The notes: generated by a model from the letters alone, not told the origin. A stretch of 64,000 bases of DNA from an uncultured Nitrososphaeraceae archaeon (GCA_963779615.1 CAVZZA010000003.1:928001-992000), one strand, 5' to 3'; counted from the first letter of the stretch, positions 1 to 64,000 are shown. Translations and numbers: made by a program.

Positions 1-1001
1 TTTGCTTCCATGTCTTATAAAAATTATTTGATCAAATTTGCATTTGAAACGGTTAAACCCTAACTCAACTATGCCTGTCAATTATTGATAAAATAATTCC
101 ATGGCTCTTTTTCATCATTCAACAAATCTTGGATATAACTCAATCTTTTTAAATCATAAGCGAAAGTAATTTATTAGTGTTACTTTTATTAATATTATTT
201 AGGCCCTTATTCAAACACATAGTACTTCTTTCACATAACACATAAGTATTACTTTGTTAAGCGTTTATGATAATGAACCATAAATTTGAATTATAAATTT
301 CCTATATTAGCAACCTGTTCGATGATTAATTTGGAAACACATAAACCATTCGAAATTCAGTAAATTAATTATTATTTTGATAGGATGTTCCCATTTTTTG
401 AATAGACATGACCGACAACAAAATCCTTGTTCACATTACTAGATAGTAATGTGAGGGGATCCAAAAATGATAATATTATTTACAAGATGACACTGTTACG
501 AAAACGAAAGAAAGAATTCTTTAGAATTAGCCATTAGTTATTTTTAGATGAATTAACTTCTCTCATCACCAACAATACACTCCATTAAAAACTATTATTA
601 TCAATAAAGCATCGTTTGATCAAAATAAATTGTAATATATGAAATGTTTTTAACACAAACCATCATCATATAACATTTCAATATTATTTTATGTTATAAA
701 TAGTTAATTTGTAATATTTATACACTATTTCAAATCGAGACCACATACTGCCATATCGAATCAAGAATCAGATTAACCATTTAAATGTGAACATAAAATT
801 AGGTAAAAAGATAAACTAACATCCAAGTCACTTTTATGGTAGCGCTAATCTAACAATCTTTTTGTCTTTAATTACAATACTACATACATTGGTTTTTAAC
901 ATGAACATATCTATATTATTTTGTAACGAGGCAGTTAATGTCAATGCTATCAACAATATATAATAATTGGCATATGCATCAATATATACTGAAAATCAAT
1001 T

Positions 1002-1460
1002 TTGCAAAATTGGGATGACGACTTTAATGAAATAATGGAAAGAAAAATGAAACACTATAAAGAAAAAAACAATGTTGGAGCAAATAATAAAATCAATAAT
1101 GAAATGGCTCATAACAAACCCATTACATTAACTGATTACAATTTTACAGAATCAGTTAAAAAACACCGAATGTTAATTGTAGATTTTTGGGCTTCTTGGT
1201 GTGGCCCTTGCAAGATAGTTTCTCCCGTAATCGACCAATTGTCAAGTGAACTTGCAGGCAAGGCAGTATTTGGAAAGATAAATGTGGATGATAACCCGAG
1301 TGTATCTAATGCCTTTGGAATTCAAAGCATACCTACAATAATAATATTTAAAAATGCTCAAGCAATAGACAGAGTTGTTGGTGCAATGACAAAATCACAA
1401 TTGATATCAAAGATTTCCCCCCATATTGAAAAACCAGCAAATAACAGATTTAATAATTAG
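1002..1460 (+). CDS. trxA: Thioredoxin
   Basis: VDFWASWCGPCK active site and 'IQSIPT' cis-Pro motif. The true start may be downstream (ATG 1036-region or MAHNK). Confidence 0.93.
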   Translation: MQNWDDDFNEIMERKMKHYKEKNNVGANNKINNEMAHNKPITLTDYNFTESVKKHRMLIVDFWASWCGPCKIVSPVIDQLSSELAGKAVFGKINVDDNPSVSNAFGIQSIPTIIIFKNAQAIDRVVGAMTKSQLISKISPHIEKPANNRFNN

Positions 1461-1651
1461 CAAAATTGATGCACACAACATATAAAAGCTAATCAAATAT
1501 CCTTTTGTAACGTTTTAAAATATTTGATCAAAATTTTTAGAGAACGAATTAAATATGGCCGTATTGAAAATGATACTCCTTTATGGCCAAATGGAATAAA
1601 ATTTTTTAGTAATTTTAACAAAAATGCGTATATGTAGTAAGCACGCATCAA

Positions 1652-2356
1652 TCAAAAGTTCAAGATTTTAAAAGAAAACAACATAATGGTACTTAATATA
1701 GTTCCAATGCTTAGTATCTTTAAGCATTTTTCATATGTTTTAGCCCTATTAGCCTTTGTTTCATCCTTCTTGTAAATTTTATATGGACGAGAAAGCTTTA
1801 TTTCAATATAGCTTAAAATAAATGGAATAAGCGAAGCCAAAATGGAAGTGTTTGTAACAGTGTTGGTTTGTATTATAAAACCTGCATGAAATGGTAACAT
1901 ACCCCAGGAAATGGAAAACCAAAAATCGTTGTGAAAAAAACCACCAAATAATTCAAAATTATAAGCAAACAGGAAAAAGCTTTCCAAAATACAGATAATT
2001 AAAAGCAAAGGAGTATAATAAAAGATATAATAAAATCCCAACACATAAGAAAAAAACAAACAAAGGATTATCAGTAGCCAACTTTGCTTTTTAGAAAATA
2101 AATTACCCCAGGGCTTTACTCTTCTAGAACCAACATTGTCAGCAATATGAGCAGCAATTCCTAACGACATAAAATAAATTATAGAGATAGCAGATAGTCT
2201 TTCAAAATCCGTAACTGGAGATAACAATCCTCCCAAAATAACAAATGAAATGCACATCCCCGTGTATGGCAAAAACAGCAAACCTATAAAAATTCTGAAT
2301 TTTACGGGACCGAATTTTGGTACAAACCATTCATTTATTCTGGAATCGTTGTTCAT
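1652..2356 (-). CDS. Multi-pass membrane protein, possibly UbiA-prenyltransferase-like
   Basis: Several hydrophobic helices and a 'GIAAHIADN' motif. ATG at 2356 overlaps the upstream TGA (ATGA), so it is preferred over the ORF-track start at 2371. Confidence 0.6.
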   Translation of the reverse strand: MNNDSRINEWFVPKFGPVKFRIFIGLLFLPYTGMCISFVILGGLLSPVTDFERLSAISIIYFMSLGIAAHIADNVGSRRVKPWGNLFSKKQSWLLIILCLFFSYVLGFYYIFYYTPLLLIICILESFFLFAYNFELFGGFFHNDFWFSISWGMLPFHAGFIIQTNTVTNTSILASLIPFILSYIEIKLSRPYKIYKKDETKANRAKTYEKCLKILSIGTILSTIMLFSFKILNF

Positions 2357-3030
2357 GGTTTTTTTGCCCATACTATAGAGGATGTTTCGAATGTAAGGGT
2401 CTCAGAAACTATTTTTGTAAACCCTTTGTCTAGCAGAATTATTGGTAATGCATCTTTCCATTCTGTTTTCATTATCAAGGAATCCAATTCATTAAAAACC
2501 TTGCTCCAATTCTTTAATAACTTACCACTCAGTTTGAGCAGTTTAAAGTAAATTATCCACAATTTTTGAAAGATTATTTGATTTGGATAAATGAAATCAT
2601 GTAAAATCAGCATTCCCCCTTTTCTGAGGACCCGAAAACATTCATTAACAAGATCTGTTAAATTTACATATTTAGGCAGGTATGAGCCAACAACACAATC
2701 AAAATAATTGTTTTGAAATGGTAAAAACTCTGCGATTCCATTAATACAAAAGGCTCCTAATTTCTTTGTTTTCAATATTTTGAGATATTCAAAAGTCAAG
2801 TCTATTCCAAAGACAGTAATCCCTTTTTCCTTGCTTAACAAAGAAGATAGAATTCCCGTACCGCAAGCTAAATCCAGGGTTAGTCCTTTTGTTGACATTT
2901 TACCCAATATTTTTTTCTTCCAATAATAATCTTGACCAAATGTTGTAAATTGAACCAGTCTATCATAAGCTGTGGCATTAAATCCAGTAAAGAACTCTTT
3001 TGCATACGAATATCCAAAATCTTTATCCAT
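2353..3030 (-). CDS. Class I SAM-dependent methyltransferase, UbiE/COQ5-like
   Basis: LDLACGTG motif I, 'LPFQNNYFD', 'RVLRKGG'. Confidence 0.88.
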   Translation of the reverse strand: MDKDFGYSYAKEFFTGFNATAYDRLVQFTTFGQDYYWKKKILGKMSTKGLTLDLACGTGILSSLLSKEKGITVFGIDLTFEYLKILKTKKLGAFCINGIAEFLPFQNNYFDCVVGSYLPKYVNLTDLVNECFRVLRKGGMLILHDFIYPNQIIFQKLWIIYFKLLKLSGKLLKNWSKVFNELDSLIMKTEWKDALPIILLDKGFTKIVSETLTFETSSIVWAKKP

Positions 3031-3199
3031 GATTAATACAACTTATGCTAGTCAAAATTTTTAACCTTTGTCTATTCATTTCTGATTTGTTTTTTTACAA
3101 GATAACTATCAAATGTAAAAAATAGCTAAAAGCGTTCTATCATTTTATAGTTTATTCGCCTAATTTAATTAGGCCATATATGTTTTTTATAAAATTTAA

Positions 3200-3601
3200 T
3201 TGCCAGGGTTTACCTATATTATTGAAATGGGACGTTGGGATGAAGGTAAAAAACCAGGAAAAAGTAAAAATTTACCAAAATTAATCAAAAAGATAATCTA
3301 TATTGGATTCATCATTGTAGCGGTAGTAATATTAGCAGTGTTTATACCCAGAGCGGGATTGAATGTAGAATTATTGCACCGTGGTGGAGAAATAGAAACC
3401 ATTAGCACCAAAATAAGCAATAATAATTTTTTCGCTCTACATAATGTTACAGTTCAATTTGATAATGGGAAAACCCAAAACATTGGAGACCTAGGACCTT
3501 TTGGATCAGCAATGATTTCACCTGAATCGGAAAATATCAACTTTAAAAAAATAATTGTGAAAGCTAATGATGGACAAATAGAATCGATTAAAAACAGATA
3601 G
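3200..3601 (+). CDS. Hypothetical membrane-anchored protein
   Basis: One TM helix followed by a beta-rich domain. The start may be ATG 3227. Confidence 0.65.
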   Translation: MPGFTYIIEMGRWDEGKKPGKSKNLPKLIKKIIYIGFIIVAVVILAVFIPRAGLNVELLHRGGEIETISTKISNNNFFALHNVTVQFDNGKTQNIGDLGPFGSAMISPESENINFKKIIVKANDGQIESIKNR

Positions 3602-3978
3602 GATTTTTCGTACCTAAACATATTTATAAATAATAATATTTTAGGTACACCCTTTTCTAATTGACCTAATAACCTGAATTATAGAACATGAAAATAAAGT
3701 TTTAGATTTTTCATTATAACCAATTTTAACCATAGTTCAATTAGCCGGCGCTACATTCAATTGTATCTTTTATCCACTTCATCCAAAAAAAATTTAATAC
3801 AAGTTTTATAGATTGAGTACATTTAATGATGACATGCATTAGATTAATACCTTTACGAATAACAACAACTTATAACAAGTTTTGTAAAACAGTATTAGTT
3901 TAAATTATAAAAATTAGATCTTTTCAAAAGAACATCCACATGAAAACATACTAATTGTTATTTATCCATGAATATGAC

Positions 3979-4236
3979 CTATTTACACTCAATAACATTA
4001 ATTCGTGTACCTTAATAGATCTTTTTGATGTCCAGGTTGAATCTTTTTGTTCCATGATATCGAGAAACTATATCTTTAAGCGACTGAAAGTCTGAATAGT
4101 AATCAGACAGCAAATTATACTTGCCCTGTCTCCAGCATTCCTCAACAGCATTGAATTCAGGAGAACCAACAGGAAATACTCTATCCTCATATTATCTTCG
4201 TTTCTTTGCAGGCATTCCTGAACTGCTTTAGATCTA
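3979..4236 (-). mobile_element. IS630-family transposase C-terminal remnant
   Basis: Minus strand reads 'SKAVQECLQRNEDNMRIEY/FPVGSPEFNAVEECWRQGKYNLLSDYY..RFNLDIKK' with a frameshift. SPEFNAVEECW matches the DDE_3 'SPxLNPIExxW' motif. Boundaries are approximate. Confidence 0.8.
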
Positions 4237-4450
4237 TCCTAGTACACGTCCTACAAGCAAGATCCTTTCTCTAACAATGGCATCCTGTTCATCCTTGTGT
4301 GCCTTGTCTAGTAGTGCGGATCTAACCGATTTCAACTAGTGAACCAAGTCATATGGAAAGGTTAGCTAAAAATTTATCTATGGATTTAGGTTATTGAGTA
4401 TACTTGAGTGAGATTTAAATGAACAAGGAAAATTTCAAGAGTTAAAAAAG

Positions 4451-5008
4451 TCAGCTTTTGGACATATTACGAATATCCATAGTTATTATAGACTTGTCTT
4501 TTAAAGGTATGCTATTAAAATCAATAGATGATGGATCAATAGCAACCCCGTTACTAAAAATATTTATATCATGATTAGACGAAACAGCGGACAGATTGTT
4601 GATAAATGAGGAATTATCAAATGTTTTCCATACATTTAAGAACTGGCCAAGTGTGTATGTTTGTTTCAATGGCGACTCTATATGGATAATTCCAGATCCG
4701 TCATGTGTGTGTAACCAGAAAATGCAATTGTTTGGGATAATTCCTAATCCTCCAGGAATATTCTGGGTCTTGTTTTGTATTTTTACAACTAGCTTGGTAT
4801 GATTATGGAAAACTAGGTGTTCTATCTTGTCGCATTGTATGCCGCCAATGGACTTTGTAATATTGTTTATACCATATTTTGAAATACTTTGATTTTGATT
4901 TTGATTTTGATTTTGTGCATAAACTGTATAATATTGTACAGGCCCTAAAACAACAACTAAATAAACTATAAAACTCAATATCATCATGTTTTGTGTTAAT
5001 TCATTCAT
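4451..5008 (-). CDS. Secreted hypothetical protein with His-rich motif
   Basis: N-terminal signal/TM segment, (QN)n linker, 'WLHTHDGSGIIHIES' putative metal-binding motif. Confidence 0.75.
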   Translation of the reverse strand: MNELTQNMMILSFIVYLVVVLGPVQYYTVYAQNQNQNQNQSISKYGINNITKSIGGIQCDKIEHLVFHNHTKLVVKIQNKTQNIPGGLGIIPNNCIFWLHTHDGSGIIHIESPLKQTYTLGQFLNVWKTFDNSSFINNLSAVSSNHDINIFSNGVAIDPSSIDFNSIPLKDKSIITMDIRNMSKS

Positions 5009-5251
5009 TGTGTAGAAATATTTTTAGCAATATATAAGTTAATTATACACACTATAGGCGAAAGGCATTGGATGAAGGTACAAAGCAAAACAGACATAAA
5101 GAGAAAGATCGAAAAAACCTCTATCAAACTACAGATCCAAAACAAAATAACAAACTCAAATACATTTTGAAAGTGTTTTATAATTTATTCACAACATATC
5201 ATTGCATTTGTTTTAGATAGAATAAATAACAAGTTTTATTCCATATGTTCT

Positions 5252-5494
5252 ATGAGCGATTTTGCATATTTTAGATTCTTGAGTCACAATTTGCTAACAG
5301 AAGAAGAGAGAAAAAACAAAGAGGAAATTATTGCAATTACTGAAGAAGTATTAGATGCCAAAGGCATCGAGTGTGACGCAACAATATCAAAGGTATCAGA
5401 AGACGATTTGAAAGAAATACTTGAAGGCGTAAGACAGATTCGCAAAAAGAAAATGAGAAAATATAAAACAGTAGATATGTCAATAGAAAAATAG
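5252..5494 (+). CDS. Hypothetical protein
   Basis: Clean ATG ORF, 1 nt from the next gene. Confidence 0.65.
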   Translation: MSDFAYFRFLSHNLLTEEERKNKEEIIAITEEVLDAKGIECDATISKVSEDDLKEILEGVRQIRKKKMRKYKTVDMSIEK

Positions 5495-5495
5495 A

Positions 5496-5810
5496 TTGAG
5501 CAACAAATACCCATTTTGGCCATTTTATAGTGGCCTAGGCTTTGCATTATTTGGGATGTTATTGATCGTACTAAAAATAAATATGAGGGTATCTTTCGTT
5601 TTTTTTATAATCGCTCTATTTCTATTGATATTGTGGGTATACCTAATTATTAGAATTGATTACAAAAAGAATAAAAGGAAAAATCCTGTATGCACATGCT
5701 CTATTTGTGGTCATGAAAAATCAGATGCATGTATTCAAGAAAAATGCCCATGTTGCATAAGTATGAAAGATAATGTAGTAGTAGGGCACTCTAATAATTC
5801 TCTTCAATAA
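5496..5810 (+). CDS. Small 2-TM protein with Cys-rich C-terminus
   Basis: Two TM helices, then CTCSICGH..C....CPCC. Confidence 0.65.
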   Translation: MSNKYPFWPFYSGLGFALFGMLLIVLKINMRVSFVFFIIALFLLILWVYLIIRIDYKKNKRKNPVCTCSICGHEKSDACIQEKCPCCISMKDNVVVGHSNNSLQ

Positions 5811-6629
5811 TGCCAGTTCAGTCATCTAGCAACACGTTACAAAACACAAATACAAAGTTTTGTTTGTAACTTTAATGGGTAAATAATTATTTTATGTTCT
5901 TATCATTTCCTATGCAGGCTATGCCTTTATAGGATCTTATCAAATTATAATGTTTTTAAGGGACCATTTATCGCCAACAATTCATGTTTATATACATACG
6001 CACAGAATAACAATGGATGTTGCTAAAAAAAATCGCTGCAATCAAATATACCTAAATTACTAATTCCTTGAATTAGGATCAACGTGAACCATTGCAAATG
6101 AATTATCTAACTATTTGGGTTTTTAGTAACATTTCAATTCATCAACATTACAAAAAAAATATTTACATACCCTTTTATGAATACACATTGATTTCCTGAA
6201 AAAAATCAAATAATTAATTAATAATGATATTGTATAATAAAAACAATAAAATATTTTTTTACAATAAGTTTATTATCTTTGGAATGTATACTAATGGGAA
6301 TCGTGACTTCTTTAAATCCCACTTGGTAAATGGGAACAACAAATACAAAAAGGTTGAAAATGTCGATAAAGTACAATATTAAAATAATTTGATCATCAAT
6401 ATCAGTTTAGAGATTAGATGCATTAATCTTTATAGCATAATTACAGCTCAAATGAAAATAGCCCAGTAACAATTTTTTTAGCGTTTACAAAAAGAATGAA
6501 ATTTTAATTAGTCGATGTTTACTCAATTACCAACATTACCATGAACATCATCATAATTTAAAAATTTGTCAATAAAACGATTCTAAAAACATAAAGCACT
6601 GGTATTTAATAAAATACCCACGCCATTCG

Positions 6630-6946
6630 TTATTCAATATCAAGAAATTCCAAAACATCAGATATAAACATCTTTCCCTTGATAGTTCCACCTTATTTAA
6701 TTGCATCAATGACTTCTTTTACTTTCGTATCAGGAACAATTGTTTCTACTCTTATTCTACGAGCAAACTCTGGAACAAACATCTCTTTAGTTCTATAGCC
6801 CTGTACAATTCTTTCTGATGGCTCTCTTTCTATTGATCCCATACCCATGACATCAAAATACGTAATACCATCAACATTAACTTCTTGTAAGATTTGTTTT
6901 AAAGCATTAAGTTATTTTTCGGAATATACAAAATCAGTGATTTCAT
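6630..6946 (-). pseudogene. P-II (GlnB/GlnK-like) nitrogen regulator pseudogene
   Basis: Reads 'LKQILQEVNVDGITYFDVMGMG..RIRVETIVPDTKVKEVIDAIK*GGTIKGKMFISDV'. Has a 5' frameshift/stop and an internal TAA at 6693-6695. Confidence 0.85.
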
Positions 6947-7436
6947 ACTAGTAAATGAGATCAGGTTTATTTAAATATTATAAACTTAATTAAAACAATA
7001 CAAATAATTAATATTTGAAATTTATATAAATATTAGATACTTATTGTTATTAAGTAACAATTGGTCATAACTTTATTGTCAAATTTTTTATAGCAAATGG
7101 CTGTGGAGTTATTATCAACATTTTTTCTATCGAAATAATTAACACGTACATATTAAAATAAAATTTTTTTTCAAAAACACCAATACAAAAGAATTTGATC
7201 GCGTATAATGATATATACTTAATTGCTAATACAAAAATAAATAATACAAAATGTTTACAAAATATCAAAAGTACCGTTCAAGACAACACCGCATATCATA
7301 AAGAAAAACTATAGAACAAAATACATATGCTTATAGATTGTCCAAAACCTTTTGGATAATATAAAATACGTTATCAAATATTTTATAATTATAAAAAATG
7401 TTAAATTAAATCACTACAGTCTATCATCTATACAAT

Positions 7437-7808
7437 ATGACAACATTTACATCAATTGAGAAAAAATCGGTTAACTCTCCAGACGATCTCCGCACTTTTG
7501 ACAAAGGCAAAGTTGAATTAACAACTTTTAATGATGGGGCAACCATAGGGCGCATAACGCTTGAACCAGGTTGGAGTTGGGATAAATGTGTAAAACCAAT
7601 TGTTAACACCAACAGTTGTCAAGCACCCCATACTCAATATATGATATCAGGAAGAATAAAAGTTGTAATGGATGACGGAACAGAAGAAGAATTTGGTCCT
7701 GGCGACACCTCCTTAATCCCTCCAGGTCACAATGCGTGGGTTGTTGGAGATGAATCAGTAGTGGCAATTGATTTTACCGGATTGAGGAATTATGCCAAAA
7801 GACAGTGA
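7437..7808 (+). CDS. Cupin domain protein
   Basis: 'LEPGWSW..CQAPHTQYMISG' and 'IPPGHNAWVVG' cupin motifs. Confidence 0.88.
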   Translation: MTTFTSIEKKSVNSPDDLRTFDKGKVELTTFNDGATIGRITLEPGWSWDKCVKPIVNTNSCQAPHTQYMISGRIKVVMDDGTEEEFGPGDTSLIPPGHNAWVVGDESVVAIDFTGLRNYAKRQ

Positions 7809-8097
7809 TCAGGGATTACAACAGAAATCAGGCGCATATGATACTTGACTGTATTCCATACAATTTACAATGTGCTTTGGTCACACAATACATGAAGTTT
7901 TTTATAATTATCCACATGAATGAAACCTGCATAACAATGGTTCAAATGGCGATTGTTTGAAATCATAATCAAATGTGTTGCAACACTATTGCCTTTTTAA
8001 CAACTTTTTTAACTACAGAATGACGCGAGAATACTCAAAATGATTATTTATTAAAGACAAAAGTAAGTCTATAAACACCTAACATTTAAAACAATCA

Positions 8098-9345
8098 TTG
8101 GAACAGAATCCACTCGCATCTCATGCTCAAGAGATAAAGCAAAACATACAGTTTGACCATAAAAGAAACGATCCTGTATTTCTTGTTGGAATTGAAATAG
8201 AGGGTTGTCTATTGAATGACAAAGGACGCCCCATAGATGCATCAGCACTTATTGAGAAATCACTCAATACCAAATATCCACTGGATTATGAATATGGCAA
8301 ATGCCAATTTGAATTTAAAACTTATCCATTATCCTTTTACGAGTTATCAAAGATCAACGAAATAACCCAAGATTTTATAGAAGGTCTTGAAAATCTTGCC
8401 AGAAAAGCATATCCAAATCAAAATGTCATACCGGTCTTCTTAGGAGGAAATCCGTCCCCAATTCTCTCCGATGAGACGGCTATCACCAACAAACCGCGCT
8501 ACAAAAAAATATCAGACTGGCAATCTACTTTTCCAGATGCTCAAATGGATGGTCAAACGTTTAAATCAAACTTAATTGGAACTGCCATACAAGGGTTTCA
8601 TTTTCACCTACAGGGAAAAAACGCTGATTACACTGCCCACATGTTCAACCACATTTTAAATTTAATTCCTTCATCCATTCTTTTGGGTGCAAACAGTAGA
8701 CTAATAGCAGGTAGAATATATTCAATATACGAACCTAGAGTGTTTTTATTCGATCAAGCTGAAGGACAAAATTCCGGGTTTCCAGCTATTTCCAAGTACA
8801 TAGGAAGTCTAGAAGAATATGTAGATTACGTTGCATCACGTCAACCAGTATTAGCCTCAAATTACTATGAATTAGAAAAAGAAAGACATGATGATGTTCG
8901 GATTAGAATAACCGATGAATCGTATCGCGTTGAAACAAGAATTTTATCAGTACAGCCAACAGCTCAAGAATTAATATCCATGATTGAATTTTTTATAGGC
9001 TATCTACATCACACTATTTCTGAGCAAAGGCCACTAAGACCACTATCCGACATCAGGGAAGAGAGAATGTCAGTAATAAGGTCGGGGTTTAATGCGCAAG
9101 GAGTATTTGACTTTGCACAAAGCATCAGACTAGAATTAGATTTTGCGAAAAAAGGTCTTTATGATTTAAACATCAATCCAGAATTTTTGGACATTTTATA
9201 TAGAAGGCTGGAAGGCAAAACCTCAGTTGGAGAATTAGTGGTGAATATGTGGGATAAAAAATTCAATGGCTCATTAGAAGAAACCACAGTTGAAGTAATC
9301 TCAGCAATATGGGAACATACAAAAAGAAACAAACCGCTCACATGA
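8098..9345 (+). CDS. Glutamate-cysteine ligase family (GCS2 / carboxylate-amine ligase)
   Basis: 'VGIEIE', 'QFEFKT', 'QGFHFHL', 'ANS', 'RVETRILSVQPT' motifs. Confidence 0.8.
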   Translation: MEQNPLASHAQEIKQNIQFDHKRNDPVFLVGIEIEGCLLNDKGRPIDASALIEKSLNTKYPLDYEYGKCQFEFKTYPLSFYELSKINEITQDFIEGLENLARKAYPNQNVIPVFLGGNPSPILSDETAITNKPRYKKISDWQSTFPDAQMDGQTFKSNLIGTAIQGFHFHLQGKNADYTAHMFNHILNLIPSSILLGANSRLIAGRIYSIYEPRVFLFDQAEGQNSGFPAISKYIGSLEEYVDYVASRQPVLASNYYELEKERHDDVRIRITDESYRVETRILSVQPTAQELISMIEFFIGYLHHTISEQRPLRPLSDIREERMSVIRSGFNAQGVFDFAQSIRLELDFAKKGLYDLNINPEFLDILYRRLEGKTSVGELVVNMWDKKFNGSLEETTVEVISAIWEHTKRNKPLT

Positions 9346-10242
9346 TCAAATGGAAGTAATGCTTTCATCTATATCCAAATTTTTAAATAAACAATACAAT
9401 TTACCAATTAGCAAAAGTATTCTAAACAATCTTACATTATTATAGTGAATTTATAATAAAAATTCACTCCACAATACCACAAACTTGGATAGAAAATTAT
9501 CAATATTAATTATTTAATTTAGCTAACATATGCAATGGCATATAAACATGGAAGAATTTTTTTCCTGTTTAAGTAGTGAATCGACAATATATTCAGACAA
9601 TTATACAATGCAAGGCAATAGAGAATGGATAAATTAACAGATGTCATTCAGATAATCGCAGTATTTAATTTTCAAATCCAAACCAAATGCTGGAATTCTA
9701 TACCAAGAGGTTTCACAGCATACTGTTCGTTAATAGGTCAGGCCATTTATTTAAAGCCAAATAATCCATAACATTAATGATCTCTTTATTAGTCACAATT
9801 CGGAAAATAACTGATATTTTTGTCATAGATATTTACATCATTTGGTACATGGCAATCATGAATAAAGAATAACCCTTTAATTTAGGAAACATTGACAATA
9901 ATAAAAAACGCAACAAATCAGAATAGATTTCAAAAAACTACACAAGTAAATAGAAGATGAAATTGAAACAACAAATAATCAAATAATTTATTACTCATGT
10001 GTCGTTTTGAATAATAGTAAAAACAGCCAAAAATAAATAGAAATTGACTAATAAGGCTAATTTGTTATTTAATAGCCGGCCCAGTTGTCAGGGCATTTAG
10101 CATATTGTTACCATAACAAGAAATAATATATATAAAGTCATTGTCATTAGAATAGCCAGAAATAAAAATAAAAGATAATATCGCATTAATTTGAATAAAT
10201 TAAATTTAATGAATACAAATTTCAGGGTTGACCGTCGAGGTC

Positions 10243-10428
10243 TTATTCACCGTGGTTTTCAATCTCTTCATAAATCATCATTGCTGAATAAAATATTTCA
10301 TTACCTTTAACTGCCATAGAATACTTTATATCAATTAATTCATTATTACCAAGGTCTCTAAGAAACTCATTTACATCTTCCATGACCGATATTTGATTAC
10401 TTGCTGTATGAATACTAATTTGTCTCAT
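10243..10428 (-). CDS. Cse60 (DUF2758)-like small protein
   Basis: 'EDVNEFL..IDIKYS..YSAMMIY' matches the Cse60-family pattern. Confidence 0.65.
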   Translation of the reverse strand: MRQISIHTASNQISVMEDVNEFLRDLGNNELIDIKYSMAVKGNEIFYSAMMIYEEIENHGE

Positions 10429-11312
10429 AATAAAAAGTTAATCTCATTCTATTTGAACATTGCAAATAATTAAACAAGGATCAATTAACATGATTAAAAC
10501 AGTATAGAATGCAATGGAAACTTTCTAAATGTACAAAACACCACCACCACTTTAGCAATCAGATAATTTTATGCAAAACAAATTAATCCTTTCGCTTTAC
10601 AAATATCCGTTGTTTACTAATTTTAGACAGTTGTTGTATTTATCAACACTAGTTTAGAACATATCAAATGCCCTTCTCTAACAATTAACTTTTTTGCCAG
10701 CATATCTGAATACACCTAACCCAGAGTTAGGAAATACATGCAAGATGTCGAAATCAGAATTATGCTATATATAATGAGTGGGCCCTGTTTCCCAAGATAC
10801 CACCCATGCACTATTGGTCAAAAAATGGATTAAGAAATTTATACCATGTTTCTACATTTCACTAATTTTAAGTTACAATGAACAACCATCTTTTAAGCGA
10901 AAATCATTATAAGCTGTCTACAGGCCATTACACAATTTATCCACCAAATAATAACTTGAAATTTAAATTAATTTTCCATTTGAATAAATTTTTTAGACGG
11001 ATACAAAAACTTGGGAATTTTTTTATCAATTTACATTTCATATAGTTACCATTTTTTTTCTCAACAGAAGTCATATAAAAGAAATAATAGAAACTTACAA
11101 ACAGGTCATAGTCATAAAGCATACTTCCACACTACAACTAATAAATCTTATGCATTCCAAACACCGTCACAATATTGAAATCAAAATCACCATAAGAACA
11201 AGATCATTAAACCAAAACAATCTCTCAACAATAAAACCTTCTCTTCATAACAAGAACATGAGATTTCATTAATTTATGAAATACGATATCTTATTATATA
11301 AACTACAGGCTA

Positions 11313-11726
11313 TTGGTTATAATGAGTGGTATTGAAGATATTACAACAAAATACGATGATTTAATTCATACAATTAAAACACTTTTGCCAAAAGTGAATC
11401 CAAAACTGATAATTGAATTATTACCCCTATTGAAAGAAGAAGAGGCACCCATGTATAATCTCCAGGTCCATCTTAAAGAAAATTCAAATATTGATGAAAT
11501 AAGAAATACGGTATGGAACGAATTGAAAGTAATACCTGCTTTTTATTCGGATGGGACCCATGCTGTAATTGAGCACCGGATAACACTCCAAATACTTGAA
11601 AACATTAGCAAATTGAACGCCGTTGATAATATAAGTGGCTCATACTCTGGTGGAGGAAGAGCATCTAGAGGGCCAACTTTAGAAAGGGATGCGGACGACA
11701 AATCATCAGGAACTGGCAAATACTAA
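11313..11726 (+). CDS. Hypothetical protein
   Basis: 137-aa ORF with an upstream TATA-like TTATATAA. The start may be ATG 11322. Confidence 0.7.
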   Translation: MVIMSGIEDITTKYDDLIHTIKTLLPKVNPKLIIELLPLLKEEEAPMYNLQVHLKENSNIDEIRNTVWNELKVIPAFYSDGTHAVIEHRITLQILENISKLNAVDNISGSYSGGGRASRGPTLERDADDKSSGTGKY

Positions 11727-12349
11727 AATTTATTTTTTGTTTTAGATCACATCTCTTGTTTTAGAAGACGCTTATCAGGACTTTTAAAGTGTAAGGCTTA
11801 TTTATCAAAAAGAAACATCATTTGGAGATAAGAAATACCGTTCTCCACATGCATCACACTTTTCAATGAGTCATTTTATTCCACGCACAATCAACTAAAT
11901 ACATCTTATGGATTGTTTTTAATACGGTAAAAAAAGGTAATGACATTTAGCATTAAATTCCATAGAATGATTTTTAAGTTAAGTTAGCCCACGTATGGAC
12001 GTATGAGATTAAAAAACGGTTGTATGATATTACAGATATAAATTTATCATGACAGCAAAATAGAAGTATTTTGTGCAATTCAAAATTATATTGTTTCAAA
12101 AGATATAAATTTTGAAATTTTAACTGCACCACTAAAGCCGATGCAACAAAAAATCAATAGGGGCTTTAATACTAGATCATATTAATAGGAACAAATTCTA
12201 TTTTTTTGGTTAATGCATAGCCCATACTGAATATTAATCATGTGAACATTATAAAAAATTAGTTACCAAAAATGAAATATTTGTATACCAAACGTCAGTC
12301 AATATCTTGACAAAAAGTCTTTTGATATATCATGTTTAATTACATTAGT

Positions 12350-12731
12350 GTGAAAAAAATGAATATTTGTTCAGGCTCGTCAGAGTTAATAATTGGATAT
12401 TCAAGATTAGTCAAACTGACAATCGGTATCCATTTCATGTACAACATCAACAGATGAAATGGGAATTTTTGTAGGATCTGGAAAGTCATATTTACAAACC
12501 AAACACATTATTCAAATAATTGAAAAGTCATTGAAAAGGATTGATTCAAACCTAACTGCTGCGGTAAGAACAAGAACACACGTAACTAATATCGAGGAAT
12601 GGAAACTTTTAGGCAGAGCCCATGCTGAATCATCTATAGACATTCAGCCTGCAACAGCCATGGTGGAAGTAGAAAGGCTAGCTTGGCCAAAAATGCTTGT
12701 AGAAATGGAAGCAGATGCAATATTAAAATAA
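12350..12731 (+). pseudogene. RidA/YjgF-family pseudogene (frameshifted)
   Basis: 5' frame 'KKMNICSGSSELIIGYSRLVK' shifts into 'TTSTDEMG..VRTRTHVTNIEEW..GRAH..PATAMVEV..LVEMEADA'. Confidence 0.8.
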
Positions 12732-12818
12732 CCAACCTCATTGCATTTGTTACTGCCCCATCCTCCATAAATTCAACATTGTGTTTGTACTAAGTTTGAT
12801 ATAAATTGAGGTTTTTGG

Positions 12819-13799
12819 TGCCCTGTTGCATAACTATCAATCACTAATTACATACAGATTGTTCAGACCATTCTTGTAAACAGGTTGTACAACGGTACCT
12901 TTATCATATCTCTTTTATCATGTTTTGAAATCGGGCTGATGTTACATGTTCACCAAACATCCGATTGAAGGTTGAAAATACAGTTTTGCCACCCATCTTT
13001 GCCCATACCTTCTTTTCTTTTTCCATTCGAGAAAGTCATTTGTTTGTTGCCCACTTGCTTTATTCCTTACCTTGTTATTTTTGGATGAAACAATGGATTT
13101 CTTTTTACCTTGATTATGGGTTTAATCCTTTTATCATTCAGGAATTTAAATTTTCATTGGAATCATAGGCACCGTCCGCCAATACAGATCTGACCTTTTC
13201 GTTATGGTTGCCATTCAAGATATGTTTAACCAGTTTCTTCATCACTTTTCCATCATGCGTCTTCTCATCCGTTACTTCTAACGCAAGGATTTCCTTGGTC
13301 TTGATGTCTACCGCAACATGGATTTTGAGATAACCTCTATTCTTTTCCCTTCCGACTCCCCACTTGTCATACATCCATTGTTCTCTGTTAGCTACCTTGA
13401 TTCCTGTACTGTCAATCGCAATTATTGGATCTTCATCACCATCTATGATTTAATTGATACCACTTTTCAACTTGTTTGCTCTTCGGTTAATCTGTGAATA
13501 ACTTGGATGATTTGGCAACCTCTTACCTGTACCTTAACTATTCCTTCCTTTTGTCCATATGACAGATGAAAACACAATCTCATGTTACCAATAACCAGAA
13601 TGAATGATTCAGGATACCTGTATTTTTTACATGACTTTTTTCATTCATCTTCGCTATCTTGAGTCCCCAAATCAAGAAAATCATATGAAAAAAGTATCTC
13701 TCCAAGTCGAACTAAGGACCTGTCATAGGAAGGCCAATCAACCACAGATAACGGAATAACCTAAAATAAGCTAAATAGAGGGAGTTATGCAACAAATCA
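12819..13799 (-). mobile_element. IS5-family (IS903-like) element, decayed transposase
   Basis: Imperfect terminal IRs TGCCCTGTTGCATAACT (12819) and AGTTATGCAACAAATCA (13783-13799). 8-bp TSD GTTTTTGG at 12811-12818 and 13800-13807. Fragments 'DWPSYDRSLV', 'IAIDSTGIK', 'YLKIHVAVD', 'LADGAYDS' with several frameshifts. Confidence 0.92.
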
Positions 13800-14047
13800 G
13801 TTTTTGGCACATTTGAAAACCTTTTACCTTCAACATCATCACTGTTTAGATAAAACATGAAAATCAAATACGATTAATAATATTTTTTATTTAAATCCTG
13901 AGTCAATGGAATTGGCTTTGTTACCTGCAGTGCATATCATTGCTTTTGGCAGTAATACAAGAACAAGAAAATTATCAAGTCATAATATCATGTATTTGAA
14001 TGCCAAAGAAATTCGTTGGCATTGTAAAACAGAATACAAAAAACAAA

Positions 14048-14440
14048 TCATTCCACCTTCCCGTATTCTCTTTCCTTTTTCCAAATACTTCTCTTTTTAT
14101 TCAAAATTTCAAAGTTCTCATAAATATATGGCCTTTTTGTCCTCATTCCCTCAATTATTGGTTTTGCTTTGTGCCAGAATGGAGTAGGATTAAATATGTC
14201 AAAGTAAAGGTCAGGATCTATTAACCCATGAGTCATTAGAACCCCAGACAACTCAAAGAAACCACAAACAGCAATAAAATGGGATTTTTCAATTGAAGAA
14301 TTTGAATATTTCTCTTGATATTCCTCGTAGCTATTCGCATCTAAATTATCCAAAAACCAAAGTCTAGAAGATCTGTGACTATCGTTAATTTTGTAAAGGT
14401 CTAAAATTATGTTCACTTTGCTATTATCAGTAGTAGACAT
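14048..14440 (-). CDS. DUF4760-like hypothetical protein
   Basis: 'FFELSGVLMTHGLIDPDLYFD..YENFEIL' pattern. Confidence 0.65.
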   Translation of the reverse strand: MSTTDNSKVNIILDLYKINDSHRSSRLWFLDNLDANSYEEYQEKYSNSSIEKSHFIAVCGFFELSGVLMTHGLIDPDLYFDIFNPTPFWHKAKPIIEGMRTKRPYIYENFEILNKKRSIWKKEREYGKVE

Positions 14441-14592
14441 ACATCATAATTCTCTGTAATATGGAATAAATGTGTGTGTTTCTTTTTTGGCTCTTCATTT
14501 AAGGAAAACCCGTATCTTAAGGATATAATATTTCATTTATGGAGTTTTAAAAGAAATGGGATTACAAAATAACAGATATGTCGAATTCTGAG

Positions 14593-14925
14593 TTAGTATA
14601 CTAACCCAGCAGCCATAGTAACATCGGAGGCATTTTTATATGATCTTTCTTCTAATTTATTTAATGCAGACAGTATTTCGTCTTTAGTTTGATCATTAGA
14701 AGACCCTTGCTTAATAAATTCAATTATCTTGCCTTTTTCTGCAGGAAAATCCATATCCTTTAACAGTTGGCCAATTTCAGCAACCTTTGAGTAACTTTCA
14801 ACATTAACTTCTTTTCTTAGCCCTTCTATTGCATTTTGATCACTAATCACCTTTCCCGTATGTCCCTGAGAATCATCTTCTTTAGGAATTTGATCTGCAT
14901 TACCTTCCTTACTAAATTTTTCCAT
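14593..14925 (-). CDS. DUF2795 domain protein
   Basis: 'LKDMDFPAEK..L..LEERSY.NASDV'. Confidence 0.8.
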   Translation of the reverse strand: MEKFSKEGNADQIPKEDDSQGHTGKVISDQNAIEGLRKEVNVESYSKVAEIGQLLKDMDFPAEKGKIIEFIKQGSSNDQTKDEILSALNKLEERSYKNASDVTMAAGLVY

Positions 14926-15771
14926 AAAAATATACTGTCTATATTCTATTTAAAGATATGATAGAAAGATATTTAAAAAGAAGGTTTTTAAATTACCCTT
15001 TTTATGTAATTTGCACTATAAGAAGTACAACCATATTAAGAGGCATTTCAAAGGAAGGTTTTCATGCCATTTTAATAATTTTAATAATTTTAATAATACC
15101 ATGATAACATGCACCACATACCATTTTGAGGCGTACCATCCATAGTGTATATCATATAGACATTAGCATGAGTAAAAACAAACTATTGTTATAATAATAA
15201 TGAACATCTTAAATCCCATCAACTTCTATTTCCTTCGTGCTATTACCCAAACGAGGACAATTGTGGATAAAAGAACATGAAATCATACTTTTATATCAAC
15301 AGTACCTAAATTATTAGCAATATGAAAAAAATTAGAGAAGATTTGGCAGAAAATATAATGTATCCATCAAGACTATCATTTGCTTGTGCATTTTATAGAA
15401 TATAAAGTATTATTAACAGATTTTTAAAAGAAAATAAAAAACATTATTGAAGATAAAGTTTTAAGAATTAAGAAGGCCCTGCCTTTTAAAGATATTGTCA
15501 CCTTTTTGTCCGCTCTAGTTCTCTCAAAGAAGAATAGAGATACGCCAAGGGATCAAAAAATCCTGATTTGTCCTCAAGTGCAAATTGAGTATTGCCATCC
15601 AAGCAAGGTAGCTCTCATTACCTAGCATTTAAATTCAAGACTATAAGCAGTAAGGGACTTCCCTTAGACAGTCATTTATACATCATGCATTGCATGATGC
15701 AATACACAAATGCAGTACAAAAAAAACCAGGTGGCTTTAATGTGTATACAATATTCCTTGTTCTTGAGATC

Positions 15772-15978
15772 TCATCTTTTAGATTCATCAACCATCTCTT
15801 TAACTCTGCCAATTATTCCGCTTTCCAACAGAACTTTAATTCCATGAGGATGAGATTCAGAGCTGGTCAGTATCTTTTTTACTACGCCTTCAGTTAACTT
15901 GCCTGTTTTTTGATCAACTTTTTGTATCACTTTTACAAGAGAACCACGTTTTATATTGTCCCGAAAATTGCCTTTCAA
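15772..15978 (-). CDS. YwbE (DUF2196) family protein
   Basis: 'KVDQKTGKLTEGVVKKILTSSESHPHGIKVLLESGIIGRV'. Confidence 0.9.
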   Translation of the reverse strand: MKGNFRDNIKRGSLVKVIQKVDQKTGKLTEGVVKKILTSSESHPHGIKVLLESGIIGRVKEMVDESKR

Positions 15979-16654
15979 CCTAATAACTTTGGAGACGCAA
16001 GATAATAAATTTAGGTTTCATGGAGGCAGATTTGGATACTTTCCATACATACTTCAGCAGCAGTTTTGCCTTTTGCCATATACTGATGCGTTTTTAATAA
16101 ATAAATATTATTTTTAGAAAATTGAGCTATTTATAAATTAAGGAACTATCTTGCTAAATCTATAACATGTAATTAGATGTTTTAATAAAAGTAACACCTT
16201 CAAAAGTTAATAACACTATACAAGTAATTGGATGACACAAATTACAGGCAAGATATAAGAAGATGTTGAAGACTTTGGATTAAACTTAAGGATGAGAATA
16301 GTATCAAATAATACAGATTGATTGACATTGATAATCCCTCCTTTCCATCTACACCATATTGTTAAATCATTGGATCAAACACAAGTAGTAGTCAAGCAGC
16401 ATAGAAAAATTTCAATAAATTAGTGGAAAAGGATCTAATTTCGGGCATAACCATTGAAACACACAAGTACAGTTCATCACACCCCAGAATGATAGCAACA
16501 GATGATAGTTGTTAAAAATAAAAATTTTCATAAAAGACTAAAAAAGACAAAATTTCTTTATAAGAATGTTATAAATTATTATTATATTAGTAAAATACTG
16601 AAAGATATAATATATTCTATTTCCATATCATAATTAGGTACTGTCGGGGAGAAG

Positions 16655-19600
16655 TTGAATTCATTGGCAATTACAACCAGCATTAGAAAAGCACCCATTG
16701 CAATTGGAATTTCCATTATTTTCCTTGTGATTATCGATTTACTTATGACTCGCCAGCTTTTGCCGTACAATGATACTTCTGAAACCCTGATGTTTATACT
16801 AACTATGTCCATTGGATATGGAATAGGTTCATTGATTCTCCTAGAATATGCTCACCGGGTAAGCAAAGAAATCAGAAGTAAATCTCATTTTATCAATATA
16901 ATGCACTGGTCAGTCATTATAATTCAATCTTTATTATTCGGAATACTATTATTAATGCTTCTTCTTGGCAATACTGGCCATTTTTTTTCTCGTACAGTGT
17001 TTGCAGTCAGTTCAATATTTGCGACAATAATCATGTTGGCAATTTCCCTCAAATTCTTTTCATGGTATAAAGCAAGCAATTACAAAACTCCCGTAGTTTT
17101 ATTTTATGCTATTGCGGCTTTAACACTTGCTTTTTCAATAGGAGAAGACGCCGGTACCAAATTATTAATGGTAAATGTAATACAAGAAAAATCACCAGAT
17201 GGAGCACTAACTGGATCATCTTTTCTATATACCTCATCCGAAAAGTACGATGGCCAACTAATATTTAAGGAAGTGAAATCAGATATCACTACATTATATA
17301 TCATACCAAACCCATATCTTGAATTATACAACTATCTAAATTCCATAGTACTTCCCTTAGGGTTTGTATTTAGATGGATAGCTTCCACGATGCTTTTACG
17401 CAACGTATATCAGAGAGTATCCAAACTCCCTATCTCAATATGGATTATACTTTTTCTTCCACTAATACTTTATTTAATCGGAAAAATGCCTGGTTTTTTT
17501 TCTGGCGAAAGCCTGACAGGAATAGATGAAGCGTATCGCTTTTACTTTAGAATTCTTTTTAGAGCTGGAACTATAGCAGGCAATATTCTTTTTGGTCTTG
17601 CTTTTTTTATAGTGGCCAAAAGTTTGACATCCTCAAAAGTAAAAGATTATCTTATTATTGCAGGAATTGGCAACACGATAGTCGGTATTTCCCTTTCCAC
17701 CTCTGCAATTGAACCAACTTATGGAGTAGCCGCTCATTCATTAGTATTATTATCTTCATATTTGTTTACTTTGGGCCTTTACTCTTCAGCAATTTCAGCA
17801 TCCCAAGATCTAAAATTACGTCAATCTATTAGGGAATCTGCAATCGATGAATCAAAACTATTAGTAGGAATTGGATCAGCACAGATGATACAAAAAATAG
17901 AAACGAAGGTAAGGTCAGTTGTGCAAAATGAAAAAGAGCAGTTAGTGGAACATACAGGAGTACAGCCTTCTTTTACAGAATACGATATGAAACAGTATTT
18001 AACTACAGTATTAAAGGAAATTAAAATAATACAAAATATTGACGACATCGTAAAAAAAGAAAGAAACATTTTATCAGACTCTTCAGAATTTCTATTGTGC
18101 TCAAAATCCAATGGATTAAGATTGGCCTATAACAATTACTTTGAAACGTATCAAAAAATAACGGCTAAACAAAAAAATAAAGAACATAAAGGCATAAGAC
18201 TAGTTACATCCATTCTAGATAAGGATGATGTAGATCTGGTTTATAAGTTCCTTAACATAGGTGTGAACGTAAGGCACATCAAAAATATACCTCCAATTGG
18301 CTTTGCCATATCGGAAAAAGAAATGATTGCCACAATACAAAAAACTGAGAGTGGACAGGTAATTCAGAATCTTCTTACAACTAACGAACAAGCATACATA
18401 AAGCACTTTGTTTCCATCTTTGATGAATTATGGAAAAGTGGAATTGATGCCAAGTATAAAATAAATGATATTGAACAGGGTATTGATAATCAGGGAATTG
18501 ACATAATTCAGAATCCTGAAGAAGTTAAAAAATTACTCTATGAACTCATGCAATCAGCAAGAGAAGAAATATTGGGGATATTTTCCACAGCCAATGCATT
18601 TCACCGTCAAGAATATGCAGGCTCTTTTCAATTATTGAAAGAACTGGTAGGATTACATGGCATAAAAGCAAGGATACTTGTACCTGCTGACAACTTAATT
18701 AAGCAAACAATAAACGAATTAGAGACAGGGCAGCTATCAAATAAAATTAACATCAGGTTGATAGAGCCCAGTATGCAAACCAAAGTCTCGATATTAGTAA
18801 TAGACAAAAAATATTCCCTTGTCATAGAATTAAAAGATGACACAAAACAATCTACTGAAGAGGCGATTGGTCTAGCCACCTATTCTAACAGCAAATCCAC
18901 TGTTCTGTCATATTCTTCCATATTTGAAAGCCTCTGGAAGCAAACAGAGCTGTATGAACAGCTCCAAATACACGACAAGATTCAAAAAGAGTTTATCAAC
19001 ACAGCAGCCCATGAGCTGCGGACGCCAATACAGCCAATACTCGGGATAACTGACATTCTCAAGGGAAGTGTAACAGACGACAGGCACAAGGAGTTGCTTG
19101 ATGTCATTGGCAGAAACGCAAAGAGGCTGAAAAAACTATCCGAGAATATCCTGGAGGTGTCAAAAATTGAGAGCAACTCGATGGGCCTAGTTAAAGAGCA
19201 TTTCAGGATTGTTGAGACAATACTTGACAACATCAACAGCTACAAAAACAACACAGATGGCAAAAGCATAAAGTTTGAGTACCGAGTTGGATGGTGATGG
19301 CGACGGTTTGACCGTTTATGGGGACAGCAATGGCATAAGCCAGGTTATCTCAAACCTAATCAGCAACTCCATCAAGTTTATCTCTTTCAAAAAACAAGAA
19401 GGGGGAGTTATCACCATACTCGCTAAACGGAAAAGAATTGGTGAACAGAATGAAGGTGTTAAAGAAATGGTTATTGTCAGTGTAAAAGACACGGGCATTG
19501 GAATTGATGAAGAAGTTTTTCCAAGGCTGTTTACAAAGTTTACTACAAAATCATTTCAGGGAATTGGCCTTGGACTCTATATCTCAAAAAACATAGTGGG

Positions 19601-19694
19601 AGCGCATGGTGGAAGCATATGGGCTGAAAACAATAAGGATGGGCGAGGAGCTACCTTCTCATTTAGCATGCCTTTAACAGCTAAAAATAAATAA
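16655..19694 (+). pseudogene. Multi-TM sensor histidine kinase split by a frameshift (ORFs 16655-19297 and 19275-19694)
   Basis: About 11 TM helices, two TrmB/PLD-like cytoplasmic repeats and H-box AAHELRTPIQP in ORF1. N, G1, F and G2 boxes (QVISNLISNSIKF, DTGIGID, LFTKF, GIGLGL) in ORF2. Frame break near 19280-19295, which could be a sequencing error. Confidence 0.85.
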
Positions 19695-19992
19695 TTTTGT
19701 CCATCACTTTTAATCCACAATTGTTAAAGATTTAAAGAAAGATTTTGTAACGTATCACAACGTACTATTGTGATTGAAGACTGATAAACAATAACAAGAC
19801 AAATAAATCATTTGTCTATTTATATAACTATCCTATCTGAAAATTTTTTTTTGGCCTTTCACTTTATCATATTTAATTTATAGGCAAGATATTTTTCTTT
19901 ACTGCCAAAGTAGCAAAAAAAACAGTGCATATTTTAATTGCAAGCACCTCAAAAAAACTAAGATAATCAATGTAGTAACAAACACTGTTTTT

Positions 19993-20270
19993 CATTCTTT
20001 ATTTTGGGGTTTCGTTGCCAGTATTCCTTCTATTATTAGGATCTATCTTGGCTTTGTTGTCAAGTTTGCCAAGATCAATAATTGCTACTATAATGGCTTT
20101 TGGTAGTGGAATGCTGATTGCTGCTTTAGCTTTTTCATGGACAGAAGAATCATTCAGCTGACTCAATCTTTTCCCCTGTCATAATAGCATCATTGCTGGA
20201 GGATTTTCATATACAATAGAAAATCATGATTTAAACAAAAAATCATCAAGCAAGTCTAGAAAAAAAGAAG
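19993..20270 (+). pseudogene. ZIP/ZupT-type metal transporter N-terminal remnant
   Basis: 'LFWGFVAS/LLLGSILA..IIATIMAFGSGMLIAALAFS..EES' with frameshifts and stops. Confidence 0.7.
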
Positions 20271-20451
20271 GCAATGTGTATGAATGGCATAAAGTGGATA
20301 TAGGTGTGAATTATTTAAAAAATTAGGGACGACATCAAATGTTTTGGTGTATATTGCCATACCATTTAGGTTTAAACAAAAAATTGAGTCAAGTATACCT
20401 AATTAAAATTTTTACTAAAACAAATTAAGAGGATATTGCATGTATAACCAC

Positions 20452-20646
20452 TTATGTTTTTGGAAAAGGATCTATTTTTTGCTCTGGCGAAATTTCCTCT
20501 TTTGAATTATTGGACTGACCCTGTTTATGAGCATGATTGACATGATCTTCTAATTCGTCTTTATTACGAGCAACTAATCCACACATACCACATGTTTGTT
20601 GTCTTGATTCATCGGAGTTTATTCGACTTTGACCCATTATACTCAC
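20452..20646 (-). CDS. Small C2H2 zinc-finger protein
   Basis: CGMCG-x-DELEDHVNHAH. Confidence 0.8.
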   Translation of the reverse strand: MSIMGQSRINSDESRQQTCGMCGLVARNKDELEDHVNHAHKQGQSNNSKEEISPEQKIDPFPKT

Positions 20647-21328
20647 ATCATTTAGATCATATTTATGAATTTATATTACAAATCGTTTTCACTGTCAGAA
20701 CCATAGAACTCAAATGGCTAAACGTTTTTGATTGATTCAACAATTATTTCCTCTATGACATTTCTGCCAATAATTTTTCCCCCATCACAATCGTTTCAAA
20801 TTGTATTTTGATATCCCCAAAATGAATTAAAAGTATCAACAGTATAAAGAACTACAAAAGAAAACTCATGAATGGGAGAACTAAGATGATTTATTTGATA
20901 CTAGTAATAGTAATAACAACATTGATAAAAACAATAATGCCCCCCACCCGAACAAAATTAGATATTGTGCTATCCTATCCTACTATACATTTCAAAAATA
21001 ACAGAATTACTCAAAGCAAAATTTGAGAAATTTTAATTAAAGCATATCAATTAAGTTATGCTTGTTGAAATGAATTTTTTATGCATTAAGGATTGATGGA
21101 ATCTCACATGGCATAATGCTTTAAATCAAGTGATGTATACTACTTTTTTTATACAAAAGATTTCATCAAACTATTTAATCTAAATTCACAATCTTTCTAT
21201 TTTTTACAGGCACATTATGTAATTCACCATTATTAAAGTTAGGAGATGTTTAAAAAACTGTTGATAACCTACGGGTCTTATTTCGTATATAGCGAAACCA
21301 CTTTTAGGTATAATTACTACATGGTTTG

Positions 21329-21478
21329 TTACGGTGGAGTGGAATGCTCTTCTTCTTCACTTAGATAACTATCACTCAATGTCTCTTCAACATCATAATC
21401 GTTTTCACCATCATCCAAATTTTCTTCTCTATGGATTTTTTCTATTGCTTTGTCTTGGTTTTGGACATCGTCACTCAG
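21329..21478 (-). CDS. Candidate 49-aa acidic microprotein (CTG start)
   Basis: (M)SDDVQNQDKAIEKIHREENLDDGENDYDVEETLSDSYLSEEEEHSTPP*, an open purine-rich frame. Confidence 0.45.
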   Translation of the reverse strand: MSDDVQNQDKAIEKIHREENLDDGENDYDVEETLSDSYLSEEEEHSTPP

Positions 21479-22034
21479 AGCCGATATACATAAACAAAGT
21501 ATATCATACTGTATTTGAGTTACGCATCTTTTTTAAATGCATTTGAATATTGAACTTGATTTTCCATCATGGTAATTTATACAAAATAATATTATAACCA
21601 AGCAATTAAAAAAACTAACACAGGATCAATATTTTAAATAATCATCATTTTTTTCAACAATTGAATTTCCGAACGAGAATATAAATATCCAAAGGTATCG
21701 CCTATCAATTAGAATTATATGAAAATATTCTATAATGTTGATTCAACATATGCTAACTAACAGGCATATCTTCAATAAAAGGTTTGGAATAAAATACATT
21801 GTTTTACAATATAATCGAATGCTTTTTTTGTTAGCCCTTGGAAACTATCAAAATAGGCAGTTACTTTATAGTATAACCTGAGTTTTCTAGAATACTCAAC
21901 CACAGAAATGGTAAATGTACAAGTAACTCACCTAGCAATACATTTCTTTACTTTCAAATTAAAATAAATTAATAGCTATTTTGTGGTATTTTGAATACTA
22001 TTTCAAATTTCAAGTATAGATTGCATTCATATAT

Positions 22035-22056
22035 AAAAAGAGCCCTTAGGGGCTCT
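22035..22056 (-). terminator. GC hairpin plus U-tract (intrinsic-terminator-like)
   Basis: Minus strand AGAGCCC-CTAA-GGGCTCT-TTTT. Confidence 0.6.
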
Positions 22057-22520
22057 AGCCGTTTATACCGTTTAGATATTAACGGAGAACTTTGGAAATA
22101 CTATGATTATAACATATTTAAGGTTTACGATTAATAGTTTTATCAACATTCCTTTATTCGGATAGTCAAATTCAAACGCGAACCCTCGCAACAAACTTTG
22201 AGTGAAATGTGCTAACATGTGTATATGAAAGTTGCTCTTCCGCCATCTAAGGTCTGCAGTAATTGACATACTTCTAGCATTATATGACATAGGTAAAAAA
22301 GATGAATAAAATTAAAATTGGAATAAAGTCAAAAGCCATTGTTAAAATCAAAAGACAAAGGATCGGAATTGGGTAATCACAGCTAAAATCAAAAAAGACG
22401 CAACTAATCACAATTTATTGTTCAAATCAAATGCTAGAACTACCTGTACCGAGGATATGAGAAGAAGAGAAAGAAATTGGTTTTCGTTATTATCAATATG
22501 AAGGTCGTGATAGGCACAAG

Positions 22521-22928
22521 TTATTTTTTTAACGCTATCTTATTTATAATGTCCTTCACTAAATAGGAGTTTTCTTGTATAGAAGCATTTCCTATTGGAA
22601 ACAAATTATAGTTATGTTTTAACAAATCCATGCAACGATCTAAATCTTTGTCATAAACATATAAGACACTCCTAAAAAGGCCAATATTTTTGTGTCTATT
22701 TGGGTTTTCAGTTGATTCAACAAGATTACGGATATTTGATAAATAATACTCTTTAGTTTTATTTAATGATTTATCGATTCTTTCAAAGAAATCAATTAGA
22801 ACAAAATTATTGTTATTTTGCCTCTCATTTTTAATTTCAATCTTTATTTTATCCTTATAAAACTCAAATGCTTTATGTATTACATCAGAATAACTTAGAT
22901 AATTATTTTTTGCATCACCCGGATTCAC
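22521..22928 (-). CDS. Hypothetical protein
   Basis: 135-aa ORF in AT-rich DNA, no recognised motif. Confidence 0.55.
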   Translation of the reverse strand: MNPGDAKNNYLSYSDVIHKAFEFYKDKIKIEIKNERQNNNNFVLIDFFERIDKSLNKTKEYYLSNIRNLVESTENPNRHKNIGLFRSVLYVYDKDLDRCMDLLKHNYNLFPIGNASIQENSYLVKDIINKIALKK

Positions 22929-23309
22929 AGATATCTAATTTTATTTAAATCATATCGATGTATATTTTTTTTCAACAACATGTGATACCAAAGGTCTTTT
23001 TCTTATTTTCAAGCAATAAAAAATTTTTTAAGACAAATATAGCCTAAAATAAAAAAAACTAATTCCGATTTTTTGGAAACTTGGTAGACAGATTAGGTTA
23101 AGTTTTTTAAATCTATAATGTTGAACATCGGGTATCTCCCACTCTTTATCAAATAGTTAATAAAATAACAGACTTCACAACCATACAACAAAGCATTGTC
23201 TATCTCTCATTCATAATGAGTAGTTTTCGTTATCCTTTTTCATGTAATTGTATTAAATCGAAATGCTTGATACACATATTAGAAAGATTTCGTATAGGTG
23301 AAGTAAATT

Positions 23310-24530
23310 ATGACCAATAATGGCGATGAGGATGATTTATTAATAAAGCCATATGAATTAAAGAAAAAAATAGACAAAGGAGAAGACATATTTATTTTAG
23401 ATGTAAGAGACCATGAAGAACACAAGTCATGGAAAATTTCTTATGATAAACACCAAGATTCGATAGTGATTCCCATAGATGACTTATCCTACCCTCAATC
23501 ACTAGAGCAGATTCCAAAAGACAAAGAAATTGTTGCCTTTTGCGCTCGCGGAAATAGGTCTATGAGCGCAGCTAAAATGCTTTCAAAGCATGGGTATAAA
23601 GTAAAAAGTGTAGAGGGGGGACTAGCAGGCTGGAATACCGTATATGATGTAGCTCTAGTTACTGGTAATGATTCTCCAATCTATATTTGGCAGATAAGGC
23701 GGATATCTAAAGGATGTATAAGTTATTTGGTTGCTAGTTCTCACAGTAAGAACGCGATAGTTATAGATGCAACCTGTGAGGTAGACAATGCAATTAGCAA
23801 TATTATAAGCGAAAACAGGCTAAAACTAACAAAAGTAGTAGACACTCACATACATGCAGACCACTTATCTGGTTCAACAAGATTAGCGAAGAAATATGGA
23901 GCCGTTATTTATCTAAGCTCTTTAGAGGACTACATCACGAAAAACAACATTCACGGATTAAACTTACAATTAATTAGTAATGGTGACACAATTAAAATCG
24001 ATGAAGAGTTTATTCTAGAAGCAATTCACACTCCCGGGCACACAAATGGAAGTATTTCTATTAAGATTCAAAAGAGAACTGATAGCTTTGGTGAAGTGGA
24101 CTACCACTCCATAAAAAAAAACCAGACTAACAACATGTACATATTTGTTGGCGATACCATATTTATAAACGGTATAGGAAGGCCAGATCTTCACAATAAA
24201 ACAGAAGAATATGCACACCAGTTATTCAATACCTATCATCAAAAAATATTGAATCTCCCCACAAAGACCGTTGTTCTCCCTGCTCACCATAGTGATACAT
24301 TTGAGCACGAAAAACCAATTTATGGAACAATCAAGTCAATAAACCAAAATATAGATTTGCTTTCTGTGTCCGAGGGCGAATTTGTTAAATTCGTTGCCGA
24401 AAACATTCCTCCTCACCCAATGAATTATGAGAAAATCACTTTAATAAACAAGCAAATGATCTCATGTGACGAAATAGAACAAAAAGATATCGAAAGCGGA
24501 CCTAATGCCTGCGGAATAACGAAGCAGTAA
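23310..24530 (+). CDS. Rhodanese + metallo-beta-lactamase (persulfide dioxygenase-like) fusion
   Basis: Rhodanese 'LDVR..FCARGNRS..VEGGLAGW'. MBL 'DTHIHADHLSG', 'HTPGHT', 'GDTIF..GRPDL', 'LPAHH'. C-terminal GPNAC. Confidence 0.92.
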   Translation: MTNNGDEDDLLIKPYELKKKIDKGEDIFILDVRDHEEHKSWKISYDKHQDSIVIPIDDLSYPQSLEQIPKDKEIVAFCARGNRSMSAAKMLSKHGYKVKSVEGGLAGWNTVYDVALVTGNDSPIYIWQIRRISKGCISYLVASSHSKNAIVIDATCEVDNAISNIISENRLKLTKVVDTHIHADHLSGSTRLAKKYGAVIYLSSLEDYITKNNIHGLNLQLISNGDTIKIDEEFILEAIHTPGHTNGSISIKIQKRTDSFGEVDYHSIKKNQTNNMYIFVGDTIFINGIGRPDLHNKTEEYAHQLFNTYHQKILNLPTKTVVLPAHHSDTFEHEKPIYGTIKSINQNIDLLSVSEGEFVKFVAENIPPHPMNYEKITLINKQMISCDEIEQKDIESGPNACGITKQ

Positions 24531-25098
24531 CTTTTATTTCATTCATCACAAACGGTAAAACAATAATCCCGTTTTTATTAATAAAAAAGTAATTAATATT
24601 TTTTTATTATATCCAATTGTTTAGATGATCATTATAGCAATCTTTATCTTGCCTAAACACATTATTTTTAGTTATTATCTCACAGCTAATCTTTATAAAA
24701 ATAATTATATTAAAAAATGGATGCAAAACTTTATAGTAACGGTACAATAGTAACAATAAAAACCTTATACATTAACGTCAACATCAGCATCAATTTACTC
24801 CTCTGTTTTTTTTGCAAACATCGTAGGTTCATTTGCGCCACACCAAGGATTGTTTATAACGCCTCACCTAAAATTGCTTAAAGTATTTGCAAACCCCATT
24901 AAACTCCAGAAAGTCTACCAACATTTTGACTAACATTCAGTCATATTTCAAACGCTTTCGACTATTTTCCTCACTATTAGATTTGATGCAATTACCCCTT
25001 CTAATAGCAAGCACTTCAAGACCCATAACATAAAGCATTATTCGTTTTGAAATCAGGCAAAATACATAGTAACCTAACAATAAAAAAATAGAGTAAAA

Positions 25099-25248
25099 CT
25101 AATTTAATTCTAATTCTTTAATTCTTTCTTCTATCCCTCTAGACTCTCTTTCCAAATCCTGTTTGTACTCTTTCAATATTTCAACTATTTCCTCCCTTGT
25201 AAGATAAGTGCTTCCTTTAGAGCTAGATCCACAATAACCATATGTCAT
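25099..25248 (-). pseudogene. Small DUF5320-like coiled-coil protein, 1-bp frameshift
   Basis: 'MTYGYCG..YLTREE/VEILKEYKQDLERESRGIEERIKELE', with a GGAGG Shine-Dalgarno upstream. Confidence 0.6.
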
Positions 25249-25825
25249 GTATTTATCCTCCTCAATTTATCCCTAGTATTGGACATACGACATATTTCAT
25301 TTATGGTCTATTTATACGTATCGGATATCCAATAGAATACACATAATGAAAATACGGTGATTATCGATAGGAGAATGGATGACAAAAAAAGGTATACTTA
25401 TTATTTTTCCACGATCATCGAAAAAATCTATATGGGCAAGAACTACCCATTGAAATACCTAAAGAAAAACGGGAAAATGAGTTCATTAAATAATATGAAT
25501 TAAGAGATTTTCAGAAAAATGATCTTCAGTGGAGAACAATTGGAAAACCACATAGCATATAGTTTGACAAGAATAGAGTGGATGCTCCAAAACCAATAAA
25601 AGAAATGTAATAGAATTTGACATATTATAGCATCATTAAAAAAGAATGCCAAAAAATGTGTGCAGCACGTTTTTCATTTCATCACATTTTTTAATCGGAA
25701 TGAGTAATATCATGCATTGTAAACGTTGTTAATTGATGCTTTTTTGCAAAAAAAATTAAAAATATTGTTTTTATGGTACGACTTCTTGGCTCTTTTTATA
25801 GTTTTGCAACTCCCGTAGAAAATAC

Positions 25826-26062
25826 TCATAATCCTTTTTTATTGTTTTCAGCATCGACCATTGGTCCGCGACAAGCCTTTTGCAAATAATAAAGAACATC
25901 GTCAATTTTTTTTATTAGGGTCACTAAATGCTGGTTTGTTATCTGGAGTTCTCTTAAAACATCATCTTTTGATGCAAAAGAGTTGGAAAGTTCGTCTGTG
26001 GTATTGGGCATTTTTTCCATGTGCTCCATCATCTTTTTTAACTGTTCTTCAATGTCATCCAT
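25826..26062 (-). CDS. Hypothetical coiled-coil protein
   Basis: ATG ORF of 78 aa with an amphipathic pattern. Confidence 0.6.
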   Translation of the reverse strand: MDDIEEQLKKMMEHMEKMPNTTDELSNSFASKDDVLRELQITNQHLVTLIKKIDDVLYYLQKACRGPMVDAENNKKGL

Positions 26063-26656
26063 AAAGGTAGAATTGAATTATAAAGTTTATAGATTAGAGT
26101 ACAATTTTATTAAATAATTTATAATTGAATGGATCAAATCTTAATACGCGATCATTTTATTCTAACCATTTTTTATTTATCCAGCATCCATGTTACTTTT
26201 ATCTTTTTATAAATGAAACTGACTCTTGCCATCTTATTACTCGTATTAGTAATTTACTCTGAAATGGTCACTTGTATTGTATAATGGTGCTATTTTGCAT
26301 AAAATAATAAAAAAATTATTAAAACAATCCAAGATTGTGCCTAGCGGTTATTTTCTTTTTTTAAAGGAAATAAAAAATGACTGTTACCCATCATTAAATA
26401 CAATCTCCTGTATGAGGGGTACAAGTTTACAAGTAATTTGTTTCAAATAAAAGGAACAATCTATTTATTTAGGAAATTACCGGAATTAAATGATCTTTTG
26501 ATAGGCATAGCGAACACAGCAAGTGACCAGAGATCAAATTAGCAAATTTATAAAAAAATGATTGAAAATCAAGTGTACATATTAATGACAGGGAAAATTT
26601 CAACCAGAAATAAACATATCTTACTTTTGTTTTTATGAAATTGGCGAAAATTTAAA

Positions 26657-27709
26657 GTGTTAGGTCAAAAAGAAATAGTTAAAAGAAACATACAGTTCAT
26701 CTTATCTCATTTTAATTACCAAGAATACAAGTTTCCAAGAGCTATAATGACCTTGAAAACAAAAGGTCAAGTTCATACAAACAATGAAGAAGAGATACTT
26801 AAGCACTTTTTAGAATCCGATTTTAAAGATTGCAGGATTAATGGATATCCTTTTTATGAAGAGAATGCCAATAGATTGTACCCAAGCTTTATCTTTATTG
26901 ATTTGGATTTATCTTTATGTAGCGTATGCAAATATCCAGAAAGGAAACTTGATTATATTTTAAAACAAACTTTGAATAAAATAGAAAAAGAAATTAACGG
27001 CGTTCCCACTGTGCTTTGGACAGGAGGTGGTTACCATATCTATCAACCAATCACAGCAGATAATCCAAATGATAAAGAATGGACAGAAAGACGTCCCTTA
27101 GAACACATCACCGCATTTAATGAATTTTTGCCACATGTCAATAATGATTTAACAACTGAATTTATGAGGTTTGCAGCCAAACATTTCACAAATAACCAAA
27201 AAGACCCAAAACATAATCCATCCACAAAATCATGTCTCATCCGGGTACCGGAAACCATTAATTCAAAATATAATTTTAGAGTCGAAATAAGGCAAAAATG
27301 GGACGGAAAAGAAGCTAATGCCAACATAATCACATCATATTTTCAAGATAACCTGATGCGAACAAGGTCTGAGTATGTAAAAAAGACAAACGGTAAAGTG
27401 AACTATACACACATAGATAAAATAGGTTGGATTGAAAAATTATTAGAAACCCCATTGGCAGACAACAGGAAATATTGTTTATGGAAGATTCTAATACCAT
27501 ATCTTGCAAACATAAAGAAACTACCAAAATATGAAATAGTTCCCATATTAATAGAATGGTTGGACAAATGCGACCGAATAAAAAGTATTGATTTTAGATC
27601 TCAAAGCAAAATAGAAGACAATTTAAGAAATGTTAAAAATTACCTGCCCATCAGCCTAGATAATTTAAAAGACGACAATTTTGAATTATACAAAACACTA
27701 AAAAGATGA
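26657..27709 (+). CDS. Archaeo-eukaryotic primase (AEP) fused to a PriX-like C-terminal domain
   Basis: Motif I 'FIFIDLD', motif II 'WTGGGYHIYQP', 'LIRVPETINSK'. C-terminal 'WIEKLLETPLADNRK..LIPYL.N..EWL'. Confidence 0.8.
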   Translation: MLGQKEIVKRNIQFILSHFNYQEYKFPRAIMTLKTKGQVHTNNEEEILKHFLESDFKDCRINGYPFYEENANRLYPSFIFIDLDLSLCSVCKYPERKLDYILKQTLNKIEKEINGVPTVLWTGGGYHIYQPITADNPNDKEWTERRPLEHITAFNEFLPHVNNDLTTEFMRFAAKHFTNNQKDPKHNPSTKSCLIRVPETINSKYNFRVEIRQKWDGKEANANIITSYFQDNLMRTRSEYVKKTNGKVNYTHIDKIGWIEKLLETPLADNRKYCLWKILIPYLANIKKLPKYEIVPILIEWLDKCDRIKSIDFRSQSKIEDNLRNVKNYLPISLDNLKDDNFELYKTLKR

Positions 27710-27989
27710 ATAGCCACTCCCCAAACCTTAAAAGTCTTATCAATTTCATTATTAAAGTTAAATTTAGAATCCATCCCAAAACATTTTACTATAAATTACG
27801 ATACACCTGGATATGTTTACTGAGCCAAGATAGGTCTCTTTTGCTTTCTGTCACACCTTGTGAACAAGTTCCTAAAATCTGTTATGCCATCATGAATCAG
27901 ATCTCTATCTATAATATCCACCCTCTTGCAAATTGTCTTTTGGATTGATTCTATCTTCCCCTTTCTCCCATCATCTTTTTCCTCAATGT

Positions 27990-28445
27990 TTGATACCAGG
28001 TGCATATTTCCTCATTAAACGACCCTATGTCACAATACATTAGAATCCTATAGTATGTCTTCAACCGCTCTAAGACAATTTTTTGCAACTCCATTTCTAA
28101 GGGACTCTTTTTCAAAGCGACATCCTCCTCTTGATGGCCAATGATTTACAAGAATGGATATCTCCGCATTGTTATGAAGTACCGATAAATTTATCAGAAA
28201 GACATCTCTCGAATATCAAGTCATGTTGTTTCTTTTTGCAAAGTTAAATCTAAAAACGTCTTTGGAGTACATTAAACAGGTATCAATTTCCCTGATATCA
28301 GGACTATCTGGGTATTGAGCAACAGTATAAACATCTTGCTTTTCCATTTTCTCTATTAATGCATGAGCCAATTTTTCATTTTCAATTTCACAGTCCCAGC
28401 AGATCAGGACCTTGACCATTGTATGAGTAGATTATTTATGGACTT
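27990..28445 (-). pseudogene. Endonuclease/exonuclease/phosphatase (EEP) family remnant
   Basis: 'GPDLLGL/CEIENE..DSPDIREIDTCLMYS', 'LVNHWPSRGG' and 'IGSFNEE' spread across frameshifts. Confidence 0.75.
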
Positions 28446-28581
28446 TAAAAAAACACTTTGTAAAAAACATCCATTTAAGTGCGGGAATGATCAAAAATTT
28501 TAAAGGAAAAACTCCCTTGTGAAGAGCATTTAAATTTGCTCTTTGATTTCAAATAATTGTATTCTTTATTATTATTGACGT

Positions 28582-29133
28582 TTAAAGACTCTTCTCCAAA
28601 CTCTCTGCTTGTAAATAATGATGTAACTCATGGGCATTCTTTTCATGGCCTTCCAAAACATCCTTAAGTAAATCGTCTATTCCATGGTCTTTATTTTCTT
28701 TTGCAAAATCAATCCTTTCCCTAATAGATGTAATCAATTGTTGTTCTGCTTTTAAATCATTTTCCAACATAGTTCTAAGATTGTATTTGTCTTCTCCTTC
28801 GAATTGTACATAGGATAGTTCTTCAAATCGTGAAGGATTTGATACAGGTATTCCCCCTATCAAAGTTATACGTTCAGCTAATTCCTCAGCAAGTTCTTGA
28901 ATCGTTTTTGCATATCCATCTAAAGCTGCAGATACGTGCTTCCAATCAGGTCCTTCCACTATCCAATGTTGCTTTTTTAATTGATAGAATAACATAAAAT
29001 GACTTGCAAGATCTGTATTCAGCTGTTCTTTCATCTGTTTAGTATAATCTTCAGATAATACAATTGGATTTTTCTCCAGTTCATCAAATTTTTGCTTTGT
29101 TTCTTGAGATTTATCTTTATTTTGTGATTTCAA
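28582..29133 (-). CDS. dps: Dps / ferritin-like DNA-protection protein (haloarchaeal DpsA-like)
   Basis: 'QLKKQHWIVEG', 'ELAERITLIGGIP', 'MLENDL', 'EKNAHELHHYL'. Confidence 0.85.
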   Translation of the reverse strand: MKSQNKDKSQETKQKFDELEKNPIVLSEDYTKQMKEQLNTDLASHFMLFYQLKKQHWIVEGPDWKHVSAALDGYAKTIQELAEELAERITLIGGIPVSNPSRFEELSYVQFEGEDKYNLRTMLENDLKAEQQLITSIRERIDFAKENKDHGIDDLLKDVLEGHEKNAHELHHYLQAESLEKSL

Positions 29134-29182
29134 GTTCTCTCAATAAGATTTGAGGAACATAGTATATAACATAGAGAAGTAA

Positions 29183-29461
29183 TTGCACTGTATTAGTTTT
29201 AGAAAAACACCTGCCTATAGTCAGTTGATTCGTCAGGATAAAGAAAATGAGATAAATCGCAAAATTATAAACATCGTGAAAGTGTTTAGATCACCTGGTG
29301 TCTCAACTCAGTCAGATATAAGAATAAATAGTTTAGAAAAAATCGATGGCAACTTTTACATAATTGAGGAGTATCAATATACTAATCTTTTTAATAGAAT
29401 CATATTTGAGAAAGGAGTGTCCGAAATCATATTAAAAAAAACCAGGTCCAATGAATGGTAA
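29183..29461 (+). CDS. Hypothetical protein (possibly degraded)
   Basis: ORF only. Confidence 0.35.
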   Translation: MHCISFRKTPAYSQLIRQDKENEINRKIINIVKVFRSPGVSTQSDIRINSLEKIDGNFYIIEEYQYTNLFNRIIFEKGVSEIILKKTRSNEW

Positions 29462-29865
29462 AATTGACCCTAAAAATCCAGCAAATAAGATCTAATAAAG
29501 ATAACTTTGTGACGTGTAATTCTGTATCATAGTCACCAGTCTTTTTTTCCATATTGACCGACTGCACATGTTTGCATTCGAATCACACCTGTTTCCATGA
29601 CTATTAACGATGTATTTGCTGCAAACCCCAACATTTCATTTGTATTTTTCCCTTTATATTATCTATTTTTATTGATATATACAGGAATCAGGCACTTACT
29701 ATGTAAAATTACTAGTTAATTTTTTATCAAGTTTATATAATATTAAACACAAATTATGTAAAATATGGTTATCAATTATAATTTACATGACAACTCATCA
29801 AGTGAATTATTGCGTCAAGTTTTTAAAGCCAGGTTGTTAGGGGAAACCAGGTAGAAAATGATACC

Positions 29866-30840
29866 ATGAAGTATAACATTAAGCAAATATTATCAGAAGT
29901 AGCAATAAATTAAATCATTGAACATAAAAACAAAAAAACGATTAAAGGTTTTTCTTCTCTTAAAGACGAAGTCTGATGATCTTTCTTATTGCGTAGGTAG
30001 TGGGGAAGAATGGATTTCTCTTATTATGGAGTCTAATGCGGGCATTATTCTTTGTAGATACAATACGAGAAACATTATTTCTTCCAAATCTTTAGATAAT
30101 CAACTTATATTTGTAAACCATCCTAGATTGGCTTTTATACGAATTGTTAAGTACACTGCAGAAATAAAAAAATGATTGGTATTTCATCTACTGCTGTAAA
30201 TCATACAGATCCAGAATTGGTAAAAGTTGCCATACAGGAAATATTACATTGATAGGTGAAGATTGTTCAATAGGGAGAATATCATAATTAGTGATAAAGC
30301 AACCATACTACAATATACCAAGATTGGTAAGAACTGCTAAATTCAACCATCAATCACAATTGGTGCTGATGGCTTTGGATTTGAAAGGTACCTTGATAGT
30401 CTGGTATTGGAAAGATTTCCCCATTTTTGTGGTGTTATCATAGGAGATAGTGTTGAAATTTGTGCCAATAGATCTAATGCTCGGGGGTCTCTTTCAAACA
30501 CAACAATAGGCAAGGGTACAAAAATTGATGCATTAGTAGATATAGCACATAGTGTTAAGATCGGTATTAACTGCGAGATTGCTGCTGGAAGTATTATAGG
30601 CGGTAGCACCATAATTGGCAATAATTGCTGGCTTGGCCTTAATTGTACCTTAAAGAATAAAGTTAAATTTGGAAATAACGCCATTGTTGCTTGTGGAGCA
30701 ACCGTTATCAACAATGTGGTGGATGAGGACATTGTTGCAGGGTTCCTTCGGTATCAATAAAAAGTAAAACCACCTTAGAGAAAGCTCAATTGTTTCTTAT
30801 GTCAGGGGCAAAAATCAATTCAAAGATAACACATAATTAG
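29866..30840 (+). pseudogene. LpxD-like hexapeptide-repeat acyltransferase pseudogene
   Basis: 'NHPRLAF', 'IGADGFGFER', 'GVIIGDSVEICAN', 'TKIDALVDIAHSVKIG' and hexapeptide repeats, with multiple stops and frameshifts. Confidence 0.85.
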
Positions 30841-31036
30841 TGAAGTGAGCAATGTCGAATAAACTAAATATAGCTGTAATCAATTTAATTTATGTGATTA
30901 TTTTTTAAATTTAAATGTATTTTGCAATCTTATTTGCAGTGTAATTACATTTTCACCTACCCACTTCAAAATACAAAGGTAATTTTTAACATATTTTAAC
31001 ACAGGCTAAATAGTTCAATCAATCAACACTGTTCAT

Positions 31037-31363
31037 ATGAAACATAATAATGATTACGGTAATGGATCAATAAAAACGAAGTGCAATTCAGAGTATGCGC
31101 ATATCCTAGATGAAGGGACAATATGGTTTATTGATTACATTTTAGGTGTTGCATTTCCAACGCCAATTAATTTTGCAGGCAAAGAAAATGGGCTTTATGA
31201 ATCTGGTTTACCATACAAAGAATTTCCAGACTATTTAGATTTCCAAAACTATTTAGAAGAAATAACTGGTGGTCAGGAGGTATCTTTGGAGTCATCAGTA
31301 GGTTTGGATACAACCAAGGAGACAAACAGCATAATAAGATGGATTACTAAATACGCAATATGA
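31037..31363 (+). CDS. Hypothetical protein
   Basis: 108-aa ATG ORF. Confidence 0.5.
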   Translation: MKHNNDYGNGSIKTKCNSEYAHILDEGTIWFIDYILGVAFPTPINFAGKENGLYESGLPYKEFPDYLDFQNYLEEITGGQEVSLESSVGLDTTKETNSIIRWITKYAI

Positions 31364-31981
31364 AAATAAAGTACAATGACGTGGTAACATGGTATTTGGT
31401 TTGATAAGCTATAGAGTAATGTATCATTCATAAAAATCAGACACAATACCCTATTGTACAGTATAGGCTGTTTCCATTTATGCAATAGATCTATGAGTTA
31501 TACAACAGAGCATTTCCATTGTGTTTGTGTTTGTGTTCGGTTTCATTATCTACGGATTTAAAGATAAATAATAGGCAATTGCATAAATATCATAATTATA
31601 GTAACAATGATTCAGTAATAATATTGATTTCTTTAGATGCCCATGCCGTCAAAAGTAGGATAAAGTGCATTTACAATTAACAATGATAACCTAAAAAACC
31701 GAAAAAAAGTAATTGGCCTGTTCAATTGAGATTTTGTTTGAAAATACGAATTCAGATTACAAAACAACTTTAATTTAAGTAGAGCATTCAACAGGGCTCA
31801 TCTTAAAATATATCTTTTTTATTGGTTGTATTTTATTGATTTAGGAAATAGATATACATTGGAATTAAAGAATTTGAATTGATTTGATTAAAATATCATA
31901 CAAAACATTGCACCCCATAACAGTTTTACCTATTATTATCATCATATAATTTTTATTATTATTATTATTATTCAGCATTTT

Positions 31982-32131
31982 TTAATCTGAGAACGAAGCT
32001 GAATGATAAGGTGCTCCACATTTCGGACACATGGCATGTTCACTAAGACATTCTTTACAGTAATCGCTATGTTCTTCAAATTCGGTTTTATCTCCTGTAT
32101 ACACACATTCCTCGCATATTATATTTACCAT
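31982..32131 (-). CDS. 49-aa triple-CxxC zinc-binding microprotein (below the ORF-track cutoff)
   Basis: MVNIICEECVYTGDKTEFEEHSDYCKECLSEHAMCPKCGAPYHSASFSD*. Confidence 0.75.
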   Translation of the reverse strand: MVNIICEECVYTGDKTEFEEHSDYCKECLSEHAMCPKCGAPYHSASFSD

Positions 32132-32745
32132 AATTATAAAGCGGTCAGTATAACTTAATAGTCGATATATAAATTTTTATCCTAAATAAGAGGTTTTTTA
32201 TTCTTTCTGAAGATTTTTCAACTTAGTTTTCACCTAAAGTATTTTAAATCCTCATAGTTCTTCTATTTGTTTACATAATGCATTTTAACAATAGAGTTTT
32301 ATCCAATTCCACAACCCCCCTCGACTTGGATTTTGCAACGGTTAATGCATCTAAAGATATGTTCATGACATGAACCCATGGTTAACAGGAGTTCATTAAA
32401 AAAAACGGAGGAATAGCATATTAATCACTGTCATCATTAAGCTATGAGATAACAGGAATCTCAGAATCCCAATTATAGATATAGATATGATAGCTTTGCT
32501 TGTTCCTGTTTTTGATTTGTATTTGTTTTGTCCATATTTTCCAGATACTAAAAAAATTATTTGATCTGCCATCTATCTGCAATATTTTAGTATTCGGATA
32601 GTTTTGAATATTCAAAATAAAATTTAATTATTTCATCAAACTTATTCTGTAATGGATTAATAAATTAAAAGTGGGAATAAAACCACACATATCAATCGAA
32701 TTTGTTTTAGGTGTAGCAATTTGGTTTTTCTTTTACCAATACAAT

Positions 32746-33267
32746 TTAATAAATAGGAAAATAGGGATTCATCACTGTAACACCGAATACCTTACTTCCC
32801 ATTATTTCTAAAATCATATGGTGACTTGATGCAGTTCCACCACTTGTCATGCTATTTATTATAAAAAAAGTGATCATAAAACCAACAATTATTGCAAGTA
32901 AAATAAAAAACCTGGATTTCCTGCTTGAAAACATACCACCACCGCCACCACCTTTTTTAATGGTTGGTTCTTTCTTGTCTTGAAACACCTTATTCTCCCT
33001 CTCGGCGTGCTTTGAGTTAAGTACAGGCATCGTTTTCAATATTTTCCCATTGGAAATAGATTTTTGTACTTCATACAAAATAGTATTTTTCCCTTCTTTG
33101 GCTTTTTCATTGAAGATTTTTAAGGCGTCCAAGTAATTGGTTTTTTCTTCGCTAGAGGTTCTTTGAAATTTATTATTCCAATCTACTACCCACACTTTTT
33201 CAATATCAGAATTATCATCTGGATAAAAATTTATATCATCATTGTCCTTGTCATTACCTTCAGACAT
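32746..33267 (-). CDS. Hypothetical membrane protein
   Basis: Acidic N-terminus, poly-Gly linker, one C-terminal TM helix. Confidence 0.7.
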   Translation of the reverse strand: MSEGNDKDNDDINFYPDDNSDIEKVWVVDWNNKFQRTSSEEKTNYLDALKIFNEKAKEGKNTILYEVQKSISNGKILKTMPVLNSKHAERENKVFQDKKEPTIKKGGGGGGMFSSRKSRFFILLAIIVGFMITFFIINSMTSGGTASSHHMILEIMGSKVFGVTVMNPYFPIY

Positions 33268-34216
33268 TATCTTTTATCTAACCCCATATTAATATGGATA
33301 TCAAACATTATATATCTCACAAAGAATTGACATGAGGGAAATTAATATAGTTTAGGAAAATATGAAGGATAACTTTTCAGGTACATTTTTCTAAACAATT
33401 AATTTCCTAAAAAGCCCTTATTTTTAATGGTAATCCCATTTTCATGAAATGAATGCATGATGGTTAAAATCGAATCTGCAAAGAAAATATGAACAAGGGG
33501 TTTTGCAACAAAACATAACAAACATCAATGCAAACTAAATTACCCCATTAAATATACACATCAAAAGATATTATACAAGGTGTTGATAAAAACAACAATA
33601 CTAATTATTTTGATATTGTTACTATTAACTTACTTCTTTATCCATATAACTCTATAACCTTTTCACAAGTGGAAGGCAGTAATGTGATCAAAACAAATAA
33701 TGGGAAACGCAGGCAAAACAATTTGAATATTACCATGAACCTTCAGCCAAAATTCCAGTAGTTGATCAGCATACCCATATTCCATTTGAAACAAAAAACT
33801 AAATAATTCTAAATTTTTAGAAAAATTAATTTGAGTTACCATAACCGATCACGATGGAAGGCCGTTTAAATCGGACAGTCAACCCGTTTCTAATGGAATA
33901 CCTTCTGTTGGATACATTAATCAGAAACCTTTTCCAACAGTATCAAAACTTGATTAGCATTGTTTAAAATCAGATAAATATCTTTTTACTATCTTTTTTA
34001 GGTATTGCCGATATTAATAAGGATTTTAGCAGGCAAAATTTAATACAAAAGTGTAGTTTGATCGACAACAAAAAACAGGATTGCATGAATAATTTCAAAG
34101 TCAACAAATATGAAAATCCATCTTCAGATAACTTTTCACCTATTTAAATAATTAATAACATTATTCTATGAAATGTTACTAAATTGTTTATTATAATAAA
34201 GTAATATAAACTACTT

Positions 34217-34930
34217 ATGAAAACATCATTGGAATTACTGATTATTTCATCCTTAATTTTGTTAACATTTGTTCTCTTGTATGATAAGGATACAGTTTTT
34301 GCAAAAAATCATGGGGATGACACTGAAGACAATGATGACAGCAAAGACAATGATGACAGCAAAGACAATGATGACAGCAAAGACAATGATGACAGCGAAT
34401 TCATGGACAACAATGCCATCCAGATATGCTGTACTTGGGGTCAAGAGTTAGCAGACGGTGTCCTTACATACTCATTTGAGGACAAGGACAAAAAGGTAGA
34501 AGCATCAATTATAAAGGCAGCGAATTCATGGAATGAGGTGCTAAATGGCGTTCAGCTCAAGAAAACCAAAGGTGATGGTGAGGTTTTAATCTCTTTTAGA
34601 GACGATGGCAAAAAGGTTGCAGGAGAAACAATAAACTATTTTGATGGCGATGGATTTATCAGAAAATCGCACATAACAATATCAAAAGAAGCCTATAACA
34701 ATGCATTTACCCCAGCACAATTAGAACAAATTGTCAAACATGAACTTGGACACGTATTGGGTATGGGTCACGCAAATTTTGTCGGAAACCTAATGTCAAC
34801 TCGCGTTGAAACCGGAAGCGGAACTATAGCACCCTGTGAAATCGAGGCGGTAAACACCGCAAATGCCTGGAAAACAAGAGAGAGTGGATTGTCTATACAC
34901 GCCCCAACAGAAAAGTTTGTCAATTGTTAG
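34217..34930 (+). CDS. Secreted matrixin-like (metzincin) zinc metalloprotease
   Basis: Signal peptide, HELGHVLGMGH zinc motif, Met-turn 'LMS'. Confidence 0.88.
   Translation: MKTSLELLIISSLILLTFVLLYDKDTVFAKNHGDDTEDNDDSKDNDDSKDNDDSKDNDDSEFMDNNAIQICCTWGQELADGVLTYSFEDKDKKVEASIIKAANSWNEVLNGVQLKKTKGDGEVLISFRDDGKKVAGETINYFDGDGFIRKSHITISKEAYNNAFTPAQLEQIVKHELGHVLGMGHANFVGNLMSTRVETGSGTIAPCEIEAVNTANAWKTRESGLSIHAPTEKFVNC
34328..34396 (+). repeat. 18-bp coding tandem repeat x3.8 (DNDDSK)
   Basis: GACAATGATGACAGCAAA repeated perfectly. Confidence 0.95.
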
Positions 34931-35193
34931 AAATGCAGGAGCAGAATATAATTGATAATCTTGTAAGGTTCCTGATGGAAAAGGTTGACGGCTTTTCCAA
35001 TAATTTTTGCATAGTTAGTTTTATTTTGCCGCCTAAGGTTTTTTGATAAATGGCACTTAAATACTTGTTTCAAATTATTCATGTTTTTTATTGTTTTTTT
35101 TTTGATATAAAGTTAAAAATGGTTGCGATCTAATTCCTTTATTTTTATTATTTGTTTGCCTTCAGTTGCTTGCTTGCAGATCTCATCTCTTTA

Positions 35194-35394
35194 TTAGCTG
35201 TCATCATCAACTAAGGGCTGACTAGCATTTTCTGATTGCATATCTTTTAGAATACCATGTTTAAGATCAGAAACAATCTTATGTTTTTGTTGGTCGCTAC
35301 CTCCCGCGTGCGATTGCATAGGGATTATGCTTGTCCCTATTATTAATAACGATGTTATGGCTGCCACCAGTAATAAATTTTTTGTATTGTTCAT
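35194..35394 (-). CDS. Short secreted protein, probably truncated
   Basis: Signal peptide 'MNNTKNLLLVAAITSLLIIGTSIIPMQSHA'. Confidence 0.55.
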   Translation of the reverse strand: MNNTKNLLLVAAITSLLIIGTSIIPMQSHAGGSDQQKHKIVSDLKHGILKDMQSENASQPLVDDDS

Positions 35395-35961
35395 ATCTGA
35401 AATTAAGATACATTTATTGATATAATTGAGGTTTGTGATTGTTGATGCGTAAAGTTTTTTGGAAATTTATTAACCTGAAAAGAATAATGCGATATCTATA
35501 TTAATAATGTAAAGATGAATATTTAGTATAAGATCATATTGTATTTTCTATAATCAATTAATACCTTTAATGGTAATAATAGATACTATGATAACTTGTA
35601 CTTTTTTTTATGGTGATGGAAATATATCATCAATTTGTACGTATATTCACCACTAACTGCAAACCATGGGTCACCCATAGGATCGTGTAAACCTGCAAAT
35701 ACATCGGACATCTTTGCTGGCCACTTCCGTTAAAGCATGAGAATAAAGTCTTTGAATTTCTTTTGCAATCCCAATGGAGGCCCATTTCGTCTTGTGTTTT
35801 TAAGCAAGGTGTTTTCACTCAAATATTATTGCAAACCATTCTTTCCGGCCATCTTTCCCACTTTCATGGTGCCATTAAATAGTTTGACAAAATAATTCTC
35901 CTCTTTTTTACCGGGATCATAATCAAGGTCCATCGTTTTTTTTCGTACAACAATTGAAATA

Positions 35962-36282
35962 CTAGGTAATTTGCTCTATAATCCAATCTCTAAATTTCCT
36001 TATAGCAAACTCTTCGGATTGCTTAATGAAATGAGTGTCTTTTAATTTCCATTCTGCCTCAGGAATAGAATCAAAAAACTCTTGCATGCACAGTATAAAC
36101 CGAAAACGCAGATTTCTGTTATTCTCATCTATTCCATAACGAAACAAAATTTTTGAAATGGTTTCAAAAACCTTATCATAGTCTCGCTTAAAGGCAGGAA
36201 TCTCAAATGTTTCATATAGAATAGTGGTTATTTTGCCCAGGTCTCGTTGAATGGTGGGAAAGCAATAATTGTCGTTATTCAA
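35962..36282 (-). CDS. Hypothetical protein
   Basis: ORF 2 nt from the upstream ORF 36285-36614. Confidence 0.5.
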   Translation of the reverse strand: MNNDNYCFPTIQRDLGKITTILYETFEIPAFKRDYDKVFETISKILFRYGIDENNRNLRFRFILCMQEFFDSIPEAEWKLKDTHFIKQSEEFAIRKFRDWIIEQIT

Positions 36283-36284
36283 TT

Positions 36285-36614
36285 TTATTTTTTTTCCATA
36301 TTAATGATCTTTTGATACAATTGACGGATAAACTCTAGTAAGATCTCATGCGATTCCTGATCGTTTTTTCTCATAAAGTAACAAAGATCTTCTGCGGATG
36401 CATGATGGTCTCCTCCCATATTTTTTGCTGTCTCTAGTGGGATCATGGAAACAAGTAATTTCCGTAAAGCAATATCTGACCCATAGTTTATACTGTCTGA
36501 ATGTGACTCAGAGAGGGTATTTTTAAAATTGGAGTATATGCATTTGTCCTTTGCTTTCCTATTTTCAATTGCAAATACAGTTCCCATCATTCTTTTCATG
36601 CATATATACTCCAC
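36285..36614 (-). CDS. Hypothetical protein (may be the 3' part of a broken gene)
   Basis: ORF with coding-like sequence continuing upstream in another frame. Confidence 0.45.
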   Translation of the reverse strand: MEYICMKRMMGTVFAIENRKAKDKCIYSNFKNTLSESHSDSINYGSDIALRKLLVSMIPLETAKNMGGDHHASAEDLCYFMRKNDQESHEILLEFIRQLYQKIINMEKK

Positions 36615-37562
36615 ATAGCAATAAAAGAATCATCTTAATCAGGATCTGCAAACAAGACTTTTGATATTAAATCTTGATGCATCTTGTTCGCTTATTCCCA
36701 TTTCTTTAGATAAAGTAGATAACACGTGCGAGACTGCACACCCATTTTCTTTTACTTCCAGAGGGTTTTCCTGCGCATCAATGATATGCTTTAGAAATTA
36801 TTTTTTGGGCAACTTCTTTGCTCTTCCCAAATGGCATTTTTAGTACATTGTTTAAAAAATAAGCCATTGCATTAATCCCAATTCAGATAAAGAATTCGTA
36901 TTTTGGACCAGAAAGATTCTGGCCCAAATTAAACTTAAATAATCTCATTTTGCAAAAATCAAGAAATATGTATTTCAGTATTGATGCAATCACAATCAAC
37001 CTTCTTTAATTGTAGGTTCAAGTTTATCAATTCGGATTTGACATGCAATCAGAAATTGGTGATGGTGGTGATGAGGTCGCTTTATTGGTAAACTATTTAC
37101 CAAAGGTAATTGGTAAAGAGATAAGAATAGGCATTCAAGGCATTAAGCAATTGCATCTGTTGGTCATCCAACATACAGAAAAGGCAATGGATGGCTGTGG
37201 AATACTTGATTGTCCATTGGAAGAATATCCTGTGGTGAAAATTAAAATGCACTAGCCATATGTCATATTGATGCATATTCAAAAGGCCTAGTCTTGTATT
37301 TGGGTAGGACCATAGCGAAGGCAGGATTGCAGTAATTTTTAAGGACTAAAGCCAAAGTTATGGACAAAAGGAGAATAATGTTCTCTTTTATGAATAAGTA
37401 TTAAGAAGATGTAAATGACTAGGACATGGTATTGGATCAGGCCCTTGAAGATAACGCATGTTTTATGCATTTAGTAATTCATCATCTTACAGATATCAAA
37501 ACCAATGATTTTTGAAAAAAATACAAAATTACTTATTTAGAAAAATTATAGTGTGCCCACAT

Positions 37563-37622
37563 TAACCATATGCTTAAGGATAACCATATGCTTAAGGATA
37601 ACCATATGCTTAAGGATAACCA
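37563..37622. repeat. Perfect 18-bp intergenic tandem repeat x3.3
   Basis: TAACCATATGCTTAAGGA at 37563, 37581 and 37599, plus TAACCA. Confidence 0.95.
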
Positions 37623-37641
37623 GCAAGAGAATAACCTTTAG

Positions 37642-37902
37642 ATGAAATACTGCTGCAATAAACTTGGTATGGTATTTACATCAGTTATGAAACCTTTCCA
37701 TATCAAAAGAGGAATATGCATACTTGAAGCAAAGATTATTGATCCTGATTTTAGTGAACGCCATGCCTTTAAAAGAAAAGATGGAAATATTGTAAAAAGA
37801 ACAGATAAGGAGTTAAGATTGACAATAACTCATTGTCCTTATTGTGGAACTCCTTTGAGGTTCCTATTTCAAGATCACGTTGAAAGTAATGAAGTAAGTT
37901 GA
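37642..37902 (+). CDS. Small putative zinc-binding protein
   Basis: N-terminal KYCC and C-terminal HCPYCG. Confidence 0.65.
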   Translation: MKYCCNKLGMVFTSVMKPFHIKRGICILEAKIIDPDFSERHAFKRKDGNIVKRTDKELRLTITHCPYCGTPLRFLFQDHVESNEVS

Positions 37903-39210
37903 TTGCCGGGAAATTTGTATACGGGCACTTTTTATCATTAGTAGGATTTTAAGAATCCTGATGATGCACGGTTTTGAAGTCCATGCCATATCCTATTGAA
38001 GAACCTTTTTTTTGATATCCTATGGAGTAATTTGAAAAATGGATTCAATAGTTAACATGCTATTACCCTCATATGGCGACCAAATAGGTGAAGCACGGAA
38101 GACAAACCTTGGTTGTTGTTGGGTTTTTCCAATGACCCCATCTGCGATAATGGTATGATTAAGCACGTAGAACAATGCTATGCTGATAACAAATTAAAAT
38201 TCAGGTAAGCAAAAGATACCCCATAACAGTAGAAACTTGGTCATTTTGGTCAATAAAACGGTCAATACGGTCAAATAATCAGCCATATTTAAGGCGCTTA
38301 GGGAGTAGGAGATAATTGTGATTCTATAGGCAATGGGCAAAAGCGGCAGCAAATGTCTGAGCTGAGATTATTTAAACCTGCAAGGCTCCAAAGGTTTTGC
38401 GAGTTGTGTAGTTGTGTGATGATAGTCCGAATGTAAAGCACTTTATTGTCATGTTGCTTTCTTGAATGCTTTTGGAAGTCACAACACACAACTTTACAAA
38501 TTCACTAGGAGAGCCTCTAAAAAAGCGCTCGCGTGAACAGATTGTCAAACACATTATATGAGATCGGTCATGGACGAGGCCATTACGCTTCCATCTATAG
38601 CAGCGGGATTGGATAAAAATATGATTAAGGATAATGCAAAAATGGTTGGATGGATGGCGGGTCCAATAAAACCATTTGATATAGGCGTTAGTTCTGTGAA
38701 GGACGATTTAAAGAATGAAATACTCCTGAAATCAGGTATGATATTCCCTATAAAGATTTGATGGAAGACAATGTTGATTGGATAAAAAAATGCACCTGAA
38801 ATCTCCCAGGAATGCAAGTTAGTCAACTGGAATTCAAGTTATTCCATCAAATTCTTCTTGGAATTCTAACTGAACACGTGTTATTTCTGCATGGCAATTG
38901 TAATTTTGATTGCAATCCTGAACTTGACTTTTGTGGCAACGAATGGGGGATTTTCGTATTTAGTGCAATTGGATACGATATTGGGTATAACCTGATACGA
39001 ATAAAATGATGGTCTGCCAAGTTTATTCCCATGCAATTTTATGGAACCATTTTACACAATGCGATTCATCAATTGCAAACTCATGACCTATTAAGTTATT
39101 TTGCAATATGGGTATTCGAATACGGCCCATTGTTGACCTTTGATATGCGTAACGGTCATACTACTGACCCACTTTCATATCTTTATATTTTTCAAATTAT
39201 GTTGTTCATC

Positions 39211-39756
39211 ATGAATAAAGCAGGTTTGACGAACTCTGATGAAGGAAAACAACAGGGTGTGCAAAAAATAATCCCGTTTCTGTGGTTTGATAAACAGGCA
39301 GAAGAGGCAGCAAAGTTTTATGTCTCAATTTTTAAAAACGCAAGAATTGGAGAAGTAACCCTATATGGAAAAGAAGGATATGATGTTCACGGTATGAAAG
39401 AGGGAACTGTAATGACAGTGGATTTTGAGATCGAGGGGCAGAAGTTTGTGGCTCTCAATGGTGGTCCGGTATTCAAATTCAACGAAGCCATTTCATTCCA
39501 GGTGCTTTGTGAAACCCAGGAGGATGTGGACTACTACTGGGAGAAGCTTTCTGAGGGCGGTGACAGAAAGGCACAGCAGTGTGGTTGGCTAAAGGACAGA
39601 TACGGCGTGTCATGGCAAATCGTACCCCAGGTGTTGGTTAAGATGATACAGGATAAAGACACCAAAAAATCACAAAAGGCCGTAAAGGCAATGCTCCAAA
39701 TGCAAAAGATTGACATAAAGACATTGCTTCAAGCCTATGAGGAACATGACCATTAG
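39211..39756 (+). CDS. VOC / PhnB-like (3-demethylubiquinone-9 methyltransferase family) protein
   Basis: 'QKIIPFLWFD..AEEAAKFY', 'ALNGGPVFKFNEAISF', 'CGWLKDRYGVSWQIVP'. Start moved to ATG 39211 from the ORF-track 39031. Confidence 0.92.
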   Translation: MNKAGLTNSDEGKQQGVQKIIPFLWFDKQAEEAAKFYVSIFKNARIGEVTLYGKEGYDVHGMKEGTVMTVDFEIEGQKFVALNGGPVFKFNEAISFQVLCETQEDVDYYWEKLSEGGDRKAQQCGWLKDRYGVSWQIVPQVLVKMIQDKDTKKSQKAVKAMLQMQKIDIKTLLQAYEEHDH

Positions 39757-40616
39757 AGAAATAGTTACAACTCTATTTACACATTAATTGCCTTATGTAA
39801 TTCTGGTTGTTATCAGTGGGGATTGTTTCCTGTGGTGATGGGGTCCCGTTACAAAACCAGGCACTCATTAAGGGATTTTACTTCCCTATCAGTCCAATAC
39901 ATACAAGGATGCAGTCAAACCGCGATGTGGTTAGATCATAACAGCCTTAAATTTAAAATGCAAATAATCAATAAAAAAGGTTGAATGTATAACAAATATT
40001 GGCCATTTGCATGTTCCTTGTTCCCTAACTGATTGCTGTTGTAACAATCGGCTTGCTCATTTTTGCAGTCAATATTTGAGTTACTTGCTATAATGTGAAT
40101 CTTAAATATCTGAGTTTGCTAGGTTGACTCTGCTACATTATCCTGTTCAATTATTCGGCATCTGCCGTTTTTTATCGAGATCAGGAGACCAAATTGTCGA
40201 CTATCTTGTCATGTCGTTCTTAAAAACAACATTGAACCATTCCCGTCGTATAATTTATGGACTGAGCGGGGATTGGATCCTTTACACTCAGAAATGATAT
40301 TGGATATGGGTAGTTACAATGAATCTTGCAATCAAATAATAAATGACAGATTCTGAATTCTCAATAACACATAGTTTGAAATAATTACATAACCATAAAA
40401 AATCCCACTATTAGTCATTTGAATAAATTCATGATTTAGCAGTTAAATCCATTTACTAAACTTCTATACAAAAAAACAATCATAATATTTCAACAATTGA
40501 GATAATCCATCCGGTAATGTTTTAGAACCGGAGAATGAATGCTTGTTACTTCCTGTCATATAGCTATTATTTTTTTTATGGAGATCCTTATAAATAACAA
40601 AAATATTTCACAAACA

Positions 40617-41567
40617 ATGACAAAAAAACTACATTTGATAGTAATGTCTTGTTTGTTTCTGCTAACCGGAGTTTCTGCAATAACTATCATTTCCGTTCCC
40701 ACCACAAACACATTTTCCCTAGTGCATGAAAACCAAAATAGCGATATGCCATTTACCAATAATGCAACCAAATCACAATTAAATGTTATTGCAAACTCTA
40801 CATTTTTAAAGCAACTAGGGCTTTATACTCTTTCTCAACATTTGAGCAATACGGTATCGAACCTTATGGCTATTGCAGAGGCATCAATGAACGGATCTAA
40901 TTCTTTTGGAAAATTGCCTCAGGTAAATGTTACAAGTGAAATGAAAATAAAGTATCATGGAATACCTAGTAACCAAGATCTAGAAAAGAGAATTGAAGCT
41001 AGAGATTTATTATCCAATAACAGGGCTTTGTTATATGTAGGTTTACTTCTACCAAATGGGGATCGCTATTTTGGTGAGCCATATTCCCCATATCAGACTA
41101 ATAGCTCTATAGCCAATTTTGCATATAGGGATCACTTTATTGGTGCACTAGAAACTAAACAGCCATACCTAAGTAATGTAATAAATGCGGTATCCACAGG
41201 TAAACCGCTTGCAATACTCGCTAACCCAATTTATTCAGATGCAAAAAACCATAACTCACTGATAGGATTACAAGTGTTGGGATTGGACTTTACCTACTTC
41301 AATGACTTGATAAAATCAACAATGCCAACAGAGGAGGGTGATAAGAGGGCAGTAATAGTAGACAATAACGGAACAGAAATAGCTGACTCCTCATCTGACA
41401 ACAATAATATGGAATCATTCAAGAAACTCCAAAGCTTTCAAAATGCGAGAAATGGTGAATCAGGGTTATTGACAGAGGAGGTAAATGGTAAAAACACGTC
41501 CATCTCTTATACCCCGATAAAGTTTGCTCAAACAAATTGGATAGTGTTGTTGTTGTCATCCAAGTAA
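40617..41567 (+). CDS. Secreted or membrane-anchored stand-alone Cache-domain protein
   Basis: 'NFAYRDHFIGA..PYLS..AVSTGKP', 'VIVDNNGTEIADS', 'ISYTPI..TNWIVLL'. TATA CTTATAAA ~28 nt before ATG 40617. Confidence 0.8.
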   Translation: MTKKLHLIVMSCLFLLTGVSAITIISVPTTNTFSLVHENQNSDMPFTNNATKSQLNVIANSTFLKQLGLYTLSQHLSNTVSNLMAIAEASMNGSNSFGKLPQVNVTSEMKIKYHGIPSNQDLEKRIEARDLLSNNRALLYVGLLLPNGDRYFGEPYSPYQTNSSIANFAYRDHFIGALETKQPYLSNVINAVSTGKPLAILANPIYSDAKNHNSLIGLQVLGLDFTYFNDLIKSTMPTEEGDKRAVIVDNNGTEIADSSSDNNNMESFKKLQSFQNARNGESGLLTEEVNGKNTSISYTPIKFAQTNWIVLLLSSK

Positions 41568-42190
41568 CCCATATTTATGACTATAATCAAACAAATCATT
41601 TTCACTATCAGCAAAATACCCGAAAAACAGAACTGCAAAATTCGGTCCCTTCAAAAAAAGACCTTTAGCGGTCCGGCTTTATACTGGCGTACATTAAACC
41701 CAATCATAGCGACAAAAAAATCACTTTGCTATGGCATCTCAAAAAGTTAAAGAAGCATGCAAAACTTATGGTATGGGTCTTTTTAGGGCATAAATGCCAG
41801 TAACCTACAGTTTAAATAATAAAAAAATAGATAGATAATAACAAAAATATACAGTCAAAGCATCCTATATAAAATAAATTTAGTTTTATTTTGATAATCC
41901 CGGCATTTCTCCTTGAACTAAACTATAGCATTATTTATTGAGAGGCAATTAGATTTATTCAATAGGGATTGACAGTATGAAATGAATCAGTCATCTCATT
42001 CACAATGGGCAAGTATGACCCACGGGTGCTCAAGGCATTATGAATTTAATTCATATAATATTTAAGGTGATGTGTTCTATCACTACTTGGAGAGTATTCT
42101 TTTATTGACATGCATATAACAAAAAAAATTGAAGTGTTACCGTTATTTTTTATTATTTGTGTTTTCTTCACACAATAAAGATATTTGTTT

Positions 42191-43039
42191 TCAAGATGGT
42201 AATGAGGTGGAATTCACGGTATTGGATGATGTGGGTTTAGCTGTAAGGACAATTATATCGCCGAATGTCTGTCCATTATCTTGGCTAATTCTCATTAGAG
42301 GTGTATCTGACCCGCCTGTTCCTTTGTCCCACCATGTAACATATACACCATCCCCTAACGCCTCTATTTCGGTGCGCTCTGATGAAAATCCTTTTGACTC
42401 ACTTAGGTTGATATCTTTACCAAATGTTTTTCCACCATCGTTTGATGTCCTTATGAATACATCAGGCGTGTATGTTGTATCATTCAAATTACCTCCAGTT
42501 GCTACAACATATACTTTATCGCCCTGGGCTGCAACCTTGAGTTCATATGGCGATGTTTTATTCTTACCATACGACATGACTTCGGATGCGGGTGTTGCAA
42601 TAGCAGAGTTGGAATCATCAGTTAATTTTACTTCAGGCCCAAAGGTTTTTCCATTATCATTAGATACTCGAATGTAAGCATCAGCAATTCCTGTTTTATT
42701 GTCTGCATAGGTAACATATACGTTGTTACCTGATGCGGATATATCTGCCTCAACGGAGGTTCCATTTGTAGAGTTACTCAGGTTGATCTTGTCACCAAAA
42801 TTCTGTCCATTATCATTGGAGGCTTTGAACATCACCTCATAATTTCCAGTTTTATTTCCCCACCATGCAACATATACATTGTTACCCGATGTGGCGATGG
42901 GGGCTTTTCCATCACTCCTGTCAAGATGCGGCCAAGAAAATGCATACGATGATTGAACAGGCATTAGCGTTGTAGCAGAAGTTAGTATTGTCAGAAAGCA
43001 TAGAGATAAAATTATTTCTACCTTGAGTTTAATTTTCAT
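42191..43039 (-). CDS. Secreted Asp-box (BNR/sialidase-like) repeat protein
   Basis: Signal peptide and four SxDxGxTF-type boxes (SNDNGQNF, SNDNGKTF, SNDGGKTF, SQDNGQTF). Confidence 0.85.
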   Translation of the reverse strand: MKIKLKVEIILSLCFLTILTSATTLMPVQSSYAFSWPHLDRSDGKAPIATSGNNVYVAWWGNKTGNYEVMFKASNDNGQNFGDKINLSNSTNGTSVEADISASGNNVYVTYADNKTGIADAYIRVSNDNGKTFGPEVKLTDDSNSAIATPASEVMSYGKNKTSPYELKVAAQGDKVYVVATGGNLNDTTYTPDVFIRTSNDGGKTFGKDINLSESKGFSSERTEIEALGDGVYVTWWDKGTGGSDTPLMRISQDNGQTFGDIIVLTAKPTSSNTVNSTSLPS

Positions 43040-43347
43040 TGATAATTCTATAAATCGGTATTATAAAAACAAATATTGATAAAAATACAATTTAAAATTC
43101 AATTTTTTTATATAAATCAAGATACAAATTGGCTTTATATTTGGAATGTCAAATACGTCTTTATCATACTCTTCAATTAAAGCCTAATTTCAGTACATTA
43201 TAAACCAGAGTTTGAAAACATTATAATAACTTTAAATTCCCTAATTGATGACTTTTTTATAGTTTTATGAGACACAATACATATTATCGAAAAGTTTGTA
43301 ATAATTTTATAAATTAATAACAATAATAATAATAATTGTAATTTTTA

Positions 43348-43390
43348 TACTGGCCGGGTCGTTTGAAGGCCATTTATGCCTCTAATCCAT
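43348..43390 (+). repeat. att-like dispersed motif, copy A
   Basis: TACTGGCCGG-GTCGTTT-GAAGGCCATT-TATGCCTCTAATCC, 29/35 identical to copy C. Confidence 0.7.
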
Positions 43391-43524
43391 ATTCAATCTA
43401 TACAAACATTACAGGATTTGGATTTACTTAATCAAATGTGTTTTTGATCGGAAAAAAATTAAAGTTATTGGTAACTGAAATAGTATTGCATTTGACTGCA
43501 TCTGGATGAAATAAAAAGTTGGAG

Positions 43525-44330
43525 TTATTGCATTCTACAACTGTCATCCCATCATGGTAAACTGTTCTAAGGAGTTGCGAGGTCGTTACTCCTTACAAAT
43601 TCTGCTTCATATACAATAATCCATCTTCGTCAAGTATTGCAAGCGGTTTACTTATGTCCAGAATTGTTGGACGTGCCCTTTGATTGTCTACAAATAATTC
43701 CATAAATCCTTTTTGCGGTTCTTTTGACCATTTGACATGCAACTGCATTTCGTGCCAGTGCCCCTTTAGCATAGGTGCAATCCATTTGATCGTGCAATCT
43801 ACAGCAGAGGAGAACAAATGTCAGGTTCATGATAATGAAAATGGCTTAATACACGGTGAGAAATTGGATTATTGTCACCGTAAATGCAACAGCAGGCGTA
43901 CAACCCTCATGCGGAGGGCCTGCAATCTGGAGGAATAAACAACACCATCTTGATCATGTTGATGCCACCGGATCCAAACGTAAAATCTACCAGAACTATC
44001 GTAATTTGAGGAAAACAGAGTAACCAATGGACCATACATCATCACCGTCCTTGAAATGGTGGTCTGTATGATCTTGAAGGGCTTTTGTAAGAACTACTTC
44101 GGATCTTACCACTTTTATCCCTCTTGTATTTGGATCTGGCTTATCAACTATGGTTGTTCCATCGGGATTTGTTGCAAATATCTCTTTTTTAACTGTACGT
44201 TTAAAGATTTAGTGTGGCAGGGCGGTTTGTATCCAGTTTAATCAAGATTCACGGTGAGTAGCCTGTATCAACAGATGAAGGCACCTGGCATCCCCAAGTG
44301 CGCAGGTTCTGAAAGGCAGACCATCATCTT
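43525..44330 (-). pseudogene. Polysaccharide-lyase-like (heparin lyase I fold) pseudogene
   Basis: 'RSEVVL..FKDGDDVW', 'WIRWHQ', 'KGHWHEMQLHVKWSKEPQKGFMELFVD', 'LYMKQNL', 'VYHDGMTV' across frameshifts. Boundaries are approximate. Confidence 0.65.
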
Positions 44331-44793
44331 CGTTCTCTTTTTAAGAAAAGCATCATTGAGAGGGCTATTCAATACTCGAAGGATAGCAGCAGAACTGAAA
44401 GATTTGATGACTGTTTTGAATGTTTTCCATGCAAAAAGAAGAAATGCAGACTAGAGCATGTCACAAATTGGTTGCATTTTTTTTCTAGACTATCATAACA
44501 GGGAATTGAAAACGCTTAGGCGAACAGAGCCTATATTCCCAACTTTTAACACAGTAGATTCTGTTTTTGATACAACGGAAATTAATTTGTTAGTGATTTT
44601 GTTTTTATCATATTGCTATGAGCCTACTAAGATGGGCCGCCTATTGTAATCATTATGCATAAGTATGTGGTAACAAGTGGCGGAATATAGAACTTAGACA
44701 CAATACGACCATCGATATGGATAAGGATGAAATTATAATTGTTATAGACAATAATAGAAATAGTATTAAATATTATCAAAAAAATAACATGTA

Positions 44794-45735
44794 TTGGATA
44801 ATAAAGATAAAGAATCCACAAACAACATGCCAAATCTTAAAGATAGTACATCATCTCCTGAAAAATCAGAGTATGGTTTAATGTTAAACAAATTGTGCAA
44901 TATTGAAGATTGGGATAATGCAGAAATTAAAAAACTAATAAAAAAATTACAAACTACAACTGTAGAATCATATCTTTGTCAAAAAGACTGGTCAATAATT
45001 AAAGGTAATATTTTTCTTCCTCGAAAACTTGGAGTTATCCACCGAAAAGATTGGGAATGGTCTATGGGAATACTAGCTATGCAAAGACTAAATAAATTAA
45101 ACAAAAACAATACTGCCTTAGGAATAGGAGTAGGACGGGAAGAAATTTTATTTCATTTAGCAAACAAATTGAAACATGTCTACGCTACTGATCTTTATGA
45201 TGGAAAACAGTGGGAAAACTTTGCACCATCTGACTTCCCAGAAAATCCCAAAAAATACTCCCCAATTGCATACTCAGAAAATTCTTTGACCGTGTTACGA
45301 ATGGATGGTACCCGTATAAATTTTCCCCCTCAAAGCTTTGACATTGCATTTTCGTTCTCATCGATAGAACATTTTAATGGTGAAAATCATACGGGTGCCC
45401 TTAAATGTTTAAGAGAAATGGAAAGGGTATTAAAAAAAGGGGGAATCGCCATAATAACAACTGAATTTATAATTAATGATAAAGATCATCATGAGTATTT
45501 TAATAGAGATACAATACATTCTCACCTAATAAATAAGCTAGATTCATTAAATCTAGTAGAGCCTCTCGATTTACGAATAACCTCAAAAACAATGGCTACA
45601 ACTATGGACTATTCCGATTGTGTTTATTGGGATACTTCAAGTGATGATTATTTCAAGGCTATGAATCCTCTAATAGTCATTAAACTTGGAGAAATAGTCT
45701 ATACGTCAGTAATGCTTGTTTTTCAAAAAAAATAA
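44794..45735 (+). CDS. Class I SAM-dependent methyltransferase
   Basis: 'HRKDWEW', 'LGIGVGRE', 'FDIAFSFSSIEHF', 'RVLKKGG'. Confidence 0.85.
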   Translation: MDNKDKESTNNMPNLKDSTSSPEKSEYGLMLNKLCNIEDWDNAEIKKLIKKLQTTTVESYLCQKDWSIIKGNIFLPRKLGVIHRKDWEWSMGILAMQRLNKLNKNNTALGIGVGREEILFHLANKLKHVYATDLYDGKQWENFAPSDFPENPKKYSPIAYSENSLTVLRMDGTRINFPPQSFDIAFSFSSIEHFNGENHTGALKCLREMERVLKKGGIAIITTEFIINDKDHHEYFNRDTIHSHLINKLDSLNLVEPLDLRITSKTMATTMDYSDCVYWDTSSDDYFKAMNPLIVIKLGEIVYTSVMLVFQKK

Positions 45736-46176
45736 CCCTTTCGAATGTTGTCCATCGGGAATACTTGAGGAATGCACATTCTGGCGTTTTTTGATTTTAT
45801 TAAATATTGTTTTATCATATGCATGAGACTAAAACATTTGAAATTATTCAATTTAGAATGCGCAAACTTGTCGTCCTTTAAGATTTTTAATGCTAATTAA
45901 TTAGGCTCTGAAGAAATATTTTATTTCGATTCAAAGATAGGTGAGTTAACGATGTAATAGGAGCTATCCAGAATTGCCTGTCATTTAAATTGAAAGGACA
46001 GAGTCAAAGAAATTTCCGTTAATATATCAAGACAAAACTTTCTATGCCCCAGATGATATTGCAAAGGGTATCAAGAGAAATGAGGATGAAAAGGATCCGC
46101 ATCCAGAAAATTTTCATGTTTAAAATGGGTTATTACCCCATGGTTATACAGCAATTGTTTTGCAATTTTGATATTT

Positions 46177-47355
46177 TTAATTAAATTCAACAATTTCAAT
46201 CCAGTTTGGGTCTTTACCTGACTCATACCTATTCAAGAGTTTTAATTCACCAGTTTCTTGATTGATTGCATGTACAGATACATGACCTGATTCCTGCCCT
46301 CCTGCAATCACAAAATTACCCCTAGGATCAACGTTAATACCACGTGGCGTCTTTTCAGTACCATAACTTTCAATGTATGTCAAATTCCCCGAGTGACGGT
46401 CAACAGCAAATGCAGCAATTGTACTAGTAGATCTTTCGCTTACGTATAGCCATTTGCCATCAGGCGTAATGTGAATATCTGCAACTCCAATAGCAGTAGA
46501 TTTCCCATCCCCCATTCCTGGCGCGGCATCTCCAGCCGCAGGAGTTGATGGTTCAAGGCCTATGTCAGGAGGCATTGCCGAAATTCTCTGGATTTCAGTT
46601 AAAATCCCTGTCTTGTTATCCATCTTGTAAGAATAAACCATACCATCCATTTCATTCGATACATAAACAAACCTGTTATTTGGCGAGAAATCAAAATGCC
46701 TTGGTCCAGAACCATCTTTAGTGTAAACAACAGATGGAGCGTTTGGTGTAAGAACTCCATTGGATTGATTAAACAAAAATTGTTTTATCTGTGCATTTCC
46801 CAAATGAGGCACATACACAAATCGATTTGACGGATCAACTAGAATTGAATGGGGATTATGACCTGTGGAAATTACCTGAACAGGTTCCGATTGAACAAAC
46901 CCCTCAAGGCCTATTGGATTCACAGCAATTTTGGCATTTGCGTCATTATTTGATACTGATAAAAGAAAGCGGCCCGTTTGATCCACTGAGATGTATACCA
47001 TGTTATCGGGTAATGATTCTTTAGAGAGCTGAGTCAGGTTACCTGTCTCTGAATTAATCAAATAGGTAATCACTGAAAAAGGTTCTGAACGAACAGAGGC
47101 ATAAAGGAATCGATGATCTGGGCTCAATGCCATATGCTTTACATTTGGTCCAGCAGGTACCTTTTCCACTATTTTCATATCACCGGTTTCAGGATTTAAC
47201 TTCATGACTACAATCTGTCCATCTTCGCCATTAGAAACATACACAAATGTTCCTTCTGAATAGGATTTATCTATTCCCATAAATAAAATTGGAATCATTA
47301 GCACTGCCACAAAGATTGGAATCCTAAAATCAAATCTAGTTTTCTTTTCCGTCAT
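46177..47355 (-). CDS. Secreted lactonase-family (6-phosphogluconolactonase-like) 7-bladed beta-propeller
   Basis: 'HSILVDPSNRFVYVPHLG', 'GSGPRHFDFSPN', 'ADIHITPDGKWLYVSER', 'PRGINVDP'. Start moved to ATG 47355, ahead of the signal peptide. Confidence 0.9.
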   Translation of the reverse strand: MTEKKTRFDFRIPIFVAVLMIPILFMGIDKSYSEGTFVYVSNGEDGQIVVMKLNPETGDMKIVEKVPAGPNVKHMALSPDHRFLYASVRSEPFSVITYLINSETGNLTQLSKESLPDNMVYISVDQTGRFLLSVSNNDANAKIAVNPIGLEGFVQSEPVQVISTGHNPHSILVDPSNRFVYVPHLGNAQIKQFLFNQSNGVLTPNAPSVVYTKDGSGPRHFDFSPNNRFVYVSNEMDGMVYSYKMDNKTGILTEIQRISAMPPDIGLEPSTPAAGDAAPGMGDGKSTAIGVADIHITPDGKWLYVSERSTSTIAAFAVDRHSGNLTYIESYGTEKTPRGINVDPRGNFVIAGGQESGHVSVHAINQETGELKLLNRYESGKDPNWIEIVEFN

Positions 47356-47477
47356 CCATAAATCGCTATTGCATCTACAAGCAGTATAAATAAAATTCTT
47401 GCGTGAGCCAACAAAAATTCCAAATGGATGTATCAAAATCTGATTGATTTCATTTCACAGACGTGGGTGAAGGCTGG

Positions 47478-47677
47478 ATTGGCGGCAGGGTTGACATAAT
47501 CACCATCTCTGTAGATACGATCATTTTCTTTTTCTCCTTCTTCTTTGATATCCAATTTTCAATTCATGTCGTAGCCTGCATTTCAGACAATTCCTTAATA
47601 TTGTTGGCTCTGAGCCTATAAATATAATCAAATTTGTAATGGACCGGATTGTTTGCAGTTTCTTTATGCCTGTAACC
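47478..47677 (-). repeat. 200-bp direct repeat copy 1 (integrase-like 5' stub, promoter and att-like motif B at 47638-47680)
   Basis: Colinear without indels with 52359-52558 (offset 4881). Encodes 'LDIKEEGEKENDRIYRDGDYVNPAAN' from TTG 47555. Confidence 0.9.
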
Positions 47678-48009
47678 CATCAAGTAACAAAAATGGTGGA
47701 GATTCATCACAAAATGTTTTATGTTTTATTTTACCTCATACCATCATAAATAGAAGTTTTGTAGTATCGATCTATGCATAGTGTAACCTCAAAGATATCA
47801 AGAATATCGACCTTCATAATTCTATAGTGAACAGAGTTGAATATTTTTAATATACACAAAATTTAGTATTTTAAGATAAGATCATTCCAAATTGCTATCC
47901 TTTTCTTTATACATTTTTTTCCAATTACTTTTTCAATTAGATAAAATTGAAAATATAAAAGCGAGATAAATTAATAGCAGATAAATTTCCAAATATAAAA
48001 GATCTATTT

Positions 48010-48381
48010 CTAAACCTCTTCTTGTTTTGTCCCGCATCTTATGCAGAACTTGGATCTTAGGTTAAGTTTTGAGCCACACTCGATGCAAAATTTTGATTCT
48101 GTGGTGGCGGTTAGTTTATTTGGAGCAGTTATTTTTGGCTCCGTTATTGTACTGGACAGTTTAGGCAAAGTGGTCTGAGACAAATCCCTTCCACTTTCGG
48201 CACTCTCTTCTCCTTTAAGATAAAGCATTATCCTTGGAACCACCTCCTTTCCCTTGGGATCATATACCTGTTCACACAGCCATATAACAAATTCTTTTAG
48301 CGTTAAATCAGGTGTAGAAAAGCCAAGAGTATGAGCAGATATGTATTCCTCGACTGCAGATCTACCGTTGAATGCTTTCAT
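48010..48381 (-). CDS. Protein with C-terminal double zinc ribbon
   Basis: 'KFCIECG..KFCIRCGTKQ'. Confidence 0.8.
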   Translation of the reverse strand: MKAFNGRSAVEEYISAHTLGFSTPDLTLKEFVIWLCEQVYDPKGKEVVPRIMLYLKGEESAESGRDLSQTTLPKLSSTITEPKITAPNKLTATTESKFCIECGSKLNLRSKFCIRCGTKQEEV

Positions 48382-48781
48382 TCCCGAGTATATTATATAC
48401 CTAATCTGGTTGATAACCTTTAATTGAATCTAATGCCAGTATGAAAATGCAGGTTTTATTTTAAATTAGATTGTTTGAATTATTTGTTGATAATTGTAAC
48501 GATAGGCCAACATCTCAATTTTAGAGTCGTCAAGTTTTTTTTTGGAACAAATGAACTTGCTCATTATTATAGTCCCAATTCGAAAATTTATTTCCCATGC
48601 AACTAATTTTTCTTTTGATCCCTTTCCCCTAGACTTTTTGATACATTGTTGATAGAAAGTACTTGAGAGATCAGTTGAATGAACAAGATTAACCTTGTAT
48701 CTCATATTGGCCTATTCCTCCCCTGGGCCGTTGTGATAAAGCCAAATAGTAAAGATAAGAATTTAAGCGTAGGACATACTT

Positions 48782-49075
48782 ATGATCATGGACAAAACAT
48801 CCAATTCTGGGGATGACAATGGAGCCCGTCACAATGTTGAAGGTTTTGTATTAGGCAGACTATCATCCAAACATGACTCAGGAGGCGACCCTTTAGTCGG
48901 CATTGGAGATTTGATGGATTCCATAGACACTACAATGTCTCCCCTACTAGATCAAGCAATTGAGGACTTGGTCGCTCAAAGCCTGATCCAATCTCCGGAT
49001 GGCGAAAACTACCAAATTACTCAGGATGGGATTAATGAACTAGAAAATAGGAAGAGAGAGGCAATACCACTTTAG
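48782..49075 (+). CDS. Hypothetical protein, possible winged helix
   Basis: 'AIEDLVAQSLIQ..NYQITQDGINEL' resembles a wHTH wing. Confidence 0.6.
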   Translation: MIMDKTSNSGDDNGARHNVEGFVLGRLSSKHDSGGDPLVGIGDLMDSIDTTMSPLLDQAIEDLVAQSLIQSPDGENYQITQDGINELENRKREAIPL

Positions 49076-49339
49076 TTACAAAAACTATTTTTATATAACC
49101 CAACTCAAAAGTTAAGACAAATTAGTAGAATATACAGATAGGAATTTTGGATATTGGAGATAAACAATAATTATTCTATTTTATTTTGGTGAACATTAAT
49201 GGAAACTTGCACTGTTTGTTTTAAAAAATGCGAATTAATCAAGATTAAAAACAAGCATCTGATCCCACAAAGCAGACACTATCCAAAATTTGTATTGATT
49301 GGCTAAACATATGCTTTGATGAAAACATCCTATAATTCT

Positions 49340-49684
49340 TTACACGGATTTCTTTAATTTATCGCTTGGAAATTTGATCATATTCTCCTTTTCGCGATTA
49401 AGATCGTCATCTGTCAAGTTGATTGCAGAAATTATTGTTGAATTATTCTCATCACTAAAGCCTTCGGTAAAAATGATCACATGTAATGAAGACTCTAAAA
49501 TGTCTAATATAGAATCATCAAATGGCGGTAATTTCAGCTCAAGATCTTTTCCTGGAATAACCGAACCCAAGTTATCGACATCAAGCAAAGTCACATTCAC
49601 TTTGTTCTTTTGCTCATTTATGCTGTTTACCTTTGCAAACATTAAGCCATCAGCATATGTATGGGCAATCAAACTAATAAACAA
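49340..49684 (-). CDS. Hypothetical protein
   Basis: Plausible composition; the antisense ORF is a shadow. Confidence 0.6.
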   Translation of the reverse strand: MFISLIAHTYADGLMFAKVNSINEQKNKVNVTLLDVDNLGSVIPGKDLELKLPPFDDSILDILESSLHVIIFTEGFSDENNSTIISAINLTDDDLNREKENMIKFPSDKLKKSV

Positions 49685-49874
49685 GATTCAATCTGTCGAC
49701 AGCTATACTCAATAACGATTATCAGATGGCAAACTTCGATGCCATAGAGGCCTATGGTTATTTCATAGATCTTGCTGGATAAAGTTACTCAATAAACGAC
49801 CATCAGTACTTTGCTCTATTTTGTGATTCCATCTTCTAGTTCTCTTTTGGCCTTACCTTTTCAACCAAACAAAG

Positions 49875-50333
49875 TCAACTGCTATGATAATAGTGATCAA
49901 TGGAATCAACTGTGGGCTGTATCTCACTTTCTTTTTTAACTACCTCCAGTATCTTGTTCCATATGTGCTTCTCAAACTCATATGCCACTATACCTCCAAC
50001 CGTAGCCCCTGCAGCAAGACCGATAGGTCCCCCAACCAAGAGTCCCACAGCACCTGTCCAAATAAGACTTCCAAACCATGCACCAGATGCCACCTCAATG
50101 GCATAATCATCCGGGTTGCCTGTCACGGATACATGAATCTCGCGCAAAGACCCTGCCCACACCTTAGGGGATTTATTTACGGCCACAATACTGCGTAAAG
50201 GGATAGAATTCATGGTTCCTTTGTATTCTGAAACAATCTCGATGTCCTTTTGAATTTGTATTTCTTGCTTTATGCTATCATATAGTTTGTCCAGGTTTGT
50301 GCTAAGACCACGATAATGCTGTACTTTTGCCAC
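49875..50333 (-). CDS. Hypothetical protein with glycine-zipper hairpin
   Basis: 'GAVGLLVGGPIGLAAGATVGG'. GTG 50333 is the likely start. Confidence 0.7.
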   Translation of the reverse strand: MAKVQHYRGLSTNLDKLYDSIKQEIQIQKDIEIVSEYKGTMNSIPLRSIVAVNKSPKVWAGSLREIHVSVTGNPDDYAIEVASGAWFGSLIWTGAVGLLVGGPIGLAAGATVGGIVAYEFEKHIWNKILEVVKKESEIQPTVDSIDHYYHSS

Positions 50334-50996
50334 AAAATTAAGTTTAAAAAGACACATTTAAAGCATTAGAAAGGGTTTCGCTTTTTCTTCCGAAATCAGA
50401 TGCGCTTTACCTTGAATAATCACAAAAAACGAATTTGCTCCAATCCTCATCATATTCATCTATTAGTAATGCAGCATTTTGATTGGTATGAATGTTACCA
50501 ACTTTTTTAGCTTTTAAACTGTTTGTTCTTTTCTTTTACTATCTAATGGTATATAATAATGGTGCCCATCAAATGCAAAAACCACAGGTACTATAGGGGG
50601 CATTTGCTTATCATAATCAATCAAAGTCTAGCTACTCTTGCCCTGTTTACCATTACTTGAATAAAAACACAATTGTTCATACAATTACCTTGTAATCTCA
50701 CATTATTTACCGTATTATTATTTACTTATAGTGATTCACAATAATAGAAAGTAGGGCCATAAGTTGTCACATATAGAAATGATATCAATGAGTATTTTGA
50801 AGAATTTTGCATGTTATTTAGGGTATGTTTTTTAATCCTAAATGACAAAAATTGGTAAAAAACCTAAAAAGTTCCTTTTTATATGACTAATAAATTTCAA
50901 AACGATACTAACATAATAACAACGAAAGGGATTGGCGGACATACAAGAATAGAAGCATAAAAAAAAGTTAAATAATCATCCAGAAATGGAAATACC

Positions 50997-51758
50997 ATGT
51001 TAAAATCAAAGGCAAGTGTATTTCTTGTCATATTTTTATCTGTTGTGTTTCCCACTAGCTCATTGCTGGCAACCAAAGGAAATGAAACTTTTGTAGATCG
51101 AAATATGGTCAATATGAATTTCAATATTTCTGGTTTGGTATACGATTTGAATTCGACACCTTTCAATACATCATATGCGGACTGGACTGCAAAATGGTGG
51201 CAATGGACATATTCCATTCCATGGAATAAGAATCCCTCATACGATGACACTGGAAAATATTGTGGCGAAAATCAGCATGGACCGGTTTGGTTCCTAACAC
51301 TTGCTTTTGAACATCCAGTTGAACGCACTTGCCATATACCTCAAAATACGGCGTTGCTAATCACATTATTAAATTCCGAATGTTCGTATGTGGAGTACAA
51401 ACATCTAGAGACCGAAGAAGAATTAACAGATTGTGCTAAAAAAATGCAGGATGTTGTGAGTGGAGCAGAAGCATCACTTAATGATATTACTATACCTAAT
51501 GTAGCAAAACATCGTATTCAGACAAATTTATTTGACTTTACATTGCCCCAAGATAATATACTGAATTTAACTGCTCAAACAACACAAGCTGTAGCCGATG
51601 GAAACTGGCTTTTTCTAAAACCGCTCCCACCTGGCAAGTATGAGCTGAAGGTAAAAGGAGAAATAGACAGAGTCTCTTCAAATGAGTTGGGCGGTAACGA
51701 ATATAACGGACCAATTGGATGGAATCAAACTACCACATACATCTTATGGGTTAATTAG
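50997..51758 (+). CDS. Secreted hypothetical protein (WTAKWWQW family)
   Basis: Signal peptide, 'WTAKWWQW..SIP..NP..D.TG.YC..Q.GPVWFL', 'AVADGNWLFLKPLPPG'. Confidence 0.85.
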   Translation: MLKSKASVFLVIFLSVVFPTSSLLATKGNETFVDRNMVNMNFNISGLVYDLNSTPFNTSYADWTAKWWQWTYSIPWNKNPSYDDTGKYCGENQHGPVWFLTLAFEHPVERTCHIPQNTALLITLLNSECSYVEYKHLETEEELTDCAKKMQDVVSGAEASLNDITIPNVAKHRIQTNLFDFTLPQDNILNLTAQTTQAVADGNWLFLKPLPPGKYELKVKGEIDRVSSNELGGNEYNGPIGWNQTTTYILWVN

Positions 51759-52229
51759 CATATTATTACGGTCATTTTTACCCCGGTTGTGCTCCATATT
51801 TTTTTGATCTGGACTAAAGAGTGAATATCGACTGTTTTTATAAAATCCTGATTATAAGGTAAGCACGAACTAGTCAGCATTGAAAAAGTAGCAAAACTTG
51901 CTTTCTATCTTTTTTTTCCTACATCTGCTCTATTTTACTATTCATATTTTACGTTATTATATTAAACTGAGACACACTAACCACCATTTTCAGCGAATAT
52001 GAAATATGATGATTGTCACCTAAATTGATATAATATTATAGATTGATATCCTATATTATATACCAGCCATACGAAAAGAATTGCAATATATAAGGTCGAT
52101 ATCGGTATTATCAAGATTTATTATTATGTTATTCTAATTTTTAAATTATTTTCTATAATTTTTTTTATTTAGTTTTTCTTTTTATTTCAAGTATTATATA
52201 TAATCACATATGAGATCTCATCAAAAAGA

Positions 52230-52436
52230 CTACATTTTAAATTTATATAACCAACACATTGTCTTCAAAGGTACCTCCAGACCCAGAAAATCATGGAAAA
52301 CATCCAATCTTTTAGGATATTGCCTATTTGTTTCAGAGGCCTTTAACACAATTAAAAAATTGGCAACAGGATCAGCATAATTATCTTCTCTGGTGATATC
52401 ATCATTTTCTTTTTCATCTTCTTCTTTGATATCCAA
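52230..52436 (-). pseudogene. N-terminal stub of a Nitrososphaeraceae-type tyrosine integrase
   Basis: 'DPVANFLIVLKASETNRQYPKRLDVFHDFLGL' resembles the N-terminal core-binding helices of these recombinases. No catalytic domain follows. Confidence 0.65.
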
Positions 52437-52558
52437 TTTTCAATTCATGTCGTAGCCTGCATTTCAGACACTTTCTTACTATTGTTGGCTCTGAGCCTAT
52501 AAATATAACCAAATTTTCAATGGGCCGGATCGTTTGCGGGCCATTTGTGCCTGTAACC
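52359..52558 (-). repeat. 200-bp direct repeat copy 2, including att-like motif C (52519-52558)
   Basis: AATGGGCCGG-ATCGTTT-GCGGGCCATT: the arms are inverted repeats matching at 8/10. Confidence 0.9.
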
Positions 52559-52583
52559 TGCAGTTTAACTACAATAACAATCC

Positions 52584-52925
52584 GGCTCTGTTCATTTAAG
52601 CACTTTCTCGTTGCCATGGTGATCTACAAACAGGTGGATCCGGTTTTTTGCATGCTTTAGTTTACAGTTCCTTGTCCACCATGGAAAATAATAATCGTTA
52701 AACCCCTTTTGGCCCTACCTTTGATGCATCAGTCATTCTCTCTATCAGGCTTTTCTCAAATTGAGAATGAATGCGATGATCTACTTATCACTACAGGCTT
52801 GGGCAGGATGCCCGCTAGCCATGGTCACCGTCATCCGTTGTTAAAACCGAATACTTGCCATACTTATTTGTCAACAAGAAGGGATAAAACGTTCCGCCAA
52901 AACCATACTTCTTTCAAAGACAAAC
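52584..52925 (-). mobile_element. Decayed IS6-family remnant (3' half plus one IR)
   Basis: IR GGCTCTGTTCATTTAAG at 52584. Fragments 'ERSMVLAERF', 'KYGK', 'FEKSLIERM', 'FNDYYFP..CKLKH' are homologous to the IS at 59131. Confidence 0.8.
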
Positions 52926-53038
52926 ATTAATCTGAAGAATTCATACAGGCTCTATCTAAATAGAATCCATCTTCGCAGGACAGGCATTTTGGGAGCCAAC
53001 CATAAGGAGTTTCCTTTTTTAGTAAAATATTTACAACA

Positions 53039-54517
53039 TCAATAACCAGGCAATGACCCTAGCCTTACCGCTTTAAATATCACATTACCATTTATGTTTA
53101 TTCCAAGCGTTAGCAGATCGCCAGGTTTTTTTGCCCCGACTTGTTTTGTGAGATCACTTGGTTTCCCTATTTCTTTTCCGTCTGCGGATATTATTACATC
53201 CCCTTTTCTTGTTAGATATCCATTGCTATCCACATCTAAAATAGCACCGTTTAATCCCACCCTCTCAGCTGGACTATTGGAAACAACAGATTGAATCAAT
53301 ATCCCTTTAGTGTGTTCAGGTAACCCCATTTCTTCTAATGTTGATGGCGACAAGTCAGTTACAGAAACACCCAGCCATGGAGTTGAAGATGCCAAATAGA
53401 CTCCTGAATTGTTACCCTCATGATTTTCACTTTTGCTTTTTTGACTTGACAGTATATATGGCGACAATTCGTGTGCGTTGGGTTGGGTTTCATCCTTTAA
53501 CTGCAGCTTTTCCATCAACGAAACAAATGACAGGAACTGTTTGTCGTTAATGTTAGACAAGTAATCGCGAATCACATGGCTGTTTGTGTTACGCCATATC
53601 ACTATCTCATCAATCCCTTTAGTTTTGTTTGCTATTGACAATGTGGCGAGGATCAATCGATCTGATGGTGGATCATATCCTTGTTCAGCAAAATTGGATG
53701 TTTTTGCAGTGTACAGTACAAACTTTAATGGCTTTTTATGGAACACTTTGGAAAACGTATCCAGATTATGCTGAAGATCAGCCACACTGTAATAGTTTGA
53801 GCTAGCCAAAACAATGCCATCAGAATAATCATAGAAATATTTTTTGACATCATTTGTACCCAGTCCCTCAAGGTAAACAACAGGAAAAAAATTCAAATCA
53901 TTTCTTTTGTGTTGTAGCGCCCTATCTAGTTTTGACTTTATCATAAATTTGACGTTTTCTTGTATCTTTTGCTTTCCATCAAGACCGTCATCTTTTTTAT
54001 CCTTGCCTTCACTGGGGCCAAACCAATTAAAGTCATCTATCACAAAACCATAAAGGGAAGGGTGACTTGACTTTAGCAAATTGAGATACTTTATCCACCC
54101 CTCCCAATCATAATCACCATTTTCTCCACCTTCGGAAGGGGGCAACAATATTGGAATCATCCTCAAAGTTGTATTGTCGGCGGCACCCAAAAGACTGGCA
54201 GTTTGAGATTGTTTTGATTTGGATTTGTAATCTTTGAGCACAAAATAATATTCTTTGTATCCCTGTTTTAACAGCAAATCCATCGCCATTATTTTGTCAT
54301 TGCGGTTTGGGAGAGACTCCAAGGGAAATTGATTTGATGTCCATGCACCAAAACTTGCAATTTTTGGTTGACTTATGGTTGAATTTGTTCCTAGTTTGAT
54401 ATTATCGGCAAGTCCATAAGCTTTCACACAAAAACAGGGTATTGATAGCCATGACATGGAATAAACAAGCCCTGCTGCAAAAATAACCAAAAAAACAAGA
54501 CAATAATCCAATTTCAT
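53039..54517 (-). CDS. Secreted protein: putative (beta/alpha) catalytic-like domain plus C-terminal PDZ
   Basis: Signal/TM segment, 'YGFVIDDFNW', PDZ 'PWLGVSV..GILIQSVVSNSPAERVGL..GDVIISADG'. Confidence 0.8.
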   Translation of the reverse strand: MKLDYCLVFLVIFAAGLVYSMSWLSIPCFCVKAYGLADNIKLGTNSTISQPKIASFGAWTSNQFPLESLPNRNDKIMAMDLLLKQGYKEYYFVLKDYKSKSKQSQTASLLGAADNTTLRMIPILLPPSEGGENGDYDWEGWIKYLNLLKSSHPSLYGFVIDDFNWFGPSEGKDKKDDGLDGKQKIQENVKFMIKSKLDRALQHKRNDLNFFPVVYLEGLGTNDVKKYFYDYSDGIVLASSNYYSVADLQHNLDTFSKVFHKKPLKFVLYTAKTSNFAEQGYDPPSDRLILATLSIANKTKGIDEIVIWRNTNSHVIRDYLSNINDKQFLSFVSLMEKLQLKDETQPNAHELSPYILSSQKSKSENHEGNNSGVYLASSTPWLGVSVTDLSPSTLEEMGLPEHTKGILIQSVVSNSPAERVGLNGAILDVDSNGYLTRKGDVIISADGKEIGKPSDLTKQVGAKKPGDLLTLGININGNVIFKAVRLGSLPGY

Positions 54518-54890
54518 TTTTAAAGAAATTATTCTTCCAATACACAGGAATCAGAAAATGACCAATTTATTTTTAACTGGCATTTTATCGCGTATACCTC
54601 TGAGAATTTGAGGTTTTCCGACTTTGGAGGTCCCGAAAACAAATTGATTTTTTCTAATTTCAACTCACCATTATCACTTGTTATAATGGGCTTAATTCTC
54701 AAACAACATCTTGATTCCATTAAGGAAATCATATTCTTAATGTCATAATAATAACTATAAGACATGACTTTTAGAACAGTGGTTTTAATAGCACGCCATA
54801 ATCAAATGAATGATCTTCAAAAAAGAGATTATTGCTGTTGGGTGCGATCTTTTTAGTAATTACAACTTTAATTTATGAATGCTGCAATTG

Positions 54891-54934
54891 TTTTTTTCGG
54901 GTGGTTTGCAAGCCATTTATATGCCTTTAATCCA
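54891..54934 (+). repeat. att-like dispersed motif, copy D
   Basis: ..CGG-GTGGTTT-GCAAGCCATT-TAT(AT)GCCTTTAATCCA. Confidence 0.65.
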
Positions 54935-55713
54935 AAATTTGATTAATGAAAAGAATAATACGATTTTTTTAAGTGTAGTCCAGATTCATATTGTTAACGG
55001 ACAACTTTGAGTTTTAATTAATCATCAACGAAAAAACAGTTAAATGTTAAAATAGTTCAAAAATGGGTCTAGTGGGATTGGTGATGATACGGGTTCTTAA
55101 AAAGGAATCTATTGTTTTATTAGGTGAATGGTAATTTTAAAGTTTATCAATTTTAATATGCTTTTTCTATGTCAATTTGTTAATTATTAAAAAGTCTTTA
55201 AAAGGTGCAAAGTCTTGCCATTAGGGGAGAGACTGCACCACCGGACAATGGGGGCAGAAACAGGGAGATAAACAGGGCAAGGTCGCCGTAGGAGCCTAAA
55301 GACCACGCTGACCTTGATTTAGGTGCTGGAGAGTCAGAGGAAGAACCGCTGTCGCTCAATGAGGATTAACAAAGTAGTACTGCTCATAACCTGTAGCATT
55401 TGCAGGCATGCTCAATTTATTGCATGGTTGCGAATGTTGCGTCTACCGCAACTGCAAGAGGGATCCTTGGTTTGCATACACCAATAAAGAATCTGGTAAA
55501 GTCTTGACCCGGGAGTGATCTGCTGTGCCGGATTCATCATTGCCTCATAGGGATAAAGACGTGTTTAAATGCGGCTGCCAAGGGCAATTATGATCGTAAA
55601 ATAGCAAACAAAGTCATCCTGTTTGCCAAAAAAATAGGTTTGTATTGGCTGACAGGCGGTGGCTACTGTTTGCCGGCCTTCTATAACGTGTTCCCGGTTT
55701 GGCAAGTGGCAGG

Positions 55714-55927
55714 TCAGGGGTTCAGGAAAAACACTTGGATACTGTTGTTGCCAGAATCAGCTACATACACGTTGCTTGTTGCGGGATTAACGGTCACTTC
55801 TACGGGAAACATAAACTGGCCGTTGCCGGTACCAAAGGATCTCCATTTCGCTAAGAAGTTGCCAGTGATGTCAAACACCTAGATGCGGTTGTTGCTGGTA
55901 TCTGCCACATACACGTTGCCTGTTGAC
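55714..55927 (-). pseudogene. NHL-repeat protein remnant
   Basis: 'GNVYVADTSNNRI*VFD..GNGQFMFP..NVYVADSGNNSIQVF' with an in-frame TAG at 55879-55881. Confidence 0.85.
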
Positions 55928-56044
55928 AGTTCACGGTCCCTTGGTGATAGTTGGCAACTGCCATGTGGTGAAGCAGCTGCAGCTGCTGCACCCAAGGCTT
56001 TGACTGCAACGCTTATGCATAACCATCAGCTACAACTCCCGTTT

Positions 56045-56689
56045 TCACCCGGGAGATTGGTGTTTCACATTGTCGCCCCACTCTGGCTTTGCATTGCCCA
56101 AAATCGAGTTTCTAACAAGGCTGCTTGCCACAGGCTTGGGTATGTTGCAATAGGACGAAATGCAGTCCACAACCCTGTTTGAGCATGATATGCTCTTGCA
56201 CAGGGACAGGCTTTCCCTAAAGGACTTGACTGGATCTTGAGACGCAAAGGCCTCCAACATCACCATTCCGCGTATGTTCCCCTTCGCGTCGGGGAAGTGG
56301 TCAGACAGCAGGGCATCCAGCTCATCCAATGGCAAACCAAGCTCCCCCATACGGCCATAGTAAACCTCATCCTCACCCTTGCCGTCAACGGCACCGCCTT
56401 CCCCCCCGATAGCAGGCTGGGGGCCAAGCATCACACCATCATTGCCTGGGCTCCCTTCCGCACCCTGAAGGCTGCCGCCATTAAGCAGGGGTCTCTTATC
56501 CAACCAAAACGGCACAGCAGCCTTGGCTGTAGTGTCCACAAGATTGTATGACCTGTCGTATAGCACCCCCTTGTTGCCGTGTATGGACTGAAGGTGTCGC
56601 AGGGCATTAGACCTTCTTCCCATCTTTGTATCACAGGCCGGGCAGTAGTATGGCGATTTTCTCAACTCTATCACCCATCCATATGCCAA
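56045..56689 (-). CDS. Protein with N-terminal C2H2 zinc finger
   Basis: 'YYCPACDTKMGRRSNALRHLQSIHG', GC-rich codon usage. Confidence 0.75.
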   Translation of the reverse strand: MAYGWVIELRKSPYYCPACDTKMGRRSNALRHLQSIHGNKGVLYDRSYNLVDTTAKAAVPFWLDKRPLLNGGSLQGAEGSPGNDGVMLGPQPAIGGEGGAVDGKGEDEVYYGRMGELGLPLDELDALLSDHFPDAKGNIRGMVMLEAFASQDPVKSFRESLSLCKSISCSNRVVDCISSYCNIPKPVASSLVRNSILGNAKPEWGDNVKHQSPG

Positions 56690-57332
56690 ACTGCTTAGAT
56701 AACATCACCAAATAAACTATATAGACTATATATACATTCTAGGGCGCATGTGAAGCCACATGAGAGGTTAACCGAACATGCGCCATAGATTGGTGCAACG
56801 CGGCAGGGACACCAGGGTCGAGGGAAACAGAAGGTTTACAGGGTAGCAAATGAGTTACTCTGAGGCACTCTTCATGGCACAGGCGTTTCACTCCTTGACT
56901 GGCTGGCCGGAATAGCGGTCAATCCCTAGACTCAGGACACGCTCGCCTTCAGCATGATTTCTGGTGAGGTTCATGGATGAGGCATTTTCCCTGGAGCGTG
57001 CAGCAGCACAAGCCTACGCTCTAATGTTGAGTGGCAGGGCACGGTTTAGGGCTGTCCTTGCAGCAGGGCATTAACTACAACAACTCAAAACCCTTAAAGA
57101 CTCTAGGACGTTGTCGCCCTTAAAGCAGCCTGAGAGTAGCTTTTGTTCAATGGCAGGGCTCCTAGCAACCGGTGAAGTGGCTGCCTGGCCTCCACCACAA
57201 GACTGTTCACATCAAGGCCAGATGAAAGTGCGGAACCAAAGAATGTATGTGACCCGAGTCTTGGTTACAAGTTTGACTGAAAAATAAGGGCTTATGGACT
57301 TGCCTGTGAGAGTATGGCAATGAGAAAATAGG

Positions 57333-57678
57333 CTAGGCAGGCCTTCCACAGGCGTTGGTTACTGTACATGTTGCGTTCTGGCCCGGATTGCCTATTGTGC
57401 AGTTGCACCCATCCGAAAATGTGGTTGTGAGTGGAGCTATCGCAGAGGCGGTGTTGCAACCAAAGTTTGGCACGTACAAAAACCCGTTGTCTTCGTTAAA
57501 GGCAATGCCACGTGGAGCGGTGACCACGGTATGGGGTACCCACAACGGTGTTTGTTACCGGGTTTATCACTAATACGGCATTGCTATCGATGTTCACCAT
57601 AAACATAAAGCCGTTGCTGGGGCGGAAGGCAATGTCAATTGGATCTATTCCGACGGGTATGGAGTCCACAACGGTGAT
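57333..57678 (-). pseudogene. YVTN/YncE beta-propeller remnant, 5'-truncated
   Basis: 'TVVDSIPVGIDPIDIAFRPSNGFMFMVN..VINPVTNTVV/PRGIAFNEDNGFLYV', frameshifted. Confidence 0.8.
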
Positions 57679-57722
57679 TATTCAAATAATTACAATAAAT
57701 TGATGATAAACTGCAATTTGTA

Positions 57723-57762
57723 TATAGACCGGGTTGTATATGGGTCAAATATGCCCTTAATC
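57723..57762 (+). repeat. att-like dispersed motif, copy E (degenerate)
   Basis: TATAGACCGG-GTTGTAT-ATGGGTCAAA-TATGCCCTTAATC, 26/40 identical to copy A. Confidence 0.55.
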
Positions 57763-57929
57763 TAGACTGTAAGTAAAATAACAAAATAGAGAAATAAATC
57801 AAGAATAAATGCTTAACTTTTGAATTCTATTAATCATCTATCTCATCCAGAGTGGACTTCTAATAAATTATTCAATATCGATAGTATAGGATATAAATAA
57901 TAATAATAAATTCAAAAATATAATTTGAG

Positions 57930-58865
57930 TTGACGTTGTTGAAAATAGGCTATCCTTGCATAAATTTAACTTTAAAAAACCCTTATTCTTCAACATTTAG
58001 ATTAAAATCATTTTCCGAAAAAAGGTTTAATGAAACTGTAAAAAACAACCTTAACCATCTATCAAAGATATTAAAATTTAATTTAAACAATAATATTTTG
58101 TTTTTTAGATTAAGTTCAGGCATAATACCTTTTGCATCTCACCCAGTATGCAACATTAATTGGGATTACATATTTAAAACAGAATTAAACGAAATTGGCG
58201 AATTCATAAAGAAAAATAACATGCGAATATCAATGCATCCAGATCAATTTGTCATTCTCAATTCAAAAAATGAAAAAATAATTGAAAATAGTGTTAGAGA
58301 ATTACAATATCATTCTAAAGTATTGGAGAGCATGAATTTAACACACAATGCAAAAATTCAAATTCATATTGGAGGAGTTTATGAAGATAAAATAACATCA
58401 AAGGAACGATTCATAAAAACCTTTATGAAATTGGAAGAGAACTTGAAAAAGAGAATCATAATTGAAAATGACGACAGATCATATGCTTTAAAAGATTGTT
58501 TGGATATTAGCTATGAGACAGGCATTCCAATTGTTTTTGACACTCTCCATCATGAGTGTCTAAACAACAACGAGACCGTACAAGAAGCACTAACATCCGC
58601 AACCAACACATGGAAATATGTTTTGGATGGCAATCCTATCATGGACTACAGTAGCCAAAGCATAGGTGAAAGAAAAGGGAAACATACAAAAACTATTGAC
58701 AAAAATCATTTTATTTCCTATTATAAAGAATTAGTTAAATCTTCCAACAATAAACCCATGGCTGCAGCAGACATAATGTTGGAGATAAAAGACAAAGAAA
58801 ACAGTGCATTGTTGGCTTTGGATTTGATAAAGAATAACAACAACAATCAATGCCAAGAAATTTAG
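57930..58865 (+). CDS. uvsE: UV DNA damage endonuclease
   Basis: 'IGYPCIN', 'FFRLSSGIIPFASHP', 'RISMHPDQF', 'IHIGG', 'IENDD', 'VFDTLHH', 'DIMLEIKDKE'. Confidence 0.95.
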   Translation: MTLLKIGYPCINLTLKNPYSSTFRLKSFSEKRFNETVKNNLNHLSKILKFNLNNNILFFRLSSGIIPFASHPVCNINWDYIFKTELNEIGEFIKKNNMRISMHPDQFVILNSKNEKIIENSVRELQYHSKVLESMNLTHNAKIQIHIGGVYEDKITSKERFIKTFMKLEENLKKRIIIENDDRSYALKDCLDISYETGIPIVFDTLHHECLNNNETVQEALTSATNTWKYVLDGNPIMDYSSQSIGERKGKHTKTIDKNHFISYYKELVKSSNNKPMAAADIMLEIKDKENSALLALDLIKNNNNNQCQEI

Positions 58866-59130
58866 AATATTCTATATTTATTTGATAACACTTGAGCAAG
58901 CAAGATACAATTTCTTTACACGTGTTTTTTAAAACTAACAAAAAAAACAAAATAACAAATAACATTACACAAAAATTATATTATTATATTACTATGCTGT
59001 CATGTTCCTACCAAAAGATAAAGATAAACAATAATGAAAACACAAAAGGGAGTTTTAGTTTAAAAGACAGGGATATCCACTACCCTATTTTCTTCATCAT
59101 CAGTCATGCTCTTGTCAACATATAAGGAAC

Positions 59131-59801
59131 GGCTCTGTTAACTTAACGGCTTAACTCATTATTATGATATTCAACAAATAGATTCATCCAATTTGGCACA
59201 TGCTTTAGTTTGCATTTTATTGTTCTACAGGGAAAGTAGTCGTCGAAACACTCTGTTCTGTCCTTGATATACTGCATTGTCCTTTCAATCAGGCTTTTCT
59301 CAAATGAAGAATGTATGTGATGAGCTAGTTTTAGGAATCTACAAGCTTGAGGATACCATGTACCGCCATCTGTGGAAACTGTGTTTTCCATAGTCTCTGA
59401 CAATGTTTGACAGAAAACGTTCTGTGACAAACATGTTTCTCTCCTTGGATATGGTTAGTGCGAGAATTTGATGGTTTTTTGACTCGATGGCAACCCAGAG
59501 CCATACTAACTCTGAACCTACTTTAATCAAAGTCTCATCAACAATGTATTCCGCAATCTTCTTTCTTTTTGACGACATTCTCTGAGGATGATATTTCTGA
59601 ATCCACTTCCAGATCGAAACATGACTTCTCTTAACCTTATGTAAAAAGAACATTGCTTTGGCAACACCTCTAGTTGACAGACCCAGAAAATACAAATACA
59701 ATGCGTGACCAATATCTGATGAAGGTGTTCTGTTTCTCGTATTGGACATACCAGAAATAGGGCATCTTTAAGCTATATCATTTTCTTAAGTTAACAGAGC
59801 C
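59131..59801 (-). mobile_element. IS6-family element (671 bp), transposase frameshifted
   Basis: Perfect 16-bp IRs GGCTCTGTTAACTTAA at 59131-59146 and 59786-59801. 'VDETLIKVG..WLWVAIE', 'STDGGTWY', 'LIERTMQYIKDRT'. ORFs 59339-59749 and 59143-59430. No TSD. Confidence 0.93.
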
Positions 59802-60469
59802 TTATTATCTATGATCATTTTTTGTTCCATTGAAAACAAACATTTGTCATGTCCCATATTTTTCCGATAAATGCTGTTCCATTACCATCAGCATCGTTGA
59901 ATATTCTCATGAGAAATGCATAATCGCAATCAAAAATTCGCACCGCACAGTGAAACTTTAGAAAACGTTTTACCAGTATCATATATTTCATCCCACTACA
60001 AGATATTTTTTTATCGGTCGTCAAAGAGGCATTTCTTCTAAATAGATCTTTTTATTCTAAATGGTATAAACTGTATATGATCTGTATCAAGCTTGAGTGC
60101 AATCAATCTATCTGGAATGATTCATCCATTTGTTATTCCTAGCATTCCATCATATCTTTTGTTTGAACTTTGTATTTTAGCTGCAACAATCTGTGTTAGA
60201 TCCTACTTCCCCCAATTGTAATACTCTTTATGGTATTATTTTTTATTCACTTCTTCTTTTTTGAACTTCAAATTACTATTAATACTGTTTACTATAACAA
60301 CAACATCAATATTAACGATCAGAATTTTGTATCTATGGTTCTATTATTAATAGTGCCCGGCATTTCCCTTATTTAGATAAGATAAAACTTCAAATGGCCT
60401 TGTCAACCTAACGATAAACTATAGCTCGAAGCTACTCTTTTTCTCAAATGTTCAATACAAGAATAGAAG

Positions 60470-60690
60470 ACCATTTGTAATTGTTTTTATAAAAGATAAT
60501 GATATAGGGATTGATAAGGAGTCGATCTCAAGGCTTTTTACAAAATTTGCTTCAAGGTCATTCCAAGGAACAGGATTGGGTTTATATCTTTCAAAGAATA
60601 TGATTAAGGCTCATGGTGGAATATCTGGTGTGGTAACAATAAGCATGGTCAAGGCGCCACGTTTAGTTTTAGTTATTTTTAGATTAAGAG
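60470..60690 (+). pseudogene. Histidine kinase HATPase_c remnant
   Basis: 'IKDNDIGIDKESISRLFTKFASRSFQGTGLGLYLSKNMIKAHGG/IWCGNN..GATFSFS'. Confidence 0.85.
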
Positions 60691-60736
60691 TTCAGAATAT
60701 CACTTATCCATTTGCCCTTGCAGAGTGTAAAATTAT

Positions 60737-62434
60737 TTACACATTTCTTAAATATTGATGAATTAACTGGATAGCAGTTGCCCCTTCTCCCACTGCAGAA
60801 GCGATTCTTTTAATCGAATTATGACGAACATCTCCTGCTGCAAATATACCAGGAATATTCGTTTCTAATAAAAGAGGGTGATGGTCCATTATCATATTTT
60901 GTGGATGTTTATTTTTATACAAATCCGATCCGGTAAGAATAAAGCCATGATTATCTCGTAGCACTATTCCATTAAGCCATTCTGTATTGGGTAATGCACC
61001 AATATATATGAAGAGTCCTGCAGCAGGAACAATTTGTTGTTCCTTTGTTTTAGTATTCATAACAGTAATATATTCCAGTTTGCTTTCACCACTAATTTCA
61101 ATAACTACTGTATTTAACCGTACTTTGATATTCCTGGTTTCATTTATTTGATGGATGAGATATTGCGACATTTTTTCGGCAAGTGTGTTCGAACGCACTA
61201 GTAACGTTACCTCTCTAGCATATTTTGAAAAATGAATTGCGGCCTGTCCTGCAGAATTGGCTCCTCCAACAATATATATGTCCTGTCCTTGATAATGTAA
61301 GGCCTCCACCATAGAAGATCCATAATATACACCAGCGCCTGTCAATTTTTCAATATTCCTAACATCATTTAGTTTACGATATGTAACTCCGCATGCAATT
61401 AGCATCACATGGCATCTTATTTCATTTCCATCCGCGAATGTAGCTAATCGGTATTGACCATCAACTTTTATCCCCATAACATTTTGAGAGTTTAAAATTT
61501 CTGCCCCAAATTTTACGGCTTGTACCACAGCACGTCGGGTTAAATTATAGCCAGTCAAGCCTGACGGAAACCCAAGATAGTTTTCTATATTAGAACTTGC
61601 AGCAGCTTGGCCTCCAACTGCCTGTCCTTCTATTAATATCGTATGCAGACCTTCAGACGCACCGTATACTGCTGCAGCCAATCCAGCCGGACCTCCTCCT
61701 ATTATCAGCAAGTCATAAAATGCCATATTTGGATGTGTTTTAAGACCAATTTTTTCGGCTATTTGTGAATTGGTTGGCTCAATAATGTATGAACCATCAG
61801 AAAATAAAATGATAGGGAAATGCAGAGAATTGTGATCTATCGGATGTTTTGAATCGGTTAAATTGATAGAAGAAAGTAATCTACGAGCTTCATCGCTTTC
61901 TATATCAAACCATTGATAAGATATCCCATTTCTAGCCAGAAATTCTTTTATTTCGTGCGATCTCGGAGACCATACTATCCCTATAACTTTAATGCCTTCA
62001 AATGGTGGGTTATAGGAGGACATCCAATCCTCAAGAATATCATTTAAAGCTGGATAAAGATGTATTTCCGGAGGTTCGCAAGGCTTGGTTAGATAATAAT
62101 CAATTTTTACTTCATTGACTGACTGCATTATTGAATCTGTATCCCGATAATCGGTGAGCAACACCCGTTTTGCATCAGGAAATACATCCATAGCTTTCTT
62201 CAAGAATTCAACACCAGTCATTTGAGGCATCCTCTGGTCGACTATAAATAATGCAACAACATCATTGCGTGCCTTTAACTGCGTTATTATTTCAAGGCCT
62301 TGGTGACCAGATTCTGCTAATAATATCTGAAAGAGATTACCATATTGATGATCTAAAAAACGTTCCATAGATTTTAACATTTGTGGATTATCAACCACTA
62401 GCAGGACTGCTGGTTTCGTATCAAATACCTCCAA
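60737..62434 (-). CDS. Response-regulator receiver fused to a thioredoxin-reductase-like FAD oxidoreductase
   Basis: REC 'VDQRMPQMTGVEFL..YLTKP'. FAD-binding 'IIGGGPAGLAAAVY', 'VGGANSAGQAA', 'PGIFAAGDVR..KRIASAVGEG'. TTG 62434 is preferred over 62506. Confidence 0.9.
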   Translation of the reverse strand: MEVFDTKPAVLLVVDNPQMLKSMERFLDHQYGNLFQILLAESGHQGLEIITQLKARNDVVALFIVDQRMPQMTGVEFLKKAMDVFPDAKRVLLTDYRDTDSIMQSVNEVKIDYYLTKPCEPPEIHLYPALNDILEDWMSSYNPPFEGIKVIGIVWSPRSHEIKEFLARNGISYQWFDIESDEARRLLSSINLTDSKHPIDHNSLHFPIILFSDGSYIIEPTNSQIAEKIGLKTHPNMAFYDLLIIGGGPAGLAAAVYGASEGLHTILIEGQAVGGQAAASSNIENYLGFPSGLTGYNLTRRAVVQAVKFGAEILNSQNVMGIKVDGQYRLATFADGNEIRCHVMLIACGVTYRKLNDVRNIEKLTGAGVYYGSSMVEALHYQGQDIYIVGGANSAGQAAIHFSKYAREVTLLVRSNTLAEKMSQYLIHQINETRNIKVRLNTVVIEISGESKLEYITVMNTKTKEQQIVPAAGLFIYIGALPNTEWLNGIVLRDNHGFILTGSDLYKNKHPQNMIMDHHPLLLETNIPGIFAAGDVRHNSIKRIASAVGEGATAIQLIHQYLRNV

Positions 62435-62835
62435 TAGAATGTACACGGAAGTATTAATAAGAATATTTATACAAAAATTTTCATGCAGGCAAAATGACAT
62501 AGTCAAGGGTGATCAAGGAAAAATGTCTTACTACTATTTCTGACTTGAATCATATAGTTCGACGTCTCGGTCTAAAACGTAGAGCCTAATTTCCAGAAAA
62601 TCATATAGTAATTTTTGAATCTTAATTACGCTGATGTTGATACAACAATGGAGTTCATAGACAATAACTCCATACTTTTTAGTAAGTTGTAATTAATAAA
62701 TCATGTTTTTAACCTATCATTTACACAATTTGTCTAGAGATGGATGCAGAGCATTAAACCAGCCAAAAAATACCATTGTCAAATCCTATGGCACATATTC
62801 CTAAAATAATGTTTTTTACAAAAGGTAGAAGCACC

Positions 62836-62998
62836 TGATTTGGCGTCTAACTCAATCTATTCAGTTTAGATTTGACTATCCATATCCATGATTGACTGGC
62901 CTTCTTATAACCGCTCATTAGTTAGACGTAGCGAGATCCTCTTCTCTTATAATTTTCTTGATACTGGAGGTTATGAAATAGATAGGATGAATGAAGGT
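62836..62998 (+). mobile_element. IS5-family 5' end remnant
   Basis: Degenerate IR TGATTTGGCGTCTAACT, then 'MIDWPSYNRSLVRRSEILFSYNFLD', homologous to the element at 12819-13799. Confidence 0.8.
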
Positions 62999-63081
62999 TA
63001 CTCGGGCTTAGACGTAGCCTGTTTCACCGATCTATACTTTTATAAAATTGTAATCGTATTATATTCTATTAAGAATAATTA

Positions 63082-64000
63082 TTGACCGATACTGGTTTTA
63101 AATCTGAAAATACAAAGATCCTACATGGTATTGAAAATACAATTTCATATGGTGTAAGACTTCTTCAGAATGCCAAAGAAAAGCTTGACCTCTGTGCAGA
63201 TAAAAACGGGCCGTCTATTGTTATTGAATTGAATGTTTACAAAGATAATTATATTAAAGCAAGAACTAGAGGAGTGAAAATTAGATTTATTACAGAGATA
63301 ACAAGAGATAATATTCATTATTGCAAAGAACTCAGACAATATGTTGATGAGTTAAGACATATTGATGGCCTAAAAGGAGCAATCGCTGTGAGTGAATCAG
63401 AATTTGTTGGAACATCCATACTCAGAGAAAAACAATATTTAACACAGTTACTATGTAGCCAAGAAAAAGAGATAGTCGAACAACAACAATACATTTTTGA
63501 TACTTTCTGGAAAAATTCGATATCTGCAGATCTTAAAATAAGAGATATAGAGGAAGGGATAGAACCAGTAAAAACTGGAGTATTAGAAAATCCAGAAGAT
63601 ATTTTAAAAAAAACAATAGAAATTTGCAATCAGTCTTCATTTCTTTGTATTTGTACAAATATTGATGGTATGCGATTGGGCTATAATGATTTGATCGGAT
63701 TTTATAGAGAAATCTTAAAGAGACCCAAAAATGGAAAGCAAGAGGGGATAAAGTGGATTACTTCAATAAATAATAAAGAGGATATAGGAATTGTCAAATT
63801 GTTAATTCAGGAAGGGATACAAGTAAGACATGTATTTGATATGCTTGTTGTTTCCTTTATACTAAGTAATAGACACCTCGCTTCCACAATAGAAAAACCG
63901 GGGATAACTAAAGACCTTTCCAGTGTTTTAATCAGTAACGATCCCTTATACCTTGATTATTATCATAAAATTTTTGATAAATTGTGGAACAATGGAATAG
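63082..64000 (+). CDS. Sensor histidine-kinase-type protein, N-terminal part (runs off the window)
   Basis: Open frame from TTG 63082 to the edge: 'RGVKIRFITEITRDNIHYCKEL..LRHIDG..FDTFWKNS..IRDIEEG'. The second repeat is homologous to the cytoplasmic domain of the kinase at 16655. Confidence 0.85.
   Translation, partial: MTDTGFKSENTKILHGIENTISYGVRLLQNAKEKLDLCADKNGPSIVIELNVYKDNYIKARTRGVKIRFITEITRDNIHYCKELRQYVDELRHIDGLKGAIAVSESEFVGTSILREKQYLTQLLCSQEKEIVEQQQYIFDTFWKNSISADLKIRDIEEGIEPVKTGVLENPEDILKKTIEICNQSSFLCICTNIDGMRLGYNDLIGFYREILKRPKNGKQEGIKWITSINNKEDIGIVKLLIQEGIQVRHVFDMLVVSFILSNRHLASTIEKPGITKDLSSVLISNDPLYLDYYHKIFDKLWNNGI

Follow-up and report, generated by a model that had tools for sequence, protein, structure and literature searches.

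Five co-oriented sites in a 64,000-nucleotide window (the whole stretch of DNA that was analyzed) are probably attL-type junction scars of a genomic island that was built by serial integration into the 3′ end of tRNA-Val(GAC). The island would be the outcome of a known building route at a tRNA and not of a new gene-capture machine. The initial annotation had combined two ideas. Its serial-integration junctions are borne out by a tRNA-derived core, by integrase stubs, and by breakpoints in relatives; its integron-like gene capture is not, because there is no catalytic integrase and the blocks are mosaic.

The motif of about 40 bp was described as having five copies in one orientation, and all five lie on the + strand, starting at 43348, 47638, 52519, 54891, and 57723 with the reported spacings of 4290, 4881, 2372, and 2832 nt. 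The sites are scar A (43348-43387; CTGGCCGGGTCGTTTGAAGGCCATTTATGCCTCTAATC; HMM E = 1.8e-14), scar B (47638-47677; decayed; E = 4.4e-13), scar C (52519-52558; the best preserved in the window; E = 1.4e-16), scar D (54891-54932; decayed, with a 2-nt insertion; E = 2.7e-10), and scar E (57723-57762; decayed; E = 1e-11), which is the window copy closest to the tRNA T arm. The HMM was built from nine copies and searched against the entire 3.17-Mb genome (G000). The nine training copies scored E = 1e-10 to 7e-18, three further copies with E < 0.01 all lay on contig C2, weak matches fell at C3:1000423 and on tRNA-Val(GAC) itself, and the remaining weak matches were noise. Strong copies (E < 0.01) are confined to the array, C2, and one other site, C3:187.5 kb. 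When up to one mismatch is allowed, the right-half pattern occurs at six sites in the window, and five of the six are the reported copies. These E-values and the restriction of the right-half pattern mostly to the reported sites show that the five co-oriented copies are a real repeat, far beyond chance, and the profile scan proposed earlier finds the motif clustered in the array and on C2. The six C3 scars (971-1000 kb) and the match on tRNA-Val(GAC) itself are all on the + strand (7/7), and the C2 matches also share one strand (7/7).

The motif is longer than earlier described: partial conservation extends some 10-15 nt further to the left, over the tRNA trailer (AAATTTGTAA). The 10-bp inverted arms that had been taken as a core-site architecture did not hold up: good arms (8/9 to 8/10) are limited to copy C, the other four copies reach only 6/8 to 6/9, and 160 of 2000 random 48-mers from the window (8%) have a best arm score of at least 8/10. 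An inverted-repeat core is not supported as a conserved property of the family. Two other candidate features were rejected. A hairpin covariation in copy E (GACC/GGTC) was absent from the C2 counterpart of E and from the rest of the family, and the reading frames of a leaderless small ORF starting ATGGGCC differ between copies.

The left half of the motif had been noted to resemble a tRNA 3′ end, and it is the 3′ end of tRNA-Val(GAC) in reverse complement. ARAGORN called no tRNA inside the 64-kb window. Among the 38 tRNAs that it called in the genome, tRNA-Val(GAC) is the best match to the motif. The intact gene (G000:C3:1007674-1007748, minus strand) lies 15.7 kb past the right end of the window, co-oriented with the scars, and one extra copy of the motif lies between it and scar E. 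Read in reverse complement, the tRNA 3′ end is matched exactly by the best G000 copy over its first 12 nt and by the commonest variant over its first 15 nt. The locus therefore has a direct repeat identical to a tRNA 3′ end, with the intact co-oriented copy at one end. Judged by this match, the scars are diverged copies of the tRNA-Val(GAC) 3′ end in reverse complement. In two relatives, G019 and G023, the sequence found left of B and C adjoins intact tRNA-Val(GAC).

Integrase-like 5′ stubs had been claimed beside B and C, and both were found; they lie on the minus strand, and each begins 83 nt to the left of its copy. The C-side stub and its TATA-like promoter region (52275-52518, minus strand; ORF 52230-52436, 68 aa) belong to a classical tyrosine integrase. 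Its translation contains ..DPVANFLIVLKASETNRQYPKRLDVF.. and aligns with residues 35-81 of a full-length integrase from G011, another species of the genus, at 49% identity (tblastn, E = 7e-8). The decayed stub and promoter region by B (47478-47637, minus strand) are homologous to 52359-52518. The B-side translation (LDIKEEGEKEND..., decayed thereafter) reads away from B and is recognizable solely by DNA identity to the C-side stub; the flanks of B and C have in common a 200-nt repeat that is 85.5% identical. The minus-strand ORF to the left of C and its counterpart beside the intact tRNA share a conserved N-terminal motif (..ALKAPETKRQYPKRL..), and the ORF left of the tRNA aligns with residues 49-102 of the G011 integrase (tblastn). 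The G011 protein is full-length (427 aa; PF00589 score 27.8 bits), adjoins tRNA-Val(GAC), and is 50-54% identical to the full-length G000 integrases by tRNA-Ala(TGC) and tRNA-Arg(GCG). One full-length G000 integrase of the same family is located at C3:386.4-387.6 kb. The sequence left of B and C was at first read as a chromosomal tRNA flank, and this reading was dropped. A weak tblastn match had also suggested a + strand int(N) stub; this was rejected because a six-frame comparison of nine homologous flanks revealed a conserved frame, that of a minus-strand integrase N terminus.

Integrase sequence is therefore present beside the att sites, but in G000 only as pseudogene stubs. No integrase with a complete catalytic domain was found in the array or on C2, where PF00589 and PF16795 had no match and tblastn returned N-terminal integrase fragments only. 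The suggested association of the motif with full-length tyrosine integrases was not seen: a complete catalytic integrase adjoins none of the 34 non-redundant copies, in G000 and elsewhere, nor was one found beside the site in 10 metagenome contigs and 12 species-genome stretches. The count of 0/34 weighs against accretion.

Presence/absence breakpoints had been predicted to coincide with the motif, and in relatives they do fall at or next to scars. The gene for a lactonase with a seven-bladed beta-propeller (46177-47436, minus strand; PF10282, E = 4e-74) is the conserved chromosomal flank 3′ of tRNA-Val(GAC) throughout the genus, and scar B is the outermost junction beside it. Lactonase homology in at least 10 relatives stops at 47452-47473, the left edge of the B-side stub. 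In G015 the lactonase gene is just 2.9 kb from tRNA-Val(GAC), and in G020, a second species, an independent array of four scars lies between the two genes. In six relatives, all with long contigs, the 50 kb on the tRNA 3′ side are scar-free. G011 and G048 form an occupied/empty pair: the flank that adjoins the intact tRNA in G048 adjoins a 13-14-nt core in G011, 56.8 kb from the tRNA-adjacent integrase. The G011 element is the only intact one found at tRNA-Val(GAC), and its element-side arm differs from that of the commonest scar type. Four or more kinds of junction occur at this tRNA in the genus, comprising three different element-side arms on the 3′-end core, SSV-type 3′-half repeats, and SSV-type 5′-half repeats. 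To the left of the lactonase flank, local synteny breaks after a BNR-repeat gene, and scar A is located there; the homology of the BNR block in relatives stops nearby at 43117. Simple accretion does not account for scar A, which is outside the lactonase flank.

Assembled metagenome contigs of other samples supplied one further joint; in the best run, a fraction of 0.23 of the sampled words was present. A single contig runs from 52458-52558, ending on the last base of C, through 71 other letters to 57839 in the uvdE block, and thus omits both blocks between C and E (side length 101). A second joint, 47473 to 57677, is present in one contig with a shorter side of 23 letters and is too weak to count. 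The commonest scar type had no match in viral contigs.

The GC-rich block said to be bracketed by D and E was also confirmed, with a GC content of 0.47 at 56-58 kb compared to 0.28-0.39 in all remaining 2-kb bins of the window. The block (54933-57722, no strand assigned) consists of fragmentary ORFs and 144-nt periodic repeats that recur elsewhere in the genome, and it is probably a pseudogenized repeat-protein gene. Pfam gave nothing further for the small ORFs or the GC-rich block. The cargo of the C-D block is a PDZ-domain protein (53039-54517, minus strand). To the right of E lies uvdE, a UV-damage endonuclease gene (57930-58865, + strand), which has no copy in the genome apart from those on C3 and C2. 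On C2, uvdE has a scar on either side and forms a 1.5-kb unit with one annotated gene. A full IS6/IS240-like copy (59128-59802, minus strand), one of about 50 in the genome, sits where C2 has the scar that follows uvdE, and the C3/C2 homology ends there. Fragments of this multi-copy IS are found at 52584-52941 (no strand assigned), 25 nt right of scar C, and at 44203-44537, so the array is interrupted by both IS copies and IS fragments.

The B-C block is a mosaic of at least three segments that are separate in relatives, and pieces of it lie on other contigs of these genomes with no scar nearby; G018 has uvdE without an adjacent scar. The occurrence of such cargo (uvdE in G018 and the B-C pieces) as ordinary chromosomal DNA in relatives counts against accretion. 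C2 repeats the portion of the array rightward of C at 90-98% identity. Together with the 200-nt repeat at B and C, this suggests that some copies may be duplication products rather than separate integrations. None of 37 ORFs from the array and C2 matched a virus or plasmid hallmark family in PHROGs, and the lack of these genes and the possible duplication of some copies are further points against accretion.

Serial integration at tRNA-Val(GAC) would account for the structure of the scars and the array as follows. The first 12-16 nt of each scar match the tRNA end, covering the discriminator base, the acceptor-stem 3′ strand, and the beginning of the T stem, and strand exchange would have occurred within this stretch. 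The following 22-26 nt or so would derive from the attachment site of the incoming element, as a pseudo-copy of the tRNA that spans the T arm to the anticodon loop and has diverged. Each newcomer would enter the intact tRNA and displace earlier elements away from it. At the end nearest the tRNA, the elements would have had a gene for a classical tyrosine integrase whose transcription ran away from the att site, and in G000 these genes would have been reduced to 5′ stubs or lost. Later IS insertions, deletions, and rearrangements would then have scrambled the blocks, leaving integrase-less cargo between co-oriented scars. We infer the order of events, the place of strand exchange, and the integrase behind the commonest scar type. 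The array itself has at least two tandem blocks that are separated by att sites and have lost their integration genes.

The CIME/accretion model, as outlined for ICESt1/ICESt3 of Streptococcus thermophilus in PMC5704250, consists of integration at a 3′ end, decay with att kept, and re-integration at the intact end. The co-oriented att sites separating blocks and the decayed, integrase-less remnants are alike in the two cases; the present island differs in being archaeal, in having at least seven junctions on C3, and in having no visible conjugation or transfer genes. The sole hint of mobilization in cis with an incoming element is the site-bounded indel in the one metagenome contig. The Thaumarchaeota elements described by Krupovic et al. 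2019 (PMC6563490) integrate into tRNA genes by tyrosine recombinases with a median att length of 17 bp, similar to the 12-16-nt core here. They can form arrays by re-using one site, and one SSV1-like split integrase is recorded. The thaumarchaeal arrays in that account consist of paired proviruses or casposons and differ from a series of many scars without integrases at a single tRNA. Its main text does not contain the word Nitrosocosmicus, and elements of this genus may appear in its supplementary tables under strain codes.

Integrons also have co-oriented recombination sites that separate cargo, together with an integrase, attI, and a common promoter, and their attC sites are folded imperfect palindromes. 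Prochlorococcus tycheposons have partial tRNA repeats that delimit cargo blocks in tRNA-adjacent islands. The array resembles integrons in its co-oriented sites between cargo and resembles tycheposons in its partial tRNA repeats bounding cargo beside a tRNA gene. An active integron-like or cis/trans-mobilizable cassette system in Nitrosocosmicus, with the 38-nt site and its AT-rich left arm as a working attachment site, is nevertheless unlikely. Integrase-less cassettes would excise as circles between neighboring sites, and an integrase encoded elsewhere would re-insert them at tRNA-Val(GAC) or other sites. Full-length integrases of the right family are indeed present elsewhere in the genome, short intervals (0.87-4.9 kb) occur, the one-gene uvdE unit on C2 has the form of a cassette, and two blocks are missing between sites in the metagenome contig. 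The strict pattern matches 12 species-genome stretches (11 assemblies) and 10 metagenome contigs, and across 34 non-redundant, unrelated contexts the element-side half of the site hardly varies and ends sharply on the right. Passive scars would be expected to differ more between species than this non-tRNA half does, a point against accretion. However, no alternative junctions were seen in G000, no cassette is found at two array positions, nor, flanked by sites on both sides, in two genomes, and the window copies have decayed (1-5 mismatches within the 12-nt core, read by eye). The mosaic blocks contain IS fragments, and several breakpoints are off the sites. In contrast to integrons, the array has no linked integrase, attI, or common promoter at its head, the blocks are multi-gene with genes on both strands, and conservation lies in sequence, with good palindromic arms in only one of five copies. 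Tycheposons belong to another domain of life and use other integrase families.

SSV-type ("suicidal") integrases, reviewed in PMC8371274, target a tRNA half and trap their elements, which then decay. Their att site lies inside the integrase gene, which integration splits into int(N) and int(C). Relatives use the same tRNA-Val(GAC) with such enzymes: PF16795-matching ORFs read through the tRNA (..YGPSRIRTNEPRHVK..) and adjoin either 43-45-nt repeats that are 91-96% identical to the tRNA 3′ half or 5′-half repeats. Zinc-finger int(N)-like stubs also lie directly left of two C2 copies and of copies in L045 and L065. It is nonetheless quite improbable that the window sites are scars of this type. 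The stubs by B and C come from an integrase of the classical, unsplit kind whose gene points away from the site, none of the 34 copies has int(C) on its right (in the array by tblastn at E <= 1), and genuine SSV-type repeats are near-identical to the tRNA across 43-45 nt, which the motif is not. A regulatory DNA element (transcription-factor site or promoter module) or small structured RNA upstream of unrelated genes is scarcely credible, since the integrase stub on the minus strand accounts for the TATA-like box, which at B, C, and F lies some 25 nt to the left of the motif, the hairpin possible in copy C is not conserved among copies, distances to the nearest start codon vary (126, 202, and 309 nt), copies with E < 0.01 are limited to the array, C2, and C3:187.5 kb, and Rfam had no match at E <= 1 in 41000-60000 of the window.

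Serial integration as the preferred reading makes tRNA-Val(GAC) a hot spot of integration in a genus of ammonia oxidizers from soil and gives the assembly route of a strain-specific island of about 32-36 kb with genes for sensors, secreted proteins, and DNA repair. For annotation, the low coding density of the region and its synteny breaks are explained by the scars and integrase stubs. Tandem accretion is known in bacteria (CIME) and has been noted for archaea. If the cassette system were real, it would be an archaeal counterpart of an integron/CIME array that takes up single chromosomal genes such as uvdE, and if the conserved half is a working site, it would offer a simple handle on the trans-mobilization of integrase-less DNA in archaea.

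Scars A to E, the five repeated sites of about 40 nt, were located on the plus strand at window positions 43348, 47638, 52519, 54891, and 57723, with the spacings of 4290, 4881, 2372, and 2832 bp that the initial annotation had reported. An HMM was built from an alignment of nine genome copies and searched against the whole 3.17-Mb assembly. The nine aligned copies scored E = 1e-10 to 7e-18, contig C2 (29.8 kb) contributed three further copies at E < 0.01, and weaker matches were found at C3:1000423 (E = 0.14) and C3:1007671 (E = 1.5), C3 being the contig that carries the array; the rest was noise. When up to one mismatch was allowed, the right-half pattern occurred six times in the window, five of them at the reported sites. 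These few HMM and pattern matches show that the repeat is real and restricted to a few loci rather than a genome-wide motif. Orientation was uniform within the array and within C2: the six C3 scars (971–1000 kb) and the match at a tRNA gene were all on the plus strand (7/7), and all seven C2 matches shared one strand. Copy C with its left flank was searched in 41 genomes, this one and 40 relatives, and matched eight: this genome and 7 of 24 from the same genus, with none among the 16 outside it. The proposed core of inverted arms around a 7-bp spacer was found in scar C only (8/9 to 8/10). The other four copies reach 6/8 to 6/9, and 160 of 2000 random 48-mers of the window reached 8/10, so that an inverted-arm core lacks support.

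The weak match at C3:1007671 coincides with an intact tRNA-Val(GAC) gene called by ARAGORN on the minus strand (C3:1007674–1007748; window coordinate 79674–79748, 15.7 kb past the right end of the window). The reverse complement of its 3' end starts TGGGCCGGGTCGGATTCGGACC. The first 12 nt on this side are common to the best-preserved copy in the genome (C3:187.5 kb), and in the commonest variant in the genus the first 15 nt are identical, which confirms the suggested likeness of the motif's left half to a tRNA 3' end. Among the 38 ARAGORN-called tRNAs of the genome, tRNA-Val(GAC) is the best match to the motif, and all 34 genomes of the genus carry it. Past its tRNA-identical start, the motif resembles a divergent version of the tRNA that extends from the T arm to the anticodon loop; the C2 copies and copy E fall between the tRNA and the motif consensus. 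In two relatives (G019 and G023), the sequence equivalent to that left of B and C continues directly into an intact tRNA-Val(GAC) on the opposite strand. At C1:252905–253651 of this genome ARAGORN reported another tRNA-Val(GAC), with an 'intron' of 653 nt; the call is probably false, the sequence resembling part of a histidine-kinase or response-regulator gene.

A stretch of 200 nt that ends at the motif is 85.5% identical between scars B and C. Nine homologous flanks were compared in six frames, and a single conserved reading frame was identified. It runs on the minus strand away from the motif (..DPVANF..ALKAPETKRQYPKRLEVF..) and is the N-terminus of a classical tyrosine integrase. In relative G011, a 427-aa gene with the same N-terminus adjoins tRNA-Val(GAC) and scores above the PF00589 cut-off (27.8 bits). 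This protein is 50–54% identical to the full-length integrases beside tRNA-Ala(TGC) and tRNA-Arg(GCG) in this genome. In tblastn searches its residues 35–81 matched the sequence left of C (window 52415–52275; 49% identity, E = 7e-8), its residues 49–102 matched the sequence left of the intact tRNA-Val(GAC), and two fragments matched on C2. The same search found N-terminal fragments in seven loci of relatives, next to scars or to fragments of tRNA; none extends past about residue 223. The conserved frame and the tblastn fragments therefore establish the integrase-like 5' stubs noted at first; these begin 83 nt to the left of B and of C and are directed leftwards. PF00589 and PF16795 had no match in the array or on contig C2. 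Seven matches to the G011-type integrase family were counted in the genome, only two of them full-length and uninterrupted. Among the matches listed, which include C1:130189–130932 and C4:267820–268647, the three besides these two are one truncated beside tRNA-Arg(TCG) and those on C4 and C2, truncated with in-frame stops. Decay of integrases beside tRNA genes seems to be the rule in this genome.

The array was compared with the corresponding regions of relatives. In the six relatives that have long contigs, the 50 kb on the 3' side of tRNA-Val(GAC) is free of scars. The lactonase gene (46177–47436) lies on the 3' side of the tRNA in G012, G015, G024, G041, and G020, at a distance of merely 2.9 kb in G015. 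Lactonase homology ends at 47452–47473, where the stub beside B has its left edge, in at least ten relatives. B is therefore the outermost junction of an island of about 32 kb reaching the tRNA. Relative G020 carries an independent array in the order lactonase, four scars, tRNA-Val(GAC). In G048 the flank adjoins the intact tRNA, and in G011 the same flank adjoins a 13–14-nt core that lies 56.8 kb from the tRNA-adjacent integrase. By this sequence comparison, G011 and G048 represent an occupied and empty pair. The integrated element (G011:C6:496494–553426; loci L027–L029 and L073) spans 56.8 kb, has its intact integrase beside tRNA-Val(GAC), and is bounded by the core repeat. Contigs from four other metagenome runs were also aligned to the window. 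In one contig of 701 nt, the match to 52458–52558 breaks off at the final base of scar C and, after 71 letters of other sequence, is followed by 57839–58108 upstream of uvdE; this contig thus lacks both blocks that separate C from E. Another joint, linking 47473 to 57677, was not counted as evidence because its shorter side spans only 23 letters. Several genomes carry a further type of junction (TGGGCCGGGTCGGGTGTTCC; loci L050, L068, L069, and L055:12510), which in three loci follows a copy of the main scar at a distance of 11 nt and which is also the type at the far end of the intact element in G011.

Insertion sequences, and possibly recombination between scars, have also marked the region. 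Scar A is located beyond the lactonase flank. The best-preserved scar (C3:187498–187605; L014:7494–7605) has 105 nt of integrase-stub flank and lies about 780 kb from the array, inverted, on the minus strand. The genes right of the tRNA in this genome are on its other side, inverted, in G012, G015, and G024. The inverted copy and these inverted genes suggest that recombination between scars also rearranged the chromosome. The BNR and dCache genes are in reverse order in G004 relative to this genome, and the G041 coordinates agree. Contig C2 (loci L012 and L013) represents the array in a second, divergent form, 90–98% identical in three blocks to window 52297–59130 and C3:994833–1001870, with 8.7 kb of unique sequence holding two more scars. 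One of its ends bears an IS transposase gene, and a 16-nt fragment of a tRNA end lies near the opposite one; the contig may represent a second locus or come from a co-assembled strain. IS6-like copies or fragments lie at 44203–44537, 52584–52941, and 59128–59802, the last standing in place of a scar present on C2. This IS6/IS240-like element (about 680 bp, as at 59128–59802) has about 50 genome copies at 66–78% identity, the other two sites being fragments. Two short arrays of 18-nt tandem repeats occur at 34316–34405, inside an ORF encoding an acidic D/N/K-rich repeat, and at 37563–37622.

Other integrases also use this tRNA. In relatives, SSV-type ('suicidal', PF16795) integrase ORFs run through tRNA-Val(GAC) and adjoin repeats of its 3' half (43–45 nt, 91–96% identical) or 5' half. 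Elements flanked by 5'-half repeats measure about 10 kb at L030 (G024) and L034 (G007) and about 2.7 kb at L041 (G043); thus, both halves of the tRNA are targeted in the genus. The SSV-type ORFs of G024 and G007 cross the tRNA in the orientation of the tRNA gene (..AGGLAWLRYRLDMA..). Two of the C2 copies have a zinc-finger int(N)-like stub on their left, and SSV-type enzymes may have contributed some blocks. However, the stubs in the window belong to the classical type, and int(C) halves were not found.

Across 34 non-redundant contexts, drawn from 42 copies, the element-side half of the scar (..TGCAGG.CAT..T.TGCCTGTAAYC) hardly varies and has a sharp boundary on its right. In a search of about 186,000 species genomes, a strict version of this pattern matched 12 stretches in 11 assemblies; one is labelled Nitrosopumilus, and the titles of all the others read Nitrosocosmicus or Nitrososphaeraceae. 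It also matched 10 metagenome contigs and no viral contigs. Because this half is so uniform, though without an adjacent integrase, some weight is kept for the scars being working sites of integrase-less cassettes, which we consider unlikely. The right flanks are mutually unrelated, matching only between C3 copies and their C2 counterparts and in short IS-related stretches. Some of the cargo is ordinary chromosomal DNA elsewhere: uvdE is present in G018 at 90% DNA identity without an adjacent scar. In this genome uvdE is confined to the array and C2, where one scar lies on either side. The integron-like interpretation is without support, as none of the copies examined has a catalytic integrase domain next to it and the B-to-C block is a mosaic whose segments stand apart in relatives.

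Tandem accretion is the simplest reading of these sequence relations, and its steps are deduced from the anatomy of the junctions. An element would integrate by crossover inside the 12–16-nt core, leaving the tRNA intact with the integrase end of the element adjoining it. The element-side arm would be placed at the far junction, and the next element would enter the tRNA anew. Several observations sit awkwardly with this reading: the uniformity of the element-side half, the lack of catalytic domains beside the copies together with their unrelated right flanks, the chromosomal cargo, the mosaic B-to-C block, the IS6-like insertions, the position of scar A, and the inverted copy at C3:187.5 kb. 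A review of integrative mobilisable elements describes the same course of events, in which elements integrate, decay to integrase-less remnants keeping their att sites, and are followed by renewed integration (PMC5704250). Archaeal tyrosine-recombinase elements form arrays by re-use of a site, and thaumarchaeal att sites are short (median 17 bp), according to Krupovic et al. (PMC6563490). The initial observation is largely right, and the general idea that the sites are junctions of serially integrated elements at a tRNA-type site is borne out by the tRNA identity, the stubs, the occupied and empty pair, and the G020 array. The feature is a fresh example, in Nitrosocosmicus, of an already known process.
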